A stretch of 63,877 bases of DNA, counting the filler. It is 6 parts of 6 records of this genome, joined end to end, with 100 filler letters (N's around TTAATTAATTAA, not from the genome) between each part and the next. Parts side by side here need not be neighbours in the genome. Positions count along the whole stretch, not along the records: positions 17,026 to 39,286 come from SRR22947727_5857; 5 more parts are not named here. The stretch is one strand, 5' to 3'. The position numbers and the translations under genes are program-made. Shown here in pieces: positions 1 through 63,877 of the stretch. The notes beneath the pieces are model-generated. The model was not told the DNA's origin, did not search any database, and worked only from the letters and a program-made list of their open reading frames with translations. The first letter of the stretch is position 1, and every line of letters starts with the position of its first letter.

Positions 1-172
1 GTCAATTATTGAGCGCATAGATTTAGGCTGCGTCAGAAATCTGATGCTTGTTCTTATTAGTTTGACAGAACCAGTAATCTTAACAAATTTGTGGATACAA
101 AGCGCCGTTAACTCAAGTGCCACGTACTGCTACCGTGGGAGTCCTACTTCTGCAGCCGGTGACGAAGTGTAG

Positions 173-760
173 TTAGCTACAGTCAACAAAATCCCTGATT
201 GCCGCTTTTGATTGTTCAGAAAAATGGGTGGCGAGGCTCTCCTTCGTAGTGGTGCCGTACATTCCTCTGAGTGCGGGCGTTGAAATCGCGAAGTACTGGA
301 TCGCCCCGATTAGCTTATAGAGGCCAGCGAGCACCTCCTCCCGCGAGACATCCTTCCAACGATTCGTCTCCCTCGTGACCGCGACCAACTTTTCGAGATA
401 GGGCTTCAAAGGCGACACTTTTGTAGCCGCGTCGGTATCGAGCAGCACGCGAATGACCAACCGCGCATCGTCTGGACGTGAGAGCGCACCGTTTGTATGG
501 GCTTCGAAATATGTGACGAGTCGCTGTTCGGGGGTAGGCGCATCGATGTCATCAATCTTCGACGATAACCGTTCCGCCAGGCGTGCTAGCACCTCGCCGT
601 AGAGCCGTTCCTTCGTTGGAAAGAAATACAACAGCGCCTGTTTGGTCACGCCAGCATCGTCCGCTAACGCGGCCAGAGTGACACCATGAAAGCCCCGCTC
701 AGCGAAACGATGCGTGGCAATCTCTAGGTATCTCCGTCGAGGATCAGTCTGATTGGCCAT
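173..760 (-). CDS. TetR/AcrR family transcriptional regulator
   Basis: N-terminal HTH 'IATHRFAERGFHGVTLAALADDAGVTKQALLYFFPTKERLY'; divergent from the crotonase gene. Confidence 0.93.
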   Translation of the reverse strand: MANQTDPRRRYLEIATHRFAERGFHGVTLAALADDAGVTKQALLYFFPTKERLYGEVLARLAERLSSKIDDIDAPTPEQRLVTYFEAHTNGALSRPDDARLVIRVLLDTDAATKVSPLKPYLEKLVAVTRETNRWKDVSREEVLAGLYKLIGAIQYFAISTPALRGMYGTTTKESLATHFSEQSKAAIRDFVDCS

Positions 761-799
761 TCTGGACCTCCTTTACCTCTACATAATGAAGCATTGACG

Positions 800-834
800 A
801 CTTACCAACTCATAAGTACTTACCATTTGGTAAG
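800..834. promoter_or_regulatory. Putative TetR operator(s) overlapping the crotonase promoter
   Basis: Palindrome CTTACCA-TT-TGGTAAG (819-834) and a degenerate copy ACTTACCAACTCATAAGT (800-817), directly after a TTGACG -35-like hexamer (794-799) in the tetR/crotonase intergenic region. Confidence 0.65.
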
Positions 835-855
835 GAAGCAGCGAGGGAGAGCAAA

Positions 856-1662
856 ATGTCTGTGGAAATTGATAAGAATGGAGACATTTGGACCATTATC
901 AACGACCGGTCCGATGCGCGGAACGCGGTTGATACCGATCATGCCAAGGCGCTGGTTTCAGCGTTTGATGCATTTGAAAACGGTTCTGCAAAGGTCGCTG
1001 TCTTTTGGGGGCGGGGCGAAAATTTCTGCGCTGGCTGGGACCTTAAACTGGCAGCATCCCTATCAAATGATATTAAGCGCGAAGCTTATTTTGACGAGCT
1101 AGCGTTTCCAATCGGGCATGGACCGACAGAACGTGGGCCGCTTGGTCCCTCACGCATGGAACTCAGCAAACCCGTCATCGGTGCTGTCGAAGGCGCCGCT
1201 GTCGCCGGAGGCATGGAGCTGGCACTTTGGTGCGATATTCGGGTGATGGCAGAGACTGCGTACTTGGGCGTTTATTGCCGCCGCTGGGGTATAACTCTGA
1301 TGGACGGCGGCGCGGTGAGATTGCCTCGGCTCGTCGGTCAGGGCAAGGCCTTGGAAATAGCGATGACCGGGCGCAAGGTTGAGGCAGAGGAATGCTACCG
1401 GATAGGATTGGCCGAGAAGGTTGTGCCGCATGGAGAGGCCCGCGCTGCCGCAGAGTCCATGGCTGCCGAGATCGCTCGTTTCCCGCAGGAGGCAGTGCGT
1501 GCTGACCGCCGTACAATTATCGAAACCCGCGGTATGTCCGTGCGCGACGCGATGAAGCTGGAATGGTCGAATGGGTTGGAGGCTATCCGTCGGGAAGGCA
1601 CCGCGGGTGCTGGTAGGTTCCGCGATGGTGCCGGGCGGCATGGTGACTTTGATAAAATCTAG
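856..1662 (+). CDS. Crotonase / enoyl-CoA hydratase family protein
   Basis: FCAGWDL, 'KPVIGAVEGAAVAGGMELALWCDIR' and 'GGAVRLPRLVG' crotonase motifs. Confidence 0.93.
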   Translation: MSVEIDKNGDIWTIINDRSDARNAVDTDHAKALVSAFDAFENGSAKVAVFWGRGENFCAGWDLKLAASLSNDIKREAYFDELAFPIGHGPTERGPLGPSRMELSKPVIGAVEGAAVAGGMELALWCDIRVMAETAYLGVYCRRWGITLMDGGAVRLPRLVGQGKALEIAMTGRKVEAEECYRIGLAEKVVPHGEARAAAESMAAEIARFPQEAVRADRRTIIETRGMSVRDAMKLEWSNGLEAIRREGTAGAGRFRDGAGRHGDFDKI

Positions 1663-1995
1663 TAGTTGGAGACCGGGCCTCAATTCCTTAGTGAACATTC
1701 TAGCAGGCGGTGTCGGATTAAACTTGCGCGAAGTGTACAGGGCAAATTTATAGCATCAGTGATGATCAAGCATCCCACATTTTGCTATATGAACCTTGGC
1801 CCTTTGAGTTTTAGGTGATAATGAGAATCTGACATGAATTAGAAGTAGTTAACAACGCACCAGTATCAATTGTAACATCTTAGGATGTCGTGTGATTGAT
1901 CATTAATTTGAATATCTGGTCTGGTGGCTTGCCAATGACCTCCGCAGCTAAGCGGTTAATTGACTGCAGATAAATATGATGTAGGTCGAACATAA

Positions 1996-2877
1996 ATGGA
2001 AAAGATGGCAAAAAAGTGTTTCTGGCGATTTGCACCATTCATTTTTGTGCTGTTCTGGTCTGGTGGATATACCTTTTCAAAACTTGGCTTGGCATATATC
2101 GAACCAATGACACTCCTGACAGTTCGGTATGGCATTGCAGTGTGCTTGCTATTACCATTCATTCTCTGGTTTTCTAAGCCTTGGCCGGTCTCTGTTCGGC
2201 ATTGGGTCGTCCTAGTGATAACTGGTTTCCTACTTCAGTGTGTATATTTTGGCTTGAGCTACCTTGCATTTAAAAAAGGTTTGAATGCTGGAACCGCTGC
2301 GGCCATCAATTCGCTTCAACCGATACTGGTTGCGACGCTGGGACCAATCTTCAATAGAGGTCGTGGTGGACTGCATCTCTGGGCCGGTCTAATTGTTGGG
2401 TTAATTGGCGTGGCTCTGGTGATTGTGTCAGGCAATTCACTCGGGCCAAGCCCTTGGGTGGCGGTTTTTCTCGCGTTAAGTGCGCTGGCCGGGATCACGG
2501 TTGCAACACTTTTTGAGAAGTGGCACGGGATAAAAACCGATCCCATGACTGGTGGTTTTGTGCAGTATTTTGTGGGTTTCGTCTTTCTCATGCCAGTAGC
2601 CATCGCGACTGAGACCATGGTTATCGTTTGGCACCCGGAATTAATAATTTCTTTAGCATACCTTGTGATTGCTAACTCAATCATCTCTGTAGGCATTTAT
2701 ATGGTTCTTCTGCAGCGGGGGGATGCCACTAGTATATCGTCACTATTCTATCTCGTTCCTCCACTCGCAATGTTTATAGCATGGGCTATCCTAGGAGAAG
2801 CCGTTACTAAACTTGCGCTAGCTGGCTTTGCGCTTTCGGCAGCAGGTGTCTACATCGTCATTAAGCGACCTTCTTAA
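1996..2877 (+). CDS. DMT/EamA family transporter
   Basis: About 10 hydrophobic segments; 'FVLFWSGGY', 'LQPILVA', 'SSLFYLVPP...AWAILGE' EamA patterns. Confidence 0.9.
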   Translation: MEKMAKKCFWRFAPFIFVLFWSGGYTFSKLGLAYIEPMTLLTVRYGIAVCLLLPFILWFSKPWPVSVRHWVVLVITGFLLQCVYFGLSYLAFKKGLNAGTAAAINSLQPILVATLGPIFNRGRGGLHLWAGLIVGLIGVALVIVSGNSLGPSPWVAVFLALSALAGITVATLFEKWHGIKTDPMTGGFVQYFVGFVFLMPVAIATETMVIVWHPELIISLAYLVIANSIISVGIYMVLLQRGDATSISSLFYLVPPLAMFIAWAILGEAVTKLALAGFALSAAGVYIVIKRPS

Positions 2878-3211
2878 GGCGAGATAAAGGCGTTTTTTAA
2901 GAATACATTGTATCTGAGCCTCGCTTCAAGGTCCCCGCGGGTACTGTCAGAAGAAACTAACTCGAGACGGGGAGGGCGGTTTTATATCCTCACCGTATGA
3001 CAAAACGCTCTCCATTTCGCTACATGAAACCTGGCCCGGGGTTACTGCACCGTTTTGTGTAGGCCCGTGGACCGGGAGCCAAGGGCCGTGAGCAGTGGAC
3101 CACGCACCGTCGACCTATTACCGGTGTTACCTGAGCTCAATTGGCGTTGATTAGTTTTGCTCGGGCCTCGGTCCGTCGACCAAGTCGCGCATGCCTAGCA
3201 AAGCCATCCAA

Positions 3212-3235
3212 TATGGGGTATAATAAAACCCCATA
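3212..3235. promoter_or_regulatory. Inverted repeat upstream of the HGGxSTG gene
   Basis: TATGGGGT-ataataaa-ACCCCATA: 8-bp arms overlapping a TATAAT-like hexamer, 12 nt before the start codon. Confidence 0.5.
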
Positions 3236-3247
3236 AACCGATGATAT

Positions 3248-3605
3248 GTGAGCACAAGGAAAGCTAATCCCAAACCATGGCTTTACGGCCCAAAGTGGCA
3301 GGGTCAGAGGTGCGAGGCCCGGACCCGTCGGGGGAACTTGTGCCAGCGTCCCGCCAGACTCCCTGTGGGCCGCTGTAAGCTCCATGGAGGGGCCTCCACC
3401 GGCCCTCCAGACCAAGGACGGCCTTGCGCGACTCACAGAGGCTAAAGTCAAGCACGGTCGCTTTACCAAAGACAAGCGAGCAGCGGCTAGACTCTTTGCT
3501 GAACAGGGGCGGCAGATGCGCGGCGAACTGAAGGAGCTGGAGACTTGGTTCGTGGACCACGGTCATCTGTCCAAGAATTGGCGCAAAGATTGGGACAAGC
3601 TCTGA
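3248..3605 (+). pseudogene. HGGxSTG-motif protein split by a +1 frameshift (real or sequencing error)
   Basis: Frame 1 gives CEARTRRG..CQRP...RCKLHGGASTGP. After one extra base near 3407 (GGCCCT-C-CAGACC) the other frame continues with the typical QTKDGLARLTEAKVKHGRFTK. Confidence 0.8.
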
Positions 3606-3813
3606 GACGATGATAGTAGGCTCATGGCATTGGACCAATTGCCATGGGGGTTACTATGGTCTTTCTTTTGGGCAAGCAGGGATGCCGCTTAGGGGTACCA
3701 ATTAAGCATGGGCCGTGGTCCTGGGACCATGGGCATATAATGTTGGCGTAGTAAATTCACTGGTGCCTAAATTCATTTGAGATTTTGAGCCGTGTGCATT
3801 GAGCTGACTTCAA

Positions 3814-4146
3814 TCATGAGCTGTATCTATTATGGAACCCTGCCATTTTTGGCCCAATTATAGCCAGGGGGATAACGCCCTTGCGCCGCCTAAATTCAAT
3901 GACATCCAGAGGAACTATTCGCTCTAAATGGTTCATAACCTTTTTGCGCCTGTCTAGTGTGGTGATACCGGCTGAATCCCAAATGGGTTTGCGCATTCCA
4001 ATCGTGTCGCCTGGGACAAGGCCTTGTATTTTTTGTTGTAGCAGCAATTCAAAAAATACAAGTAACCAGTCGGGGCAAACCTCAGTACAGGCCTTTAAGT
4101 CTAATGACAGGTACCTTTGTGGTGACTTGATCGGCCTAAATGCCAT
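3814..4146 (-). CDS. Hypothetical protein, possibly winged-helix DNA-binding, downstream of polA
   Basis: 110-aa ORF co-oriented with polA; C-terminal helix followed by a basic beta-hairpin-like segment 'EFRRRKGVIPLAII'. Confidence 0.55.
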   Translation of the reverse strand: MAFRPIKSPQRYLSLDLKACTEVCPDWLLVFFELLLQQKIQGLVPGDTIGMRKPIWDSAGITTLDRRKKVMNHLERIVPLDVIEFRRRKGVIPLAIIGPKMAGFHNRYSS

Positions 4147-4214
4147 CAGTATTATCCCTATTATATTATATATAAGTAAGAAAAGTAAGTTGCAGCGGGT
4201 GGGACGGTTCCGAC

Positions 4215-5990
4215 CTAACTATTGGCCGGAACCGGCCTTTGTTTGGCCCTGAGCATATCAAGCAGGGTCATTATTCTGCCGAACATTACCTCGCCCCTCT
4301 CGTCCATGTACCGATCTGGATAGCGCACGATCTCCGTGTCAACTCGGCAAGCGTGCCCCCCCATGACAATCTTCGATGCATCAACCATAAGTTTGGTGGT
4401 TCTAGCAATCACATCGATCTCTTGGGCGAGCGAAAACCGTACCAGAAACGCGTCGTGGATGGGACAACAGACTTCTATCCCAGCTTCCGTCAACATGCAG
4501 GCTGCAAGCCTCATGATATCGGCACCTGTTGATTGCATTGGCCAGTTCAGCAAACTTCTGTCGTTGGGGTCTGGATCCCTGCGCAGCTGGATCTTCCAGC
4601 CAAGCGGAGTAACCAGTGGCTCACCCATTAGGGCACGCATTTGATTAGCCTCCGCCCACTTCCAGAATACGCGATAGGTCATCTTGTGACTGTTGAGCAG
4701 TCCATTAGCCTCTACTTTGTGGATGCCTGCGCCCAGTGCAAGAGACTCTGCGCCCATTCCATAACCCACGCCTAAAACGATTTGTTTGCAGCGGCTTCGG
4801 ATCTCTTTATGGCTGGCCTTAGTGGCACCCGTTGGCGCAAGGCCAGCTTGGATCGCAAAGGCCATATATGGGTCACCAGACACGTATGCTTGCCACATGC
4901 TCTGATCACCACTTAAAGCGGCTGCAATTGCAATTTCCTGACTCGAATAATCAACATATGCTAAACCGTAACCCTCCTCAGGTTTAATGAGCGACCTCAA
5001 CCAAGCGGAATTGCCAAATATAGACTTGGTAGTTGATGGTTGATTGCGACTGGTTTTGGCGGCGAAGGGGCGAAGCAGTGTCCGGTTACGCCCATCTGCT
5101 CCGACATGTAGCTTCAGCGATCGCATCTGGGCTAGAGTGACCCGCAATTCGTGTAGCGATGCCACTTGGGTATGGGACTTGGACATTTGGCGAAAGGTAG
5201 CCTCGTCGAGTTTCAACTTGCCGTTATCAGTTTTGGGCCATTGGATAGCCTGTGCAGCGACCCAGCTCTCAAACTTAGCCTGTTTGAAGGTTGTACCCTC
5301 ATAGATGTCATAGTCCTGATCAACAGCTTCAATTAGATGGAGGCACAGTTCAGGCCAATACAGCATTAGCCCGGCGAACAGTTCTGTATCAACTGGCGTT
5401 CCAGAAAACTCCATCTTCGCTATCGCAACAGTGTAGCGGCCGCGCAGCAGAGCTTGGGTGAGGGCAAGTTGGTCCGTTGCAATCTTTGGCCACATTTCCC
5501 TAAAAAGGTTACCGGTAATTTCGACATCTTCGGCGCAGTATTCAAGAATGTCATTCTGTTGCTCAGGGGACCAGGGTCCGCCTGAGATTATCAGTTCGCG
5601 CATGTCAGTTTTGTAGTTGGCGTCCATTGCTGCGATGCCGAAGGCCTCCGCTGCCGCAAGCAGTCCGTATCCCGATCTCATGGTGTGCCCTGCAGCCCCA
5701 TTCGTCATCCGACGATATTCTGGGTAGAGATCAATGATGCGGGTAGGGAGGTCCCAACCAAGGCTCAGGAAGCAGTTCCATTCAGCCGAAGCGTAATAGC
5801 CAACGTATAAATACTCTGGCCCAAGTGGGAGGGGGCATTGTGCCCCCTCTGCGACCCACAAACGTGTCTGGGTGCCCTTTTTCAAAGATTTTGCAACCAG
5901 ACAAATGGGACGCTGCCGCTCCCCGTCTGCAGCGACAAACTCAAAGTCGAGAGCGATTACATCTTTATAGAGGTCCAGATAATCCATCAT
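4215..5990 (-). CDS. Family A DNA polymerase with 3'-5' exonuclease, no 5'-3' exonuclease
   Basis: ExoI 'ALDFEF', ExoIII 'YCAEDV', motif A 'DYSSQEIAIAAALSGD', motif B 'RSRCKQIVLGVGYGMG', motif C 'PIHDAF'. Confidence 0.93.
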   Translation of the reverse strand: MMDYLDLYKDVIALDFEFVAADGERQRPICLVAKSLKKGTQTRLWVAEGAQCPLPLGPEYLYVGYYASAEWNCFLSLGWDLPTRIIDLYPEYRRMTNGAAGHTMRSGYGLLAAAEAFGIAAMDANYKTDMRELIISGGPWSPEQQNDILEYCAEDVEITGNLFREMWPKIATDQLALTQALLRGRYTVAIAKMEFSGTPVDTELFAGLMLYWPELCLHLIEAVDQDYDIYEGTTFKQAKFESWVAAQAIQWPKTDNGKLKLDEATFRQMSKSHTQVASLHELRVTLAQMRSLKLHVGADGRNRTLLRPFAAKTSRNQPSTTKSIFGNSAWLRSLIKPEEGYGLAYVDYSSQEIAIAAALSGDQSMWQAYVSGDPYMAFAIQAGLAPTGATKASHKEIRSRCKQIVLGVGYGMGAESLALGAGIHKVEANGLLNSHKMTYRVFWKWAEANQMRALMGEPLVTPLGWKIQLRRDPDPNDRSLLNWPMQSTGADIMRLAACMLTEAGIEVCCPIHDAFLVRFSLAQEIDVIARTTKLMVDASKIVMGGHACRVDTEIVRYPDRYMDERGEVMFGRIMTLLDMLRAKQRPVPANS

Positions 5991-6577
5991 TCGTACCCCA
6001 ATAACCGCTGGATCACGGGATGGTTCATATCGCGAATAACGCGCTCCTCGCCAAAGCCAAGCTTGATAAGTTCACTAAGTGAAAAGTCAGGCCAGTCTGG
6101 CTCACTTTCAGAGGAACTGGTGTGAATAGTGTAGGCTCCCTCAGCCATATTGGCTGACATGCGCACCCACTTCGTTTCCGACAACCGTAGCGCTTCTAAC
6201 GCACTGGTATTCCAAAGATTGGGACGTTGGAACTCGTCCTCGGCTTGGCGGGGGGCCAGCCATAAGAAGGGGGTACCCATCTTGTCTATGCATAACACGA
6301 GTAATTTGGGTTTGGTTTCCTCGACGAGGGCACCGGTAACAGCGGGCATTACAAGGTACTCTTCCTTCATCATCCCACTATTATACTCAATGATGTTAAC
6401 TGGCAGTCTGTAAGTGGGGTCCGAGTGTGACCTGAAAAAGGCCGACTTCTTGGGCTTGCCAGTTAGTATGTGAGTGAACTCCCGTCGAATACCGTCACCG
6501 CTGCCATCCAGGGTATTTGATGCGCGAAACTGCGTGGGATCGAATGGGTCGGGTGTCTTTTTCTTATCGTCAGTCAT
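5987..6577 (-). CDS. Conserved hypothetical protein translationally coupled to polA (possible ssDNA-binding accessory)
   Basis: 196-aa ORF with SD GAGGT; its stop overlaps the polA start (ATGA). Confidence 0.75.
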   Translation of the reverse strand: MTDDKKKTPDPFDPTQFRASNTLDGSGDGIRREFTHILTGKPKKSAFFRSHSDPTYRLPVNIIEYNSGMMKEEYLVMPAVTGALVEETKPKLLVLCIDKMGTPFLWLAPRQAEDEFQRPNLWNTSALEALRLSETKWVRMSANMAEGAYTIHTSSSESEPDWPDFSLSELIKLGFGEERVIRDMNHPVIQRLLGYE

Positions 6578-6683
6578 TTTAAGTACCTCGTACTTGAGGC
6601 GCTTTAGCCGATCAGGTATAGTTTGGGGGGGGTAACTGCTACATTACACGCCAATCTAGCCCACGGCCTTCGCACCGTGGGTT

Positions 6684-6911
6684 TTACTTTGGCTTGTTCT
6701 GCCGAGGGTTATCAGATCGTGATGCAAGTTTACTCTCAACCCAGGCGCTCACTTCGGACTGAAGCCAGGCAACTCTATTCCCACCAAGGCGGACCCTTTG
6801 TGGGAACTCGCCCGCGCGCTCTAGACGCCATATGTGGCTGGCGGAGTAAGGTACAATTTTCTGCACTTGTTGCAGCATGATAAATTTCTCTAATGGGGTG
6901 TGATCGTCCAT
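6684..6911 (-). CDS. alpA: AlpA family regulator / excisionase
   Basis: 'MLQQVQKIVPYSASHIWRLERAGEFPQRVRLGGNRVAWLQSEVSAWV' AlpA HTH signature; start set at the ATG at 6911 behind an AAGGA SD. Confidence 0.9.
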   Translation of the reverse strand: MDDHTPLEKFIMLQQVQKIVPYSASHIWRLERAGEFPQRVRLGGNRVAWLQSEVSAWVESKLASRSDNPRQNKPK

Positions 6912-7064
6912 GGTATTCCTTTCACGTTTATAGACATGAAAACACATGGCCCAGATCAGGCATTACAGGCATCGGGGGAAACTCCCCCAGTTTTTAAATA
7001 AAAATAATTCTACGAGAATTATGCGATAAATATATGAAAATAAACGCTTTATTATTTTGCAGTG

Positions 7065-7697
7065 TCACATCTTTCTTTGTCTTTTGATTGCTTCGTCTAC
7101 GGACGCATTAATACCTAATGCGTTGAATAAGACTTCGAGGATTCTATGAAATGGGAGGTCGCCGTCGGTGTCCCAGCGACGTCTATAGCTTTCCCCTGCT
7201 GCACTGACGTAGGCTGCCGCGACAAAGGAGACTAAAACGCTCAAACGATCTTTAGAGGGGCGACCTTCTTTAGACGGGCCAATCAGGCGATAACCGACTC
7301 TGTCTGATAATCTCTTTCCGCTCACTGCAATCGTCTGACGGATGTCTTGGGCCAATACATTTATTCCGGCCTTATCTTCTTTATTAGGTAACGTCGGAAG
7401 CGGTTTTGCCCCTTGCAGAAGGTTCGACCCTTCGAGCAAACTCTTTGTAGTAGTACTGACATTTTTAAGTATGTTTAGCAAAGTGTAGTTGGGCTTCTGA
7501 CATACCCGATTTATTTCCCTTAACTCTTTCGCAACCATGCTTGGTTCGTCTAAATCCAAATAAATCTCTATGGCAGAATATGCTTGGTCTAGAAATTGGT
7601 CGAAGGTATCTTCGGGAATGAGCTCTCTCACAAGCTCCATGGCTTGCAATAGTTCTTCTCGGCTAAGAGCTGTTCTAGGCTTGGGCCCCCTATTCAT
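7065..7697 (-). CDS. Hypothetical protein between integrase and alpA
   Basis: 210-aa ORF overlapping the integrase stop; contains a GRPS motif. Confidence 0.7.
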   Translation of the reverse strand: MNRGPKPRTALSREELLQAMELVRELIPEDTFDQFLDQAYSAIEIYLDLDEPSMVAKELREINRVCQKPNYTLLNILKNVSTTTKSLLEGSNLLQGAKPLPTLPNKEDKAGINVLAQDIRQTIAVSGKRLSDRVGYRLIGPSKEGRPSKDRLSVLVSFVAAAYVSAAGESYRRRWDTDGDLPFHRILEVLFNALGINASVDEAIKRQRKM

Positions 7698-7818
7698 CTG
7701 CGACTAAATCCTGAATGAATGTACCCCACTTTTGCAAGGCTACTCGCCGTTCTTCAAGATATTCCCCGTGCTGGTAGATGGCGGCAACACCGCGTACCTG
7801 TCCGGTCACATGGTTCAA
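7690..7818 (-). CDS. Tyrosine recombinase / P4-like integrase, C-terminal fragment (truncated by contig end)
   Basis: Manual translation LNHVTGQVRGVAAIYQHGEYLEERRVALQKWGTFIQDLVADE*, matching box II (LNH...catalytic Y) and the P4-type tail; not in the ORF track. Confidence 0.85.
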   Translation of the reverse strand: MNHVTGQVRGVAAIYQHGEYLEERRVALQKWGTFIQDLVADE

Positions 7819-7918
7819 NNNNNNNNNNNNNNNNNNNNNNNNNNNNNNNNNNNNNNNNNNNNTTAATTAATTAANNNNNNNNNNNNNNNNNNNNNNNNNN
7901 NNNNNNNNNNNNNNNNNN
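7819..7918. other. Artificial contig spacer (N44-TTAATTAATTAA-N44)
   Basis: N runs around a linker with stops in all six frames; identical spacer occurs five times. Confidence 0.98.
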
Positions 7919-8579
7919 CCACTTCCATTTCATATTCTTTCCAACCCAAGAGGCTTTCATCAATCAAGATTTGGCTGACTGGGGAAGCGTCCAGGCCGGT
8001 TTTGCAAAAATGCTCGTAGTCCTCTCGGTTATACGCCACGCCGCCGCCTGTCCCGCCCAATGTAAAGGCCGGGCGAATAATCGCGGGTAGGCCGATGTCA
8101 TCAAGCGCGGCCATACATTCTTCCATCGTCTCAGCGATGGTGGCGCGTGGATTTTCAAGGCCAAGCCGATCCATGGCTTCGCGAAAGAGTTTGCGGTCTT
8201 CGGCCATTTCAATCGCCGGGCGCTTGGCGCCAATCATCTCTACGCCAAACTTGTCCAAGACGCCCATTTCCTCAAGCGCAAGCGAGGTGTTCAGGCCGGT
8301 CTGTCCACCCATCGTCGGCAGCAGCGCGTCAGGGCGCTCAATCTCAATGATCTTTGCGACGGTCTCAGGTGTGATGGGTTCGATGTAGGTGGCATCGGCC
8401 ATGTCCGGATCGGTCATGATGGTGGCAGGATTTGAATTGACCAAAATCACGCGGTAGCCTTCTTCGCGCAGTGCCTTGCAGGCTTGGGCGCCGGAGTAAT
8501 CGAACTCACAGGCTTGACCGATGACGATGGGGCCCGCTCCAATAATCATAATGGATTTAATGTCAGTTCTCTTCGGCAT
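7919..8579 (-). CDS. carB: Carbamoyl-phosphate synthase large subunit, 5' part (truncated)
   Basis: [41 protein letters not shown]. Confidence 0.98.
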
Positions 8580-8718
8580 GAATCTATCCTTCAGTGTCGG
8601 GCGCAAACTGTCCTGCCTTATAGGGAAGGCGGTCATGGGTGCAAGGGGCTTTGTGATATTCAAGGCCAGTTTGCGACGCCCAGAGTCCGAGATTGCCACA
8701 AGCCGGTCGTGCCGGGCC

Positions 8719-9192
8719 CTAGGGCAGGGGCAATTCGGTTGTATCTTTCAGCTCTTCCATGACGAAGCTGGCACTGACATCTGCCAATTCGATACGCGAA
8801 ATAAGACGCTGATAAAGATCATCATAGGCTTGCACGTCGCGGACGCGGGCTTTGATCAAATAGTCTTGATGACCCGAAGTGCGATAGGCCGCTTGTACCT
8901 GCGGCAGGCTGCGAATGACCTTCGTGAATTGATCTGCCCAATCTTTGCTGTGGCTACGCACAGAGATTGACACAAAGACAGTAAGACCAAGCCCAATCTT
9001 TTGCGCATCCAGAAGCGCCACACGCGCCTTCAAAAGGCCACTATCTTGCAGGCGCTTGACCCGCCGCCAAACCGCATTGCGTGACAGGTGGACCGCTTCG
9101 GACAATTCCTCCAAGGATTGCGCAGAATTACGTTGCATTTGTTGCAATATAGCGCGGTCATAATCATCATATGTTACGAATTTATCTGACAT
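8719..9192 (-). CDS. Lrp/AsnC family transcriptional regulator
   Basis: '[37 protein letters not shown]' HTH plus RAM domain. Confidence 0.93.
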
Positions 9193-9294
9193 TGCGAAAT
9201 TTTATCACAGTAAATGGGCATAACAAAGAAAATTTGGGAAAAAAGTTGAGCGCGGATAGTTTACACTGTCATCAGGATTTTTTGGAGCTTTGAC

Positions 9295-9534
9295 ATGACC
9301 CCTTCACCGAATTATTTTAACGCGCATTTGAGAGAGGTTGACGAGAGCTACGGGCGGCATTTTCTGCACGCGGGCTATTACTTTGTGATGCTCTTGGCGG
9401 CTGCGATCTGTGCTCTGATCCATGCGATCCTACCCTTTTTATTTGAAAAGACCTCCAGCCAAATTATCCTCAAGCTCTACACCAAAATGACGGCCAGAAA
9501 GCTGTTTGACGCGCAATCTTCCTCTCAGGGCTGA
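9295..9534 (+). CDS. Small membrane protein (DUF6356-like)
   Basis: 'HLREVDESYGRHFLHA...HAILPFLFEKTSS' pattern; divergent from lrp. Confidence 0.7.
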   Translation: MTPSPNYFNAHLREVDESYGRHFLHAGYYFVMLLAAAICALIHAILPFLFEKTSSQIILKLYTKMTARKLFDAQSSSQG

Positions 9535-9629
9535 ATTTTTACCCTGGGCAGGGCAGAAATCCGCGGATTGGCTTGACTTTACGCGCCTGTCGGGATGTAT
9601 CAGCGCGACCGCTTGAAGGAGCCTGACCC

Positions 9630-11405
9630 ATGCATGCCTATCGCAGCCACACCTGTGCCGACTTGACCATCAAAAATGTTGGCGAGACCATTCGCCTTTC
9701 GGGATGGGTGCATCGCGTGCGCGACCATGGCGGTTTGCTCTTCATCGATCTGCGCGATCATTATGGGATGACACAGGTGCTTTGTGACCCGGACAGCCCG
9801 GTGTTCAAAGAGGTGGAAAAACTGCGTAGCGAATGGTGCATTCGGATTGATGGCACGGTCAAAGCCCGCGACGCGGAATTGGTGAACCCCAAAATTCCAA
9901 CCGGAGAGATTGAGGTGTTCATCCGCGACCTGGAGGTTTTGGGCGCTGCGGAGGAGCTGCCCTTGATGGTGTTTGGCGAGCAAGAATATCCCGAAGAGAC
10001 ACGATTGAAGTACCGCTATCTCGATTTGCGCCGGGAGAAGCTGCAAAAGAACATGAAAATGCGCTCCGATGTTGTCGCCTCGATGCGCCGCCGGATGTGG
10101 GATCAAGGGTTTCGCGAGTTTCAAACGCCGATCATCACCGCCTCTAGCCCCGAGGGCGCGCGGGACTTTTTGGTGCCATCGCGCTTGCACCCGGGTAAAT
10201 TTTACGCGCTGCCACAAGCGCCGCAGCAGTTCAAACAGCTGATTATGGTCTCGGGCTATGATAAATACTTTCAGATCGCCCCGTGTTTTCGCGATGAAGA
10301 TCCCCGCGCGGATCGCTCGCCAACAGATTTCTATCAGCTTGATTTAGAAATGTCTTTTGTCGATCAGCAAGATATTTTTGACACAATACAACCTGTCTTG
10401 ACCGGCGTATTCGAAGAGTTTGGCGGCGGTCGCAAAGTGGATCAAACATGGGAGCAAATCAGCTATCGTGATGCGGCCCTTTGGTATGGCAGCGACAAAC
10501 CAGATCTGCGCAACCCGATTAAGATGCAAGTGGTTTCTGAGCATTTTGCTGGCTCTGGTTTTGCCATTTTCGCAAAGCTCTTGGAGCAAGAGGGCACGGA
10601 AATTCGCGCTATTCCTGCTCCGAAAGGTGGCAGCAGAAAATTCTGTGACCGCATGAATGCTTTTGCCCAAAAAGAAGGCCTGCCTGGCATGGGCTATATC
10701 TTCTGGCGCGACCAAGGCGAAGGCATGGAGGCCGCAGGGCCTTTGGCCAAAAACATAGGTCCCGAACGTACAGAGGCCATTCGCCAGCAATTGGGGCTTG
10801 GCGTCGGCGATGCGGCATTCTTCTTGGGCGGTAAACCGAAAGCCTTTGAGGGGGTTGCTGGTAAGGCCCGGATGGTGATTGGCGATGAATTGGGCTTGAC
10901 GGATAAAGAGCGTTTCGCCTTTGCCTGGATCGTTGATTTCCCGATCTATGAGAAAGATGCCGAAACCGGCAAGATTGATTTTGAACACAATCCATTTTCG
11001 ATGCCACAAGGCGGCATGGAGGCGCTTGAGGGTGATCCTTTGCAGGTGTTGGGTTATCAATATGATCTGGCCTGCAATGGCTATGAGCTGCTCAGCGGTG
11101 CGATTCGGAATCACCGCCCAGAGATCATGTTCAAAGCCTTTGAAATTGCTGGTTATGGCAAGGAAGAGGTTGAAAAGCGGTTCGGCGGCATGGTCAATGC
11201 CTTCCAATACGGGGCCCCGCCGCACGGTGGTTGTGCCGCTGGCATCGACCGAATTGTGATGCTCTTGGCTGACGAGGCAAATATTCGCGAAGTGATCATG
11301 TTCCCGATGAATCAGCGGGCAGAAGATCTGATGATGGCCGCCCCGTCTGAACCAATGAATGAGCAACTGCGGGAATTGTCGCTTCGGGTTATCGCTCCGG
11401 AATAA
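9630..11405 (+). CDS. aspS: Aspartate--tRNA ligase
   Basis: MHAYRSHTC, '[13 protein letters not shown]', '[16 protein letters not shown]', '[14 protein letters not shown]'. Confidence 0.98.
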
Positions 11406-11462
11406 CGCTTATCGGTTAGGGCCGGCTGGATGGGCGCGGGTGGCTTGCGCCCTCTGGCCCCC

Positions 11463-12158
11463 TCAGACCGCTATTTTCTCGGCCAAAAAATCCGTCAAGG
11501 CAGCGCGGAGATCGGATCTGTTCTGCGTGGTGGAATATCGCTCGGCTGCTTGTTCCAGCGTAGGATCTCAGGCGGTCCGGGCCACGCCAGAGATAAAGGC
11601 CGCAAGATATCCCGATTGCGCGTCCTCCTTGTCGTTTTTGTTGAGCAATTCCAACGCATGGTTCAAATCCTCCTGCAGGGCCCGTTGGTCCGCCTCAAAT
11701 GCCAAATCTGGCAAGAGACGAATGTCCATTGGGCGACGATGATTTGGGAGATTCATCAAGATTGCACTTTGAAATCCGGCAATGGAATTGAGGGGCTTTT
11801 CGATGAAGCTATCCGCGCCGGCCTTCATCGCAGCGGTGGCGCGGCTTGGATCTGCGGAAAGACCAATGATTGTCTGGGTGCGCGGAGTGGCTTGCGCCAG
11901 CTCTGAGATCAGCTCAGCACCATCCCCATCTGGCAGGCCCATATCAACAATGGCCACATCCGGACGATAAATTCTAAGGTGCCTCCGCGCGCTCTCCATA
12001 CAGTCAGCGCGTCTTAATCGTGCGCCAGAGGTGATGCACATCAAGCGCACGGCCTCGCCCGCCGTGAGGCTGTCTTCCACCAACAGCACCATCAACCCAT
12101 GCAATGGTCTCCGGCTGGTGGGTTTGAGTGAATGTAATGTGTTCGACATCCCGGTCAT
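11463..12158 (-). CDS. Response regulator receiver protein with an apparent in-frame TGA at 11568-11570
   Basis: 'VLLVEDS...VAIVDMGLPDGDG...FIEKP'; the frame continues 34 codons beyond the TGA. Confidence 0.8.
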
Positions 12159-12278
12159 GATCGCCCCCTTATTTTCAGATCATGGCCCCGTTTTGCGCTC
12201 AAAGACTCTAATGCTTGGTTAATGCAGCTTGCCTTATTTGGGGGTACGGCCTTACAAGACGGAAAACAGGAGATGAAA

Positions 12279-12683
12279 ATGATTGGACGGCTGAATCACG
12301 TGGCGATTGCAGTGCCTGATTTGCAGGCGGCTGCGGCACAATATGAATCAACTTTGGGCGCAAAAGTTGGCCCGCCACAAGATGAACCCGATCACGGTGT
12401 GACGGTTGTTTTCATCGAGTTGCCAAACACAAAGATTGAGCTGCTGTTCCCGCTGGGTGAGGGCTCTCCGATCCAGAATTTCTTGGATAAAAACCCGTCT
12501 GGCGGCATTCATCACATCTGTTATGAGGTAGACGACATCCTGGAGGCACGCGCGCAATTGCAAAGCCAGGGAGCGCGGGTATTGGGCAGCGGTGAGCCAA
12601 AAATTGGCGCCCACGGCAAGCCCGTGCTCTTTTTGCATCCCAAGGACTTCACGGGCTGCCTCATCGAGCTAGAACAAGTCTAA
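12279..12683 (+). CDS. mce: Methylmalonyl-CoA epimerase
   Basis: MIGRLNHVAIAVPDL...GGIHHICYEV...GAHGKPVLFLHPKD...ELEQV. Confidence 0.95.
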   Translation: MIGRLNHVAIAVPDLQAAAAQYESTLGAKVGPPQDEPDHGVTVVFIELPNTKIELLFPLGEGSPIQNFLDKNPSGGIHHICYEVDDILEARAQLQSQGARVLGSGEPKIGAHGKPVLFLHPKDFTGCLIELEQV

Positions 12684-12710
12684 GTTTAGATAAATTATCA
12701 GGGAATTCTC

Positions 12711-13004
12711 ATGCCGATCACCTCCGCGCTCGTACTTTTTGCCGTCATTTGGTTTTTGACCTTATTCATTGTCTTGCCGCTGCGCTTGCAGACTCAAGGG
12801 GATGTCGGGGAAATCGAACCCGGCACCCATGCGGGCAGCCCTGAAAATCCACAAATGAAAAAGCGTTTCATGGTGACAACCGTTGTCGCCCTGGTGATTT
12901 GGGCAGTTGTTGCGGGAACGATCATCAGCGGCGTGATTTCAGTGCGCGACATTGACTGGTTCAACCGGATGGCAACGCCCGAAGTCTCTCGAACTGATGG
13001 GTGA
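12711..13004 (+). CDS. DUF1467 family membrane protein
   Basis: 'ITSALVLFAVIWF...PLRLQTQGDVGEIEPGTHAGSP'; usual position after mce in Rhodobacteraceae. Confidence 0.85.
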   Translation: MPITSALVLFAVIWFLTLFIVLPLRLQTQGDVGEIEPGTHAGSPENPQMKKRFMVTTVVALVIWAVVAGTIISGVISVRDIDWFNRMATPEVSRTDG

Positions 13005-13659
13005 AGGTGACAGCTCCTAGAATCGGGATAAAGAGGCCCACCAGCGGAATACTCATAGGAATAGCCATCAAGATCCCAGCGGTCCAAATGGAGCCCTGAT
13101 GACGCTGGTACAGCTCTTGCGCCTGCGCGCGCGGCATCCGTCGCATAGCGGCCATTTGAAAATATTCCCGGCCCATAAGATAGCCATTGGTGGCCCAAAA
13201 CACAAAGGGCGCCAAGAGTGGTACAATCATCGATAGGATCAATGCGCCGACATTGGCGAACAGCAAGATCCCCAAGAAACGGATGCCGACCAGAATTTGA
13301 TCTTGCAGCTTGGTGGCCGTCTGTTTCGGAAGATGCGGATAGTGCCGCGCCTCAACCGCCTGCGCCACCTCATCGAGAAACAATGCGATAATCGCTGAGG
13401 TCACGGGAACCATCAACCAAATTGACAGCGCGATGGTGAACAAGACACCGCCGATATTGATCAGCGCGCCCAGCCAACTTTGATCGCCGATCAGGTTAGC
13501 CGCCCAGGCTGAGGACAACAGTTGGTTGATGCCAAAGTTTACCAACAGGCAAGCGGCGATCAGCAACACAATGGTAAGCCCCAATCCGCGCCACAGCACG
13601 CGGCGAAATTTCGGGTCGTCAAATTGAGCGATAGATTTAAGAAAATCTGATAAAATCAT
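12961..13659 (-). CDS. EI24/CysZ-like membrane protein
   Basis: 'LFLDEVAQAVEARHYP', 'NGYLMGREYF' motifs. Confidence 0.85.
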   Translation of the reverse strand: MILSDFLKSIAQFDDPKFRRVLWRGLGLTIVLLIAACLLVNFGINQLLSSAWAANLIGDQSWLGALINIGGVLFTIALSIWLMVPVTSAIIALFLDEVAQAVEARHYPHLPKQTATKLQDQILVGIRFLGILLFANVGALILSMIVPLLAPFVFWATNGYLMGREYFQMAAMRRMPRAQAQELYQRHQGSIWTAGILMAIPMSIPLVGLFIPILGAVTFTHQFERLRALPSG

Positions 13660-14222
13660 TCATGAATCCATTGGGTTATAGCGGCAACATCAGGACGCGG
13701 ACGGTCGGGCATTTGGGCCGGGCCGGTCCCGATGTGAACAATTCCGGCGACATGTTCATGCGGTGCAAGTGCCAAACCTTCGGTGCAAAACTCCCGGTTG
13801 TGCGAGGCCCAACCAGAAAGCCAATTGGCGCCCCAACCGCTGGCCAAAGCTGCGTTCAGCAGCGATAGGCAGACAGCACCGGCAGAATAGGTTTGTTCGA
13901 TTTGTGGAAACTTGTCGCAGGGTTTCGGACTGGCAACGACCACGACGGCCAATTGCCCGGTTTCAAACTGCTGGCTTGCTTTGTCTGCATCAACCACTTC
14001 TGGTCCGGCGGCCGCAGCCAAGTTGCGGGCCAACACGCCCAGGCGGCGCAATGCGGCTTGCTCAAGAACAATGAACCGCCAAGGCTCCAACTTGCCATGA
14101 TCTGGCGTGCGTGCAGCGACGCAAAGGAGCGCCTCAAGCGTGTCTCTGTCAGGAACTGGCGCGGTTAAGATTTTCGCTGGGCGAGAGCGGCGGGTTTTCA
14201 AAAAGGTCAATGCATCTGTCAT
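13656..14222 (-). CDS. Nitroreductase family protein (YdjA-like)
   Basis: 'RRSRP', 'RTPDHGKLEPWRF', 'GWGANWLSG'. Confidence 0.92.
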   Translation of the reverse strand: MTDALTFLKTRRSRPAKILTAPVPDRDTLEALLCVAARTPDHGKLEPWRFIVLEQAALRRLGVLARNLAAAAGPEVVDADKASQQFETGQLAVVVVASPKPCDKFPQIEQTYSAGAVCLSLLNAALASGWGANWLSGWASHNREFCTEGLALAPHEHVAGIVHIGTGPAQMPDRPRPDVAAITQWIHE

Positions 14223-14272
14223 GCGCTATGATGTGGGGCATTGCTGGGCGTTTCGCAAGGGTGGGCGGTGAT

Positions 14273-15370
14273 TTAGGGTGCATGGAATGCGGCCAAATCA
14301 TCGACATATGTGGCGAGGAACTTAGCAAACTGGCCACGCGGCTGGCGCTTGGTGAAAGTCTCCTCAAAGGGATCAGGAGCTTCAATCGTGCTGTCGGCCA
14401 AGGTGGAGATGGTGGCATGGCCGCAAAAGGGGACGTAGACCTCTGAATACCCGCCCTCATGCACCAAAACCAAACGGCCGTCACAGAGCTCCGCCGCGCT
14501 GGCTTTGATGGCAGCCGTCATGGCGCTGAAGGTCTGGGCTGTGGCAAACATGCGGGACAAGGGATCAATGGCTGCGGCATCATAGCCACAAGCCACAACG
14601 ATCAAATCTGGTCTGAACCGTTCTAAGGCAGGCTGAACGATACGTTTCATAACCTGCATATAGGTGGCATGGCCCGCTCCGGGCGGCAGGGGGATGTTGA
14701 TATTGCTTTTATCCACGCCGCGGGTATCGGCGTCTCCGCTGTCTAGCGGATAATTTCTTTCTTGATGGATTGAGAGGGTTAGAACGGCTGGGTCGTCGAT
14801 GTAAATCGCCTCTGTTCCGTTCCCGTGATGCACATCCCAATCCAAAACGGCCACTTTCAAATCCGGCTGCTGGCTGCGGGCGGCCTCGATCGCCACAGCG
14901 ATATTGGCCAAAAGGCAAAATCCATTTGGCCAATCTGGCAAGCAATGATGCCCCGGAGGGCGCGACAGAGCATAGGCATTGCGCACACGCCCTGCCATCA
15001 CATCCGCCACCGCCCGGCAGGCGAGACCCGTGGACAGCGCCGCCTGCTCATAGCCGCCATGACCGAAAGGCACGCGGAGGCCAAGCTCGCCGCCGCTTCC
15101 CTTTGAGGCCTCCTCAAAAGCGTCGAGATAGGCGCTGGGGTGCACCCGTAACAGTGCTTCGCGACTGGCCATATCCGCACTCTGGCTGGCGAGGGTCCGG
15201 GTCAGCCCGGTGACGTCCATCAGATTTTTCAACCGGCGCTTGGTTTCGGGATTTTCGGGAATGCCGCCAGCCGCGAGGGGCTGCACCAAGCCGCCCACGG
15301 GCTGGGTGAAGGCATAATTGCCGCCAGAAAACCAAAAACAGCGCTCATCCCAATAAAATCCGGTGGTCAT
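14273..15370 (-). CDS. Class II histone deacetylase family amidohydrolase
   Basis: 'RPPGHH', 'GFC', 'DWDVHHGNGT', 'GYDA', 'HEGGY'; start set at MTTGFYWDE. Confidence 0.93.
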   Translation of the reverse strand: MTTGFYWDERCFWFSGGNYAFTQPVGGLVQPLAAGGIPENPETKRRLKNLMDVTGLTRTLASQSADMASREALLRVHPSAYLDAFEEASKGSGGELGLRVPFGHGGYEQAALSTGLACRAVADVMAGRVRNAYALSRPPGHHCLPDWPNGFCLLANIAVAIEAARSQQPDLKVAVLDWDVHHGNGTEAIYIDDPAVLTLSIHQERNYPLDSGDADTRGVDKSNINIPLPPGAGHATYMQVMKRIVQPALERFRPDLIVVACGYDAAAIDPLSRMFATAQTFSAMTAAIKASAAELCDGRLVLVHEGGYSEVYVPFCGHATISTLADSTIEAPDPFEETFTKRQPRGQFAKFLATYVDDLAAFHAP

Positions 15371-15387
15371 CTGCGGCTCTTTCTCAG

Positions 15388-15621
15388 TTAAGGTTCGGCC
15401 CTTTGGTAGACGCCTTCGGGCAAGTCCAGCGCAGCGGCAAGGTCGCGGGCTTGGTTCATAGAGAGTGTGATCCTGTGTATACGGTCGCGGGCGGCGTCCC
15501 ATTGCTCAATGACAATTCGATCCTCATAGGACTTGATACACACATCTTCCAAAAGAGCCCCGACCGTATCATCGATCAAAGTGATGGAGGTGGCTTCAAA
15601 GCCATGTTCAATGGTAAACAT
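15388..15621 (-). CDS. Conserved small hypothetical protein (Rhodobacteraceae-type)
   Basis: 77-aa ORF 'MFTIEH...LAAALDLPEGVY', co-oriented upstream of the HDAC gene. Confidence 0.7.
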   Translation of the reverse strand: MFTIEHGFEATSITLIDDTVGALLEDVCIKSYEDRIVIEQWDAARDRIHRITLSMNQARDLAAALDLPEGVYQRAEP

Positions 15622-15758
15622 ATGCTAACATTAATCAGATTTACTCACGGTGCAAGGGACAAGCGTTGCGGGCAATTTCTCGCCGGGGTGGACGGATCAA
15701 AGGGTTGGTTTGCAGCGGTTTTATGGGTAAGCTGCCCAAGAGGTTTAAGGAGAGCGGA

Positions 15759-16454
15759 ATGCGGATCATTCCCCTGATAGTGTTGTTGGTTCTGGCTGGA
15801 TGCACACTCAAGCCAGTGGCGCAATCTCCTGTGGAGGGGGCCGATGAGCCGCGCGTATTGAAGGCCGAGGATGTGCCCGAGCGTTTTGCCGTGGCCATGC
15901 GCCGGATGCGGCCGGTGGTGCGTGAGACTTGCAGGACCACCAGCCCAGATTTGAATTGCGACTTTTTAATCGCTATTGATACAAGTCCCGACAGCGCGCC
16001 CAATGCGTTTCAAACGGTGAATGAAGAGGGGCAGCCTATCTTGGCATTTACCCTGACCCTACTGGAAGACATGTACAATGCCGATGAGGTGGCCTTTGTC
16101 ATCGGTCACGAGGGGGCCCATCATATTTTGCGGCATTTGGAGCGGCAAGATCAATCGGCGCGCGGCGGGGCCACGCTCTTTGAGGTGCTGGCGGCGGCCT
16201 TGGGCGGCTCCAATCGATCGGTTGATGCGGCCTCTGAAATTGGCGAAGCGGTGGGCCGGCGCAATTATTCAAAAACCTTTGAGCTTGAGGCGGATCGCCT
16301 CGGCGCGCAGATGACGCAGAAAGCGGGTTTTGATGCGGTGCGTGGTGCGGCCTATTTCACGCGCATTCCAGATGCGGGCAATCGGTTCTTTGGCACTCAC
16401 CCGCGCAACGCAGATCGGATTGCCAGGGTGAAGGCGGCGGTGGCCGAGCTATGA
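15759..16454 (+). CDS. M48 family metallopeptidase lipoprotein
   Basis: Lipobox LAGC, 'PNAF', 'GHEGAH' (HExxH), 'ELEAD', 'THP'. Confidence 0.9.
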   Translation: MRIIPLIVLLVLAGCTLKPVAQSPVEGADEPRVLKAEDVPERFAVAMRRMRPVVRETCRTTSPDLNCDFLIAIDTSPDSAPNAFQTVNEEGQPILAFTLTLLEDMYNADEVAFVIGHEGAHHILRHLERQDQSARGGATLFEVLAAALGGSNRSVDAASEIGEAVGRRNYSKTFELEADRLGAQMTQKAGFDAVRGAAYFTRIPDAGNRFFGTHPRNADRIARVKAAVAEL

Positions 16455-16494
16455 CCGGACGCGCCGCCCTGACCCTTGCCCCCGGGGCGCGATT

Positions 16495-16848
16495 GTGAGG
16501 AAATTGGGCGTGATCCTCAGCGACCGCGGCTCAAAATATGCGGTCTCAGGCTGCCGGGTTGCAGATCGGGCACAGGTTGATGCGGCGCTCCGAGATCTCA
16601 AGCGGGACAAGAAATATGCCAAGGCGACCCATAACAGCTGGGGCGTTCTGCTCGATGGGGTGCCGCTGAAGTCAGATGATGGAGAAAGCGGCGCCGGGAT
16701 GGTCATTCTGCGCATGTTGGAGCGGGCCGAGCGGAGCGGTGAGCTGATCATCGTGACGCGCTGGTACGGCGGCAAACACCTCGGCGGCGACCGCTTCCGC
16801 CATGTGCAAGAGGCAACGCGTCTCTACCTGGATCATCCCGCATCCTAA
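16495..16848 (+). CDS. YigZ/IMPACT family protein (N-terminal domain only)
   Basis: 'DRGSKY', 'ATHN', 'DDGESGAG', 'VTRWYGGKHLG'. Confidence 0.88.
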   Translation: MRKLGVILSDRGSKYAVSGCRVADRAQVDAALRDLKRDKKYAKATHNSWGVLLDGVPLKSDDGESGAGMVILRMLERAERSGELIIVTRWYGGKHLGGDRFRHVQEATRLYLDHPAS

Positions 16849-16925
16849 GGCTTGGCGGCTGGGTTATGCAAAGGTCTTTCAGAGGAATGATCGGGACGGT
16901 TCTTTTGGAAATTTAGCGCAAAGGC

Positions 16926-17025
16926 NNNNNNNNNNNNNNNNNNNNNNNNNNNNNNNNNNNNNNNNNNNNTTAATTAATTAANNNNNNNNNNNNNNNNNNN
17001 NNNNNNNNNNNNNNNNNNNNNNNNN
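16926..17025. other. Artificial contig spacer
   Basis: N44-TTAATTAATTAA-N44. Confidence 0.98.
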
Positions 17026-17026
17026 T

Positions 17027-18142
17027 AAGTTTGAAGCTTATGGAGAAGAAGAAATAAAAGCTGTAGAAGAATGTCTAAGAGATGGATGGTTAGCTGGATT
17101 TGGACCTAGATCTATTGAATTTGAAGAAAAAATTGCTAAATATTTTGGAAAAAAATTAGGAATATTCGTCAATTCAGGATCATCAGCTTGTTTATTAGCT
17201 ATTGCGGGGTTGAATCTTCCTAAAGGATGTAAAATAATAACTCCGGCATGTACTTTTTCTACTACACTAGCACCTATAATTCAACTAGGTTATAAACCCT
17301 TATTCTGTGATGTTAATTTAACTTCTTATGTTCCTGATGTTTCAGACGTAATTAAATTAATAGATAGTGAAGTTAAAGCTATTATGATTCCTAATTTAAT
17401 AGGTAATAAACCTGATTGGAAGTTATTAAAAGAAGAGTTGAAAAGAATTGGAAGAGAAGATATTTTCCTAATAGAAGATTCAGCAGATACAATGACTTAC
17501 ACCCCAGAAACTGATGTTTCTACTACAAGTTTTTATGCTAGTCATGTTATTACCGCGGGGGGTCAAGGAGGAATGGTGATGTTCAATGATGAAAAACATA
17601 AATTAAGAGCATTATCTTATAGAGATTGGGGGAGAATGGGAGATGATTCTGAAATTATGGATGATAGGTTTAACCATAAAGTGGATGGTATTCCGTATGA
17701 TCATAAATTTTTATATAGTGTATTAGGATATAATATGAAATGTAGTGAAATGAATGCTGCATTTGGTTTAGTTCAGTTAGAAAGATTTCAAAAGTTTGAA
17801 AAAATTAGAAGAAAAAACGTTGAACGTTATTTAGAAAATCTCAAAGACGTAGAAGAAATTATACTCCCAAATGATAATATAAAACCTAACTGGTTGGCTG
17901 TACCCCTCCAATGTGATCGTAGGTTAGACTTATTAATATACTTAGAAAATCAAAACATTCAAACTAGAGTTACTTTCGCAGGGAATGTTACCCGTCATCC
18001 TATTTATAGAGAATATTTACAAGAATTTAAAAATTCAGATACTATTATGGCAAATGGATTTTTATTAGGTGCTCATCACGGTATGACGGTTGAGGATGTT
18101 GATTATGTGTGTAACAAAATAAAAGAATTTTTTGTAAAATGA
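17027..18142 (+). CDS. DegT/DnrJ-family PLP enzyme, ColD/RfbH-like NDP-4-keto-6-deoxyhexose 3-dehydratase (5' truncated)
   Basis: Frame open from the contig start (KFEAYGEEEIKAV...FVNSGSSA); 'SFYASHVITAGGQGG' has His at the usual PLP-Lys position. Confidence 0.85.
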   Translation, partial: KFEAYGEEEIKAVEECLRDGWLAGFGPRSIEFEEKIAKYFGKKLGIFVNSGSSACLLAIAGLNLPKGCKIITPACTFSTTLAPIIQLGYKPLFCDVNLTSYVPDVSDVIKLIDSEVKAIMIPNLIGNKPDWKLLKEELKRIGREDIFLIEDSADTMTYTPETDVSTTSFYASHVITAGGQGGMVMFNDEKHKLRALSYRDWGRMGDDSEIMDDRFNHKVDGIPYDHKFLYSVLGYNMKCSEMNAAFGLVQLERFQKFEKIRRKNVERYLENLKDVEEIILPNDNIKPNWLAVPLQCDRRLDLLIYLENQNIQTRVTFAGNVTRHPIYREYLQEFKNSDTIMANGFLLGAHHGMTVEDVDYVCNKIKEFFVK

Positions 18143-19125
18143 AAAATATTTTTTTAACAGAAGGAAATTGGCAAGGAATAATCCCACAAGATCATCCTGA
18201 TATGCGAAATGATAGTGCATGGATGTATTTATTAAAAGCTACACATCAATGCCTATACAATTATGATCAGGTTAAAGGCTATGATAATGTTTTTATTATG
18301 TTCCCTAAAGGTAATTTAAACCTCAACATGGTCGGAGTAAAAATAGCTAACCATCCTAACCCAATCACTATGTTGTTATCTCAAGACATAGGTTCAACTC
18401 TAAAACAAAATAATAAAAAAGTACACTACATACAAGAAGGTCCTACTTGGTTGTTTAATGATTACGAAATAATAGATCAATTCAATTTCTACAACTTACT
18501 ATCGAGTATGGATACTATATTTGCTCATAACAACTTTGATATAAAATTCTATAAAGGATTGTTTCCTAACAAACACATTACCACAATCCCACCTATCATG
18601 ATTCACCACCATTTATCCGCAATAAAACCTCAACCCGAGAATAAAGTAATAATTGGTGGCAACTTTGCTAGATGGTACGGAGGCTTTCAAAGCTACATTG
18701 TAGCAGATGTTTTTGGTGTTGAGAAATGGATACCTAGCTCTCATGCTCAAAGAGATCATGAAGATCAGATAGAAGATGTAAACCATCTTCCTAGAATGAA
18801 ATGGTTAGATTGGATGAAAACACTGTCTACATTTAAATACGCAGTACACTTAATGCCTACTGCGGCCGCAGGAACTTTTAGTCTCAACTGTGCTTACTTT
18901 GGAATTCCTTGTATAGGTAATAAGACTGTAGATACTCAAAATTTATGCCATCCTAAGCTATCTGTAGATGTTAATGATATAGAGAAAGCACGAGTATTAG
19001 CTATACAGTTAAGAGATGATAAAGAATTTTATACACAATGTAGTGTTGAATGTAAGGAAAAATACCAAGAATGCTATGATGCAGAGAAGTGGAAATCCAA
19101 TATGAAAAGTAAAATACTATTATGA
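18139..19125 (+). CDS. Putative glycosyltransferase (GT-B-like) / hypothetical protein
   Basis: C-terminal 'AAGTFSLNCAYFGIPCIG' resembles the GT4 nucleotide-binding motif; lies in the sugar cluster. Confidence 0.55.
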   Translation: MKNIFLTEGNWQGIIPQDHPDMRNDSAWMYLLKATHQCLYNYDQVKGYDNVFIMFPKGNLNLNMVGVKIANHPNPITMLLSQDIGSTLKQNNKKVHYIQEGPTWLFNDYEIIDQFNFYNLLSSMDTIFAHNNFDIKFYKGLFPNKHITTIPPIMIHHHLSAIKPQPENKVIIGGNFARWYGGFQSYIVADVFGVEKWIPSSHAQRDHEDQIEDVNHLPRMKWLDWMKTLSTFKYAVHLMPTAAAGTFSLNCAYFGIPCIGNKTVDTQNLCHPKLSVDVNDIEKARVLAIQLRDDKEFYTQCSVECKEKYQECYDAEKWKSNMKSKILL

Positions 19126-20030
19126 AAAAAGTTATAATTACAGGAGGAACTGGAACAGTAGGTACATCCTTTATAAAAAAATACTATAATCAATATGAAT
19201 TTTACAGTCTTAGTAGAGGTGAAGAACAAATAGCTGAATTAAAAAACGACTTTCCTAAAGTTACTACTCTAGTAAGAGATATATGTGATTTAGATCAACT
19301 AATAAGCACGTTCGAGCTTATAAAACCTGATATAGTAATTCACGCCGCAGCTATGAAGCATGTAAATTTAGCTGAAGTAAACCCCACTACAGCTGTTAAT
19401 GTTAATTTGAATGGAAGTTTAAATGTAGTAAAAGCGAGTGTGCGAGCAGAGGTACCAATCACAGTAGGTGTTAGTACTGATAAGGCTTGTTCTCCGGAAA
19501 ATATTTATGGGTACACTAAAAAGATGATGGAGATGGTTTTCATGGAACACCATAACTTAAAAACTAAATTTGTATGCACTCGATTTGCAAACGTAGCTAA
19601 TAGTAAAGGCTCTGTAATTCCATTTTTTAAAAAACTATCAGAAGAAAAAATGCCACTTAAATTAACTAGCGTTGACATGAATAGATTAATGTTTTCCACA
19701 GTAGATGCTGCTAAGCTAGTACATGACGCAATTGAATATGCTTCACATTTAGTAGACAGTTTTGTACTATCTACAAAAATGAAATCAGTAAATATGTTAC
19801 AGCTAGCTAAAATATTATCCGATGACATTAAGATTATAGGACTTAGACCAGGAGAAAAACTTGATGAAAATCTAATAAGTGCTAAAGAGTTACCATACAC
19901 CAAAACCATAGATGATTTGATTTTTTTATTTAAAAATAAACAACCTAAAGAATATAATTTACCCAAACCCTTCTCATCCCAAAACGCTACATTTATGTCT
20001 GATGATGAGATTAAAACTTTATTGAAGTAA
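19122..20030 (+). CDS. UDP-GlcNAc 4,6-dehydratase-like (PseB/CapD family SDR)
   Basis: 'ITGGTGTVG', 'HAAAMKHV', 'STDKACSPENIYGYTK', 'RFANVANSKGSVIP', 'GLRPGEKL'. Confidence 0.9.
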   Translation: MKKVIITGGTGTVGTSFIKKYYNQYEFYSLSRGEEQIAELKNDFPKVTTLVRDICDLDQLISTFELIKPDIVIHAAAMKHVNLAEVNPTTAVNVNLNGSLNVVKASVRAEVPITVGVSTDKACSPENIYGYTKKMMEMVFMEHHNLKTKFVCTRFANVANSKGSVIPFFKKLSEEKMPLKLTSVDMNRLMFSTVDAAKLVHDAIEYASHLVDSFVLSTKMKSVNMLQLAKILSDDIKIIGLRPGEKLDENLISAKELPYTKTIDDLIFLFKNKQPKEYNLPKPFSSQNATFMSDDEIKTLLK

Positions 20031-22055
20031 ATGGAGAAGTATAATAAATTTAAAATAGTAATACCATCTTATAATAATCAAGAGTGGATAGAGCCTAACA
20101 TTGCTAGTATTATCAATCAAACATACTCAAACTATGAGGTATTATATATAAACGATGACTCTACTGATAATACTCTACTTACAGTGAAACGAATTATACG
20201 CGAGTATGATTTGAACAATAAATGGACTGTAGTCACAAACGAGATAAACCAAAAACGTGGGTATAATGTTAGTCCATTCAATAAGAATATCATAGAATTT
20301 ATGGACAGTGATGATGATATTTTAGTGTTTGTAGATGGTGATGATTGGTTGGTTGATGATAAGGTTTTAGAAAACTTAAACAACTATTACAATAAACACC
20401 AATCTTGGATGACTTATGGGGGGATGTATTGCTACCCCTCAGGAGATATAGCCAACCCACAAAATACTCCCTATAGTAACGAAGTGCATGCTCATAATTT
20501 ATATAGAAAGGATCATTGGAGAGCTAGTCATCTAAGGTCATTCAAGTGGCATCTGTATAAACAAATTAACGAAAAGGATATGTTGTATAGTAAGACTGGA
20601 AAATATTATTTTCACGCTGAAGATCTAGCTACTTCTTTCCCTTGCTTAGAAATGTGCCCCCAACATAAAATAGGTGTTGTAGATTTTCCAACTTATATGT
20701 TTAACGCTACCCCATCAAATAGAAAACGGGGGGTGCAGAGAGAGGCTGATGCCGGTGAAGCATTAGAGTCTGAGATTAGACATCAAAAACCTTATAAGAC
20801 ATTACACGAACCTCTACAAAGCAAAGACTTATTCAAATGGAATAGATTTGATTTACCAATCAAAACCTTATTTTTGAAGGATTGTAATAGAGGAATTGCT
20901 TTTGGGGAAGAGGTGTACAAAGAACACTTACGTCTATGGAATGATTTTAAGGAGTACAATAACCCAGACAAAAATACTTATAAAAAGTTTCGAGATGATT
21001 TTTTACAAATCGAAAAAGATATACGCAATGGAGAATTTGATTGGGAGAGATCTCCGATTATTGTTGATGGGCAAAACTACTTACTAAATGGATCACACAG
21101 AACAGCCGCAAGCGCATTGGCGAGCACACATGCAGAATTTGAAATTGGCATTGATATGAAAGATGGTCAGAAGGTTTGTGATTATAAGATGTTTAAAGAG
21201 TTGGGATTGAATGAGGATTATATGGATGCAGCCGCTTTGGAGATGGTTCGACATAATAAGAATCTATTGGTGGTGAGTTTATTCCCATCAGCTATTAATA
21301 ATAGACATTTAGTCGATAGTATTTTATTAAAATATTCGAATATCGCATATAAAAAAGATATATTACTTAATTCTAATGGAGCTTTTAATTATACTTTACA
21401 ATTATATAAAGGAGAAGAATGGGCGGGTAGTTGGCATAATAATTTTGGAGGTTTTAGAGATAAAACAAGTTTATGTTTTACTAATAATAATCCTATGACT
21501 GTTTATTTAATAGAATTAAAAGACTTAACTATAGCTAGACAAATTAAAGAAGAAATTCGTCAAATATATAATATAGGTAACCATTCAGTTCATATTAATG
21601 ATACTTATGAAGAAACATTAAGGTTATCTAGATGTTTATTTAATAAAAATAGTGTACATTTTTTAAATAATTCTCAATTAAAAAACTATAGTAGATTTTT
21701 AAATCAATTAAATTATTTTGAACAATATATAATCCAAAATAACTTAGATTTTGAGGATTATTGTATAACAGCAAGTAGTATTTTATCTTTATATGGTTTA
21801 AGAGAAGGTAAAGATTTAGATTATTTACATTTTAATCCTCATATAATACAAGATCACCCTGATATTAATTCACATAATGAATATGGAATAGGGAAATATC
21901 CTAAAGATAAAAATGATATTATATTTAATCCAAATAATCATTTTTATTATGGAAATTTAAAAGTAGCTTCATTAAATATCGTTAAGGAATTAAAAGAAAA
22001 AAGAGGTGAAGAAAAAGATTACACAGATATAAATTTAATAAATTCAATAATATGA
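20031..22055 (+). CDS. Multidomain protein: GT2 glycosyltransferase fused to ParB/Srx-like and nucleotidyltransferase-like regions
   Basis: N-term 'IVIPSYNN...INDDSTD...FVDGDDWL'; middle 'PIIVDGQNYLLNGSHRTAA'; C-term 'ITASSILSLYGLREGKDLDY'. Confidence 0.75.
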   Translation: MEKYNKFKIVIPSYNNQEWIEPNIASIINQTYSNYEVLYINDDSTDNTLLTVKRIIREYDLNNKWTVVTNEINQKRGYNVSPFNKNIIEFMDSDDDILVFVDGDDWLVDDKVLENLNNYYNKHQSWMTYGGMYCYPSGDIANPQNTPYSNEVHAHNLYRKDHWRASHLRSFKWHLYKQINEKDMLYSKTGKYYFHAEDLATSFPCLEMCPQHKIGVVDFPTYMFNATPSNRKRGVQREADAGEALESEIRHQKPYKTLHEPLQSKDLFKWNRFDLPIKTLFLKDCNRGIAFGEEVYKEHLRLWNDFKEYNNPDKNTYKKFRDDFLQIEKDIRNGEFDWERSPIIVDGQNYLLNGSHRTAASALASTHAEFEIGIDMKDGQKVCDYKMFKELGLNEDYMDAAALEMVRHNKNLLVVSLFPSAINNRHLVDSILLKYSNIAYKKDILLNSNGAFNYTLQLYKGEEWAGSWHNNFGGFRDKTSLCFTNNNPMTVYLIELKDLTIARQIKEEIRQIYNIGNHSVHINDTYEETLRLSRCLFNKNSVHFLNNSQLKNYSRFLNQLNYFEQYIIQNNLDFEDYCITASSILSLYGLREGKDLDYLHFNPHIIQDHPDINSHNEYGIGKYPKDKNDIIFNPNNHFYYGNLKVASLNIVKELKEKRGEEKDYTDINLINSII

Positions 22056-22741
22056 AAAATATAGCTATTTTAGCAGCAGGACCTCCTAAACCTAACCATG
22101 TAAACCCAGGATCCCCTAGGAATAGACATTTAGAAAAAATTAACAATATGGTTGTAATTGATCATGTTATAAGTAATTCTAGAATTCCTAATACTAAATT
22201 ATATGTTGTAATTGATTCAAAAAATATAGATTTAATTAATCATGTTGGAAAACAAAGAGATGTTACAATTTTATTTCCTAAAGATGGAAAAATATATAGT
22301 ACATTAGAAGTAGCATTAGAACCTATAGGTGATACAATATTAGTTATGGGTGATTTAATTAACCTAAAAGAAGGAGATATTCAAAAATTTATTGATTCTC
22401 CTTACAAATCTGCAACGTGTATGTACGAACAACCATGGGGGCATCATGTACCATCAAATGTACCTACTCTTATTAGAAGAGGAGATTGTGGGGATTGTAT
22501 TTCTAAAATTGCTCAGGAACATAAAGAAGAGTATTTAAGTTCTGATTTACAATCAATGTGTCATTGGTTTTGGAAACAATTTCACCCCCACTCACAAATG
22601 GATGAATATATACAAAATGACATAGGAACTTTTACATCTTTTACTTTTTTTAAAGAAATATGGTCAAATCCAGAGTGTAATGAATTTGGAGATAAAGGAG
22701 TTATAAAATTTAACCATCAAGTATACTTAGATAATGACTAA
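22052..22741 (+). CDS. NTP-transferase-like protein (possible phosphonate/phosphocholine cytidylyltransferase)
   Basis: N-terminal 'IAILAAG' and 'ILVMGDL' motifs of the NTP_transferase fold; directly upstream of pepM. Confidence 0.55.
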   Translation: MKNIAILAAGPPKPNHVNPGSPRNRHLEKINNMVVIDHVISNSRIPNTKLYVVIDSKNIDLINHVGKQRDVTILFPKDGKIYSTLEVALEPIGDTILVMGDLINLKEGDIQKFIDSPYKSATCMYEQPWGHHVPSNVPTLIRRGDCGDCISKIAQEHKEEYLSSDLQSMCHWFWKQFHPHSQMDEYIQNDIGTFTSFTFFKEIWSNPECNEFGDKGVIKFNHQVYLDND

Positions 22742-22793
22742 TTTATTTAGTTAATTAAAAAAATTTTTACACATTTTAAAAAAATACCTTAAT

Positions 22794-23663
22794 ATGAAAA
22801 CAATTAAACAATTATTAAATGACAATTCAAAAATCCATACAGTTATTGGTGCAAATAACGCATTAATTGCTGAAATAGCTTATAGAGAAGGTTATGATGG
22901 TGTATGGGTATCTAGTTTTGAATCACATGCATGGAATTTACTTCCTGATGCTAATATACTTAATACTACTGATTATTTTGATACTATTAGTAAAATTAGT
23001 GATAGAATTGATATACCTATTCTAGTTGATGCTGATGAAGGGGGACCAAGTTCTATAAATACAATTAGAATGGTTAGAGAATATGAAAAAGCAGGAGCAT
23101 CTGCAATGTGTTTTGAAGATAATCCCTCTCCTAAACGTTGTTCTTTTTATGGGATGAAACAAAGTTTAGAAATTCCTGAACTTATGTGCGGAAAAATTAG
23201 AGCTGCAGTTGAAAAAAGATTAAATAAAGATTTTGCAATTATTACAAGAACCGAAGCTTTAATTCAAGGACATGGTCAAGATGTTGCAATGGAAAGAGCT
23301 AGAATGTATAACGATTCGGGTTGTGATGCTTTCTTGATCCATAGTAAAAGTAAAACACCTGATGAAGTCTTAAAGTTTGCAGATGCATATCATAAAGCTG
23401 GATTGAGAGCACCTTTAGTGTGTGTACCAACTACTTATAACACAGTAAGTAACGATACACTATTTGATGCTGGGATTAGTTTAGCTATATATGCTAATTA
23501 TTCTGTAAGAGCTTCAGTTAAGGCCATTACTGATATATTTAAGAAAATGAAAAAAGGTGGATCCTTATCTGCAGCTAATGATGACATTGTATCAATGGAA
23601 ACTATTTTTGATTTAATTAGAGTTGATCAAATGAAAAAAAATCAAGAGAGATATGGTTCATAA
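22794..23663 (+). CDS. pepM: Phosphoenolpyruvate mutase-like (ICL/PEPM superfamily)
   Basis: 'GYDGVWVSSF', 'LPDAN', 'PILVDADEG', 'FEDNPSPKRCSFY', 'RTEALIQG', 'LIHSKSKTPDE', 'PLVCVPTTY', 'IYAN'; adjacent to ppd and AEP transaminase. Confidence 0.85.
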   Translation: MKTIKQLLNDNSKIHTVIGANNALIAEIAYREGYDGVWVSSFESHAWNLLPDANILNTTDYFDTISKISDRIDIPILVDADEGGPSSINTIRMVREYEKAGASAMCFEDNPSPKRCSFYGMKQSLEIPELMCGKIRAAVEKRLNKDFAIITRTEALIQGHGQDVAMERARMYNDSGCDAFLIHSKSKTPDEVLKFADAYHKAGLRAPLVCVPTTYNTVSNDTLFDAGISLAIYANYSVRASVKAITDIFKKMKKGGSLSAANDDIVSMETIFDLIRVDQMKKNQERYGS

Positions 23664-24051
23664 TTTGTATAAGAAACTTATTACTGAAGGATATAACTTC
23701 TTTACGGGGGTACCCGATAGTGCACTTAAGCCATTCCAAAACTCAATAATACAAAACCATACAGAGGATCATATAATTGCAACAAACGAAGGTCAAGCAA
23801 TTGGGATAGCAGTAGGTGCTGAGTTAGCAGGTAAGAAGGCTTGTGTATATTTACAAAACTCTGGATTAGGAAACACAATCAATCCTCTGACTAGTTTATG
23901 TATTCCCCATGACATTAAACCTTTATTAGTAATAGGACACAGGCACACTTTACCACAACATAAAGTTATGGGTGAAGTTGATGAGGATATGTTGAAGTTG
24001 ATAGGATATGATAATTATATAATAGTAAAGGGTGAAAATAATGTTAAGTAG
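23653..24051 (+). CDS. Phosphonopyruvate decarboxylase, N-terminal (alpha) subunit
   Basis: 'FFTGVPDS', 'ATNEGQAIGIAVG', 'VYLQNSGLGNTINPLTSL', 'PQHKVMG'. Confidence 0.88.
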   Translation: MVHNLYKKLITEGYNFFTGVPDSALKPFQNSIIQNHTEDHIIATNEGQAIGIAVGAELAGKKACVYLQNSGLGNTINPLTSLCIPHDIKPLLVIGHRHTLPQHKVMGEVDEDMLKLIGYDNYIIVKGENNVK

Positions 24052-24505
24052 AAGTCAGGCAATTCAAAATATATTTAAACAACATGGCGAACAAGCCATA
24101 TACATATCTAACACAGGATACTTATCAAGAGCTGTACATAGTGAATTTCCGGATGCTCATAATATTTTCTACATGCAGGGAAGTATGGGTCTTGCTCCAT
24201 GTATTGGGTTAGGGTTAGCAAAAAACACCGATAAAGATGTTGTAGTATTGAGTGGAGATGGTGCTTTGTTGATGCATTACGGTATTGTGTTTAACATAGA
24301 TGAGGCTAATTTAAAAAACCTGCATGTGTATGTTTTAGATAACGGATGTCACGAATCAGTAGGCTCATATAAATGTTCAAAATTGCCTACTAATATTTCA
24401 GGTATTAATAAAATTATAAAAATAAGTTGTGATGGTAAGGTAGATAGAGTTAAATGGGGTTGTCAAGAAAACACAAATAATATAAAAAAATTTATAAATG
24501 AGTAA
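24041..24505 (+). CDS. Phosphonopyruvate decarboxylase, C-terminal TPP-binding (beta) subunit
   Basis: 'TGYLSR', 'FYMQGSMG', 'GDGALLMH', 'LDNGCHESVG'. Confidence 0.88.
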   Translation: MLSRSQAIQNIFKQHGEQAIYISNTGYLSRAVHSEFPDAHNIFYMQGSMGLAPCIGLGLAKNTDKDVVVLSGDGALLMHYGIVFNIDEANLKNLHVYVLDNGCHESVGSYKCSKLPTNISGINKIIKISCDGKVDRVKWGCQENTNNIKKFINE

Positions 24506-25490
24506 TATACTTCTTAATCCAGGTCCTACTAATACAAGATTTTTAACTAAAATAGCTCAATGGTTTGGTTCAGATGTATGTCACAGAACTCCAGAATTTA
24601 GTAAAATATTACAAGAAACTAAAGAAATGTTATTAGTAGAATTTCCCTCTAAATATGCTGCTATTATGGGGGGGAGTGGTACAGCAGCAATGGAATCTAT
24701 GATATCATCTCTTATAAAAAAAGATATTGTAGTAATAAATGCTGGTATATATGGGCAACGTGCTGTTGATATGATGAAAAACTATAAAATAAAATATAAA
24801 GAAATTATATGTAAAAATATAACAGATTTAAAACGTGGTGATAAAAATATCAAAGCAATTTATTTTGTAGAAAACGAAACAACAACTGGAGAACATTTTG
24901 ATGTAAATAAAATGGCGTCTTTATATCCTAATGCAAAGTTATATATTGATTCAACCTCATCTTTTGGTGCTTCAGATTATTCAAAAGTATATCATAGAAT
25001 AGAAGCTTTATGTTTTTGTAGTAATAAATGTTTACAATCAACACCAGGTTTAGGTATAGTTCTTTTTAATAAAAAATGTATAATTAAAGATCGATCATAT
25101 TATTTAAATCTAAATAAATATACTAGTACAGACAAAATACCGTTTACTTTACCTGTTCAGTCAGTTTATGCTTTACATAAAACTCTAAAATTAATAAATT
25201 ATTCTAATCAACACATAACTTTCAATCAAAGAAGAGATAAATTAATTAAAACATTAGAAGCGTTAGGAATTCGTTGTATAAACCAAAACCCTAGCAATTC
25301 TATCATAGGATTTCAACATCCTACTTTAAGTTATGAAAAGCTAAGAGATCATCTATCAAAAAAGGGAATCATAATATATTCAGGTATACCTGGAATTAAT
25401 AATAGTTTTCGATTATCAACTATGAGTGTGTTGTTTGATAAAAAGTTTAACCTTATAAAAAAAATACTCCATGACACGTGTGTATGTTGA
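24498..25490 (+). CDS. 2-aminoethylphosphonate:pyruvate transaminase (PhnW/AepZ-like, class V)
   Basis: 'LLNPGPTN', 'DVCHR', 'GSGTAAMES', 'ENETTTG', 'DSTSSFG', 'SNKCLQSTPGL'. Confidence 0.88.
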   Translation: MSNILLNPGPTNTRFLTKIAQWFGSDVCHRTPEFSKILQETKEMLLVEFPSKYAAIMGGSGTAAMESMISSLIKKDIVVINAGIYGQRAVDMMKNYKIKYKEIICKNITDLKRGDKNIKAIYFVENETTTGEHFDVNKMASLYPNAKLYIDSTSSFGASDYSKVYHRIEALCFCSNKCLQSTPGLGIVLFNKKCIIKDRSYYLNLNKYTSTDKIPFTLPVQSVYALHKTLKLINYSNQHITFNQRRDKLIKTLEALGIRCINQNPSNSIIGFQHPTLSYEKLRDHLSKKGIIIYSGIPGINNSFRLSTMSVLFDKKFNLIKKILHDTCVC

Positions 25491-25875
25491 TATGGTTGGT
25501 GATTTATTTCATGTTGGACATCTTAACATGTTTAAACAAGCTAGAACCTATGGTGATTATTTAATTGTAGGTATTCATTCTGATAAAACAGTTGAATCCT
25601 ATAAGAGAACACCTATAATTAAACAAGAAGACAGATACCAAATAATAGCAAATTGTAAATTAGTAGATCAGGTAATTGAAAATGCCCCATTAAAAGTTAC
25701 TAAGGATTTTATACTTAGTAATAATATTCATTATGTTGTTCATGGTGATGATTTAAATACTAAATCAACAGAAATGATGTACAGTATACCTATAAAATTA
25801 GGTATTATGAAAACAACCCACTACACTAAAGGAATATCAACTTCAGAAATTATAAATAAAATTAAACAAATATGA
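25471..25875 (+). CDS. HxGH cytidylyltransferase (glycerol-3-P / phosphoethanolamine type; probable AEP activation)
   Basis: 'DMVGDLFHVGH', 'VGIHSD', 'VVHGDD', 'YTKGISTS'. Confidence 0.88.
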   Translation: MTRVYVDMVGDLFHVGHLNMFKQARTYGDYLIVGIHSDKTVESYKRTPIIKQEDRYQIIANCKLVDQVIENAPLKVTKDFILSNNIHYVVHGDDLNTKSTEMMYSIPIKLGIMKTTHYTKGISTSEIINKIKQI

Positions 25876-26585
25876 AATCAGTATTAGACGTTCCTTTTTA
25901 TATATCTACAAACAATAAACATCTCCATGTATTACAAGTATTTATTGATCTGTTTAACAAACATTTAACATCTCAACAAGAACTACATATTTTAGGGTAT
26001 GACCACCCTAAATATACATTACCAGCCAATTGCAAATTTATTTCTATGGGAAAGCAAGGATCAGTCAATGAGTGGTCAACAGATTTGCGTAAGTTTTTTT
26101 TGAGTTGTAACGATCCTTTTTTTATATATGGTACTGAAGATGCTTTTATTTATGAGGATGTTAATGTTAAGTTTATTAATCGTCTAGTTGATTTCGCTAA
26201 AACAAATAAGGGTGTGGGTCGTGTTGATTTAAGAGATGCACCATTACACCATTATAAAACATCTCTTGAAGAAAGTTATGTTAATAGTTGGGGGAGTTGG
26301 GATTTATTAAAACTTAATAAACCCGAAAGTGATTGTGCTATAACATGCCAGTTTTCTGTGTGGAATAAACAATATTTTATGAGGTACTTACAAGATGGTT
26401 TATCTCCTTGGGCATTTGAAGGCACTGCTAGGCAAGCTCGTTATGATAAGAATTTTGATGTATATTTAGTAGATAAAACATATCCTATAAGAATTGCTGA
26501 AGGATATACTCAAGGTATATGGACTGAAAAAGATAAATGGTATCATTTATTAGATGATAAAATAAAAAAACAAGTATTTAATTAA
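25872..26585 (+). CDS. Hypothetical protein, glycosyltransferase-like
   Basis: 'IYGTEDAF', 'QFSVWNK', 'SPWAFE' pattern of polysaccharide-cluster proteins. Confidence 0.5.
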   Translation: MKSVLDVPFYISTNNKHLHVLQVFIDLFNKHLTSQQELHILGYDHPKYTLPANCKFISMGKQGSVNEWSTDLRKFFLSCNDPFFIYGTEDAFIYEDVNVKFINRLVDFAKTNKGVGRVDLRDAPLHHYKTSLEESYVNSWGSWDLLKLNKPESDCAITCQFSVWNKQYFMRYLQDGLSPWAFEGTARQARYDKNFDVYLVDKTYPIRIAEGYTQGIWTEKDKWYHLLDDKIKKQVFN

Positions 26586-26589
26586 AATC

Positions 26590-27006
26590 ATGGAAAAAAT
26601 TTATTCAAAAGTAGAACCTGGTAAGCTACTACATATAATTAATAGATTATCTGAAATAGAAGAAAGAAAAGAAATAGTGCCTAAAGATAATTTTATTCAA
26701 TGTGCTACCCTTAAAATGAAAAAAAATAAAACATTTTTACCCCATAAACACATTGAAAAAGATAGACATTATTCTAAACAAATAGCCCAAGAATCATGGG
26801 TAATAATACAAGGTAGTGTCAAATGTACACTTTATGATATTGATGATACTATAATAGCCGAACCTATATTACAACCAGGAGATGCAAGTTTTACTTTATA
26901 TGGTGGTCATACATACATTATATTAGAAGATAATACTTTAGTGTATGAATATAAAACAGGCCCTTATGAAGGTCAAAAATTAGATAAAACTTTTATAAAT
27001 AGTTAA
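26590..27006 (+). CDS. WbuC-like cupin-fold protein
   Basis: 'PHKH', 'QESW', 'GGHTY', 'EYKTGPY'. Confidence 0.75.
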   Translation: MEKIYSKVEPGKLLHIINRLSEIEERKEIVPKDNFIQCATLKMKKNKTFLPHKHIEKDRHYSKQIAQESWVIIQGSVKCTLYDIDDTIIAEPILQPGDASFTLYGGHTYIILEDNTLVYEYKTGPYEGQKLDKTFINS

Positions 27007-27018
27007 AATAAATACATT

Positions 27019-27699
27019 ATGGATAAAGATATAGATAAAAATTATTTTAAAAATAAATTAAAAAAAGATGACCCTATTATATTTGATGTGGGAACATTTG
27101 ATGGAAACGATTGTTTAGAATTTTTAAAAATTTTTGATACTCCTACAATTTATGCGTTTGAAGGGGATGATAGATCAATTAATACTTTTAAAAAATATAT
27201 AAAAGATTCCCCTATTAATTTGGTTGAAACCCTTCTATCAAATGTAGATGGGTTTATTGATTTTTATAAAAGTGAGAGTGATGTAAGGAGACATGATAGA
27301 TATGATTTTGAAGAAACGTGTTGGTCTGCATCTAGTTCAACAAAAAAACCTAAAAACCATTTAACTGTATTTCCCGATATTAATTTCCCCGAACCTGTAA
27401 AAACTAAATCTCAACGTTTAGACACATGGATAAAGAATAAAAATATAAAACTAATTGATATTATGTGGGTAGATGTTAATGGGGGTGAAGAAGGATTTTT
27501 AGAAGGTGGAATAAATACCATTAATAATAAAGTAAAGTATCTATATATAGAATTTAATGGTGTAGAAGATCAAAAATTATATGAAGGATGTTTTACTAAA
27601 GGTGATATATTATCTAAATTACCTAATTTTAATGAATTAGGAGTTTTTAATTTTATGGGGAATTTTGGCAATGTATTATTAGAAAATAAAACAATATAA
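27019..27699 (+). CDS. FkbM family methyltransferase (NoeI-like sugar O-methyltransferase)
   Basis: 'IFDVGTFDG', 'YAFE', 'RLDTW', 'IDIMWVDVNGGE'. Confidence 0.85.
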   Translation: MDKDIDKNYFKNKLKKDDPIIFDVGTFDGNDCLEFLKIFDTPTIYAFEGDDRSINTFKKYIKDSPINLVETLLSNVDGFIDFYKSESDVRRHDRYDFEETCWSASSSTKKPKNHLTVFPDINFPEPVKTKSQRLDTWIKNKNIKLIDIMWVDVNGGEEGFLEGGINTINNKVKYLYIEFNGVEDQKLYEGCFTKGDILSKLPNFNELGVFNFMGNFGNVLLENKTI

Positions 27700-28295
27700 T
27701 GAGTTTTAAAATAGTAAATAAATTTGAAAATAAAATAGCTAAATTTTTTGGTTCCCCATATGCAGTTGCAGTAGATTGTTGTACTCATGGTGTTGAATTA
27801 TGTTTAAGGTATAAAAAAATAAAAATTATTCAAGTTCCTAAACATACTTATATTTCAATACCATTTTTAGCTAAGAAGTTAGGAATTGGTTTAGAGTGGA
27901 AAGATGAAGATTGGCAAGATTATTATTATTTAACCCCTAATATTATCGATGCTGCGGTTTTATGGAAATCTGATAGTTATATCCCAAATACTTTTATGAA
28001 CATCTCATTTCAGTTTAGAAAACATTTGGCTTTAGGTAGAGGAGGTTGTATATTAACGGATAATAAAGAAGCAGCATTAAAATTGAAGAAGATGAGCTAT
28101 GATGGTAGGTTACCTGATATTCCCTGGAGAGAACAAGATATAGAAACTATGGGTTATCATTATTATATGACCCCAGAAACTGCTAATTTAGGAATAGAAA
28201 AATTGCCAGATGCCATAAAAATTAAACCCAAACAATGGACTATTAATGATTGGCCTAATGTATCAAAAATGAAAGTATTTAATAAATTAATATGA
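27699..28295 (+). CDS. Short DegT/DnrJ family aminotransferase
   Basis: 'FENKIAKFFGSPYAVAVDCCT', 'IDAA', 'SFQFRKHLALGRGG' (PLP Lys present); only 198 aa. Confidence 0.78.
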   Translation: MSFKIVNKFENKIAKFFGSPYAVAVDCCTHGVELCLRYKKIKIIQVPKHTYISIPFLAKKLGIGLEWKDEDWQDYYYLTPNIIDAAVLWKSDSYIPNTFMNISFQFRKHLALGRGGCILTDNKEAALKLKKMSYDGRLPDIPWREQDIETMGYHYYMTPETANLGIEKLPDAIKIKPKQWTINDWPNVSKMKVFNKLI

Positions 28296-29284
28296 AAAAG
28301 ATAGCATTTATAACAGGTATTGGAGGTCAAGATGGTAGTTATCTTGCAGAATATTTAGTTGAATTAGGATATGAAGTTCATGGTATTATTAGAAGACATT
28401 CAACTGCTGAAACTCAAGAAAATAGAATAGATCATTTAATTAATAATGGTAAAGTTACTACATATTATGGAGATTTATTAGATCAAGGAGGTATAGAAAG
28501 ACTTCTAGATAAAATACAACCTGATGAAATATATAACATAGCAGCTCAATCTCATGTAAGGATTAGTTTTGATATCCCACAATTTACAGTTCAAACAAAT
28601 GCATTAGGAGTTTTAAATATGTTAGAAGCTTATAGACGTTCATGCCCCAATGCAAAATTTTACCAAGCATCATCTTCAGAAATGTTCGGGTTATCTGTTG
28701 AAGATGATAATTTTCAAAGAGAAACCACTACAATGAATCCAGTATCACCTTATGGGTGCTCTAAAGTATTTGGTTATAATATTGTAAGAAATTATAGACG
28801 TGCCTATGGTTTACATGCCACTAATGGTATATTATTTAATCACGAATCACCAAGAAGAGGATCTAATTTTGTAACTAATAAAGTTGTCAAAGCTGCAGTA
28901 AGAATTAAATTAGGTTTACAAGATAAATTAGAATTAGGTAATATGGATTCTTATAGAGATTGGGGTCATTCATATGATTATGTAAGAGCAATGCATTTAA
29001 TGGTGCAACATGATAATCCAGGTGATTGGGTAGTATCAACAATGGAAACTCACTCAGTAAGAGAAATGTGTGAATTAGTATTTAATCATTTAGATTTAGA
29101 TTATAAAGATTATGTAGTACAAAATCCTAAGTATTTACGACCAGAAGAATTGCCTTATTTAAGAGGGGATTCAACTAAAATTAGAACTGAGTTAGGTTGG
29201 AAACCAACTTATACATTTAAAAGAATGATGGAAGAAATGGTTGATCATTGGTATATTACTACTAAACAAATTATTAATAAATAA
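28292..29284 (+). CDS. gmd: GDP-mannose 4,6-dehydratase
   Basis: 'ITGIGGQDGSYL', 'AAQSHV', 'YQASSSE', 'SPYGCSK', 'FNHESPRRG', 'RDWG'. Confidence 0.95.
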   Translation: MKKIAFITGIGGQDGSYLAEYLVELGYEVHGIIRRHSTAETQENRIDHLINNGKVTTYYGDLLDQGGIERLLDKIQPDEIYNIAAQSHVRISFDIPQFTVQTNALGVLNMLEAYRRSCPNAKFYQASSSEMFGLSVEDDNFQRETTTMNPVSPYGCSKVFGYNIVRNYRRAYGLHATNGILFNHESPRRGSNFVTNKVVKAAVRIKLGLQDKLELGNMDSYRDWGHSYDYVRAMHLMVQHDNPGDWVVSTMETHSVREMCELVFNHLDLDYKDYVVQNPKYLRPEELPYLRGDSTKIRTELGWKPTYTFKRMMEEMVDHWYITTKQIINK

Positions 29285-29290
29285 AACTAA

Positions 29291-30247
29291 ATGAAGAAGA
29301 CAGTTTATATAACAGGATGTTTAGGGTTTATAGGATCTTACATAACACGCACATGCCTAAAAAAAGGTTGGTATGTTAAAGGAGTAGATAAAATGACATA
29401 TGCTTCTAATAAAGGATTGTTAAAAGAATTTAATAAATATTTAAATTTTTCATTTGTAAAATGTGATATAAATGATTTAGAATTTTTATATGAATGTGAT
29501 TATGTTATAAATACTGCGGCTGAAACTCACGTTGGGAATAGTATAGTTAAAAGTGATGGTTTTATACATTCAAACATTAATGGGGTACATCATTTACTAG
29601 AATTAATTAGAAATTATAGGGGTGAAGGGAAAGATAAACCAACACTACTACATTTTAGTACAGATGAAGTATACGGAGATGTAACAGAAGGAGAACATTT
29701 GGAAACCGATATATTAAAACCTAGTAATCCTTATTCAGCAACAAAGGCAGCAGCCGATCAACTTATATTAGCTTGGGCTAGAACTTATGGATTGCCTTAT
29801 GTTATTGTAAGACCTACTAATAATTATGGAATAGGGCAATACACCGAAAAATTAATACCTAAATCCATTAAATATTTAGGTTTAGGGAAAAAAATTCCTT
29901 TACACAATAATGGAACACCTATTAGAAATTGGTTACATGCTCAAGATACAGCAGATGCTGTGATTAAAATAATTGAATCTCAAACTAGCAATGAAATATT
30001 TAACATTGCTGGAGGGTTTGAACAATCTAATTTGAATACCGTAAAGAAAATTATTACCTTATGGGATAGTAATAACTCCCTGAATTTGTTTGGACAATTG
30101 GATTTGAGTTATTCAAGAATAGGACAAGATATTAGATATGCTCTAAATGATAGTAAATTAAGAGATATAGGATGGGAACCTAAAAAAATATTTGATGAGG
30201 AATTACCTGAAATAGTTGAATATTATAAAGAAAATTTTATATGGTAA
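29291..30247 (+). CDS. dTDP-glucose 4,6-dehydratase (RmlB-like)
   Basis: 'GCLGFIGS', 'DKMTYA', 'AAETHV', 'STDEVYGD', 'NPYSATKA', 'NNYG', 'EKLIP'. Confidence 0.9.
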   Translation: MKKTVYITGCLGFIGSYITRTCLKKGWYVKGVDKMTYASNKGLLKEFNKYLNFSFVKCDINDLEFLYECDYVINTAAETHVGNSIVKSDGFIHSNINGVHHLLELIRNYRGEGKDKPTLLHFSTDEVYGDVTEGEHLETDILKPSNPYSATKAAADQLILAWARTYGLPYVIVRPTNNYGIGQYTEKLIPKSIKYLGLGKKIPLHNNGTPIRNWLHAQDTADAVIKIIESQTSNEIFNIAGGFEQSNLNTVKKIITLWDSNNSLNLFGQLDLSYSRIGQDIRYALNDSKLRDIGWEPKKIFDEELPEIVEYYKENFIW

Positions 30248-30867
30248 AGGAAGAATTAATTAAGTTTGAAACAAGAATAGGAGATGCTTTTAATAAAGGT
30301 AAAATAAAAGCACCAATTCATTTATATCATAATAATGAAGATCAAATGATTGAAATATTTAAAGATATAGATATTAAGAATGATTGGGTATGTTGTACTT
30401 GGAGAAATCATTACCAAGGGTTATTAAAAGGAATCCCTCCAAAAATAATGGAAGAAAATATAAAAGAAGGTAAATCAATGGTAGCCAATTTACCTAAATA
30501 TAAGTTTATATGTAGTTCAATAGTTGGTGGGATTCCTTCAATTGCAGCTGGTATTGCTTTATCAATTAAATTACAAAAGAAAAAAAACAGAGTTTGGTGT
30601 TGGGTTGGAGATATGAGTGCAGAAACTGGTCATTTTCATGAAGCCTATAAATATTCATTAAATCATAATTTACCTGTTACATTTATAGTAGAAGATAATA
30701 AAAAATCAGTATGTACACCAACACCTGATATTTGGAAAAGAAATACTCCATATTTTTTAGAATCTGAATATAAGGGGGGGATTTTAAAACAGAAGAATCT
30801 AATTTACTATCAATACGATAATACTAAATACCCACATGCCGGAGCAGGTATGAGGGTTCAATTTTAA
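30241..30867 (+). CDS. TPP-dependent dehydrogenase E1 alpha-like subunit (short)
   Basis: 'APIHLY', 'TWRNHY', 'SSIVGG', 'GDMSAETG', 'FIVEDN'. Confidence 0.85.
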   Translation: MVKEELIKFETRIGDAFNKGKIKAPIHLYHNNEDQMIEIFKDIDIKNDWVCCTWRNHYQGLLKGIPPKIMEENIKEGKSMVANLPKYKFICSSIVGGIPSIAAGIALSIKLQKKKNRVWCWVGDMSAETGHFHEAYKYSLNHNLPVTFIVEDNKKSVCTPTPDIWKRNTPYFLESEYKGGILKQKNLIYYQYDNTKYPHAGAGMRVQF

Positions 30868-30873
30868 TAAAAT

Positions 30874-31410
30874 ATGAAATATTCTGAAGAAATAGTAAAA
30901 GCAATGAGTATGTTAGCTGATAATCCTAAAACCGTATTTATAGGACAGGCAGTTGAGTATGAAGGGACTGGATTATATGATTCATTATCTCATATACCTA
31001 AAGACAAAAGAATGGAATTACCAGTTGCAGAATACCTACAATCAGGTCTAGCAAATGGTATGGCTATAGAAGGTTTGATTCCGGTTTCAACATTCCCAAG
31101 ATGGAATTTTCTATTAATGGGAACTGATCAGATAGTAAACCATTTAGACAAATTTAAAAATATGTCTAATGGTATATTAACCCCAAGGGTTATAATTAGA
31201 GTAGCTGTTGGTAGTGAACACCCAGTTGATCCCCAATGTCAACATAAAGGTAACTTTTCAGAAGCATTTAGAAATATGACTAGTAATACAGAAGTTATTG
31301 AATTAATTGAACCTGAAGATATCCTCCCGGCTTACACTAAAGCGTTAAATAGAACAGATGGTGTAAATACTATATTAGTAGAATTTGCTGATTATTGTAA
31401 GACAAAATAA
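30874..31410 (+). CDS. TPP-dependent dehydrogenase E1 beta-like subunit (pyrimidine-binding domain only)
   Basis: 'FIGQAV', 'ELPVAE', 'GMAIEG', 'DQIVNH', 'QH'. Confidence 0.82.
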   Translation: MKYSEEIVKAMSMLADNPKTVFIGQAVEYEGTGLYDSLSHIPKDKRMELPVAEYLQSGLANGMAIEGLIPVSTFPRWNFLLMGTDQIVNHLDKFKNMSNGILTPRVIIRVAVGSEHPVDPQCQHKGNFSEAFRNMTSNTEVIELIEPEDILPAYTKALNRTDGVNTILVEFADYCKTK

Positions 31411-31411
31411 A

Positions 31412-32209
31412 ATGAACATATTAATTACAGGGGGAAATGGATATATAGCTAAAAGTTTATATAAAGGTTTAAAAAATTGTAATATAACTTCTATAACAAG
31501 AAAAGATTTTGATTTAACTGATAGGGAAGCTACTAATAAATGGTTTAGAAATAAATATTTTGATGTTGTAATTCATACTGCAATAGTAGGTGGTAGTAGA
31601 TTAAAAGAAGATAATAGCGATACTTTTTATCAAAATATTCAAATGTTTTATAATTTATTAAATAATAAACATTGTTTCTATAAATTATTAAGTTTTGGGT
31701 CCGGGGCTGAATTAGATATGCCTAATAACCCTTATGGTTTAAGTAAAAATATTATTAGTAAAATAATAAATAATGAAGATAATTTTTATAACATAAGGAT
31801 ATATGCTGTATTTGATGAAAATGAATTAAATACTAGATTTATTAAAGGCAATATTGAACGTTATATTAATAAAGAACCTATGGAAATACATCAAGATAAA
31901 TTAATGGATTTTTTCTATATGGGAGATTTAATAAAATTAGTAGAATATTATATTAATAATAAACAATTAATTAAAAATGTAGACTGTTCATATTCTCAAA
32001 AACATTCTTTACTAGATATAGCTAATATCATTAATAACTTATCTAATTATAAAGTAAAAATTAATCTAGGAAAAGGGAAAGGAAAAAATTATATAGGTAA
32101 ACCATCAATAAAACACACTTATTGGAATCCTATGGAATTAGGCAGATTAGAAGAAGGAATTAAAAAAACTTATAAACTTATAAATAAAAAAAATAATGGG
32201 GTTATTTAG
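31412..32209 (+). CDS. NAD-dependent epimerase/reductase (extended SDR)
   Basis: 'ILITGGNGYIA', 'HTAIVGG', 'FGSGAE', 'PYGLSK' (YxxxK). Confidence 0.85.
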   Translation: MNILITGGNGYIAKSLYKGLKNCNITSITRKDFDLTDREATNKWFRNKYFDVVIHTAIVGGSRLKEDNSDTFYQNIQMFYNLLNNKHCFYKLLSFGSGAELDMPNNPYGLSKNIISKIINNEDNFYNIRIYAVFDENELNTRFIKGNIERYINKEPMEIHQDKLMDFFYMGDLIKLVEYYINNKQLIKNVDCSYSQKHSLLDIANIINNLSNYKVKINLGKGKGKNYIGKPSIKHTYWNPMELGRLEEGIKKTYKLINKKNNGVI

Positions 32210-32900
32210 AATTACACATACAGATTTTGAAGAAACATTTAATTCAGATGAATTTGACACCATGCATGCTTATGAGTGGTCTGGAGATAATATTAAGAGA
32301 ATTGACGAACCAGCCTGGCATCAGAGGTACGAATATGAAGCTCTATTAATTTGCAATTTAATAAAAGAAAACCCACACATAAAAAATGTATTAGAACTTG
32401 GATCCGGACCCGGAGTATTATCGCAGAAAATTCAAGAGAAACATCCTGAACTCACCTACCATCTAGTTGATAAACCTCACGCAGAAAAGTACTTTACTAA
32501 AAATAAGTTTAAAGGTAATTTTTTTGTAAAGGATTTGTCTAGTAGCTTTGATACAGAAGGATTGATGGGTAAGTATGATTTAGTAATAACGAATGATTTT
32601 TTAGAACATGTTTTAAACCCTTCGATAATTGTTCAAACAATATATAAATTAACTAATAAAGAATCTATATACTTTATTAGCAATCCTAATTGGAGAATGG
32701 CACATCAATGGGTTTATAGAGGATTATTTGATTTTGATAATTTTATTTATTTTTTATATACTCATAAATTTGAACTTGAAGGATTTTATGGATCTCAATT
32801 AAAAACTCCTAATTACCCAAAAATAAGTAGTGAAAGTTTACTCCCTGGGGAAAATTTAACAGATTGGAACCATTATTTAATATTTAAACATAGAATGTAA
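32196..32900 (+). CDS. Class I SAM-dependent methyltransferase
   Basis: 'VLELGSGPG', 'YDLVITNDFLEH'. Confidence 0.85.
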   Translation: MGLFRITHTDFEETFNSDEFDTMHAYEWSGDNIKRIDEPAWHQRYEYEALLICNLIKENPHIKNVLELGSGPGVLSQKIQEKHPELTYHLVDKPHAEKYFTKNKFKGNFFVKDLSSSFDTEGLMGKYDLVITNDFLEHVLNPSIIVQTIYKLTNKESIYFISNPNWRMAHQWVYRGLFDFDNFIYFLYTHKFELEGFYGSQLKTPNYPKISSESLLPGENLTDWNHYLIFKHRM

Positions 32901-34174
32901 TGGAAAGGATAAGTTTTGTAATTAATACGGCTGTAAATGAGATAAACCATATTAGTTTATTATTAAAATCCCTTAAATTAAATTTAGATGGGGATAAACA
33001 TGAAATATTAGTTTTTATAGATAATGATAATCAAGGTACATATGAATATCTTAAGTCAATTAAAAATCAATATTATGATTTAAAAATTATAACCCATAAA
33101 TTACCTCCTTGTATAGGTTATTCTAGAAATAATAATCTACTTGTTGAATTAGCAAAACATGATATAGTAAGTTATTTACAAAGTGATATGGTTATTTCCC
33201 CACATTATGATACTGATATATTAAAAAATTTAGAACCTAATACTATATTAAGTGCTACTAGGGTTGAACCACCATTACATGGTGAATCTCCTTTAACTAT
33301 AACTAAAGATTTTGGTACTGATCCTTTAGAATTTGATTTAGAAGAATGGAATAAATATTCAGTAACAGTAAAAAATAATAAAATAGCAGATTATTTCTTT
33401 GCTCCTATTACCTTTTATAAAAATCTTTGGTTAGGAACAGGAGGGTATGATACATTATTTAGAAGATCAAGAGAGGATTCAGATTTAGTTCAAAGATGTT
33501 TACATAAAGGAATAAAATTAAAACAAACATTTGGAGCTATTGTTTATCATTTTACTTGTACATCATCTAGAGGTAAGGATTGGTTTAAAAGTGATAATGT
33601 AGAAGCCCAAAATAGAGTAAAAATCCAAATCCAAGCAGATCAAATTGAATTAAGACGTTTTATAAGAAAATGGGGGGGTTTTAATCATGGAACTGAAAAA
33701 TTAACTAAGTATAATGTTGATTTAGAAATTAAAAATAGTAATGAATTATTACCCCAAGTTATAACAAATATAGAACCTTTATTTTCACAAGTTTATGTTG
33801 ATAATTCTTCAGTACTACAAATTTTACTAGATAATGTTAAAGATGAACATAGTTTAGCAAATCAATTACTTAATTTCACAGAAGAGGAATGGGGGAAAAC
33901 TTCAAAATATCATAATTTAGTAAATTATGAAAATATATTTAAATTCCAAAACAATCCTGTATTAGAATATAATGCAAAAGTAACAATAGATGGTACAACC
34001 TTATCAAATTATGACTTTGATGTAATAAACCAAATCCATAAAATAATAGAAAACTATGATGTTGGGGATTACGAATATGGGGGGGTTAATGTTAGTATTA
34101 TAAATAAATTGCCATTAAATAATACTATCTGCAAAAACCCTAAATTTAATATGAATTTACTTGAAATTTCTTAA
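32900..34174 (+). CDS. GT2 family glycosyltransferase
   Basis: 'ISFVI', 'FIDND', 'YLQSDMV', 'GGYD..F...EDSD', 'VYHFT'. Confidence 0.82.
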   Translation: MERISFVINTAVNEINHISLLLKSLKLNLDGDKHEILVFIDNDNQGTYEYLKSIKNQYYDLKIITHKLPPCIGYSRNNNLLVELAKHDIVSYLQSDMVISPHYDTDILKNLEPNTILSATRVEPPLHGESPLTITKDFGTDPLEFDLEEWNKYSVTVKNNKIADYFFAPITFYKNLWLGTGGYDTLFRRSREDSDLVQRCLHKGIKLKQTFGAIVYHFTCTSSRGKDWFKSDNVEAQNRVKIQIQADQIELRRFIRKWGGFNHGTEKLTKYNVDLEIKNSNELLPQVITNIEPLFSQVYVDNSSVLQILLDNVKDEHSLANQLLNFTEEEWGKTSKYHNLVNYENIFKFQNNPVLEYNAKVTIDGTTLSNYDFDVINQIHKIIENYDVGDYEYGGVNVSIINKLPLNNTICKNPKFNMNLLEIS

Positions 34175-34203
34175 TATTTATAATTAACCAAAAACCCCCT
34201 ACT

Positions 34204-34521
34204 ATGGAAAACGATAAAACCAAGAAAAGGGAGGTAACTAATATTGAACTGGCTTATAAAAACAGGAAAGATATTATTAACCTAGCTTCAAAAAAAGAAT
34301 TTGTAGATTTTGTATTAAAAGATAGTTTAGAAGCTATTAGTGAGGCAATTGAAGATAATTTGGATAAGGTTGAATTATTTAATATATTGAACTTATCACT
34401 AGTTATAAAATTAGAAAAATCAAAATATAAACCTGTTTTAGAACGTATTATACAGTATTATGTTGAAAGGGAAGATTATGATAAATGTATTGAAATTCAA
34501 TCACTTATAAAAAAGATATAA
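34204..34521 (+). CDS. Hypothetical protein with C-terminal UVR-like motif
   Basis: 'YYVEREDYDKCIEIQSLIKKI'. Confidence 0.65.
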   Translation: MENDKTKKREVTNIELAYKNRKDIINLASKKEFVDFVLKDSLEAISEAIEDNLDKVELFNILNLSLVIKLEKSKYKPVLERIIQYYVEREDYDKCIEIQSLIKKI

Positions 34522-34522
34522 A

Positions 34523-34684
34523 ATGCACAAATATAAATTTTATTATTTAAGAGATGAAAGTAAAGAAACAATACACGTTTTTGATGCCCCAAACATTGAA
34601 GAAGCTTATATAATAGCTAGTCAAATTAAACAATTATCTGTTGAAGAATTCAAAAAATTATTTGGGGTAGCAAAAAATATATAA
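34523..34684 (+). CDS. Small hypothetical protein (53 aa; not in ORF track)
   Basis: MHKYKFYYLRDESKETIHVFDAPNIEEAYIIASQIKQLSVEEFKKLFGVAKNI*, exactly filling the intergenic gap. Confidence 0.7.
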   Translation: MHKYKFYYLRDESKETIHVFDAPNIEEAYIIASQIKQLSVEEFKKLFGVAKNI

Positions 34685-34687
34685 AAT

Positions 34688-35098
34688 ATGAGTGGAGTGT
34701 TTGAGGGGATGGATGATGTTAAAAATTTGTTTAAAGAAATTTTAGGATCTGATGTGATTATTAGTGATAGCATGGATATAACTGAAGAGATTATATTTGT
34801 TGTTTTTATCCAAAAATTAGAAGAAGCTTTCGAGACAGAAAATAAGCTATACGAAATGGGGGGGATTGAGTTAGGTCAAATAACAGAACCCCTTTGGTTT
34901 GTCTTAGAAAGTGCATTTAAATTATTATATGGACCGGATGCCACAAGTTTAATATGGTGGTATATTTTTGATCGTATTGAAAAAGATGGAGAAATAATCC
35001 CATTCACAGATGAAGATGGTAAAGAATACATTTTCAAAGACGCTAAAGAACTTTGGATGTATGTAAACTACAGATTTCCCCAAGACTTTAATGAATAA
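34688..35098 (+). CDS. Hypothetical protein
   Basis: 136-aa acidic ORF in the tightly packed array. Confidence 0.7.
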   Translation: MSGVFEGMDDVKNLFKEILGSDVIISDSMDITEEIIFVVFIQKLEEAFETENKLYEMGGIELGQITEPLWFVLESAFKLLYGPDATSLIWWYIFDRIEKDGEIIPFTDEDGKEYIFKDAKELWMYVNYRFPQDFNE

Positions 35099-35131
35099 TT
35101 TGGATATTTAGTAAATATTTCGTATATTCAC
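35099..35131 (+). promoter_or_regulatory. Repeated phage promoter motif, copy 1
   Basis: TTTGG...TTCGTATATTCAC; 20 nt between TTTG and TATATT. Confidence 0.72.
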
Positions 35132-35145
35132 GATAATTATAAATT

Positions 35146-35385
35146 ATGGACATAGAAATGATACCCTGCATAAGTTGCGGAGCAGATATGCCTAAACTTC
35201 GACTAGAACAATATGGTTATAAAAACTGTGTTAATTGTTCTACTGTCAAAGCTTATAGAGCTGTCACTACCACCAATGGTAGTGGAGATAATACGTGGAA
35301 TGATATTCAAATAATGACATCAGAACAATACTCTAAACATGAAAAGTTAGAACAAGAGAGTATAAAGTCTAAAAAGTCATACTAA
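35146..35385 (+). CDS. DksA/TraR-type C4 zinc-finger protein
   Basis: CISC-GADMPKLRLEQYGYKN-CVNC. Confidence 0.65.
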   Translation: MDIEMIPCISCGADMPKLRLEQYGYKNCVNCSTVKAYRAVTTTNGSGDNTWNDIQIMTSEQYSKHEKLEQESIKSKKSY

Positions 35386-35386
35386 G

Positions 35387-36016
35387 ATGCCTAAAGCAAA
35401 ACCATTAGGGAAAGAACAAATTGTAGCTGCTATGTCTCAGACAAGGTCGAATATGGCTGCAGCTAGGTATTTGAATGTTTCCTATGTACATTATAAAAAA
35501 TGGGCTAAGCTTTATAAAGACGTTGAAACTAATCAGACATTGTTTGAAAAACATTTAAACCCCTCAGGTAAGGGTATACCTAAATTCTTAAAAGGAACAG
35601 GCAAACAGCCAGCATTAATTGATATCATCGAAGGAAGAACCAATGCTGCTTCATTTTCCCCTGAAAAAATAAAATACAGACTTGTTAGCGAAGGACATTT
35701 AAAAGAAGAATGTAATTGCTGTGGTTTCAATGAACGCAGAGTATTAGATTATAAAATTCCATTATTACTACATTTCAAAGATAAGAATAAGAAAAACTAC
35801 AGAAAAGAAAACATAGAATTCTTATGTTATAACTGTTTTTACCTTACTATTGGAGATGTATTTGATAATAAACAAATTGAGGGAATCGAAGATCATAAGC
35901 CTGTAAATTCAAGTGAGGTTGATTGGGAAGTAGATGATTATACAGCTCAACGATTAAAAGAATTAGGTTTGGGTGATGATGAAGATGATGGGCTAGATAT
36001 TGTATCATATGTATGA
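35387..36016 (+). CDS. HTH plus degenerate HNH-like Zn domain protein
   Basis: 'SNMAAARYLNVSYVHYKKWAK' HTH; 'CNCCG...LLLHFKDKNKKNYRKENIEFLCYNC'. Confidence 0.7.
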   Translation: MPKAKPLGKEQIVAAMSQTRSNMAAARYLNVSYVHYKKWAKLYKDVETNQTLFEKHLNPSGKGIPKFLKGTGKQPALIDIIEGRTNAASFSPEKIKYRLVSEGHLKEECNCCGFNERRVLDYKIPLLLHFKDKNKKNYRKENIEFLCYNCFYLTIGDVFDNKQIEGIEDHKPVNSSEVDWEVDDYTAQRLKELGLGDDEDDGLDIVSYV

Positions 36017-36192
36017 AAAAGAAACGTACACGAAATATAAAGCGTAAAAAGCATGATAGCATAGTTGATGACTATGATAAACAAAAATCAAAACACTTAG
36101 ATAAGTTAGCCAAAAAGATGTTGGATAATGATGAAAAGTTTAGTAGATTAAGGGATAAAAATATTGATGATAGTTTTTTAGACTTATTTTAA
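36013..36192 (+). CDS. Small basic hypothetical protein (59 aa; not in ORF track)
   Basis: ATGA overlap with the previous gene; MKKKRTRNIKRKKHDSIV...FLDLF*. Confidence 0.7.
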   Translation: MKKKRTRNIKRKKHDSIVDDYDKQKSKHLDKLAKKMLDNDEKFSRLRDKNIDDSFLDLF

Positions 36193-36194
36193 TT

Positions 36195-36494
36195 ATGATA
36201 TATTCTGTAAATGTAAAGAACCATGAAGAATTTGAAGATCTTGTTTATAACAAAGATTTAAATATATCTAAAGTTATAGTCGATAAAATATTTGATAACT
36301 TAGAAACAACAAAACGTTTCATTTACGTTTTAAAGATAACAATTGAAGAAGGAGATAGAATTATAGATTTAACAATTGATAGAAATGATTTTATAGATAC
36401 ATTAGAAAAAAATATTCAAATCCACGCTCACCACGAAGAATATGAGCGTTGTGCTGAAATAAGAGATGCAATCGAAAAACTCAAAAATAAATAG
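36195..36494 (+). CDS. Hypothetical protein with C-terminal UVR-like motif
   Basis: 'HEEYERCAEIRDAIEKL'. Confidence 0.7.
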   Translation: MIYSVNVKNHEEFEDLVYNKDLNISKVIVDKIFDNLETTKRFIYVLKITIEEGDRIIDLTIDRNDFIDTLEKNIQIHAHHEEYERCAEIRDAIEKLKNK

Positions 36495-36496
36495 TT

Positions 36497-37057
36497 ATGA
36501 AAATTTACAAGTACAACTCAACAACCTTACAATTTGAATCAATTCCTTACCTTGTTAAAATCCTTAAGGGTTTAGCAATATTTTTAATTTTATTTATCTT
36601 TATAGGAGCAACTAGTGAAACTGAAGAAGATAGCTATATTATAGATGTAGAAGATATTTTATTAGTAGATTCACAAAATGAATTTTCTGAAGATAAGTTC
36701 ATCAGTATGTTAGATGAAATTAATTTACCTCACCCCCATATTACTTTAGCTCAAGCTAAATTAGAAACTGGTAATTTTACATCTAAGATCTTTAATGAAA
36801 ACTATAACAGTTTTGGTCAGAAAGAAGCTAAAGTTAGAATTAATTTAGCTAGAGGAACTCAATATGGGCATGCCTACTATAATAGTTGGGAAGAAAGTAT
36901 TTTAGATTATGCTTATTGGTATAGTACTTATGCTAGTAAATGTAAAACTGAAAAACAATTTTACCAGCTATTAGATAGAGTTTATGCCGAAGACCCATTG
37001 TATTCTAAAAAATTAAGAGCAATGGTAGAAGAAGAAGAACTTAAATCAAAGTTCTAA
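36497..37057 (+). CDS. Membrane-anchored GH73-like glucosaminidase (peptidoglycan hydrolase / endolysin candidate)
   Basis: N-terminal TM; 'LAQAKLETG', 'NSFG', 'YYNSWEESILDY', 'YAEDPLY'. Confidence 0.8.
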   Translation: MKIYKYNSTTLQFESIPYLVKILKGLAIFLILFIFIGATSETEEDSYIIDVEDILLVDSQNEFSEDKFISMLDEINLPHPHITLAQAKLETGNFTSKIFNENYNSFGQKEAKVRINLARGTQYGHAYYNSWEESILDYAYWYSTYASKCKTEKQFYQLLDRVYAEDPLYSKKLRAMVEEEELKSKF

Positions 37058-37076
37058 AAACACTCCCACCACACCA

Positions 37077-37109
37077 TTTGGCTACCTGAAATATTGTTCG
37101 TATATTTAG
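37077..37109 (+). promoter_or_regulatory. Repeated phage promoter motif, copy 2
   Basis: TTTGGCTACCTGAAATATTGTTCGTATATTTAG; 20-nt spacer. Confidence 0.75.
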
Positions 37110-37125
37110 GTATAAATAAAGGTTT

Positions 37126-37569
37126 ATGGCATTATACAAATTAGATAATTATACAAAACAAGGGTTTTTAAGAAGTAGAATAATACCTTGGAAAAATGAT
37201 AAGCAATTTTCAATTAATCCCCATGGATATGGAAAATATGTGGGTGTGAGAAGATTTAAATATGAATACACTCATCCTCAAATGGCTCCTAGATTATACA
37301 CATCAGATCAAAGTGGAAAAAAATATATAATTCCAACTTGGCAGGAAGTATTACCTGAAACTACTTTAAATGATATTGAATGGATTAAACCTGAAATTGT
37401 TAAAGAAAAACCGATTAAAGGTGTTTGGGAATTTGAATCATCATCATCTAAAGGTAAATTTTATTCTGTGAAACAAAATGGAGTTAAATTCACTTGCAAT
37501 TGTCCTGGATTTTGGAGAGCTAAAGATCGTCAATGTAAACATATTAAAGAAGTAAAAAAAGAAAAATAG
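37126..37569 (+). CDS. SWIM zinc-finger protein
   Basis: 'FTCNCPGF......CKHI' (CxC...CxH). Confidence 0.75.
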   Translation: MALYKLDNYTKQGFLRSRIIPWKNDKQFSINPHGYGKYVGVRRFKYEYTHPQMAPRLYTSDQSGKKYIIPTWQEVLPETTLNDIEWIKPEIVKEKPIKGVWEFESSSSKGKFYSVKQNGVKFTCNCPGFWRAKDRQCKHIKEVKKEK

Positions 37570-37571
37570 TT

Positions 37572-38054
37572 ATGGCAAAAATTACATTAAATATCCCAGA
37601 TGCCTTATCAGGAATTAGATTTACTAAAGAACAGAGAAGAAGATTTGAATTATCTCTCTTACCCGAGATGGCTGAAACACATGCTTTAAGTATTTGTAAG
37701 AGAAAATTTGGGGTAAAATTTAAGTTAGGAGCTTATAACTCAAAAGGATTTGATATTATATCTGAAGATGGTACCATAATAGTAGAAGTTAAACAAACTT
37801 CATCAGTTATGGGTTCTAGTAAGCGTCTTCAAATTGGTTCTTATAATAGTAAAAAAAATCTATGTACTCATATTCTTATTTTAGATTATTATTCTAATAG
37901 ATGTGCTATTTTAGAACATGATGATTTTTTTAATAAAACCCACCATTATGATAGAGGTTATGGGTGGAGATGGGATAGTGAATATAATACGAAAGGATCA
38001 AAAAGATGTGCTGAAAATACAAAATGGTTTTTAAATAATGAAATTGAATTATAA
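37572..38054 (+). CDS. Putative PD-(D/E)XK nuclease-like protein
   Basis: 'GFDIISEDGTIIVEVKQT' (D...ExK). Confidence 0.55.
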   Translation: MAKITLNIPDALSGIRFTKEQRRRFELSLLPEMAETHALSICKRKFGVKFKLGAYNSKGFDIISEDGTIIVEVKQTSSVMGSSKRLQIGSYNSKKNLCTHILILDYYSNRCAILEHDDFFNKTHHYDRGYGWRWDSEYNTKGSKRCAENTKWFLNNEIEL

Positions 38055-38120
38055 TATATAAACTATTTATAATCATTCCGATAAATCTCAATATGTATAA
38101 TATATAATAAAAAATAAATC

Positions 38121-38843
38121 ATGGATAATTTCGATTACAAAAAGTATATTAAAGAAGGTAAATTATTAAACGAATTAGAAGACATGCGTCCTAAGGATAT
38201 CGAATTTGAAAAAGCTAAAGAAGAAGAAAGATTAGCAAATCATCCTGAAGAAGAAACAATTAGAAAAATTCAAGCTATGTTTGATGATGAAAAATCATTA
38301 AAGGAAGATGATAATAAAATAAAAGATTTAGAATCACAACTTGATTTCCACACACAAATGGATAATAAAGGTAGAGCTTCTATTATTAAAGCAAAGATAG
38401 AAAAATTAAGAAAATTATCTAATTCTGGTAAAATTGATGGTGATGAATTTTTAGATAAATTTAACCCATTAAGTAAAGAACTTAAATCATTAGATGAAGG
38501 TAAGCTATCATCATATGAAAAACAGTTAAAAATTGCTTATGATGCTTTAGAAAAAGCAAACCTAGATGGAGATATTAGAAAGGGAGAATTAGCACTAGCT
38601 GCAATTGATTTAATAAATAATGAAATTGATTCTTACTTTGAATCCAAACTACAAGAACAATCAGAAACTAGTGTTGTAGATAATGCTAAATCATCACTTA
38701 AAGCAATGCCTATGTCAGATGTATACATCAAATCATTAGAAAGTGATGTTGAAAAAAATGGTGAAGATGGGTATGTTGATTATAAAAAAGATGATTGGGT
38801 TGAAGATTATTCTGAGTTTATAGTTGATAAATTAGATTCTTAA
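38121..38843 (+). CDS. Hypothetical acidic, coiled-coil phage-like protein
   Basis: 240 aa, starts 'MDNFDYKKYIKEGKLL'; followed by a terminator. Confidence 0.7.
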   Translation: MDNFDYKKYIKEGKLLNELEDMRPKDIEFEKAKEEERLANHPEEETIRKIQAMFDDEKSLKEDDNKIKDLESQLDFHTQMDNKGRASIIKAKIEKLRKLSNSGKIDGDEFLDKFNPLSKELKSLDEGKLSSYEKQLKIAYDALEKANLDGDIRKGELALAAIDLINNEIDSYFESKLQEQSETSVVDNAKSSLKAMPMSDVYIKSLESDVEKNGEDGYVDYKKDDWVEDYSEFIVDKLDS

Positions 38844-38869
38844 TATAAACCATCACATAAAACAACATT

Positions 38870-38900
38870 TAGGGAAACGAAAGTTTCCCTATCTTTTTTT
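38870..38900 (+). terminator. Rho-independent terminator
   Basis: TAGGGAAAC-GAAA-GTTTCCCTA (9-bp stem, GNRA loop) followed by TCTTTTTTT. Confidence 0.88.
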
Positions 38901-38919
38901 GAAGAAATATTAAAACTTA

Positions 38920-38952
38920 TTTGGCTACCCAAATAATTGTTCGTATATTTAT
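38920..38952 (+). promoter_or_regulatory. Repeated phage promoter motif, copy 3
   Basis: TTTGGCTACCCAAATAATTGTTCGTATATTTAT; 20-nt spacer; just downstream of the terminator. Confidence 0.75.
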
Positions 38953-38979
38953 GATATAAGAAATTAAAAAATAAAGGTT

Positions 38980-39219
38980 ATGGTAAAAGAAATTAAAGAA
39001 ATAGGAATTGTTGAATTGTTTGAGAATGTATTAAATCTCCCGTTTGAAGAGAGATTGGGTATGAGTTATGAACAAGAGTGTAAATTAGTTATGGATTGGG
39101 CTGAAGAGAATGATTATTATGTCTATAGTAGAGGCAATGATGAGTTTTTTAAGTTTGAAGGGTTTGAATTAGCCGAAAAGGGTGGTTATAAAGGTGTTAT
39201 TTTTGACAATTTAAGTTAA
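38980..39219 (+). CDS. Hypothetical protein
   Basis: 79-aa ORF between promoter copies 3 and 4. Confidence 0.7.
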   Translation: MVKEIKEIGIVELFENVLNLPFEERLGMSYEQECKLVMDWAEENDYYVYSRGNDEFFKFEGFELAEKGGYKGVIFDNLS

Positions 39220-39236
39220 AAATAACCCGCGTATTG

Positions 39237-39269
39237 GTTGGTTACCTGAAATATCGTTCGTATATTCAC
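39237..39269 (+). promoter_or_regulatory. Repeated phage promoter motif, copy 4
   Basis: GTTGGTTACCTGAAATATCGTTCGTATATTCAC; 20-nt spacer. Confidence 0.72.
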
Positions 39270-39286
39270 GGGGTAATAATGATTAA

Positions 39287-39386
39287 NNNNNNNNNNNNNN
39301 NNNNNNNNNNNNNNNNNNNNNNNNNNNNNNTTAATTAATTAANNNNNNNNNNNNNNNNNNNNNNNNNNNNNNNNNNNNNNNNNNNN
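39287..39386. other. Artificial contig spacer
   Basis: N44-TTAATTAATTAA-N44. Confidence 0.98.
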
Positions 39387-39494
39387 ATAAATAAAGATGA
39401 TGTATCATATTGTTCTACAGGTGGTGGTGCTTTTCTTGAGTTTATGGAAGGAAAGGATTTGCCATCTATATCAGCTTTAAAGGCTAAGATTTAA
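39387..39494 (+). CDS. pgk: Phosphoglycerate kinase, C-terminal fragment
   Basis: Manual translation ...[26 protein letters not shown]...*. Confidence 0.92.
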
Positions 39495-39510
39495 AAAATA
39501 GGAGAGAGGA

Positions 39511-40524
39511 ATGTCATTAAACACTTTAGAAGAAATTGCTTCATACATAGTTTCAGAGGGTAAGGGAATTCTTGCTGCTGATGAAAGCAATCCAACATGC
39601 GGTAAAAGGTTTGATTCAATTGGAGTTGAGTCAACAGAAGAAAATAGAAGAGATTATCGTGAAATGCTTTTTAGAGCATCCGGCATGAAAGGAAACATAG
39701 GTGGAGTCATACTTTTTGATGAAACTATTAGACAAAACGCTAAAGATGGAACACCTCTTGTAAATATTATTAGTGATCAAGGCGCCCTTCCTGGAATAAA
39801 AGTCGATAAAGGACTTAAGCCTGTTGGAAATACAGAGGAGACAGTTACAGTTGGTTTAGAGGGTCTAGATGATAGATTAAAAGAATACGTTTCAATGGGA
39901 GCAAAATTCACTAAATGGAGAGCGGTAATTAAAATTGGTGAAAGTATACCCACAGATGAATGCATAAATGCAAATATGAAAGCTTTAGCAGATTATGCAA
40001 AACTAGTTCAAGATAATGGAATGGTTCCTATGGTTGAGCCAGAGGTGCTGATGGATGGAGATCATTCTATTGAAGAGTGTTTTGATGCCTCTGATAGGTC
40101 GCTGAAATCACTTTTTAAACATCTTCAAGAAAATGAAGTAAATATCAAAGGAACAATATTAAAGCCAAACATGATAACTTCTGGATCAAAATCTGCCACC
40201 CAAGCAGATGTTGATGAGGTTGCAAGAAGAACTCTAGATTGCTTGATAGCAAATGTACCTTCTGAGCTTCCAGGAATAACTTTTCTATCTGGAGGCCAAT
40301 CAGATTTAATAGCAACTGCCCATTTGGATGCAATGAATAAAATAGGCGGCTTTAATTGGAAATTAAGTTTTTCTTATGGAAGAGCTCTTCAAGCACCTGC
40401 CCTAAAAGCATGGATGGGAAAAACAGAAAATATGTTTATTTCTCAAGATGCATTATCACATAGAGCAAAAATGAATAGACTGGCATCCTTGGGTCAATGG
40501 GCCGAAGAACTAGAAGACGAATAA
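39511..40524 (+). CDS. Fructose-bisphosphate aldolase, class I
   Basis: 'GKGILAADES', 'GIKVDKG', 'KWRAV', 'VEPEV', 'LKPNM', 'FLSGGQS', 'SFSYGRALQ'. Confidence 0.96.
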   Translation: MSLNTLEEIASYIVSEGKGILAADESNPTCGKRFDSIGVESTEENRRDYREMLFRASGMKGNIGGVILFDETIRQNAKDGTPLVNIISDQGALPGIKVDKGLKPVGNTEETVTVGLEGLDDRLKEYVSMGAKFTKWRAVIKIGESIPTDECINANMKALADYAKLVQDNGMVPMVEPEVLMDGDHSIEECFDASDRSLKSLFKHLQENEVNIKGTILKPNMITSGSKSATQADVDEVARRTLDCLIANVPSELPGITFLSGGQSDLIATAHLDAMNKIGGFNWKLSFSYGRALQAPALKAWMGKTENMFISQDALSHRAKMNRLASLGQWAEELEDE

Positions 40525-40527
40525 AAT

Positions 40528-40965
40528 TTGCTTGCTACCGTTCAAAGGGTTTCAGAGGCTCAAGTACAAATAGAGAATAGGATATATTCTGAAATAGGAT
40601 CAGGTTTGTTGATATTCGTATGTATTGAAAAAGAAGACTCTATTAAATCAATTACTGCTATGTTAACTAAGATTATTAATTTTAGAATGCTTGATGGGCC
40701 AAAAGGTTCTACAGCCTATTCATTAAAGGATACAAATGAAGACGCCTTGGTTATAAGTCAATTTACACTAGCTGCTATTACAGGCAAAGGTAACAAACCA
40801 AGCTTTCACAAATCTGCAAAGCCTGAAGAAGCTAAACTGCTGTATGATGAATTTATGAGTCTCTTTGAAACTGCTTATGGCAACGTTAAGCAAGGAAAGT
40901 TTGGTGCTTTTATGGAAATTTCATTAATTAATAAAGGCCCTATTACCTTTAATTTTAAAACTTAG
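40528..40965 (+). CDS. dtd: D-aminoacyl-tRNA deacylase
   Basis: 'VQRVSEA', 'ISQFTL', 'GKFGAFM...NKGP'. Confidence 0.92.
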   Translation: MLATVQRVSEAQVQIENRIYSEIGSGLLIFVCIEKEDSIKSITAMLTKIINFRMLDGPKGSTAYSLKDTNEDALVISQFTLAAITGKGNKPSFHKSAKPEEAKLLYDEFMSLFETAYGNVKQGKFGAFMEISLINKGPITFNFKT

Positions 40966-40972
40966 TTTAAAT

Positions 40973-41554
40973 ATGAAAAATATATCAATTTTTTGTGGTG
41001 CTCATGAGGGTAAGAATCCTAGATATGCTGAAGATGCAAAAAAAATCGCAGAGATCCTTGCCAGCAAAGGTATTAACATAGTCTTTGGCGGTGGCAATGT
41101 TGGCCTAATGAAAATAGTTTCAGATACAGCTCTTGACAATGGAGTTGAGGTAAAAGGGATTAGTTTAGAATCATTACATAAACTTGAATTAGCAAATCCA
41201 AGACTTAAAGAGATAATTATTACCAAAACATTACTTGATCGCAAAGATGAATTTATGAAACGATCAGATGCTTTTATCGTCTTGCCAGGAGGAGTTGGGT
41301 CTTTGGATGAGCTTGCTGAAATCATGGCTAATAATCAACTTGGATTAATTAATAAGCCAATTGGTTTGTTAAATACCGAAGGCTATTATGATCACTTAAT
41401 ATCTTGGATGAAGAAAGCTGTAGATGAAGGCTTTATTTCAGAAGCTAATTTTAATGATTTAATAATTTCTAATTCGTGTGAAGAACTTATTCAAAAAGTC
41501 ATAACCCATAAGCGACCACATGATAATGATTGGACAAATAGATTAGGTATCTAG
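40973..41554 (+). CDS. LOG family (TIGR00730) nucleotide phosphoribohydrolase
   Basis: 'FGGGNVGLM', 'LPGGVGSLDE', 'KPIGLLN'. Confidence 0.92.
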   Translation: MKNISIFCGAHEGKNPRYAEDAKKIAEILASKGINIVFGGGNVGLMKIVSDTALDNGVEVKGISLESLHKLELANPRLKEIIITKTLLDRKDEFMKRSDAFIVLPGGVGSLDELAEIMANNQLGLINKPIGLLNTEGYYDHLISWMKKAVDEGFISEANFNDLIISNSCEELIQKVITHKRPHDNDWTNRLGI

Positions 41555-41675
41555 TGTATTTTTATTATAATTTCTCATTATAAATTTTAATAACATATTT
41601 TGATAAATAGCTACGTCAGTGAAATTGTTTTGAGTATTTTAATGAACACTTCTAAATTTTTATGATTTATAAATA

Positions 41676-42383
41676 TTATGTTTTATCTTTAGAGACAAGA
41701 AGACCAAGTTCAAATAACATCCACATTGGGATAGCTAAGAAAAGCTGTGAAAAAATATCAGGTGGAGTTAACAACATCCCAAAAATAAAGAATATTATTA
41801 TTAAATAAGGCCTGGCATTAACTAAAGTTTCTTTTTGTACGATTTCAGATCTTATTAAGAGAAAGGTCGCTACTGGAATCTCAAAAGCTATACCAAAAGC
41901 AAATATTAGTTTTATTACAAAGTTCATGTATTGACTAATATCTGTCATAACTGAAATAGACTCAGGAGCAACCCCTATAAAAAATTTAAAGATTATTGGG
42001 CATACAATAAAATATGCAAATGCCACTCCAGATAAAAATAAAAAGATCGTAGAAAACATTAGTGGTGCTACAAATGACTTTTCTTTTTGATACAAGCCTG
42101 GCGACATGAACATCCACATTTCATAAAAAAGATAAGGCATTGTAATAAGTAAGGCTGAAAAAAAGACTAATTTTAGCGGGGCCATCAATGGAGAGGTTAC
42201 TTGAGTTGCTATCATTGAACTTCCAGGCGGCAAGATATCCAAAAGAGGTGAGGCTACAAATGTATAAATGTCAGGCGAAAAAGGAATTCCAATTATTGAA
42301 AGAACGCCAAAGAACACCAAAACCTTTATGATCCTAGACCTTAATTCTAATAAATGACTAGTTACAGATTCTTTATTAGTCAT
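41676..42383 (-). CDS. tatC: Twin-arginine translocase subunit C
   Basis: 'SHLLELRSR', 'FMSPGLY', 'FEIPV', 'TPPD'. Confidence 0.96.
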   Translation of the reverse strand: MTNKESVTSHLLELRSRIIKVLVFFGVLSIIGIPFSPDIYTFVASPLLDILPPGSSMIATQVTSPLMAPLKLVFFSALLITMPYLFYEMWMFMSPGLYQKEKSFVAPLMFSTIFLFLSGVAFAYFIVCPIIFKFFIGVAPESISVMTDISQYMNFVIKLIFAFGIAFEIPVATFLLIRSEIVQKETLVNARPYLIIIFFIFGMLLTPPDIFSQLFLAIPMWMLFELGLLVSKDKT

Positions 42384-42621
42384 CTTTCTCCTTCTCAAAG
42401 CCCTCTAATTCTTCCATTCGCATTTCATTAAAGACATCTTTTTTTAGCTCGTCAGTTCCGATGTCTTTTTCAAGTTCGTTTTTAAATTTTGTTAGATGAT
42501 TCTGAAATTTTTTATAAAATTTTAGCCAGGTCTTTATCACTTCTGGCAATCGAGAAGGCCCAATAATAATAAGTCCTAGAATTAGGATTATCGCAATTTC
42601 TAAAAAACCAATCTGAAACAA
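42376..42621 (-). CDS. tatB: Twin-arginine translocase subunit B
   Basis: 'MFQIGFLE...LIIIGPSRLP'. Confidence 0.9.
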   Translation of the reverse strand: MFQIGFLEIAIILILGLIIIGPSRLPEVIKTWLKFYKKFQNHLTKFKNELEKDIGTDELKKDVFNEMRMEELEGFEKEKDD

Positions 42622-42624
42622 TTG

Positions 42625-42795
42625 CTATTCTGACTTGTCGATATCTTTATCTTCTTCTTTTACAGCTTTTTTAAACCCTTTAAGGCTCGCACCTAAATCA
42701 GAGCCAAGTGATTTAAGCTTGCCGCTTCCAAAAATTAAAAGAACCACAACTAAAATAACTAATAGCTGCCATATACTAATTCCACCAAAGCCCAT
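42625..42795 (-). CDS. tatA: Twin-arginine translocase subunit A (not in ORF track)
   Basis: [45 protein letters not shown]...; lies between ubiB and tatB. Confidence 0.93.
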
Positions 42796-42804
42796 ATCAA
42801 TCTC

Positions 42805-44286
42805 CTAAGTGAGCATTAAAAAGATGCCACATAACACTATTATACCTACTCCAATAAATCTTATGATGTATTTTTCTTTTTGCAGCTGCATTTGCATAAT
42901 ATGAATTTTTTCTTCATATATTCTTTTGTTTTTAGAGTATCCCCTTATCTCATCCAATGCCTCATAAATAAAGCCAGGCATTTCAGATGCTTTTAGCATC
43001 AGCTCATCTTTATTTTCTAAAATAAAGTCTTTAATTTTTAATGGACTAAACTGTTCTGAAAGCCAATTATCAAGATAGGGTTCAGCCAATCCCCAAAAAT
43101 CTAACTCAGGATAAATTTGTCTACCCATACCTTCTATGTGTATCAGTGTTTTTTGAAGAAGCACCAATGATGGTTGAAGCGATAGTCCAAATGGTCTTGT
43201 GCTTTGGAAAAGATAAAGCAATAATTTACCAAACTCTATTTCAGATAAAGGCTTTTCAAATATTGGCTCACAACATGCTCTTAGAGTATTTTCTAGCTCA
43301 ATAACATTTGAGCTCGGGTTTACCCATTCTGAGCTAATAAATAATTGAGCTAATGATTTGTAATTTTGTTTAATTACCGCCTGAAGCATCCTTGCAAGAA
43401 TATATCTTTCATCGTTTGAAAGAGAACCAGTAATAGCACAATCAACAGCAATGTATCCAGGCGTGTCTGGATTTTTTTTGGAAACAAAGATATTTCCTGG
43501 GTGCATGTCAGCATGGAAAAAATTATCTCGAAAAACTTGATTTAAAAAAATCATTACACCATTTTCCGCTAACCTTTTCTTATTAATACCATGCTTATTT
43601 ATTTCTTCAATATCTGTGCACGGTATTCCATCAATTTCTTCAAGAACCATAACTCTGCTAGTGGTCATTTCCCAATAAACTTCTGGGATATATAACTCTT
43701 CGGAATTTGCAAAGTTTTTTCTAGTAAGATTTGTATTTGCAGCTTCTAGCCTTAAATCTAATTCACGCAATATGGTGCTTTCATAATCTTTCACAACCTC
43801 CACAGGTTTAATCCTATGACTTTCAGAGTAGAAATATGTACAAACTTTTGCTGCAGCTTTCAAAAGTCTTAGATTTTTCTTTACCTCTTTTTCAATGTTT
43901 GGCCTTAAGACTTTAATAACAATATTTTTTCCATTAGGTAGTTTTGCTGAATGTACCTGAGCGAGAGATGCAGCAGCCAGGGGAGTATCATCAAAATCAT
44001 TAAACATTTTGTTGATTGGACTGCCAAGCTCTTTTTCTATAATTTCTTTTAATTTTGCAACTGAGAACGGCTTACAACTATCGGTTAGTTCTTGAAGTTC
44101 TTTGGCCGTATTAATATCTAATATGTCTGTTCTGGTAGATAGTAATTGACCAAACTTAATGAAAATTGGACCCAGAGATTCTAAATATTTTGCTATCTTT
44201 TTTCCATCAGGATTTCTAAAGATGCCATGCCTAATACCTAAAAATGACATTTTTAGGCTTTCAATTATTATTATAAAAAAATTCAT
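42805..44286 (-). CDS. ubiB: Ubiquinone biosynthesis kinase-like protein
   Basis: 'LGPIFIKFGQLLSTRTD', 'AAASLAQVH', 'FFHADMHPGN'. Confidence 0.95.
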   Translation of the reverse strand: MNFFIIIIESLKMSFLGIRHGIFRNPDGKKIAKYLESLGPIFIKFGQLLSTRTDILDINTAKELQELTDSCKPFSVAKLKEIIEKELGSPINKMFNDFDDTPLAAASLAQVHSAKLPNGKNIVIKVLRPNIEKEVKKNLRLLKAAAKVCTYFYSESHRIKPVEVVKDYESTILRELDLRLEAANTNLTRKNFANSEELYIPEVYWEMTTSRVMVLEEIDGIPCTDIEEINKHGINKKRLAENGVMIFLNQVFRDNFFHADMHPGNIFVSKKNPDTPGYIAVDCAITGSLSNDERYILARMLQAVIKQNYKSLAQLFISSEWVNPSSNVIELENTLRACCEPIFEKPLSEIEFGKLLLYLFQSTRPFGLSLQPSLVLLQKTLIHIEGMGRQIYPELDFWGLAEPYLDNWLSEQFSPLKIKDFILENKDELMLKASEMPGFIYEALDEIRGYSKNKRIYEEKIHIMQMQLQKEKYIIRFIGVGIIVLCGIFLMLT

Positions 44287-44777
44287 AAATTACTTATGGC
44301 TTCTAATCTATCAAGTCTGATTGAAAGACCCCTTAGTTTAGACTGGAGAGCATTTTCTTTATTATACTGCTTTCGATTGAATAATTTTTCTTTTGTAAAA
44401 TAAGCAAGAGCGGCTGGAGTGTTTCCAAAGTATTTATCAATTAAAAATACGATATCAACCTCTGCTTTAAGAAAGGCATTAATTGTTAATATTGCTTTTT
44501 CACTATCCCCATAAAGCATACCTCTATTAATTTTTTTACTTATAAGAAAATCTAAGGCTTCTTTGACCGATGTTCTTATTTCAAAATCTACATCCGTTAT
44601 TTCATTAAAAGTAATATTTTTTTTATTTTCTTCTAAAATTAAATATATATCTTTATGGCCATCTAAATCTAATTTAAATTTTATTGGGTAAATTTCATTT
44701 AGATTATTTTTTAAATTTGGTGATGCATCTTCAATGTCTTTGATAAATGCTTTAATAATATCAAACAAATCATTCAT
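44283..44777 (-). CDS. UbiJ-like accessory factor (divergent)
   Basis: Between ubiE and ubiB; C-terminal 'RLDRLEA' coiled coil. Confidence 0.65.
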   Translation of the reverse strand: MNDLFDIIKAFIKDIEDASPNLKNNLNEIYPIKFKLDLDGHKDIYLILEENKKNITFNEITDVDFEIRTSVKEALDFLISKKINRGMLYGDSEKAILTINAFLKAEVDIVFLIDKYFGNTPAALAYFTKEKLFNRKQYNKENALQSKLRGLSIRLDRLEAISNL

Positions 44778-45510
44778 CATAAGCAACATGAATTGAAACC
44801 ACACCATTTAAGAGGTTATAAAATTTACATTTTTTAAATCCAGATTCTAAAATCATCGACCTGAGAAGCTCTTGATCTGGATGCATTCGTATAGACTCAG
44901 CAAGATATTGATAACTCTCTGAGTCATTTACTAAAATTGATCCAAGCTTTGGCAGGATATTGAAAGAATACCAGTCATAAATTTGGGAAAAAATAGGATT
45001 TGTTGGCTTGGAAAACTCTAATACTAAAAGTCTTCCACTCTTCTTAAGACACCTTCTCATTTCTTCCAAACCCTTCTCTTTGTTAGTAAAATTTCTAAGT
45101 CCAAAGCCAATTGTTATTACATCAAACGTTTCATCGCCAAAAGGCATAATCTCTCCACTAAGCTGACAAAAATGACAGTTTTTATGGAAGCTCTCATTTA
45201 TTGATCTGTCTCTTCCTTTCGACAACATATCCATATTGATATCAGTCATATAAATTTCTGTACTTGGGTATTCTTTTGAAATAAGTTTTGCTATATCTCC
45301 TGTTCCACTAGCAATATCTAAAATCACATCATTTTCAGATATTGCTGCAAGTTCGATAAGAATTTTTTTCCAAAGCCTATGCATGCCTAATGACATAGCG
45401 TCATTCATAACATCATAGTTTTCAGCAACAGATGAAAATAAATCACCAACATGAGTGCTTTTATCTTTTTCATCGACCTCTTTATAGCCAAAATGAGTTT
45501 TTTTATTCAC
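44770..45510 (-). CDS. ubiE: Ubiquinone/menaquinone C-methyltransferase
   Basis: 'THFGY', 'YDVMNDAMSLGMHRLWK', 'LDIASGTGD', 'YQYLAESIRMHP'; GTG start behind GGAGGA. Confidence 0.96.
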   Translation of the reverse strand: MNKKTHFGYKEVDEKDKSTHVGDLFSSVAENYDVMNDAMSLGMHRLWKKILIELAAISENDVILDIASGTGDIAKLISKEYPSTEIYMTDINMDMLSKGRDRSINESFHKNCHFCQLSGEIMPFGDETFDVITIGFGLRNFTNKEKGLEEMRRCLKKSGRLLVLEFSKPTNPIFSQIYDWYSFNILPKLGSILVNDSESYQYLAESIRMHPDQELLRSMILESGFKKCKFYNLLNGVVSIHVAYDE

Positions 45511-46372
45511 TTTCCTCCGCATCTCGAAATTTAATAAAATTATTGTATCTACTTTTGCTTATTTCACCATTACCAAGAGCATTTAATATTGCACATCCTT
45601 CATTATTTGAATGATTACAATCATTAAACTTACATTTCTCAGATAGTTTATTTAACTCAACGAAACCTTTAATTATTTGATTTCTTCTCCAGCCAGTGAT
45701 TGGAAGATCTCTAACTCCAGGAGAGTCTATAATTCTAATATTTTTCTCAACCTCATATAGCGTTGATATGGATGTTGTATGAACGCCCTGATTATTAGAA
45801 AGCGAATTAGTTTTAATATTCTTTCCTGTCAAACAATTTGTGAGAGTTGACTTACCCGCGCCCGAATTCCCAACAAAGACAACACACTTTCCTTCTAGAT
45901 ATTCTTTGATCTCATTTATATTTATATTATTTTTTGCTGAAATATCTATTATTTTTATATCAAGATCTCTGTAAATATTTAATTTTTCTATGTATGCCTC
46001 ATTTGGTTCTAGATCAATCTTATTATTAATTATAAAAGGCCTTATATTTGAAAGAAGACTTGTTAGTATCCATTTATCAATAAACTCAGAAGCAGTCTTG
46101 GGTTCTTGTGTAACCATTATCCCAACATAAGTGACATTTGCAGCAATAGTTTTTGATTTCAATCCTTCTTTTTTTTGAAGTGCTGATTTTCTATTCTCTT
46201 TTGATAAGATTAATCCTTTAGTTTCTTTACTGTCTTGAACTATTTCAATTTTTACAACATCACCAACAACAATATCTTTAATGGCAATACATGGTATGTC
46301 TGCATCTTTTGTGCGGACCAAACATGCATTAGAGTAAAACTCTATTACAAAACCTGTTTGAACTTTTTTCAT
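45503..46372 (-). CDS. rsgA: Ribosome small subunit-dependent GTPase
   Basis: Permuted G motifs NKID, ISA, GNSGAGKS, HTT, DSPG; 'CKFNDCNH...GC'. Confidence 0.95.
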   Translation of the reverse strand: MKKVQTGFVIEFYSNACLVRTKDADIPCIAIKDIVVGDVVKIEIVQDSKETKGLILSKENRKSALQKKEGLKSKTIAANVTYVGIMVTQEPKTASEFIDKWILTSLLSNIRPFIINNKIDLEPNEAYIEKLNIYRDLDIKIIDISAKNNININEIKEYLEGKCVVFVGNSGAGKSTLTNCLTGKNIKTNSLSNNQGVHTTSISTLYEVEKNIRIIDSPGVRDLPITGWRRNQIIKGFVELNKLSEKCKFNDCNHSNNEGCAILNALGNGEISKSRYNNFIKFRDAEESE

Positions 46373-46413
46373 ATAAAGCACAAAATACACTAAAGGAAGA
46401 AATATAAAAAGTT

Positions 46414-46965
46414 ATGAAGAGCCTACAATCAAAAGATAATCTCATTTGGATCGATTTAGAGATGACTGGATTAGATCCAGAAAAAGAAAGAATCATCGAA
46501 ATAGCAACATTAATTACAGACTCTCAGCTAAATATTTTGGCTGAAGGGCCAAATATTATAATAAATCAATCAAAGGGGCTGCTAGATCAGATGGATGATT
46601 GGAACATAAATCAACATGGTTCCTCCGGCCTAATCGAAGCAGTTAATAAAAGCAGTATTACTGAACAGATGGCAGAGATAGAAACTTTAGATTTTATTTC
46701 TAAATATGTTGGCTCCAAACAGTCTCCTATGTGTGGCAATACCGTTTCACATGATAGAAGATTTTTAACAAAGTACATGCCAAGATTAGAATCTTATTTT
46801 AACTATAGACATATAGATGTATCTTCATTCAAAGAAGCTGCTGTAAGGTGGATGAATGAAGCTCAGGTCTATGAAAAAGAAGGGTCTCACAGAGCGATGG
46901 GCGACATTAAAGAGTCTGTTGCTGAATTAAAATTCTATAAAAACCTATTTTTACCCGAGAGCTAG
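46414..46965 (+). CDS. orn: Oligoribonuclease
   Basis: 'LIWIDLEMTGLDP', 'CGNTVSHDRRFL', 'HRAMGDIKES'. Confidence 0.96.
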   Translation: MKSLQSKDNLIWIDLEMTGLDPEKERIIEIATLITDSQLNILAEGPNIIINQSKGLLDQMDDWNINQHGSSGLIEAVNKSSITEQMAEIETLDFISKYVGSKQSPMCGNTVSHDRRFLTKYMPRLESYFNYRHIDVSSFKEAAVRWMNEAQVYEKEGSHRAMGDIKESVAELKFYKNLFLPES

Positions 46966-47292
46966 TTAATCTTTTTTATTTAGTGGCTGGATATTTAGCG
47001 GGAAAGGACTGACTTGACCTTTGGTGTTTTTAATTTTTGCTTCACCAGATTCTTTTACTTCATCTATTCTAACAATTGCATTTATTGGAATATAACTTCT
47101 CTCAACCTTAGCAAACTCCTTTTTAAGTTTTTCAGAGGAAGGATCAAGAACTAGTTGTTTATCTTTATTAAATATATAATCCTCTACCTCAACAAAACCG
47201 TACATATCGCTTTGATAAATTTTATTAGTAAATACCTCATACACTTCACCAAGTTGCATAAAAATTATCTTGTAAACTTTTTTATCTTTCAT
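46966..47292 (-). CDS. DUF1820 family protein
   Basis: 'YKIIF..GEVYE...IYQSDMYGFVEVE...DPSSEKLK.EF...RSYIP'. Confidence 0.8.
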   Translation of the reverse strand: MKDKKVYKIIFMQLGEVYEVFTNKIYQSDMYGFVEVEDYIFNKDKQLVLDPSSEKLKKEFAKVERSYIPINAIVRIDEVKESGEAKIKNTKGQVSPFPLNIQPLNKKD

Positions 47293-47333
47293 AATACTTA
47301 ATTATATGGGAACGAAACTTTATATTAAAACCT

Positions 47334-47433
47334 NNNNNNNNNNNNNNNNNNNNNNNNNNNNNNNNNNNNNNNNNNNNTTAATTAATTAANNNNNNNNNNN
47401 NNNNNNNNNNNNNNNNNNNNNNNNNNNNNNNNN
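47334..47433. other. Artificial contig spacer
   Basis: N44-TTAATTAATTAA-N44. Confidence 0.98.
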
Positions 47434-47472
47434 TTGTCACTTTTTATATAAACAATTTAAGGAAACAGATAA

Positions 47473-48285
47473 ATGAGCGTATTAGAAAGTTTTAAACAAT
47501 TAAAAGCGGAAGGAACAAAGATTGTTGTTGTTACTTCACATGAGTATTGGAGTGCCAAGATTCTTAACGACACAAATATAAATGGAATTTTAATTGGTGA
47601 TGATTTAAATATGGTTGTACATGGCCATGAAGACACTTTGAGTTGCGATGTGGAAACAATTGCAATGCACACCAGAGCCGTGAAAAAAGGAGCAAAAGAT
47701 AAATTCCTAATCGCTGGTATGCCATTTATGGCAAATAGAAAGGGGTTAAAGGATTCATTGGATAACGTTGAAATCTTAATCAAGGCTGGGGCAAATGCTC
47801 TTAAAATAGAAGGTGTTGATGGAAACGAAGAGCTTTATGCTCATCTTTCCCAATCCGGTATTCCAACAATAGGACATATTGGCCTTACACCATCCCACCA
47901 TAATGCAATCGGTGGATTTAAAGCTCAAGGTAAAACAAAAGAAAGTGCGCTTAGCATCGTTGAAGAAGCCAAAAAACTTGATCAACTTGGGTGTATTGCC
48001 ATTGTTTTGGAGGCTGTTCCGCAACATGTAGGTGCAGCAGTCAGTAAAGCAGTTTCTATCCCAGTTGTGGGTGTTGGAGCAGGTCTTGATGTGGATGGGC
48101 AAGCATTGGTTCTACCAGATATGCTCGGTTTTTCTACAGACTTTAAACCTAAGTTTGTCAGAACATACATGAATGGAGCTGATCTTATTAAAGATGCCGT
48201 TAATCAGTTCGCAGCTGATGTCCATGCAAAAGCATTTCCAGGAGCGGCAGAAACATACGCGCCGGGTAAGGATCAACTGAAATAA
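47473..48285 (+). CDS. panB: Ketopantoate hydroxymethyltransferase-like protein with an atypical active site
   Basis: 'KIEG', 'GHIGLTP', 'VLE', 'GVGAG', 'DGQ', 'PKFV' are conserved; several active-site residues differ. Confidence 0.8.
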   Translation: MSVLESFKQLKAEGTKIVVVTSHEYWSAKILNDTNINGILIGDDLNMVVHGHEDTLSCDVETIAMHTRAVKKGAKDKFLIAGMPFMANRKGLKDSLDNVEILIKAGANALKIEGVDGNEELYAHLSQSGIPTIGHIGLTPSHHNAIGGFKAQGKTKESALSIVEEAKKLDQLGCIAIVLEAVPQHVGAAVSKAVSIPVVGVGAGLDVDGQALVLPDMLGFSTDFKPKFVRTYMNGADLIKDAVNQFAADVHAKAFPGAAETYAPGKDQLK

Positions 48286-48382
48286 GTATATTTTACTTTG
48301 TATAGGTGATTACAGAGGGTTATAAGGAATGATAATAAATGTCACACAGTTTAATTTGTAGCCCTCTGATATCACGATTATT

Positions 48383-48949
48383 TTGAAAAAAGATACAGCA
48401 AGAAAGATATATTTGAAAAAGCGCCAAGAACTTTCTTCATTAGAACTTGAAGAAAATTCATCTCATCTCATTCAGAACACAATCGAGCTTATTAAAAAAT
48501 ATGAGCTAAAATTTGTTCATTGCTTTTTACCCATTCATACAAAAGGTGAAATTAATACTTCACCAATCATTCAATATTGTTGGAAAAATAACATTAATGT
48601 TGTTGTGCCTGTGAGTAACTTTGAAGAGGGGACCATGAGAAATGCAGCATTCAGTCCAGATACAAAAACTAAACAAACCAAATATAATATTACCGAACCA
48701 ATTGATCCTATTTGGATAGAGAACGATAAGATTGATATGGTTATCACCCCGCTTTTAGCATTTGATACAAAAGGATATAGGGTAGGCTATGGGAAAGGAT
48801 TTTACGATCGTTTTTTTGCTTCTTTACATAAGGATGTAAAAAAAATTGGCATCAGTCTTTTTATGCCTTGCGAAATTATAGAAGATACAAACGAATATGA
48901 TATCCCTTTGACATGCTGTGTAACTCCCAATAAAAACTATTCTTTTTAG
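48383..48949 (+). CDS. 5-formyltetrahydrofolate cyclo-ligase
   Basis: 'EINT', 'PLLAFD..GYRVGYGKGFYDR', 'DIPL'. Confidence 0.93.
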   Translation: MKKDTARKIYLKKRQELSSLELEENSSHLIQNTIELIKKYELKFVHCFLPIHTKGEINTSPIIQYCWKNNINVVVPVSNFEEGTMRNAAFSPDTKTKQTKYNITEPIDPIWIENDKIDMVITPLLAFDTKGYRVGYGKGFYDRFFASLHKDVKKIGISLFMPCEIIEDTNEYDIPLTCCVTPNKNYSF

Positions 48950-49027
48950 GTGGTTGATGAAGGTAAGCCAAGTTGCTCTAAAGGTATCTATGAAGCGCTT
49001 TCTAAAAAGCTATATGTGTTTTTAAAA

Positions 49028-50725
49028 TCAATAGACTTCTTCACGGCCTTTTTCTTTTCCTCTTGGGTCAGAGGCAATTTCAATTTTATTATTTACTTGA
49101 TCCCACATAATTATTTGCATATTACCAAACTGCCTATTTGATTTTTTAAATATATGTCCCATACTTTCCAATTCATCGATCTCGCTCGCCATAAATGCTT
49201 CTTCCTCATAGAGTACATAATCTGGATGATATTGATGATGAAACCTTGGCAAAGAGACCATAGATTTAGCGTCTCCTCCATTTACCCATTCCAATGTTGC
49301 AAGAAGAATCATACTTATAATCCTCGAACCTCCGGGAGTTCCTAAAATTACAAAACCTCTATCTGATTCAAGAAAGGTTGGTGTCATACTGGATAACATT
49401 CTTTTTTCGGGTTCCACTGCATTAGCATCATAACCAATTAATCCATAGCCATTCTCGGTTCCAGGCTTGATTGAAAAATCATCCATTTCATTATTCAGCA
49501 AAACACCTGTCCCTTTTGGAACAAAAGCAGACCCAAACCAAAAGTTGATAGATTGGGTCACTGCTACACGATTACCATATTTATCGATTACCGAAAAATG
49601 CGTTGTATCATTTCCTTGCCCTTGATATGGTGGGTCAGCAAACTCGAGCGTTTGATTATCTGTTGCATAATTAATATTAATACTTTCTCTTTGTTTAGCT
49701 GCATAACTGGGAGTTAAAAGAAATTCAAGAGAATTAGCCATGAAATCTGGGTCTCCCATTTTTATGGCTCTTTCATAATATGCTCGTCTTAGAGCCTCAA
49801 TAATTAAATGTTTTTGGGTGGTCAGACTAAGTTTATCTAATTCATATCCTGCTAATATATTAAGAGCATTAGATAAAACCAAGCCCCCTGAGGATGGAAG
49901 TCCTGGGGCGATAATTGAAATTCCTTTGTAGGTCGATTTAACTGGTTCTCTCTCAATAACTTTATATCTATTTAAATCTTCTTCGCTCCAAATACCGCCA
50001 TTATTTTGAACAGATTCAACCATTTTTTTAGCAAAACTTCCTGTGTAAAAACTTTTGTGGCCACCTTTCATTATTTTTTTGATCGTTTTTGCTAGATCAG
50101 TTTGTTTTAGAATCCATCCTTTTTTTGGTACCTCACCTTTATCTAAAAAAATTGCTTCGGTTTCTTTATATTTTTTCAGCCATTCCTTTTTATAATTTGC
50201 TCCTTTTAAATACCTTTCATTTACAGGAAATCCATTTATTGCTGCCTTATACGCAGGGACTAAAAGTGTGCTTAATTTTTTTGAACCGTATTTCTCATTG
50301 ACGTAACTCAATACCGCAGGAATACCTGGTATTCCTGCAGACAATGGCCCAAGCTTTGAAATATTTTTTATAAGGTTCTCATTTTCATCTAGATACATAT
50401 TTTTATGCGATTGAAGTGGGGCAGTTTCTCTGGCATCTAACATTTTATATTTCTTACTTTTAGCATCATAAATCAACCAGAATGCACCACCCCCTAGACC
50501 TGATGCAAATGGCTCTACCACAGAAAGCATTGCACTGATTGTGGTAGCAGCATCATAAGCGTTTCCGCCTTCAGCTAAAATTTTCTCTCCTGCTTTAGTT
50601 GCTAGAGCGTTCGAAGTTACAACTGCACCCTTGGATGGAAATAATTCATTAGAGAAAGTATTTCCAGAATAAAATAATATAAATAATAGATAAAGCCAAT
50701 ATCCGTAATTTCTGAATGTCTTCAT
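49028..50725 (-). CDS. ggt: Gamma-glutamyltransferase
   Basis: 'GGNAYDAA', 'SGLGGG', 'TTHFSVID', 'LNNEMDDF', 'SSMTP', 'GTPGGSRI'. Confidence 0.96.
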   Translation of the reverse strand: MKTFRNYGYWLYLLFILFYSGNTFSNELFPSKGAVVTSNALATKAGEKILAEGGNAYDAATTISAMLSVVEPFASGLGGGAFWLIYDAKSKKYKMLDARETAPLQSHKNMYLDENENLIKNISKLGPLSAGIPGIPAVLSYVNEKYGSKKLSTLLVPAYKAAINGFPVNERYLKGANYKKEWLKKYKETEAIFLDKGEVPKKGWILKQTDLAKTIKKIMKGGHKSFYTGSFAKKMVESVQNNGGIWSEEDLNRYKVIEREPVKSTYKGISIIAPGLPSSGGLVLSNALNILAGYELDKLSLTTQKHLIIEALRRAYYERAIKMGDPDFMANSLEFLLTPSYAAKQRESININYATDNQTLEFADPPYQGQGNDTTHFSVIDKYGNRVAVTQSINFWFGSAFVPKGTGVLLNNEMDDFSIKPGTENGYGLIGYDANAVEPEKRMLSSMTPTFLESDRGFVILGTPGGSRIISMILLATLEWVNGGDAKSMVSLPRFHHQYHPDYVLYEEEAFMASEIDELESMGHIFKKSNRQFGNMQIIMWDQVNNKIEIASDPRGKEKGREEVY

Positions 50726-50831
50726 TTAATAAAAAGTCTTGTTTTTGATTAGTAATCAATTAATATATTTTTATAATCATAATTGATTATTTTACTTTAA
50801 CCCTCAAATCAATATTTAAATTTACATAAAC

Positions 50832-51653
50832 ATGACAAATAAAAAATTATATAAACTTTTTCTTATTTTATTCTCTTTAACAATATTAATTGGTTGTGGT
50901 CAGTCAGATACAAGTCAGCTTATTGATAAAGCTCTAGAGGCTGAACATAGAACGCCTTCTTATATCCAGCGTGATAAATATCGCCATCCCAAAGAAACAT
51001 TACTCTTTTTTGGTCTTAACCCAGAACTGTCTATTGTTGAAATTACTCCAGGATATGGTTGGTATACAGAGATTTTAGCTCCTCTGATGTGCAATAGAGG
51101 GCATTACTCCTATGCTTCCTTAAGACTGCATGAAAAAATAAACCCTTTCTTTATTAAGCTAGAACGAGCATTTAAAGAAAAGATGAAAAAAAATCCTGAT
51201 ATCTATGACCAGCTTCGTTGGGTTCATTTTGATCCAAAACAGCCTGAATTTGCTCCGAATGGTCCTGTTGATATGGTTCTTACATTTAGAAATGTCCATA
51301 ATTGGGCGAAAGCGGGATCAGCTGAAGCGATGTTTGCTGGTTTTGCAAAGGCGCTTAAGCCTGGAGGAATTCTTGGTGTTGTAGAGCATAGAGCAAAAGT
51401 AGGGACGCCTTTAGAAAGGCAGATTGAAAGTGGTTATATGACTGAGGATTATGTTATTCAGATGGCAAAGGGTGCTGGTTTCAAACTTGATGCTAAATCC
51501 GAAATCAATGCAAATCCGAAGGACACTGCTGATCATCCAAATGGCGTTTGGAACTTGCTGCCTAGCTTAAGGGGTGTGGGAGATGATGATAAGGCAAATA
51601 TTATATCAATTGGAGAGTCGGATCGAATGACCTTAAGATTTATTAAGGAATAA
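50832..51653 (+). CDS. Predicted periplasmic/lipoprotein class I methyltransferase
   Basis: Lipobox 'LIGC'; 'RDKYRHPKETL', 'EITPGYGWY', 'LTFRNVHNW', 'IGESDRMTLRF'. Confidence 0.85.
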   Translation: MTNKKLYKLFLILFSLTILIGCGQSDTSQLIDKALEAEHRTPSYIQRDKYRHPKETLLFFGLNPELSIVEITPGYGWYTEILAPLMCNRGHYSYASLRLHEKINPFFIKLERAFKEKMKKNPDIYDQLRWVHFDPKQPEFAPNGPVDMVLTFRNVHNWAKAGSAEAMFAGFAKALKPGGILGVVEHRAKVGTPLERQIESGYMTEDYVIQMAKGAGFKLDAKSEINANPKDTADHPNGVWNLLPSLRGVGDDDKANIISIGESDRMTLRFIKE

Positions 51654-51689
51654 TAATCGGCCAATCTTGGGTCTATTTGTTCAAATAAA

Positions 51690-51765
51690 TGGTGGAGGTA
51701 AGCGGGATCGAACCGCTGACCCCTTGCATGCCATGCAAGTGCTCTCCCAGCTGAGCTATACCCCC
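51690..51765 (-). tRNA. tRNA-Ala (GGC)
   Basis: Reverse complement GGGGGTATAGCTCAGCTGGGAGAGCACTTGCATGGCATGCAAGGGGTCAGCGGTTCGATCCCGCTTACCTCCACCA: 76 nt, cloverleaf, CCA end. Confidence 0.96.
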
Positions 51766-51771
51766 ATGAGA

Positions 51772-52218
51772 TTAATCTCGATAATTTTTTTCAGTATCAA
51801 ATTGACTTAAATCAACTTTAGGCTGAGGCTTCCAACCCGGTTTTGAATGTTCCGCAATGACATTAGTAAAAATACCACCTCTTACAAAAAACTTAGCTGT
51901 TAAGCGCATAAACCTTGGGTTTGTTGCTTTAACAAGGTCATCTAAAATACTGTTCGTTACCGCCTCATGAAAGCACCCTTCATCTCTAAATGACCAGATA
52001 TAGAGTTTTAGACTTTTTAGTTCCACACAAGTCTTATCGGGGATATAATCAAGGTATAAAGTAGCAAAATCAGGTTGGCCTGTTTTTGGACATAAACAAG
52101 TAAACTCTGGGATTTGCATATGAATATGAATATCTCTTTGAACGTTGGGATTTTCGAATGTTTCTAGTGTTTTGGTGGGTTGGGCAGTTGGCTTTCCACC
52201 AAGTGAATTTTGATTCAT
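51772..52218 (-). CDS. queF: preQ0 reductase (7-cyano-7-deazaguanine reductase, type I)
   Basis: '[15 protein letters not shown]', 'VELKSLKLY', 'FHE', 'RGGI'. Confidence 0.95.
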
Positions 52219-52304
52219 AACTTAAGCTTAAAATTTATATAAAAGATGACATTATACTGCCTTGAACAAATTCTTTTTCAACAAAATCCAAAGATCGGTA
52301 ACAA

Positions 52305-55300
52305 TTGAAACTTAAACAGATTAAATTAGCAGGTTTTAAAACATTTGTTGATCCCACAACGATAAAAGTTGACGCACAATTAGCAGGCATAGTAGGTCCA
52401 AATGGTTGTGGTAAGTCTAATGTAACCGAATCAGTTAAATGGGTTCTCGGCTCATCTTCAGCTAAAGAGCTTAGGGGTGGGACGATGGAAGACGTCATAT
52501 TCTATGGAAGTGATACAAGGCAAGCTATTTCTAGAGCAAGTGTAGAACTTTTCTTTGATAATTCTGAAGGTATAGCACCGCAAGCATGGGCCAGCTACGC
52601 TGAAATATCAGTCAAAAGAATAATAGAGAAAGAAAAAGGGTCGAGCTATTTTATAAACAACACCCAAGTTAGAAGAAAGGATGTGGCCGACTTATTTCTT
52701 GGAACTGGATTGGGAGCAAAGGGTTATGCAATTATTGGTCAAAATACCGTCTCACAAATTATCGAAGCTAAGCCAGAGGAGCTTAAAAATTTCCTTGAAG
52801 AAGCTGCTGGAGTTAGTCAATACAAGGAAAGAAGGAAAGAAACAGAATATCGCTTGCGTGATACAAAAGAGAATCTTTCAAGGGTTGAGGACTTATTAAG
52901 AGAGATAAATCAACAGATTACAAAGCTCGAATCGCAAGCTGAAACGGCGAGCAAATATAATAAACATCAAGAGAATTTAAAATATCAAGAAGCTCAAGTA
53001 TGGGCACTAAAGAAAAGAGATGCAAATGAATCTTGGGATCAAATAAAAGAACTTATTAATAATCAACAAAGTGAATTAGATCAATTCACAACTGCCCTAA
53101 GGGAAATTGAGGTTAATGTTGAAAAGGCAAGGCAAGAGCACTCTGATAAATCAAATGAAATTAATTCTGCACAAGCTAAATTTTATGAAGTAAATGCGGT
53201 TGTATCTGATGCAGAAAATTCACTTAATAATATCAAGAATAACCTTGAAAGATTAAAGATTACCGTAGTTGAAAGTGAAGAAAAATTAAAATCACATACC
53301 ACCTCAATTGAAGAGATTGAAAAGGCAATGGAGGAAAATCAAAGTTTAATACAAATAGAAAATGAAAAATTATCACAACATCAAAAAAATGCTGGAGAAG
53401 ATAAAGTAAAACTTGTTGAGGCCGAAGCAGGATATCGAGCTTTAGTAGAAAAATTAGATTTACAACAAATTGAAAATCAAAAAATTCATGAATTGATAAA
53501 TCTAGAAACAACTCGAATTGATTATATTAGTAAGAGTATTGATGATCTAGAAGCTAGAAAAAAACTGCTTGATGATGAGTCTTCAAGTATCAATGAAAAA
53601 ACTTCAGATAAGAAAGTTATTCCAACAAAAAGTTTTGAGGATATTGATAATCAAATTTCTAATGCCGATAGAGAATTGTTAGAAAAAAAACAATTATTGA
53701 ATAAGTTGGAGAGCGAAAAAGAAAAACTCAACCTTCAGAAAGAGGAGCATTTTAAGAGGGTGCAGCAAACAGAAATTCAAATTAACACTCTTTCAAACTT
53801 TGTTGATAATGAGATTACTGATGAGGTTACCAGCAATTTTCTTGAAAAATTAGGTATCAATAAAAATAGCAATATTTTTAAAAAAGTTGATATTGAAAAA
53901 GGTTGGGAGAAAGCTGTAGGCTTTATTCTTGCAGATTATGCAAGCGCATATGAAAATAAAAGATTAGCCCCGAGTTCATTTAAAGAGATACCAACAGATA
54001 TTGCTTTTATCTTTGAGGGAAGCTCAGATAACCACTCTGAGATAAATAAAAAACTGACGCCTATTCTTTCAAAAGTTTCCTCAAAGTCTTCAAGCATAAG
54101 TAATGTTTTATCTGAGTGGTTATGGAATACCTACATTACAAATGATGCGGATATTGAAAACAATCTTAAAGCACTTAGGTTTGGTGAAATATTAATTGAT
54201 CGGCAAGGTAATATTCATGGAAAAAACTTTCAGGTTTTCAGAACTGAAAATAAATCCAACATAAACAAGCTCACTAACCTTAAGCTTCTTGAAGACTTAA
54301 AAAAAGAGTTACCTTCTCATAAGAGCAAGCTTGAAAACTCAGTTAGGATGTCGGATGAGAATACCGAAAAACTAAAAGGTTTAAAGGAAGAGGTTGATCT
54401 TTTGTCAGATAAAAAAATTAATTTAATCGAAGAAAAAAATTCAATAAATATTGAGGTAAACAAGCTTCAACAAATTGAGATACATCGACAAGAGAGAATT
54501 CTTAATATAGATAATGAACACAAAGAGGCTGATATAAAAATAAATGAATTTAGGAGAGAGTTAAATCAAAAACGAGAGAGTCTTGAAATTCATATTAAAG
54601 AGAAGCCTAATTTACAAGAAGCACTTGATGGGCTAACAAAAGATAAAAACTTGGCCGAAGAGAAATTTGAATCTGAAAGACAAAAAGTTTTTGCACGTGA
54701 CAAAGTTGAGCAGGAGCTTATTTTTAACTTAAAAATCCATCAAAATAAACATGAAGATTTTGTAGAGAAATTAAATCATAACGCTAATGAAAAATTAAGA
54801 TTAGAAAAGCTTATTAACGACACCCATACTCAGCTAGATGATAAAACTACTGAGAACCAAGAAACCTTGCTTAAAGAAAGTCTTTTAGAAAAAGAACAAG
54901 CAGAAAAGAACCTTGTTAAAGTAAGAGAAGAGCTTGTCACTAAAGAGGAAAATCTAAAAAATTTAGAAACTTCTCGGTTAGAGAAACAGCATTCTCTAAA
55001 CCCACTTAGTGAAAAGCTTCAGGAGACAAAGATACAAGAGAGAGAAGCTCAGATTTTATTTCAACAATGCTGTCAAGAAATTGAGAAAACTAGCTTTCAA
55101 GAAAGTGAATTATTAGATTCAATTGATACTGAAGCGAATGTTGAATCAATCATTGAAAAATGTGACTCAATTCGACTAAAGATGGAACGCTTAGGTCCTG
55201 TTAATCAAGCTGCTATTGATGAACTCAGTTCTATTCAAGAAAGAAAACAATATTTACAAAAGCAGTCAGATGATTTAACTGAGGCAATGACGACGCTTGA

Positions 55301-55808
55301 AAATGCAATTAAAAAAATAGATAACGAAACAAGGGAGAAGTTAGACGTAACCTATAAGGAAGTTAATAAAAACTTTAATGAATTTTTCAAAAGGTTATTT
55401 ACGGGGGGTAAAGCAGAGCTTCAATTATTAGGTGATGAAATATTAGATACAGGCCTTCAAGTTTCTGCCCAACCGCCTGGTAAGAAAAATACAACCATCA
55501 ATCTTTTATCAGGGGGAGAAAAAGCTTTGACTGCTATCTCCTTAATTTTTGCCCTATTTAAATTAAACCCTTCTCCTTTTTGTGTAATGGATGAAGTTGA
55601 TGCTCCACTAGATGATACAAATACAGGGAATTTTTGTTCATTAGTTAAAGAAATGGCAGAAAAAACACAATTTCTTATCGTTACGCATAACCGAATTACT
55701 ATGGAAATTGCTGAGCAGTTGATTGGTGTGACTCAGCAAGAATTAGGTGTTTCTAGAATTGTAGAGGTAGATATGCGTGATATTGATGAGATGGAGTTGG
55801 CTTACTAA
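52305..55808 (+). CDS. smc: Chromosome segregation protein SMC
   Basis: 'GFKTF', 'GPNGCGKSN', long coiled coils, 'LSGGEK', 'MDEVDAPLD'. Confidence 0.97.
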   Translation: MKLKQIKLAGFKTFVDPTTIKVDAQLAGIVGPNGCGKSNVTESVKWVLGSSSAKELRGGTMEDVIFYGSDTRQAISRASVELFFDNSEGIAPQAWASYAEISVKRIIEKEKGSSYFINNTQVRRKDVADLFLGTGLGAKGYAIIGQNTVSQIIEAKPEELKNFLEEAAGVSQYKERRKETEYRLRDTKENLSRVEDLLREINQQITKLESQAETASKYNKHQENLKYQEAQVWALKKRDANESWDQIKELINNQQSELDQFTTALREIEVNVEKARQEHSDKSNEINSAQAKFYEVNAVVSDAENSLNNIKNNLERLKITVVESEEKLKSHTTSIEEIEKAMEENQSLIQIENEKLSQHQKNAGEDKVKLVEAEAGYRALVEKLDLQQIENQKIHELINLETTRIDYISKSIDDLEARKKLLDDESSSINEKTSDKKVIPTKSFEDIDNQISNADRELLEKKQLLNKLESEKEKLNLQKEEHFKRVQQTEIQINTLSNFVDNEITDEVTSNFLEKLGINKNSNIFKKVDIEKGWEKAVGFILADYASAYENKRLAPSSFKEIPTDIAFIFEGSSDNHSEINKKLTPILSKVSSKSSSISNVLSEWLWNTYITNDADIENNLKALRFGEILIDRQGNIHGKNFQVFRTENKSNINKLTNLKLLEDLKKELPSHKSKLENSVRMSDENTEKLKGLKEEVDLLSDKKINLIEEKNSINIEVNKLQQIEIHRQERILNIDNEHKEADIKINEFRRELNQKRESLEIHIKEKPNLQEALDGLTKDKNLAEEKFESERQKVFARDKVEQELIFNLKIHQNKHEDFVEKLNHNANEKLRLEKLINDTHTQLDDKTTENQETLLKESLLEKEQAEKNLVKVREELVTKEENLKNLETSRLEKQHSLNPLSEKLQETKIQEREAQILFQQCCQEIEKTSFQESELLDSIDTEANVESIIEKCDSIRLKMERLGPVNQAAIDELSSIQERKQYLQKQSDDLTEAMTTLENAIKKIDNETREKLDVTYKEVNKNFNEFFKRLFTGGKAELQLLGDEILDTGLQVSAQPPGKKNTTINLLSGGEKALTAISLIFALFKLNPSPFCVMDEVDAPLDDTNTGNFCSLVKEMAEKTQFLIVTHNRITMEIAEQLIGVTQQELGVSRIVEVDMRDIDEMELAY

Positions 55809-55810
55809 AC

Positions 55811-56893
55811 ATGAACGATGTTCAACTCGCACTTCTAATAGCAGGGGTGGTCATTATTTTAATAATGATTATTTATAACTGGAGCGAACTAAAAAATTTA
55901 TCTAAGAAACAAGCAAGCTTAATTAAACCAAAAAATGTTTTTAGTGACGAAAATGACCCTTTATTTCATAATTCAAATGTAAGAGAAGAGCCCTCTACTG
56001 TATTTGAGGTGGAAGAAACGACTACTGTCGAACCTGATGAAACTCTAATCGGCTCTGAAAAAATCATAAACTATAATTTACCCGATGGTATTTACAGGGA
56101 TGTTGAAACTGTTATTTCGATCACCTCAAAAAAAATGCAAGAGGGAAGTGGTGGGCTGTTCCTAGATAAAATTAAAGCAATGCCGGGAGTAAGGGTTTAC
56201 GTAAGAAAAGATAACAATTTGTGGGCCACAGAAGCTGCTGTTTATGACACAATTGAGTTTAACCAGGTACTATTAGTGCTCTTGTTAGCAAGCAGAAAAT
56301 ACATACTTGATTCGAAAAGTATTGAAGCATTTCGGGAGCTTGCCAACGAAATTTCATCAAAAGTCGATGGATCAATATTTTGGTTATCGAATCAAGATAT
56401 TGAAAAAGAATCTTTCCATTTGGGTAAATTTAGGAAAGAAGTGGATCATTCATTAATACTCCAAGTTTATCCCAAATCTGACCCAACTTTTCATGCAGGG
56501 CCGCTCATAGATTTTTTTAAACAGCCTATCTTTAAAATAAACAATAAGGGTTATCACGAATTAATCAATTCTGAATCAGGTATAAAGATATGTACATTAA
56601 CCTCACTTTCTGGAAAAGCATTAAATATAAGTCATGAAGCTTTCCTTCAAGGAATTGTCTTTAAAATGGATATTCCCAATACAATTAAAATCACAGCTAG
56701 TTTTAATGAGATGGTTGAAACGATCAAGCAATTCAATACTAAGCTTAACGGGGTTCTTGTTGACTCAAGCAGAAAGCCCTTGAATGATGAGAAAATTAGT
56801 CAAATCTATGTACATTTGAAAAAGTTAGAAAAGATAATGCAAGAAAAGAAAATTCCATCTGGCTCAGATGTTGCCCAAAAAATGTTCAATTAA
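55811..56893 (+). CDS. zipA: ZipA-like cell division protein
   Basis: N-terminal TM, ZipA_C-like end 'IPSGSDVAQKMFN'; conserved smc-zipA-ligA order. Confidence 0.75.
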   Translation: MNDVQLALLIAGVVIILIMIIYNWSELKNLSKKQASLIKPKNVFSDENDPLFHNSNVREEPSTVFEVEETTTVEPDETLIGSEKIINYNLPDGIYRDVETVISITSKKMQEGSGGLFLDKIKAMPGVRVYVRKDNNLWATEAAVYDTIEFNQVLLVLLLASRKYILDSKSIEAFRELANEISSKVDGSIFWLSNQDIEKESFHLGKFRKEVDHSLILQVYPKSDPTFHAGPLIDFFKQPIFKINNKGYHELINSESGIKICTLTSLSGKALNISHEAFLQGIVFKMDIPNTIKITASFNEMVETIKQFNTKLNGVLVDSSRKPLNDEKISQIYVHLKKLEKIMQEKKIPSGSDVAQKMFN

Positions 56894-58449
<1,556 letters not shown>

Positions 58450-58549
58450 NNNNNNNNNNNNNNNNNNNNNNNNNNNNNNNNNNNNNNNNNNNNTTAATTA
58501 ATTAANNNNNNNNNNNNNNNNNNNNNNNNNNNNNNNNNNNNNNNNNNNN
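58450..58549. other. Artificial contig spacer
   Basis: N44-TTAATTAATTAA-N44. Confidence 0.98.
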
Positions 58550-58550
58550 G

Positions 58551-61295
58551 GTCGAGCTCCGAGAGGGCGCGCGCAAGGAGCCCAACACCCGCGCCACCAC
58601 GGCCGAGCTGTTTGGCGGCCTGAGCGCAAACTCACAAAATAAGATCGGCTCGCTGCGCTTTGATCTTATGGCCATAAATGACCGCTTCGCAAATTTTCTA
58701 ACCGCTGGATTTTATTACAAAACTTTCATGTGGCCCGCCGCCTTTTGGGAAAAACTCTACGAGCCGATTATTCGCAAAGCCGCCGGGCTGGGAAGTATAA
58801 GCTTGCAAGAGGATCCCGACGCCTATGATCGCGGCTTTTTGCACTGTGATCTGCTGATCATCGGTGCGGGCCCTGCCGGGCTTGCCGCCGCGCTGACCGC
58901 GGGGCGTGCCGGCGCGCAGGTGATCTTGGCCGATGAGGACTTCACCCTCGGCGGCAGGCTCAATTCTGAACGCCTCACCCTTGGCGATCAGAACGGCGCA
59001 GATTGGGCGGCACAAACCGTAGCAGAGCTGGCCAGTCTACCCAATGTCCGCATCATGGCGCGCACCACAGTGCTCGGCGCCTTTGATCATGGCATTTTTG
59101 GCGCTTTGGAGCGGGTCTCGGACCACCTGCCCCAGCCAGCCCCAGGCAAACCCAGGCAAGTGCTTTGGCGGATCTATACCAAGGGCAGCCTTCTGTGCGC
59201 GGGCGCAACCGAGCGCCCCATCGCCTTCGAAAACAATGATCGGCCCGGGATCATGCTGGCCGGGGCGATGCGCAGCTATGCCAACCGATGGGCCGTGACC
59301 CCAGCGCAGAGGGTGGCGGTCTTTACCAACAATGACGACGGGCACCGAACCGCAGCCGATCTTCACGCAAAGGGCGTTGCCATTGCCGCCGTGATCGATG
59401 TGCGGCCCGATGCGCCGCTCAGTGGCGACTATGAGGTCATCGCAGGCGGTCAGGTGATCAACAGCCGCGGACGTTTGGGGCTCAAATCCATTGAGGTCGC
59501 CCTGCCCGGCGGCGGAAAGCGCCAGTTGTCTTGCGGGGCTCTTGGTGTGGCGGGCGGTTGGAACCCCAATGTGCATCTGACCAGCCACCACCGCGGCCGG
59601 CCTGAGTGGCTGCCACAGATCGCTGCCTTTGGCCCAGCTGCCGAGGGACCAAAAGCGCTGCGCGTGGCCGGCGCGGCCAAGGGGGATCTATCCACCGCTG
59701 GCGCCCTGCGCGGCGGCGCAGATGAAGCCGCCAGCTGGCTTCGCGAGAACGGATTTAGAGCGTCGAGGCTTGAGCTGCCAGAGGCCGAAGGCGCGCCCAT
59801 CTCCATCACGCCCTTTTGGGCTGTCAAAGGCTGCAACCGCGCTTGGCTCGATCAACAAAATGACGTGACGGTTAAAGACGTCAAATTGGCCCATCAGGAA
59901 AATTTCGTCAGCGTTGAACATCTCAAACGCTACACCACGCTGGGCATGGCCACAGATCAGGGCAAGACGTCCAATATGGGCGGGCTCGCAATTATGGCGG
60001 AGCTGACTGGCAAAGCCATTCCAGAGGTCGGCACAACCATTTTCCGGCCGCCCTATACTGCAACGGCCATTGGGGCCTTTGCAGGGCGTGATCGCGGGAC
60101 ACACTTCCGCCCCACCCGCAAGACCCCAAGCCATGCTTGGGCCGAAGAACAAGGCGCGGTCTTTGTGGAAGTGGGCATGTGGCTGAGGGCCCAATGGTTC
60201 CCAAAAGACGGCGAAACCCATTGGCGGCAATCTGTCGACCGGGAAGTGCTGGCCACGCGCAAATCTGTCGGTATTTGCGATGTCACAACCCTCGGAAAAA
60301 TCGACGTGCAAGGCACAGATGCCGCGACCTTTCTAAACAAGGTTTATTGCAACGGTTTCGCCAAATTGGCCGTCGGCAAGACCCGTTATGGATTGATGCT
60401 GCGCGAAGACGGGATCGCCATGGATGATGGCACCGCCGCCCGGCTGGCGGAAGATCACTTTGTGGTCACAACCACCACGGCAAATGCTGTCTCAGTCTTT
60501 CGCCACATGGAATTTGCCCGCCAATGCCTCTGGCCAGATCTCGATGTGCAGCTGATTTCAACCACCGAGGCCTGGGCACAATATGCGGTGGCGGGGCCAA
60601 ATGCGCGGCGGTTGCTACAAAAGATTGTTGATCCAGAATTTGACCTGTCCAATGAGGCTTTCCCCTTTATGGCCTGCGCCAATATCACCGTTTGCGGTGG
60701 GCTGCGCGCCCGGCTGTTTCGGATTTCTTTCTCCGGAGAGCTGGCCTATGAAATCGCAGTGCCGACGCGCTACGGCGATGCGATGATCCGGCGTCTTATG
60801 CAGGCCGGAGAGGAATTTGAAGCGATGCCCTATGGTACAGAAGCCTTAGGTGTTATGCGCATTGAAAAAGGTCATGCGGCTGGTAATGAGCTCAATGGCA
60901 CCACCACGGCCCTAAATCTTGGTATGGGGCGCATGGTGTCCAAGGCAAAGGACAGCATCGGCTCCACCCTATCGGAACGCAGCGGGCTGAACCATGCGGA
61001 GGCGCTGAAACTGGTTGGATTGCGGCCCGTGAACCTGTCCGATCCAGTACCCGCCGGCAGCCATTTGATGTGCAAAGGCGATCCAGTGGATGCCGCCCAT
61101 GACCAAGGCTATGTCACCTCCGCCTGTTTCTCGCCAAATCTGGGCCATTCCATAGCGCTGGCCTATGTCAAGTCTGGCGATAGCCGCATGGGCGAAATCC
61201 TAAGGCTTGTCAGCCCATTGACCGGCTTTGATCACGAGGTTGAAGTGGTCAGTGCCCATTTCATTGATCCTGAGGGGGAGCGTCTGCGTGCATGA
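58551..61295 (+). CDS. soxA: Heterotetrameric sarcosine oxidase subunit alpha (5' truncated)
   Basis: 'EPNTRAT', 'AGFYYKTFMWP', 'GAGPAGL', 'KRYTTLGMATDQGK', C-terminal GcvT-like domain. Confidence 0.95.
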   Translation, partial: VELREGARKEPNTRATTAELFGGLSANSQNKIGSLRFDLMAINDRFANFLTAGFYYKTFMWPAAFWEKLYEPIIRKAAGLGSISLQEDPDAYDRGFLHCDLLIIGAGPAGLAAALTAGRAGAQVILADEDFTLGGRLNSERLTLGDQNGADWAAQTVAELASLPNVRIMARTTVLGAFDHGIFGALERVSDHLPQPAPGKPRQVLWRIYTKGSLLCAGATERPIAFENNDRPGIMLAGAMRSYANRWAVTPAQRVAVFTNNDDGHRTAADLHAKGVAIAAVIDVRPDAPLSGDYEVIAGGQVINSRGRLGLKSIEVALPGGGKRQLSCGALGVAGGWNPNVHLTSHHRGRPEWLPQIAAFGPAAEGPKALRVAGAAKGDLSTAGALRGGADEAASWLRENGFRASRLELPEAEGAPISITPFWAVKGCNRAWLDQQNDVTVKDVKLAHQENFVSVEHLKRYTTLGMATDQGKTSNMGGLAIMAELTGKAIPEVGTTIFRPPYTATAIGAFAGRDRGTHFRPTRKTPSHAWAEEQGAVFVEVGMWLRAQWFPKDGETHWRQSVDREVLATRKSVGICDVTTLGKIDVQGTDAATFLNKVYCNGFAKLAVGKTRYGLMLREDGIAMDDGTAARLAEDHFVVTTTTANAVSVFRHMEFARQCLWPDLDVQLISTTEAWAQYAVAGPNARRLLQKIVDPEFDLSNEAFPFMACANITVCGGLRARLFRISFSGELAYEIAVPTRYGDAMIRRLMQAGEEFEAMPYGTEALGVMRIEKGHAAGNELNGTTTALNLGMGRMVSKAKDSIGSTLSERSGLNHAEALKLVGLRPVNLSDPVPAGSHLMCKGDPVDAAHDQGYVTSACFSPNLGHSIALAYVKSGDSRMGEILRLVSPLTGFDHEVEVVSAHFIDPEGERLRA

Positions 61296-61848
61296 TCTGA
61301 TCGCCACCACAGCTTTGGGCACAAGCGCCCCAGCTGTCGACCACCATGGTCCCGTCACCTTGACCGAAGAGCCAGGCATCGCACTTGCCTCTGTCGCAGC
61401 ACGCCGCGGGGGAGAGCGCACAACGACCTTGGCCATTCGCCGCATGATCGGGCCGACAGCGCCCAAGGCGGGGCATTGGGCCGGCGCACGGATCATCGCG
61501 TTTTGGACGGGCCCCGATCAATGGATGCTGGAAGCACCCTATGACAGTGAAGAATTTCTATTTGAGCGGGCGATCCAGGAAGTCAAAGGCAAGGCCTCCG
61601 TCACCGAACAAACCGGGGCTTGGTGTCGCTTTGATCTGCGCGGTCCAAATCTTGCGGCCATTATGGAGCGGCTTTGCCCGATCAATATGGCCAAATTCAT
61701 CGCAGGCAACGCCACACGAACCAGCATTGATCACCTCGGTTGCTTTGTGCTCTGCCGCGCGGAGGACCACATCTCGATCCTCGGGCCTCGGTCTTCGGCT
61801 GCATCTTTGCACCACAGCCTGCTGACCGCAATTCGGGCCGCCTTTTAA
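61288..61848 (+). CDS. soxG: Sarcosine oxidase subunit gamma
   Basis: GTG start overlapping the soxA stop; 'WTGPDQW', 'SVTEQTGAW', 'PRSSAASL'. Confidence 0.9.
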   Translation: MHDLIATTALGTSAPAVDHHGPVTLTEEPGIALASVAARRGGERTTTLAIRRMIGPTAPKAGHWAGARIIAFWTGPDQWMLEAPYDSEEFLFERAIQEVKGKASVTEQTGAWCRFDLRGPNLAAIMERLCPINMAKFIAGNATRTSIDHLGCFVLCRAEDHISILGPRSSAASLHHSLLTAIRAAF

Positions 61849-61880
61849 AGCGGCCATCATATGCCCTGACGCCCGCGACC

Positions 61881-62885
61881 CTAGACCGAGGGCACGGGAC
61901 TGTTGTCCAAGACGCGATAGAGATTGATGCGCCGGCGATCCTCTTGGGGAGAGAGTCCAAAGGCCTCACGATAGTGACGCACCATAGGCGTGGTCGAGCC
62001 ATAGCCCACCTTCAGAGCAATTTGTGCCATACTGTCTTTGGAATACATCACCAATTGCTTGGCGGCTTTCATCCGCAATGCACGGTAGTAATGAGACGGG
62101 CTCTGCCCGGTTGCCTTTTTGAAACTGCGCTCAATCTGCCGGGGAGAGACGCCCACGCCATCCGCCACCTCTGCCACAGAAATTGGAGACTCGAGATGGG
62201 CTGCAAAAATGGTCACCGCTTTGGCCACCACGGGCGGTAAGGTCGCGTCGGTGGTGGCGCTCCGATAGGTTGGAATACTCTGCTGCACCCCCTCGCCCCG
62301 CATCAACGGATGCTGAAACCAGCAGGCCACTTCCGTCGCCACATCTGCCCCCAGGCGGGTTTCGATCAAACGCAGTGACAGATCAAAGGCCGCGGCCGCC
62401 CCTGAGGCCGTATAGCGGCGGCTTGCGACTTCAATGACCCGATCCGAGGCCTGAACCTCCGGAAATTCTGAACGGAAGGCGGCATCATAGCACCAATGTA
62501 CCGAAACCACATGACCGGCCATGACCCCGGAGCGGACCAACGGAAACACCCCACCGCTGACACCGCCCAGCACCGCGCCGTGACGGGCCAATGCACGCAG
62601 CGCCCCAAAACCGGCTTTGGCATTGGCAAACTGCACGCGGGGCGGGCTGAGCAGGAACAGATAATCGGGTCGCGTCAGATCGGATAAAGCCAAATCAGGC
62701 TCAAAGCTGATCCCTGCGCTGGAGCGCCGCTTTGCCATCGTCTCTGCAACCAGTGACCAAGAAAACGCCTCCTGCCCCGATATCTCATTTGCCGCGCGCA
62801 GAGGTTCGATCATTGAGGTGAGGCAGGCCATCGGAAAGCCTTCAAAAATCAAGAAACCAACGGACTGGGTTTTCACATCATTCAT
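61881..62885 (-). CDS. GlxA/AraC family regulator (DJ-1/PfpI plus HTH)
   Basis: 'IEPLRAANE', 'VHW', 'RQIERSFK', 'GYGS...FGLSP'. Confidence 0.92.
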   Translation of the reverse strand: MNDVKTQSVGFLIFEGFPMACLTSMIEPLRAANEISGQEAFSWSLVAETMAKRRSSAGISFEPDLALSDLTRPDYLFLLSPPRVQFANAKAGFGALRALARHGAVLGGVSGGVFPLVRSGVMAGHVVSVHWCYDAAFRSEFPEVQASDRVIEVASRRYTASGAAAAFDLSLRLIETRLGADVATEVACWFQHPLMRGEGVQQSIPTYRSATTDATLPPVVAKAVTIFAAHLESPISVAEVADGVGVSPRQIERSFKKATGQSPSHYYRALRMKAAKQLVMYSKDSMAQIALKVGYGSTTPMVRHYREAFGLSPQEDRRRINLYRVLDNSPVPSV

Positions 62886-62953
62886 AAATATGATACTAAA
62901 AGGAAAACTGGCCCAGAGATCAAGAGGTCAAACGCCACGATTGAGGTTGATAT

Positions 62954-63607
62954 ATGACTGTTGAGAAAGCCACCCCGGCAAAGGCCGCCGAACTGACGCA
63001 AGACCCACCCAGGGCGCGTGATGGGCCTGAAAAAACCCTCGAACTGGCCATTGGACGCGCGTTGCGGGGCTTTCGGCGGCGCCAGGAGGTCACGGTCGCC
63101 GAACTTGCCAGCCGCACGGGACTTTCCATTGGAATGCTGTCCAAGATTGAAAATGGCAATACCTCTCCCTCTCTCAAGACATTGCAAGCCCTTGCAACGG
63201 CGCTGTCCATGCCGATCAGTGCTTTTTTCAGCCAGTTTGAGGCGCGCCGAGAAGTGATTCACACAAAAAGTGGTGAAGGGATCGCGACCGAGGAGACTGG
63301 CAGTCTGACAGGTCATGAAACACGTCTTTTGGGACATATCAACGCACCGTCCAGCGGGGTTATCGTAAAGCCATATTTGGTGACGCTAACCTCCAAGACA
63401 GATGTATTGCCAAGCCTCCAACAGGGCGGCACCCAGACCATCTATATGCTGGAGGGAGAAATGGACTACCGACATGGCGACAAGCTCTACAATCTTACCG
63501 CCGGGGACAGCTTGCAATTTGATGCCGATAGCCCCCATGGGCCGGAGGCTCCAAGAGATCTTCCCCTCCGTTATCTGTCCATCGTCAGCGCGCCGCAAAA
63601 CGGCTGA
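62954..63607 (+). CDS. XRE family regulator with cupin domain
   Basis: 'GLSIGMLSKIENGNTSPSL' HTH; 'GDSLQFDADSPHGP' cupin. Confidence 0.9.
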   Translation: MTVEKATPAKAAELTQDPPRARDGPEKTLELAIGRALRGFRRRQEVTVAELASRTGLSIGMLSKIENGNTSPSLKTLQALATALSMPISAFFSQFEARREVIHTKSGEGIATEETGSLTGHETRLLGHINAPSSGVIVKPYLVTLTSKTDVLPSLQQGGTQTIYMLEGEMDYRHGDKLYNLTAGDSLQFDADSPHGPEAPRDLPLRYLSIVSAPQNG

Positions 63608-63617
63608 TCGCTAGATA

Positions 63618-63877
63618 TTAACGCAGCAGGTCAAGCCCCGCCTTGCGGTGCGTGTACCAAACCAAAGCGGCCGCCACCACCAAGGACATGCCACTCGACA
63701 TTACAAGAGACATCCCCCCGGGCGCCGCAGCCCCGACCCAGAGCGCGTGACCCATTGTCAGCACCACGCCAAGAAGCGAAACAAACAAAGCCGGCCGCGC
63801 TGTGGCCCGGCGCAGCAGCATCAAAACACAGCCCAATGCCCCCCCCAAAACCGCAACCGAAAAGGCGGCTGTCACCC
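63618..63877 (-). CDS. Hypothetical membrane protein (5' end outside window)
   Basis: Three hydrophobic segments; open to the window edge. Confidence 0.6.
   Translation of the reverse strand, partial: VTAAFSVAVLGGALGCVLMLLRRATARPALFVSLLGVVLTMGHALWVGAAAPGGMSLVMSSGMSLVVAAALVWYTHRKAGLDLLR

Follow-up and report, generated by a model that had tools for sequence, protein, structure and literature searches.

A Family A DNA Polymerase with a Predicted OB-Fold Partner in the Conserved Core of a Widespread Small Mobile Island

How might a small integrative element be copied if it brings its own DNA polymerase and neither a primase nor a helicase? The question is raised by positions 3814..7818 of the window, as the whole analysed stretch of DNA is called here (63,877 nt, filler included; 6 parts of 6 records). 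There, a family A DNA polymerase (PolA) and two small proteins are the only replication genes of an integrase/AlpA island, which suggests a minimal way to copy mobile DNA without primase or helicase.

Gene Order, Conservation, and Integration Sites

The window consists of contigs joined by five linkers of the type N...TTAATTAATTAA...N. One of these joints (N run, TTAATTAATTAA, N run; 7819..7919), read from the sequence as an assembly artefact and not as biology, begins directly behind the locus, and the element is therefore truncated by the assembly end at 7818. Six genes lie at the positions below this point, all on the minus strand: an integrase stub, a 210-aa ORF, AlpA, a 196-aa ORF, PolA, and a 110-aa ORF. 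The run converges on a plus-strand HGGxSTG gene. The start of the 210-aa ORF is overlapped by the integrase stop, and the start of PolA overlaps the stop of the 196-aa ORF as ATGA (5987-5990). The six co-oriented genes and the ATGA coupling had been described in a first-pass annotation and are all confirmed, with the qualification that merely 42 codons of the integrase are present.

This stub (7690..7818, minus strand) is what the contig end has left of a P4-type tyrosine integrase, namely the C-terminal 42 codons and the stop. At 88% identity it matches residues 344-385 of the full-length 385-aa integrase of the related locus L001, a protein with the domains Phage_integrase, Arm-DNA-bind_3, and Phage_int_M. 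The AlpA-type excisionase/regulator (6684..6947, minus strand; 87 aa) was assigned by PF05930 (1.5e-12) and phrog_2790 (1.2e-16). Between the two lies a variable slot, occupied here by the 210-aa protein (7065..7697, minus strand). No family was found for it in Pfam, PHROG, NCBIfam, or PADLOC, its ESM Atlas matches are unnamed clusters only, and homologues occur in L001 and L006; in other loci the slot holds unrelated proteins of 145-313 aa. The 210-aa gene of L001 itself carries frameshifts. These are probably assembly errors: all four of four metagenome runs contradict L001 at 11 single-base indels (8272-9000). Compared with L001, all five comparable genes of the window are intact and under purifying selection, with dN/dS values of 0.07-0.18 (integrase stub 0.18, PolA 0.15, 110-aa protein 0.13, 196-aa protein 0.075).

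The claim that the 196-aa protein, PolA, and the small protein form a conserved triad was borne out by a collection of 80 related loci, in which the three usually have a tyrosine integrase and AlpA as neighbours, and a tRNA is often adjacent. Counted over 81 sources, the 196-aa protein is encoded directly upstream of PolA in 66; the remaining 15 are cut by contig ends (9) or hold PolA fragments only (6). This gene order recurs in dozens of unrelated genomes and is far beyond chance. Among the 80 loci, the integrase cluster is present in 41 and the AlpA cluster in 19. Serine recombinases are sporadic only (L006 and L060). A tRNA adjoins the integrase in nine loci, and clear att repeats bound elements of 9.2 kb (L071) and 8.1 kb (L077); the relatives have the appearance of integrative elements and integrate at tRNA sites. 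What is seen at this locus is a single copy, truncated by the contig, of a small mobile island that is very widespread.

The rarity of other replication genes in this family also agrees with what had been proposed. Large neighbours were defined as proteins of at least 280 aa, and 132 of 139 were scanned. They include a single primase (a Prim-Pol in L071) and no replicative helicase of the DnaB, D5, or MCM type, and no helicase cluster is recurrent. Capsid or tail genes are likewise not recurrent across the 80 loci.

The Polymerase and Its Two Small Neighbours

PolA (4215..5990, minus strand; 591 aa) combines a 3'-5' exonuclease with a polymerase domain and lacks the 5' nuclease (PF00476, 5e-21; phrog_17, 2.7e-41). 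Motif residues were judged in a 16-sequence alignment (A1), their choice being the analyst's reading. In this alignment the exonuclease residues D15, Y151, and D155 are invariant and E17 is nearly so, while D347, K402, L406, Y410, H512, and D513 are invariant in the polymerase domain, whose catalytic motifs thus appear intact. Motif B reads K402-Q-I-V-L406-G-V-G-Y410-G. Its position B3, which we take to be that of Phe762 in E. coli Pol I, is occupied by Leu, as in the CHEAP subfamily. Motif C is HDA, compared with HDE in E. coli Pol I.

The window PolA belongs to CHEAP, with which it shares the exonuclease-plus-polymerase layout without 5' nuclease, the length (~580-600 aa), the Leu in place of the Phe of Pol I, and the range across Proteobacteria and Methanomicrobia. 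It can also be followed motif by motif along the CHEAP reference of I. dechloratans in the supplement of PMC10201439, a collinearity judged by eye and not by an alignment score; DFEF, YYASAE, ALLRGRYT, DGRNR, RNQPS, AYVD.S.QE, AAALSGD, and SGDPY are shared within the first 400 residues, and a near relative is present in the data set of that study. CHEAP is cluster #15 of Czernecki et al. 2023, where active polymerase and exonuclease are described and the SCCmec polymerase CCPol is given as the nearest subfamily (PMC10201439). That paper regards CHEAP as an auxiliary polymerase of the cell for which no partners are known, and its assays of the I. dechloratans enzyme used primers only; the word "integrase" is absent from the main text. 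At the locus studied here, by contrast, this gene forms the core of an integrase/AlpA island, along with genes for a conserved OB-fold partner and for a winged helix.

The partner, translationally coupled to PolA, is the 196-aa protein (5987..6577, minus strand). Its AlphaFold2 (AF2) model (pLDDT 90) contains a b1-b2-b3-a-b4-b5 OB fold at residues 47-109, as the first-pass annotation had guessed. The best fold matches are T4 and RB69 gp32, with Z scores of 4.5 and 4.1 that lie below the tool's caution line of 8; phage SSB-like models also match (E 8e-4). A profile search found no solved relative of the family, which comprises 5964 cluster representatives at E<=1e-3. The OB fold of the model thus bears a weak resemblance to gp32 and SSBs. 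The predicted complex of this protein with PolA scores 0.62, a value also reached by 51 of 78 solved complexes and by 2 of 108 mismatched pairs; the best control scores 0.00. In this prediction the partner is modelled poorly (pLDDT 33-35), contacts agree between runs in at least 44%, and the interface consists solely of the N-terminal peptide of the 196-aa protein, which would bind the exonuclease domain of PolA.

The 110-aa protein (3814..4146, minus strand) is a winged helix by its AF2 model (pLDDT 83, topology H-S-H-H-S-S) and by Foldseek, whose best matches are ORC/Cdc6 winged helices, GntR, and MarR (E ~0.04-0.1); a wHTH had been suspected here. A small-protein HMM, which links reciprocally to the group of this protein, matches 62 ORFs, nearly all directly after PolA. 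The protein is a candidate origin or regulatory binder. No iterons, hairpins, or significant structure were found next to its gene, so that the idea of hairpin priming finds no support.

A Candidate Replication Module and Its Known Counterparts

The best explanation, to which about an even chance is given, is that the triad serves a compact integrative element of ~5-9 kb as its PolA-SSB replication module, one that has no helicase; the larger part of this element would lie at 2938-7818 of the window. The tyrosine integrase, together with AlpA, would excise and move the element, and the conserved core would act as its three-gene replication module. A PDPFD-type peptide at the N-terminus of the OB-fold protein may tether it to the exonuclease domain of PolA, and by analogy with CCPol-MP the pair could hold a single-stranded template, start chains de novo, and elongate them. 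The lack of a separate primase would be explained because the pair would start DNA chains itself. The winged-helix protein may act as a marker of the start site or as a regulator of the module. As the element has no helicase of its own, it would be copied by strand displacement (rolling circle) or with the help of a host helicase. As to excision, Logan contigs from four marine bulk-metagenome runs yield only ambiguous back-joints between two IS6-end copies, and among 72,556 plasmid records no match to this PolA type covers at least 80% of the query. The window copy seems to have been rearranged at its integrase-distal end by an IS6 element.

The closest precedent comes from SCCmec and other Bacillota islands. 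CCPol and the OB-fold protein MP act together as a primase, and primases made up of PolA and an OB-fold protein have been described from mobile elements of Bacillota (Bebel 2020, PMC7581432; Rice 2023, PMC10061031), the group to which all published examples belong. The likeness lies in an integrative element that pairs a family A polymerase with a small OB-fold protein, and in the predicted contact of the partner with the exonuclease-domain region. The differences are numerous. Here the partner gene precedes that of the polymerase, the reverse of the CCPol-MP order; the exonuclease domain, truncated in CCPol, is complete and, by its motifs, apparently active; and the partner, of ~190 aa, has an additional domain at its C-terminus and a docking peptide at its N-terminus. 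Moreover, the Cch2-type helicase is absent, a tyrosine integrase with AlpA replaces the large serine recombinase, a winged-helix protein follows PolA, and the hosts are mainly Pseudomonadota, Acidobacteriota, and archaea instead of Bacillota.

Satellites of the P4-like, PICI, and PICMI types share the succession of integrase, small variable gene, AlpA, and replication slot, as well as tRNA-site integration, which is seen here in the relatives. Unlike in these satellites, the slot is filled by PolA and an OB-fold partner instead of a primase-helicase, and no capsid-size, packaging, or interference genes are recognised. Pipolins and casposons are self-synthesising elements with family B polymerases. 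The present element resembles them as an integrative element with its own, possibly self-priming, DNA polymerase, but the polymerase is of family A and any priming would need a separate OB-fold subunit.

The element possibly belongs to the PolA-bearing virion-packaged marine elements (VEIMEs). Data S5 of Eppley 2022 assigns a COG0749 DNA polymerase to 117 VEIMEs, of which 78 are in module 6, 13 in module 8, and 2 in module 2, modules that are associated with Pelagibacter/Alphaproteobacteria (PMC9618062). VEIME monomers of <5 kb to 16.8 kb are packaged as ~8-17 copies and are described there as having no capsid genes (PMC9618062). Likened by these published descriptions, both are small marine elements with a tyrosine integrase, AlpA, a family A polymerase, and alphaproteobacterial hosts; VEIMEs are characterised by their presence as concatemers in virus particles. 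Since CHEAP, the Bacillota PolA-OB primases, and PolA-bearing marine VEIMEs had already been published, the first-pass proposal of a distinct class holds only in part: the triad in an integrase/AlpA island stands, while the polymerase subfamily had its name (PMC10201439).

A bolder joint reading, judged less likely than not, is that the partner and PolA form a self-sufficient two-subunit replicase, both priming and strand-displacing, and that CHEAP enzymes are the replicases of a vast mobilome. If true, no smaller self-replicating integrative element would be known than such a circle of 5-9 kb, carrying only integrase, AlpA, the pair, and an origin-binding winged-helix protein. CHEAP, now filed as cellular, would then serve a bacterial and archaeal mobilome with ~6000 partner-protein clusters, the PolA-bearing virion-packaged ocean elements included.

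Competing Explanations

An unlikely alternative retains the PolA-OB replication module of the best explanation and adds helper dependence: the element would be a marine phage satellite like the VEIMEs that excises upon infection by a helper phage, and the long head-to-tail concatemers made by the PolA-OB pair through rolling circle would fill full-size helper capsids. The COG0749 polymerases of the 117 VEIMEs and the int-alpA layout reminiscent of P4 and PICI satellites are in its favour, and the element is common in marine metagenomes, where 17 runs contain half or more of its words; the 20 runs with element words come from 13 studies. One IMG/VR contig (L081) carries a related PolA and a small wHTH protein beside TerS and TerL. 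Against this, IMG/VR holds only two true relatives among 2.9 million contigs, and no PolA match covering at least 80% of the query was found among 50,697 phage records (best identity 26%). Furthermore, no terminase, pac-site, or interference gene is recurrent in the 80 loci, no genes for helper exploitation (capsid redirection, small terminase, interference) were recognised in the window or among recurrent neighbours, several conserved genes lacking an assigned function, and members of the family are also found in genomes from soil and acid mines and in those of archaea.

The triad could instead benefit the host, with the polymerase, its ssDNA-binding partner, and the regulator serving in anti-phage defence or DNA repair and not as a replicon, which is considered quite unlikely. 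CHEAP was named a cellular auxiliary polymerase (PMC10201439), and Rice 2023 raises defence as a possible role of PolA-SSB pairs (PMC10061031). Defence cargo is often nearby in the islands (type I RM, GmrSD, AbiEii, HipA), and purifying selection persists even though the far end of the copy looks rearranged. Nevertheless, this cargo varies among loci whereas the triad is the invariant core, placed where satellites keep their replication genes, and the sole defence-library match, PADLOC RTasPolA, is generic: a canonical Pol I of Azospirillum scores 122 bits against 76 for the window PolA. It is highly improbable that the module turns incoming ssDNA from transformation, conjugation, or vesicles into duplex for the integrase. 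Such second-strand synthesis, suggested for the PolA-SSB primases of SCC (PMC10061031), needs a primase-polymerase and an SSB without helicase, in agreement with the gene set seen; however, its proteins would need to be produced ahead of any duplex DNA, and the element is without transfer genes.

The integrase-distal end brings up a last alternative, held to be very unlikely, namely a decaying remnant that lost this end through IS6 activity and whose genes are becoming pseudogenes. Homology between the window and L001 stops exactly at the terminus of an IS6-family insertion sequence, of which the window retains a fragment (2938..3037) matching the IS ends in L001, where the IS copies encode an IS6 transposase (235-aa ORF; NF033587, 196 bits). 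Beyond it, the two carry unrelated EamA transporters. Both L001 and the window lack the 5' half of tRNA-Thr that would be needed at the far end to restore the tRNA. In addition, the convergent HGGxSTG gene (3248..3605, plus strand), whose position had been noted correctly, is not intact, being split into two frames by a one-base change: the c5 HMM matches the ORFs 3248-3445 (2.6e-20) and 3384-3605 (1.1e-26). This frameshift may be an assembly error, as are probably those in L001. The selection on the five intact genes argues against decay, as does the recurrence of identical or near-identical PolA proteins on many metagenome contigs. An HGGxSTG gene follows the small protein in 12 other loci, and intact homologues match NCBIfam NF041373 with 55-59 bits at a cut-off of 29.

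Gene layout and the closest relative

The window is several separate contigs joined end to end: a linker scan found five linkers, N runs around TTAATTAATTAA, at 7819-7919 and with cores at 16970, 39331, 47378 and 58494, and any feature that apparently spans one of these points is an artefact. The first contig piece stops at 7818, where the sequence passes into N. ORF calls and Pfam searches confirmed on it the six-gene co-oriented run converging on an HGGxSTG gene that the first-pass annotation had described, save that the integrase is a stub. The run, entirely on the minus strand, comprises this integrase C-terminal stub (the last 42 codons, 7690-7818), a 210-aa ORF (7065-7697) whose start overlaps the integrase stop, AlpA (87 aa, 6684-6947; PF05930, 1.5e-12), a 196-aa ORF (5987-6577), the family A polymerase PolA (591 aa, 4215-5990; DNA_pol_A, 5e-21), which shares an ATGA overlap with the 196-aa ORF, and a 110-aa ORF (3814-4146) with a sub-threshold Pfam match only. 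The integrase is a mere stub because the assembly ends there, and its remainder was not found elsewhere within the window. The next contig opens within a gene (7920-8699, minus strand), unrelated to the element, with a translation that resembles the N-terminus of a carbamoyl-phosphate synthase large subunit.

Neither the 196-aa nor the 210-aa protein has a Pfam match. Searches of the element proteins against PHROGs, NCBIfam and PADLOC added nothing specific, and the ESM Atlas placed the 210-aa protein in unnamed clusters only. Rfam gave no RNA family in window 1-12000 (E<=0.1), and the element region holds no tRNA, the sole tRNA of the window lying at 51690. Near the 110-aa gene, a search for origin-like features found no iterons, and the folding of 3606-3813 gave z = -0.11. 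An 8-bp inverted repeat, CGGTTCCG / CGGAACCG, can be read by eye across the PolA stop codon (4196-4235), adjoining an AT-rich 68-nt spacer ahead of the 110-aa gene.

The closest relative among the loci used for comparison, L001, is a Planktomarina MAG contig that matches window 2964-7818 in a single alignment at 84.6% nucleotide identity. Its integrase is full (385 aa), with the domains Arm-DNA-bind_3, Phage_int_M and Phage_integrase. Comparison of the window with L001 gives dN/dS values of 0.075-0.18 for five genes (integrase stub, AlpA, 196-aa protein, PolA, 110-aa protein); selection is therefore preserving them. The 210-aa gene of L001 is in three pieces; since the contigs of all four marine runs differ from L001 8272-9000 by 11 single-base indels, this break is probably an assembly error. 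The HGGxSTG-domain gene (3248-3605, convergent to the run) is split in the window by a one-base frame change: reading through requires a change of frame just past the HGGASTGP motif, and homologues are intact in L001 and 12 other loci. The frame change may be an assembly error or reflect a real pseudogene.

The polymerase and its two accessory proteins

Published work already covers both this polymerase subfamily and the PolA-SSB principle. CCPol, the family A polymerase of the SCCmec CCPol-MP pair, requires the bound small protein MP for de novo synthesis of DNA primers, and the helicase Cch2 completes the module (Bebel 2020, PMC7581432). MP is an OB fold; in a later study, related PolA-SSB pairs are placed on Bacillota islands only, generally accompanied by a helicase and large serine recombinases, and replication, second-strand synthesis and defence are discussed as possible roles (Rice 2023, PMC10061031). 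Unlike the CCPol-MP module with its Cch2, the window-type elements are helicase-less. PolA cluster #15, named "CHEAP", was reported from Proteobacteria and Methanomicrobia and carries a Leu at motif B position B3; it is no substitute for Pol I, no other subfamily is closer to CCPol, and it has no known partners (Czernecki 2023, PMC10201439). Primer-extension assays described there showed very high polymerase and exonuclease activity for the CHEAP enzyme of I. dechloratans. In the window PolA, the CHEAP Leu is present (L406, invariant in the PolA alignment A1); the protein is collinear with the I. dechloratans sequence in the supplement of PMC10201439, and the data set of that paper includes a near relative of it. 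On these sequence features it is placed in CHEAP.

For the 196-aa partner, the first-pass annotation had raised the possibility of an OB fold, and the AlphaFold model (pLDDT 90, from the 57-sequence alignment A2) bears this out in topology: residues 47-109 show the element order of an OB fold, strand-strand-strand-helix-strand-strand, ahead of an alpha/beta C-terminal part. Matches to SSB-like proteins are weak. Foldseek found no match in the PDB at E<=0.001, and the family profile no relative among PDB sequences. An all-against-all aligner ranked T4 gp32 first (Z 4.5, 136 residues), with RB69 gp32 at Z 4.1, both under the aligner's safe level, and then the OB folds of BRCA2, HIN and RPA; a viral model library returned phage proteins, several of them named SSB, from E 8e-4 upward. 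The positions conserved in A2 are mainly aromatic or hydrophobic, together with one invariant His and no obvious acidic catalytic set. A profile search across 1.84 billion representatives yielded 5964 relatives at E<=1e-3 (4473 at 1e-10), and the best 150 of the 5964 are all stand-alone proteins of 185-340 aa. The 110-aa protein, annotated as a possible wHTH, was likewise modelled as a classic winged helix (pLDDT 83, alignment A3), its best matches, weak ones, being winged helices of ORC/Cdc6, GntR and MarR.

The predicted complex of partner and PolA scored 0.62 (median of three runs) versus 0.00 in all three controls, a mark reached by 51 of 78 solved complexes and by 2 of 108 mismatched pairs. 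The runs, which used no alignments and in which the partner's own pLDDT was only 33-35, share at least 44% of their contacts. On the partner side, the confident contacts involve residues 8-19, a PDPFD...F/L-R peptide conserved across A2; on the PolA side, they involve residues 7-8, 58-59, 83-84, 174-185, 460-464 and 541-544, mainly in the exonuclease domain. The prediction supports a putative binding of the partner to PolA.

Conservation, gene neighbourhood and integration

Alignment A1 led to 80 loci on one-genome-per-species contigs, in all of which ORFs were called and searched with the window proteins. Their bacterial sources are Alpha-, Beta- and Gammaproteobacteria, Acidobacteriota, Nitrospinota, Planctomycetota, Actinomycetota, Neobacillus and Akkermansia, and the archaeal ones Thermoplasmatota, Methanosarcinales and Methanoregula. 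The 196-aa family lies immediately upstream of PolA in 66 of 81 sources (the 80 loci and the window); in the 15 others, PolA is cut by a contig end (9) or present as fragments only (6). Clustering of selected ORFs within 6 kb of PolA returned as recurrent families, beside PolA and its partner, an integrase of ~396 aa (41 loci), a ~128-aa protein on the same strand directly after PolA (36 loci), AlpA (19 loci) and a convergent HGGxSTG protein (12 loci). The proposed conservation of partner, PolA and winged-helix protein next to integrase and AlpA is thus upheld. The several small-protein clusters form one superfamily by HMM: the model of one cluster downstream of PolA (c3) matches 62 ORFs and, at 0.004, the Marivivens homologue of the 110-aa protein, while a model of the 110-aa protein matches 11 superfamily members at 3e-5 to 6e-3. 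Between integrase and AlpA there is always a single protein of 145-313 aa; these proteins belong to no family and share little similarity with one another. Marivivens geojensis (L002, L004) carries the triad twice, on separate contigs, and in one case the type I RM genes HsdM and HsdS follow it.

The first-pass annotation had also seen the triad as filling the replication slot without primase or helicase. Across the loci, the stretch from 5 kb upstream of PolA to 4 kb downstream contains 139 neighbours with a length of 280 aa or more, of which 132 were scanned; four of the seven left out fall in clusters covered via another member or had been scanned earlier. A single Prim-Pol was found (L071:7515-9158, 548 aa), upstream of the partner gene and within the att repeats of the element, L071 being the only locus with both an att-bounded element and a Prim-Pol. 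DnaB-, D5- and MCM-type helicases were absent from the 132. The other large neighbours comprise genes of host metabolism, transposases, additional recombinases and cargo of defence type, such as type I RM, GmrSD, AbiEii and HipA, and no capsid or tail genes recur around PolA in the loci. Full-length relatives thus do not regularly carry a primase-helicase or phage structural genes.

A tRNA gene adjoins the integrase in nine loci. In two of them, clear att repeats delimit the element, namely 41 nt of tRNA-Arg (~9.2 kb, L071) and 20 nt of tRNA-Val (~8.1 kb, L077); the tRNA-repeat search gave no standout repeat in the other seven. L001 has a tRNA 3' half (6966-7021, minus strand) 150 nt upstream of its integrase. 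Contigs of the marine run X8 match L001 to 7021 and then diverge into a tRNA 5' half, and the integrase-side junction is therefore 7021/7022. By the anticodon loop, the two halves together read as tRNA-Thr(UGU). The matching 5' half is absent from L001 and from the window, and homology between the two stops at an 80-90-nt fragment matching the terminus of IS copies whose 235-aa ORF encodes an IS6 transposase. Synteny of the flanking EamA genes was ruled out, the two transporters being unrelated. Given the IS6 terminus, the missing tRNA half and the unrelated flanks, the integrase-distal end of the window/L001 lineage seems to have been remodelled by IS6. The IS-end repeat was discarded as an att site in view of the displaced tRNA-Thr half beside the L001 integrase and the IS6 transposase match.

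IS6-family ends at window 1-72 and 2938-3037 bracket a segment with TetR, enoyl-CoA hydratase and EamA genes. In L001, partial IS6 copies (3733-4547, 5930-6372 and 14126-14548) bracket the PolA element in direct orientation, similarly to an IS26-type pseudo-compound transposon. The IS-end regions reach contig depths of thousands in marine metagenomes. Back-joints from ~12960-12987 to ~6291-6325 in metagenome contigs of the runs X5 and X11 were rejected as junctions of excised circles because they link two IS6-end copies.

Candidate roles and environmental occurrence

We favour, with about even confidence, the reading of a compact integrative element that replicates through a module related to the PolA-SSB primases but lacking a helicase. 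An OB-fold subunit would be tethered to a proofreading CHEAP polymerase, and the winged-helix protein would be a candidate site-specific binder. A helper-dependent satellite life style with packaging as concatemers is a live variant of this reading, albeit a rather doubtful one. A marine study reports a COG0749 DNA polymerase in 117 virion-encapsidated integrative elements packaged as concatemers (Eppley 2022, PMC9618062). Neither the plasmid nor the phage records searched contain the window PolA type; IMG/VR holds two relatives, one beside TerS/TerL and one beside a prophage. In the former (L081, 6157-12419), a PolA of 42% identity adjoins the TerS and TerL genes together with a small winged-helix gene, likewise related, and the OB-fold partner is absent. 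Such a contig could represent a phage that donated the module or acquired it.

A role as defence or repair cargo appears quite unlikely. Defence-type genes do occur among the large neighbours; the PADLOC match to RTasPolA, from which a defence reading was considered, was dismissed as generic because a canonical Pol I control scores higher, and that name was not found in the limited literature collection searched. Mere decay of the window copy, where the split HGGxSTG frame stands beside five genes under selection, is improbable. Conversion of the entry strand, akin to the second-strand synthesis discussed for PolA-SSB pairs, is highly improbable.

No description of the partner-PolA-winged-helix triad on tyrosine-integrase islands was found in that same limited collection. 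To judge by it, what is unpublished is the architecture, along with the partner family, the lack of a helicase, the huge taxonomic range and the way the literatures connect. If the favoured reading is true, it joins three literatures, those on a polymerase subfamily regarded as cellular and without partners, on PolA-SSB primases reported from Bacillota alone and with a helicase, and on uncharacterised PolA-bearing marine virion-packaged elements. Non-canonical priming by a family A polymerase would then reach most bacterial phyla and some archaea, a minimal replicon architecture without primase and helicase would be defined, and compact, highly active proofreading polymerase-SSB pairs would become available to study. 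For a 200-aa protein family that has thousands of members but lacks a Pfam model, this reading supplies the first testable function.

The L001 element occurs in 20 marine metagenome runs from 13 studies, with at least half of its words present in 17 runs. Contigs break near 12270-12440, and their summed depth is lower over the core (8-50) than over the flanks (35-270), in keeping with carriage of the element by part of the population, although contig depths are a poor measure. The HGGxSTG gene and 600 nt beyond it show a summed depth 3-40x that of the PolA core in metagenome contigs, and this gene may therefore also occur in other contexts.

What the first reader, a model, noticed from the sequence alone, without database searches (positions are those of the whole stretch)
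22052..25875. Complete 2-aminoethylphosphonate (C-P bond) biosynthesis module on a phage-like contig
Seen: consecutive, mostly overlapping genes for an NTP-transferase-like protein, a PEP mutase-like enzyme, a two-subunit phosphonopyruvate decarboxylase, an AEP transaminase and an HxGH cytidylyltransferase, embedded in a ~17 kb sugar-nucleotide/glycosyltransferase cluster. Established: PepM -> Ppd -> AEP transaminase is the canonical route PEP -> phosphonopyruvate -> phosphonoacetaldehyde -> 2-AEP, and cytidylyltransferases activate AEP for transfer to glycans or lipids. Inference: the rest of the contig looks like a large Bacteroidota phage, so this would be a virus making a phosphonoglycan. 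Possible uses are decorating virion proteins, remodelling the host surface for superinfection exclusion, or hypermodifying DNA. It would also make viruses a direct source of marine phosphonates.
Basis: partly seen in the sequence, partly recalled or inferred. Interest (0 to 1): 0.93.

Follow-up and report, generated by a model that had tools for sequence, protein, structure and literature searches.

The report
Phage-borne aminoethylphosphonate glycan gene module
A fragment of a large marine phage carries what looks like a full set of genes for making the carbon-phosphorus compound 2-aminoethylphosphonate inside a sugar-decoration locus, but its key enzyme lacks the signature that published surveys use to recognise such enzymes.

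Summary
The six genes are real and sit at the stated coordinates. In order they are a nucleotidyltransferase-fold protein, a PEP-mutase-like protein, a two-subunit phosphonopyruvate-decarboxylase-like enzyme, an AEP-transaminase-like protein and an HxGH cytidylyltransferase.

The window is six contigs joined by N/TTAATTAATTAA linkers. Only segment 3 (17026-39286, 28.8% GC) is context; the other segments I annotated encode cellular genes.

Segment 3 has no terminase, capsid or portal. It is nevertheless collinear with the cultured Flavobacterium phage Immutovirus. The same module also lies on 12 IMG/VR contigs. Of these, G001, G002, G003 and G006 also carry a terminase and/or a major capsid protein. 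The phage reading is therefore supported.

One caveat matters. The PEP-mutase-like protein reads EDNPSPKRCS where the diagnostic EDKX5NS motif should be, and the N…KRCS form is kept in all 120 nearest homologues. It also scores below the equivalog cut-off. Its chemistry is inferred, not shown.

My best reading, at confidence 0.6, is that the phage makes AEP and CMP-AEP and adds them to a glycan. All the enzymes look soluble, so the target may be the virion. In print I found only one virus-encoded AEP pathway, on a giant-virus MAG contig (PMC8942020).

The parts
17026..39286 (+). Segment 3: a separate 22,261-bp contig at 28.8% GC. It is a fragment of an Immutovirus-like tailed phage, and all 33 called ORFs are on the + strand.
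   Evidence: Linkers at 16926-17025 and 39287-39386. ORFs. Collinearity with MW353176.
17026..18142 (+). DegT/PseC-type sugar aminotransferase, cut at its 5' end by the contig end
   Evidence: PF01041 at 181 bits, covering only profile positions 63-359 of 360. Sequence at the junction.
19122..20030 (+). Polysacc_synt_2 (PseB/CapD-like) NDP-sugar dehydratase
   Evidence: PF02719 at 211.5 bits
20031..22055 (+). 674-aa glycosyltransferase: an N-terminal GT2 domain followed by a long extension of unknown function
   Evidence: PF00535 at 63.8 bits, residues 9-160. Conserved in G001, G002 and G003 at 35-51% identity.
22052..22741 (+). 229-aa nucleotidyltransferase-fold protein, a candidate PntC-like cytidylyltransferase
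   Evidence: No Pfam hit. AF2 pLDDT 87.2. Foldseek matches G1P-thymidylyltransferase, GlmU and PntC-AEPT 6pd2, with TMq 0.54-0.64. Atlas lead to PF12804.
22794..23663 (+). PEP-mutase-like protein of the non-canonical EDNx3KRCS subfamily
   Evidence: PF13714 at 122 bits; TIGR02320 at 243 bits, below cut-off. PDB PEP mutase 5unc at 199 bits, PPH 2dua at 187 bits, lyases at 101 bits or less. Motif.
23653..24051 (+). Phosphonopyruvate-decarboxylase-like alpha subunit (TPP N-terminal domain)
   Evidence: TIGR03297 positions 2-124 at 119.5 bits. Best PDB match 9iz3_A, 'putative phosphonopyruvate decarboxylase alpha subunit'.
24032..24505 (+). Phosphonopyruvate-decarboxylase-like beta subunit (TPP C-terminal domain). 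The start is either GTG at 24032 or ATG at 24041.
   Evidence: TIGR03297 positions 170-297 at 103.7 bits. Best PDB match 9iz3_B.
24498..25490 (+). Class-V aminotransferase, AEP-transaminase-like
   Evidence: TIGR03301 at 169.4 bits, below cut-off; PF00266
25471..25875 (+). 134-aa HxGH cytidylyltransferase (PF01467)
   Evidence: PF01467 at 76.5 bits. HVGH and KGISTS are visible in the sequence.
25872..26585 (+). 237-aa conserved protein of unknown family, weakly GT-A-like; a candidate transferase
   Evidence: No Pfam hit. AF2 pLDDT 59.1. Foldseek GT6/KdsB matches at TM 0.33-0.46. Conserved in the cluster.
26590..29284 (+). WbuC cupin, FkbM methyltransferase, short DegT-like protein and GDP-mannose 4,6-dehydratase
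   Evidence: Gmd is 91% identical to the G001 and G002 copies.
29291..34174 (+). NDP-sugar epimerase/reductase, split TPP E1/transketolase-like pair, second epimerase, SAM methyltransferase and a 424-aa GT2
   Evidence: The GT2 is 31% identical to the Immutovirus glycosyltransferase at the syntenic place.
35146..36016 (+). DksA-like zinc-finger protein followed by an HNH endonuclease, the same pair as in Immutovirus
   Evidence: phrog_54 and phrog_14736. 43% and 50% identity to MW353176 at 60.9-61.9 kb.
36497..37057 (+). Glucosaminidase-type endolysin with a hydrophobic N-terminal segment
   Evidence: PF01832. phrog_21890. 45.7% identity over 98% of its length to the Immutovirus endolysin. Hydrophobic window at residues 15-33.

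Best explanation
Segment 3 is a fragment of a large tailed phage of the Immutovirus-like, distantly T4-like lineage. Its host is probably a marine member of the Bacteroidota.

This phage lineage keeps a glycan-biosynthesis locus at a fixed place in the genome, between a PD-(D/E)XK nuclease with two GT4 glycosyltransferases on one side and a DksA-like/HNH pair on the other. The middle of that locus varies between phages. In the marine members it holds a phosphonate module.

The inferred pathway is:
- the PEP-mutase-like enzyme converts PEP to phosphonopyruvate;
- the two-subunit TPP decarboxylase pulls that unfavourable equilibrium forward by making phosphonoacetaldehyde;
- the class-V aminotransferase makes 2-aminoethylphosphonate (AEP);
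- one or both nucleotidyltransferases (the PntC-like fold protein and the PF01467 HxGH enzyme) make CMP-AEP;
- a transferase, perhaps the conserved 237-aa GT-A-like protein or the long GT2, adds AEP to a glycan built from the GDP-/NDP-amino-deoxy-sugars that the flanking genes make.

None of the cluster's proteins looks membrane-bound, and there is no flippase, polymerase or initiating transferase. The acceptor is therefore more likely cytoplasmic, such as virion proteins before assembly, than an exported host polysaccharide.

What is shown: the gene content, the conservation, the phage location and the purifying selection. What is inferred: every chemical step and the target.
For: Phage location:
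- Segment 3's 209-aa HNH protein is 50.3% identical over 91% of its length to Flavobacterium phage vB_FspM_immuto, and its endolysin is 45.7% identical over 98%.
- Five segment 3 genes are collinear with MW353176 at 56.7-61.9 kb.

Relatives:
- 7 IMG/VR contigs carry a PepM-like protein at 80-91% identity, and 5 more carry one at 63-66%.
- The five-gene core is present in each locus that extends far enough to show it.
- G001 (115.6 kb, 121 of 121 ORFs on one strand) carries baseplate, tail fibre, TerL, portal, major head protein and adaptor genes.
- G003 has a TerL. G002 and G006 have the major capsid protein.
- Ten G001 genes flanking the module are collinear with Immutovirus.

Pathway:
- The best family hits are PEP mutase, Ppd and AEP transaminase.
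- The solved two-subunit putative Ppd 9iz3 is the best PDB relative of both decarboxylase subunits.
- Proteins carrying the same EDN..K.CS variant occur fused to PF12804 nucleotidyltransferase (4 of the 10 scanned) or to a TPP N-domain (1 of 10). Rice et al. describe this architecture for Ppm (PMC6697681, passages).

Selection: pN/pS is 0.13 for the PepM-like gene and 0.19-0.43 for the other core genes, with synonymous sites saturated.

Soluble pathway: a Kyte-Doolittle scan found no convincing membrane segment in the 21 cluster proteins of segment 3, nor in the G001 ORFs from 94 kb onward.
Against: - The PepM-like protein fails the motif that defines Ppm. It reads EDNPSPKRCS where EDKX5NS is expected.
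- It scores 243 bits against a 319.55-bit cut-off for TIGR02320. The Ppd and AEPT matches are also below their equivalog cut-offs.
- No member of this variant subfamily is known to me to have been assayed.
- Segment 3 itself has no terminase, capsid or portal gene.
- 11 of its 12 ORFs downstream of 34.2 kb had no match in the first seven IMG/VR loci or in G001-G003, and two IMG/VR scans with its proteins found nothing.
- The 229-aa protein has no sequence-level family match.
- The 237-aa model is of low confidence.
- The membrane scan is crude.
- The best TerL match of G001 is a phage reported on Microcystis, not on Bacteroidota.
Confidence: 0.6

Rival explanations
1. The genes are on a phage, but the PepM-like enzyme is not a PEP mutase. 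With Cys in place of the motif's Asn, and with a KRC triplet that recalls the lyase signature, it may carry out a different reaction (lyase- or hydrolase-type) on another 2-oxo acid. The decarboxylase, transaminase and cytidylyltransferases would then make and activate a non-phosphonate amine.
For: - EDNPSPKRCS replaces EDKX5NS, and the N…KRCS form is kept in 120 of 120 nearest homologues.
- All three core enzymes score below their equivalog cut-offs.
- The non-canonical variants form their own part of the tree: a 36-tip clade holds 16 of 17 N..C tips and only 2 of 92 K..N tips.
- That the KRC triplet resembles the methylisocitrate/isocitrate lyase K(K/R)CGH signature is my recollection, not a tool result.
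Against: - The protein scores much higher against solved PEP mutases and phosphonopyruvate hydrolase (199, 187 and 167 bits) than against lyases (101 bits or less). The alignment runs to the C-terminus and keeps the DxD, Arg and His positions.
- Variant proteins are fused to PntC-type nucleotidyltransferase or to a Ppd N-domain.
- The decarboxylase halves score higher for Ppd than for sulfopyruvate decarboxylase.
- A cytidylyltransferase needs a phosphoryl or phosphonyl substrate, and the PEP route supplies one.
Confidence: 0.2
2. The phage does make CMP-AEP, but the target is the host cell envelope rather than the virion. The phosphonoglycan would change receptors during infection, blocking superinfection or resisting enzymes and grazers.
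For: - Published work places bacterial AEP on cell-surface glycans and glycoproteins and links it to escape from phages and grazers (PMC8931226 and PMC6697681, passages).
- PHROGs gives a weak GtrB-like O-antigen-conversion hit for the 674-aa GT2 (E = 0.00023).
Against: - There is no flippase, polymerase, initiating phosphoglycosyltransferase or other membrane protein in the cluster in segment 3 or G001.
- I saw no integrase in what I annotated of segment 3 or G001, so lysogenic conversion has no support here. I did not scan every ORF of G001.
Confidence: 0.15
3. The 22-kb contig is a bacterial surface-polysaccharide island, and the phage-like genes at its 3' end are an unrelated prophage remnant.
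For: - Segment 3 has no hallmark virion gene.
- It was deposited together with cellular contigs of similar low GC, segments 4 and 5.
Against: - Two scans of about 185,000 species' genomes found no relative. Those scans are limited to exact peptide patterns.
- The glycan genes themselves, not only the 3' genes, are collinear with Immutovirus and with G001.
- All 12 related contigs found are in IMG/VR, and 4 of them have hallmark genes.
- All 33 ORFs lie on one strand.
Confidence: 0.04

Closest known systems
Bacterial phosphonyl-tailoring (pnt / aepXYZ-type) clusters: Ppm, Ppd, AEPT plus PntC cytidylyltransferase (Rice et al. 2019, PMC6697681; Li & Horsman 2022, PMC8942020)
   Same: It has the same gene set and order logic. 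Both nucleotidyltransferase families that those papers find next to Ppm (PF12804-like and PF01467) are present, and glycan genes flank the module.
   Different: It is carried by a phage. The Ppm-like enzyme has EDNx3KRCS in place of EDKX5NS. Ppd is split and short (132 + 157 aa against a 360-position model). No membrane or export genes are present.
The single virus-encoded AEP pathway in print: one NCLDV metagenome-assembled contig, GCF 881 (PMC8942020, passages read)
   Same: It is a virus-borne Ppm/Ppd/AEPT core followed by amino-sugar genes, and was read as a viral phosphonoglycan.
   Different: That case is a giant eukaryotic virus MAG with a Ppm-Ppd fusion that passed the EDKX5NS filter. 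This one is a tailed phage lineage with separate genes and a variant motif. The same paper scanned RefSeq viruses and 364 huge phages; it found no Ppm in the RefSeq viral genomes and kept a single viral gene neighbourhood, the NCLDV one.
Flavobacterium phage vB_FspM_immuto (genus Immutovirus; MW353176)
   Same: The genome order is shared: GroES/GroEL, PD-(D/E)XK nuclease, two glycosyltransferases, a variable glycan block, then short DegT-like, epimerase, GT, DksA-like and HNH. Its endolysin is also related, though it lies elsewhere in the immuto record, at about 22 kb.
   Different: Its variable block holds aminotransferase, methyltransferase and mannosyltransferase genes and no PepM-like gene. 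No immuto record is among the 5 phage records that match PepM.
Two-subunit putative phosphonopyruvate decarboxylase, PDB 9iz3/9iz4
   Same: It is the best solved relative of both subunits, so a split Ppd has precedent.
   Different: The relationship is distant (50 and 66 bits). The phage subunits are shorter: 132 and 157 aa against 181 and 186 aa.

Membership tests
PEP mutase (Ppm/PepM) | [quoted passage not shown] | tested here: met
   PF13714 at 122 bits against a 31.5-bit cut-off. PDB PEP mutases score 199 and 167 bits, PPH 187 bits, lyases 101 bits or less.
PEP mutase (Ppm/PepM) | The EDKX5NS motif, used as the defining filter in PMC8931226, PMC6697681 and PMC8942020 | tested here: not met
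   The sequence is EDNPSPKRCS. It is invariant in the 7 aligned viral copies, and the N…KRCS form is kept in 120 of 120 nearest database homologues.
PEP mutase (Ppm/PepM) | Score above the equivalog cut-off of TIGR02320 | tested here: not met
   243.1 bits against a 319.55-bit cut-off. It is still the best-scoring model.
PEP mutase (Ppm/PepM) | Adjacent phosphonopyruvate decarboxylase to pull the equilibrium | tested here: met
   The decarboxylase subunit genes overlap the 3' end of the gene, and this is conserved in all loci that reach that far.
PEP mutase (Ppm/PepM) | Conversion of PEP to phosphonopyruvate | not testable with these tools
   Needs an enzyme assay or 31P NMR.
Phosphonopyruvate decarboxylase (Ppd) | TIGR03297 equivalog score, with a better fit than to sulfopyruvate decarboxylase | tested here: inconclusive
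   The halves score 119.5 and 103.7 bits, which even summed is below the 312.5-bit cut-off. Both exceed the ComD/ComE models at 72.1 and 91.7 bits. The best PDB relative is the split putative Ppd 9iz3.
AEP transaminase (PhnW/AepZ) | TIGR03301 equivalog score | tested here: not met
   169.4 bits against a 360.8-bit cut-off. It is the best-scoring model, ahead of other class-V aminotransferases.
PntC (PF12804-type phosphonate cytidylyltransferase) | Sequence match to PF12804, nucleotidyltransferase fold, AEP specificity | tested here: inconclusive
   No Pfam or NCBIfam hit at E<=0.01, and no PDB hit with a 7-sequence profile. The fold matches nucleotidyltransferases, including PntC 6pd2, at TMq 0.56. 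Specificity is untestable here.
Cytidylyltransferase-like (PF01467) | Pfam match and HxGH motif | tested here: met
   76.5 bits against a 21-bit cut-off. HVGH is in the sequence.
Tailed phage genome (Caudoviricetes, Immutovirus-like) | Hallmark genes (terminase, portal, major capsid) on the same molecule | tested here: not met
   None is present on the 22-kb segment 3. They are present on the related contigs G001, G002, G003 and G006 that carry the same module.
Tailed phage genome (Caudoviricetes, Immutovirus-like) | Homology and gene order shared with a cultured phage | tested here: met
   Five collinear genes at 24-50% identity, plus the endolysin at 45.7%.
Und-P-linked surface polysaccharide (Wzx/Wzy-type) locus | Initiating transferase, flippase and polymerase; membrane proteins | tested here: not met
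   No such Pfam families were found, and a crude hydropathy scan found no convincing membrane segment.

The most novel reading that the evidence does not exclude
A widespread lineage of marine tailed phages produces phosphonates itself. It uses a non-canonical PEP mutase (EDNx3KRCS) that every motif-filtered survey of marine phosphonate producers has excluded by design. It places AEP on a glycan that coats the virion, at a hypervariable 'serotype-like' locus of the phage genome. Phages would then use the same surface chemistry that their hosts are proposed to use against them.
Probability: 0.35. Interest if true: 0.85.

Novelty: new variant of a known kind. Interest (0 to 1): 0.72.

Why it matters
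Phosphonates make up a large share of marine dissolved organic phosphorus. Published surveys assign their production to cells that carry a PepM with the EDKX5NS motif, and they suggest that surface phosphonates help cells escape phages (PMC8931226, passages read).

This work points to three things:
- The full AEP gene set sits in a conserved glycan locus of a real phage lineage.
- Its PepM-like enzyme belongs to a large family that those filters remove. The family has 744 database proteins at E<=1e-20, and the nearest 120 all carry the variant.
- Related variant enzymes are fused to the usual phosphonate partner domains.

If the enzyme is active, viral infection is a direct source of phosphonates, and current gene-based budgets undercount producers. 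The finding also gives a concrete case for studying phage-made glycans.

Tried and rejected
- Whole-genome context: no genome is held for this window.
- Cellular relatives: two scans of genome contigs, one with the protein and one with a 7-sequence alignment, found none. These scans need exact peptide patterns, so this is weak evidence of absence.
- IMG/VR scans with segment 3's endolysin and its 160-aa protein found nothing. The 240-aa protein gave only one partial relative and four N-terminal matches, with no shared neighbours.
- The 147-aa protein has no match among 50,697 phage records.
- Profile searches of the PDB with the 229-aa and 237-aa families gave nothing meaningful.
- PHROGs has no family for the PepM-like, PpdA, AEPT, 229-aa or 237-aa proteins.
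- The Acinetobacter 'phage' hits to PepM are annotated prpB at 31% identity, and I set them aside.
- A megaphage preprint that matched 'pepM' only mentions PepMap columns.
- A note from an earlier scan about a Nitrospinota Ppm fusion did not bear on this case.
- DNA hypermodification as the use of AEP: I found nothing for it in this cluster, which is made of sugar-nucleotide and glycosyltransferase genes. I keep it at about 5%.
- I did not use complex prediction, sequencing-run look-ups or read mapping.

Full report
**1. What the window is**

The GC content falls from about 0.53 to about 0.29 near 17 kb and rises again near 58.5 kb. Reading the two edges showed runs of N around the six-frame stop linker TTAATTAATTAA. 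A script found five such 100-nt linkers. The window is therefore six separate contigs:

| Segment | Coordinates | GC |
|---|---|---|
| 1 | 1-7818 | 0.506 |
| 2 | 7919-16925 | 0.551 |
| 3 | 17026-39286 | 0.288 |
| 4 | 39387-47333 | 0.322 |
| 5 | 47434-58449 | 0.346 |
| 6 | 58550-63877 | 0.591 |

Segments 2, 4, 5 and 6 encode cellular genes: AspRS, a carB fragment, class I FBA, Dtd, GGT, tRNA-Ala, SMC, ZipA, a LigA cut at the contig end, and sarcosine oxidase. Segment 1 encodes TetR, an enoyl-CoA hydratase, an EamA transporter and a family-A DNA polymerase that I did not follow up. None of these segments can be used as context for the finding, which lies wholly in segment 3. No whole genome is held for this window.

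**2. The observation**

The six ORFs are present on the + strand with small overlaps.
- The best family for 22794-23663 is PEP mutase: PF13714 at 122 bits and TIGR02320 at 243 bits.
- The best family for 23653-24051 and 24032-24505 is the two halves of phosphonopyruvate decarboxylase TIGR03297. Both halves score above the sulfopyruvate decarboxylase subunit models.
- The best family for 24498-25490 is AEP aminotransferase TIGR03301.
- The best family for 25471-25875 is the PF01467 cytidylyltransferase.
- All three core matches are below their equivalog cut-offs.

The first gene (22052-22741) has no sequence-family match. It gives a confident model (pLDDT 87.2) with a nucleotidyltransferase fold. 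The solved phosphonate cytidylyltransferase PntC-AEPT is among its top ten matches.

The best solved relative of both decarboxylase subunits is a two-subunit putative Ppd, 9iz3.

The flanking 17 kb encodes sugar aminotransferases, dehydratases, epimerases, methyltransferases, a cupin, a split TPP enzyme and two GT2 glycosyltransferases.

**3. The motif problem**

The PepM-like protein reads EDNPSPKRCS where solved PEP mutases read EDKrfPKvNS or EDKlfPKtNS, and where phosphonopyruvate hydrolase reads EDKtfPKdTS. The rest of the alignment, including the DxD, Arg and His positions and the C-terminal part, is kept. The protein scores 199, 187 and 167 bits against the mutase/hydrolase structures and 101 bits or less against the lyases.

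How far the variant extends:
- It is invariant in the seven aligned viral copies.
- The N…KRCS form is kept in 120 of the 120 nearest database proteins, which are 62-94% identical.
- Among the query plus the 150 best representatives of 1.84 billion proteins, 94 have EDK..K.NS, 21 have EDN..K.CS and 13 have EDN..K.NS.
- On a FastTree of the 141 sequences with at least 80% coverage (10 short rows dropped), a 36-tip clade holds 16 of the 17 N..C tips, 9 of the 13 N..N tips and 2 of the 92 K..N tips.
- Of ten variant proteins scanned, four are fused to a PF12804 nucleotidyltransferase and one to a TPP N-domain.

So the variant lives in phosphonate-type architectures. However, three published surveys use EDKX5NS as their filter (PMC8931226, PMC6697681 and PMC8942020; passages read) and would have discarded it. 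I know of no assay of a member of this subfamily.

**4. Is it a phage?**

Segment 3 has no terminase, portal or capsid gene. Its 3' part holds small same-strand ORFs, a DksA-like protein, an HNH endonuclease and a glucosaminidase endolysin.
- The HNH protein is 50.3% identical over 91% of its length to Flavobacterium phage vB_FspM_immuto, and the endolysin is 45.7% identical over 98%.
- Five segment 3 genes (27699, 29291, 32900, 35146, 35387) are collinear with the immuto record at 56.7-61.9 kb.

Independently, the PepM-like protein found seven IMG/VR contigs at 80-91% identity, and a more distant member found five more (63-66% identity to the window protein).
- The block from GT2 to Gmd is conserved in G001, G002 and G003.
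- The five-gene core is present in every locus that extends far enough.
- G001 (115.6 kb, CheckV estimate 60% complete) has all 121 called ORFs on one strand. It carries baseplate wedge, tail fibre, SbcCD, TerL, portal, major head protein and head-tail adaptor genes.
- G003 has a TerL.
- G002 has a major capsid protein 87% identical to G001's, and G006 has one at 40-45%.
- No capsid match was found on G007, G008 or G009, which are fragments.
- The nearest cultured phages to G001 are Microcystis phage Mel-JY01 (TerL 58.6%), the immuto phages (52.8%) and, further off, Rhodothermus phage RM378.
- Ten G001 genes around the module are collinear with the immuto record: GroES, GroEL, PD-(D/E)XK nuclease, two GT4 and others, and after the module the short DegT-like and epimerase-type genes.

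The glycan locus is thus a fixed feature of this phage lineage with a variable middle. The cultured freshwater/brackish phage has other sugar genes there, and the marine relatives have the phosphonate module. Two pattern-based scans of about 185,000 species' genomes found no cellular copy.

**5. Function**

The core genes are under purifying selection. pN/pS is 0.13 for the PepM-like gene and 0.19-0.43 for the others, with synonymous sites saturated.

I infer the canonical route PEP → phosphonopyruvate → phosphonoacetaldehyde → AEP → CMP-AEP, followed by transfer to a glycan. The pathway steps are established knowledge of Ppm/Ppd/AEPT/PntC (PMC6697681, PMC8942020). Their application here is inference.

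A crude hydropathy scan found no convincing membrane segment in the cluster proteins of segment 3 or G001, and no flippase, polymerase or initiating transferase family was detected. This favours a cytoplasmic acceptor such as virion proteins over an exported polysaccharide, but only weakly. The 237-aa conserved protein is a candidate transferase on a low-confidence GT-A-like model.

**6. Literature**

Nine searches of the held library gave no paper on a phage-encoded AEP pathway.
- PMC8942020 (passages read) reports one NCLDV MAG contig with Ppm-Ppd and AEPT as 'a virus-encoded phosphonate'. It reports no Ppm in the RefSeq viral genomes, and although 364 huge phages were also scanned, only that one viral gene neighbourhood was kept.
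- PMC8931226 (passages) treats phosphonates as a host defence against phages and does not mention viral pepM.
- PMC9381506 has no occurrence of virus, viral or phage.
- GenBank already annotates a 'phosphoenolpyruvate mutase' in Vibrio phage Va2, 28.5% identical to this one.

**7. Verdict**

The claim 'complete AEP biosynthesis' is probable but unproven, because the key enzyme fails its defining motif. I rate this a new variant of a known kind, with interest 0.72.

Noticed in passing
window 7819-7918, 16926-17025, 39287-39386, 47334-47433, 58450-58549: There are five 100-nt linkers (N44-TTAATTAATTAA-N44), so the window is a concatenation of six contigs with very different GC (0.29-0.59). Genes are cut at several contig ends: DegT at 17026, LigA at 58449, and a carB fragment at 7863-8699. 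The mix of GC values suggests a bin of more than one organism.
   Followed up: yes
window 4215-7697 (segment 1): A 591-aa family-A DNA polymerase, followed on the same strand by two proteins with no Pfam family (5987-6577 and 7065-7697). GC dips to 0.36-0.47 at 6.8-8.1 kb, part of which spans the N-rich linker at 7819-7918. This may be another mobile or phage fragment.
   Followed up: no
window 49028-58449 (segment 5): GGT, tRNA-Ala(GGC), SMC, ZipA and a truncated NAD-dependent LigA at 33-35% GC. This is a cellular contig. From memory, the smc-zipA-ligA order looks gammaproteobacterial. No link to the phage contig was shown.
   Followed up: partly
L028 (Vibrio phage Va2, MW073017.1, 104.8-110.9 kb): A cultured 128-kb vibriophage has an annotated 434-aa 'phosphoenolpyruvate mutase' and a 366-aa TPP-binding protein lying among dUTPase and ribonucleotide reductase genes. 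It is 28.5% identical to the window protein. This is a second, unrelated phage context for a PepM-like gene.
   Followed up: partly
window 30241-31410: A split TPP-dependent E1/transketolase-like pair (208 + 178 aa) sits inside the glycan cluster and is absent from G001-G003. Its substrate is unknown.
   Followed up: no
L035/L034 (Flavobacterium phage vB_FspM_immuto_3-5A, MW353176.1, 49-60 kb): The cultured Immutovirus carries an 11-kb glycan locus of its own, with four or more glycosyltransferases, two WecE-type aminotransferases, a methyltransferase, a 'pilin glycosylation protein' and an epimerase. It sits at the place where the marine relatives carry the phosphonate module. A preprint listing (10.1101/2023.04.13.536721, title and listing only) links this phage to 7-deazaguanine DNA modification.
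   Followed up: partly
window 37126-37569: A 147-aa protein with a C-x-C...C-x-H zinc-finger-like motif near its C-terminus. It has no Pfam or PHROG family and no match in 50,697 phage records.
   Followed up: partly
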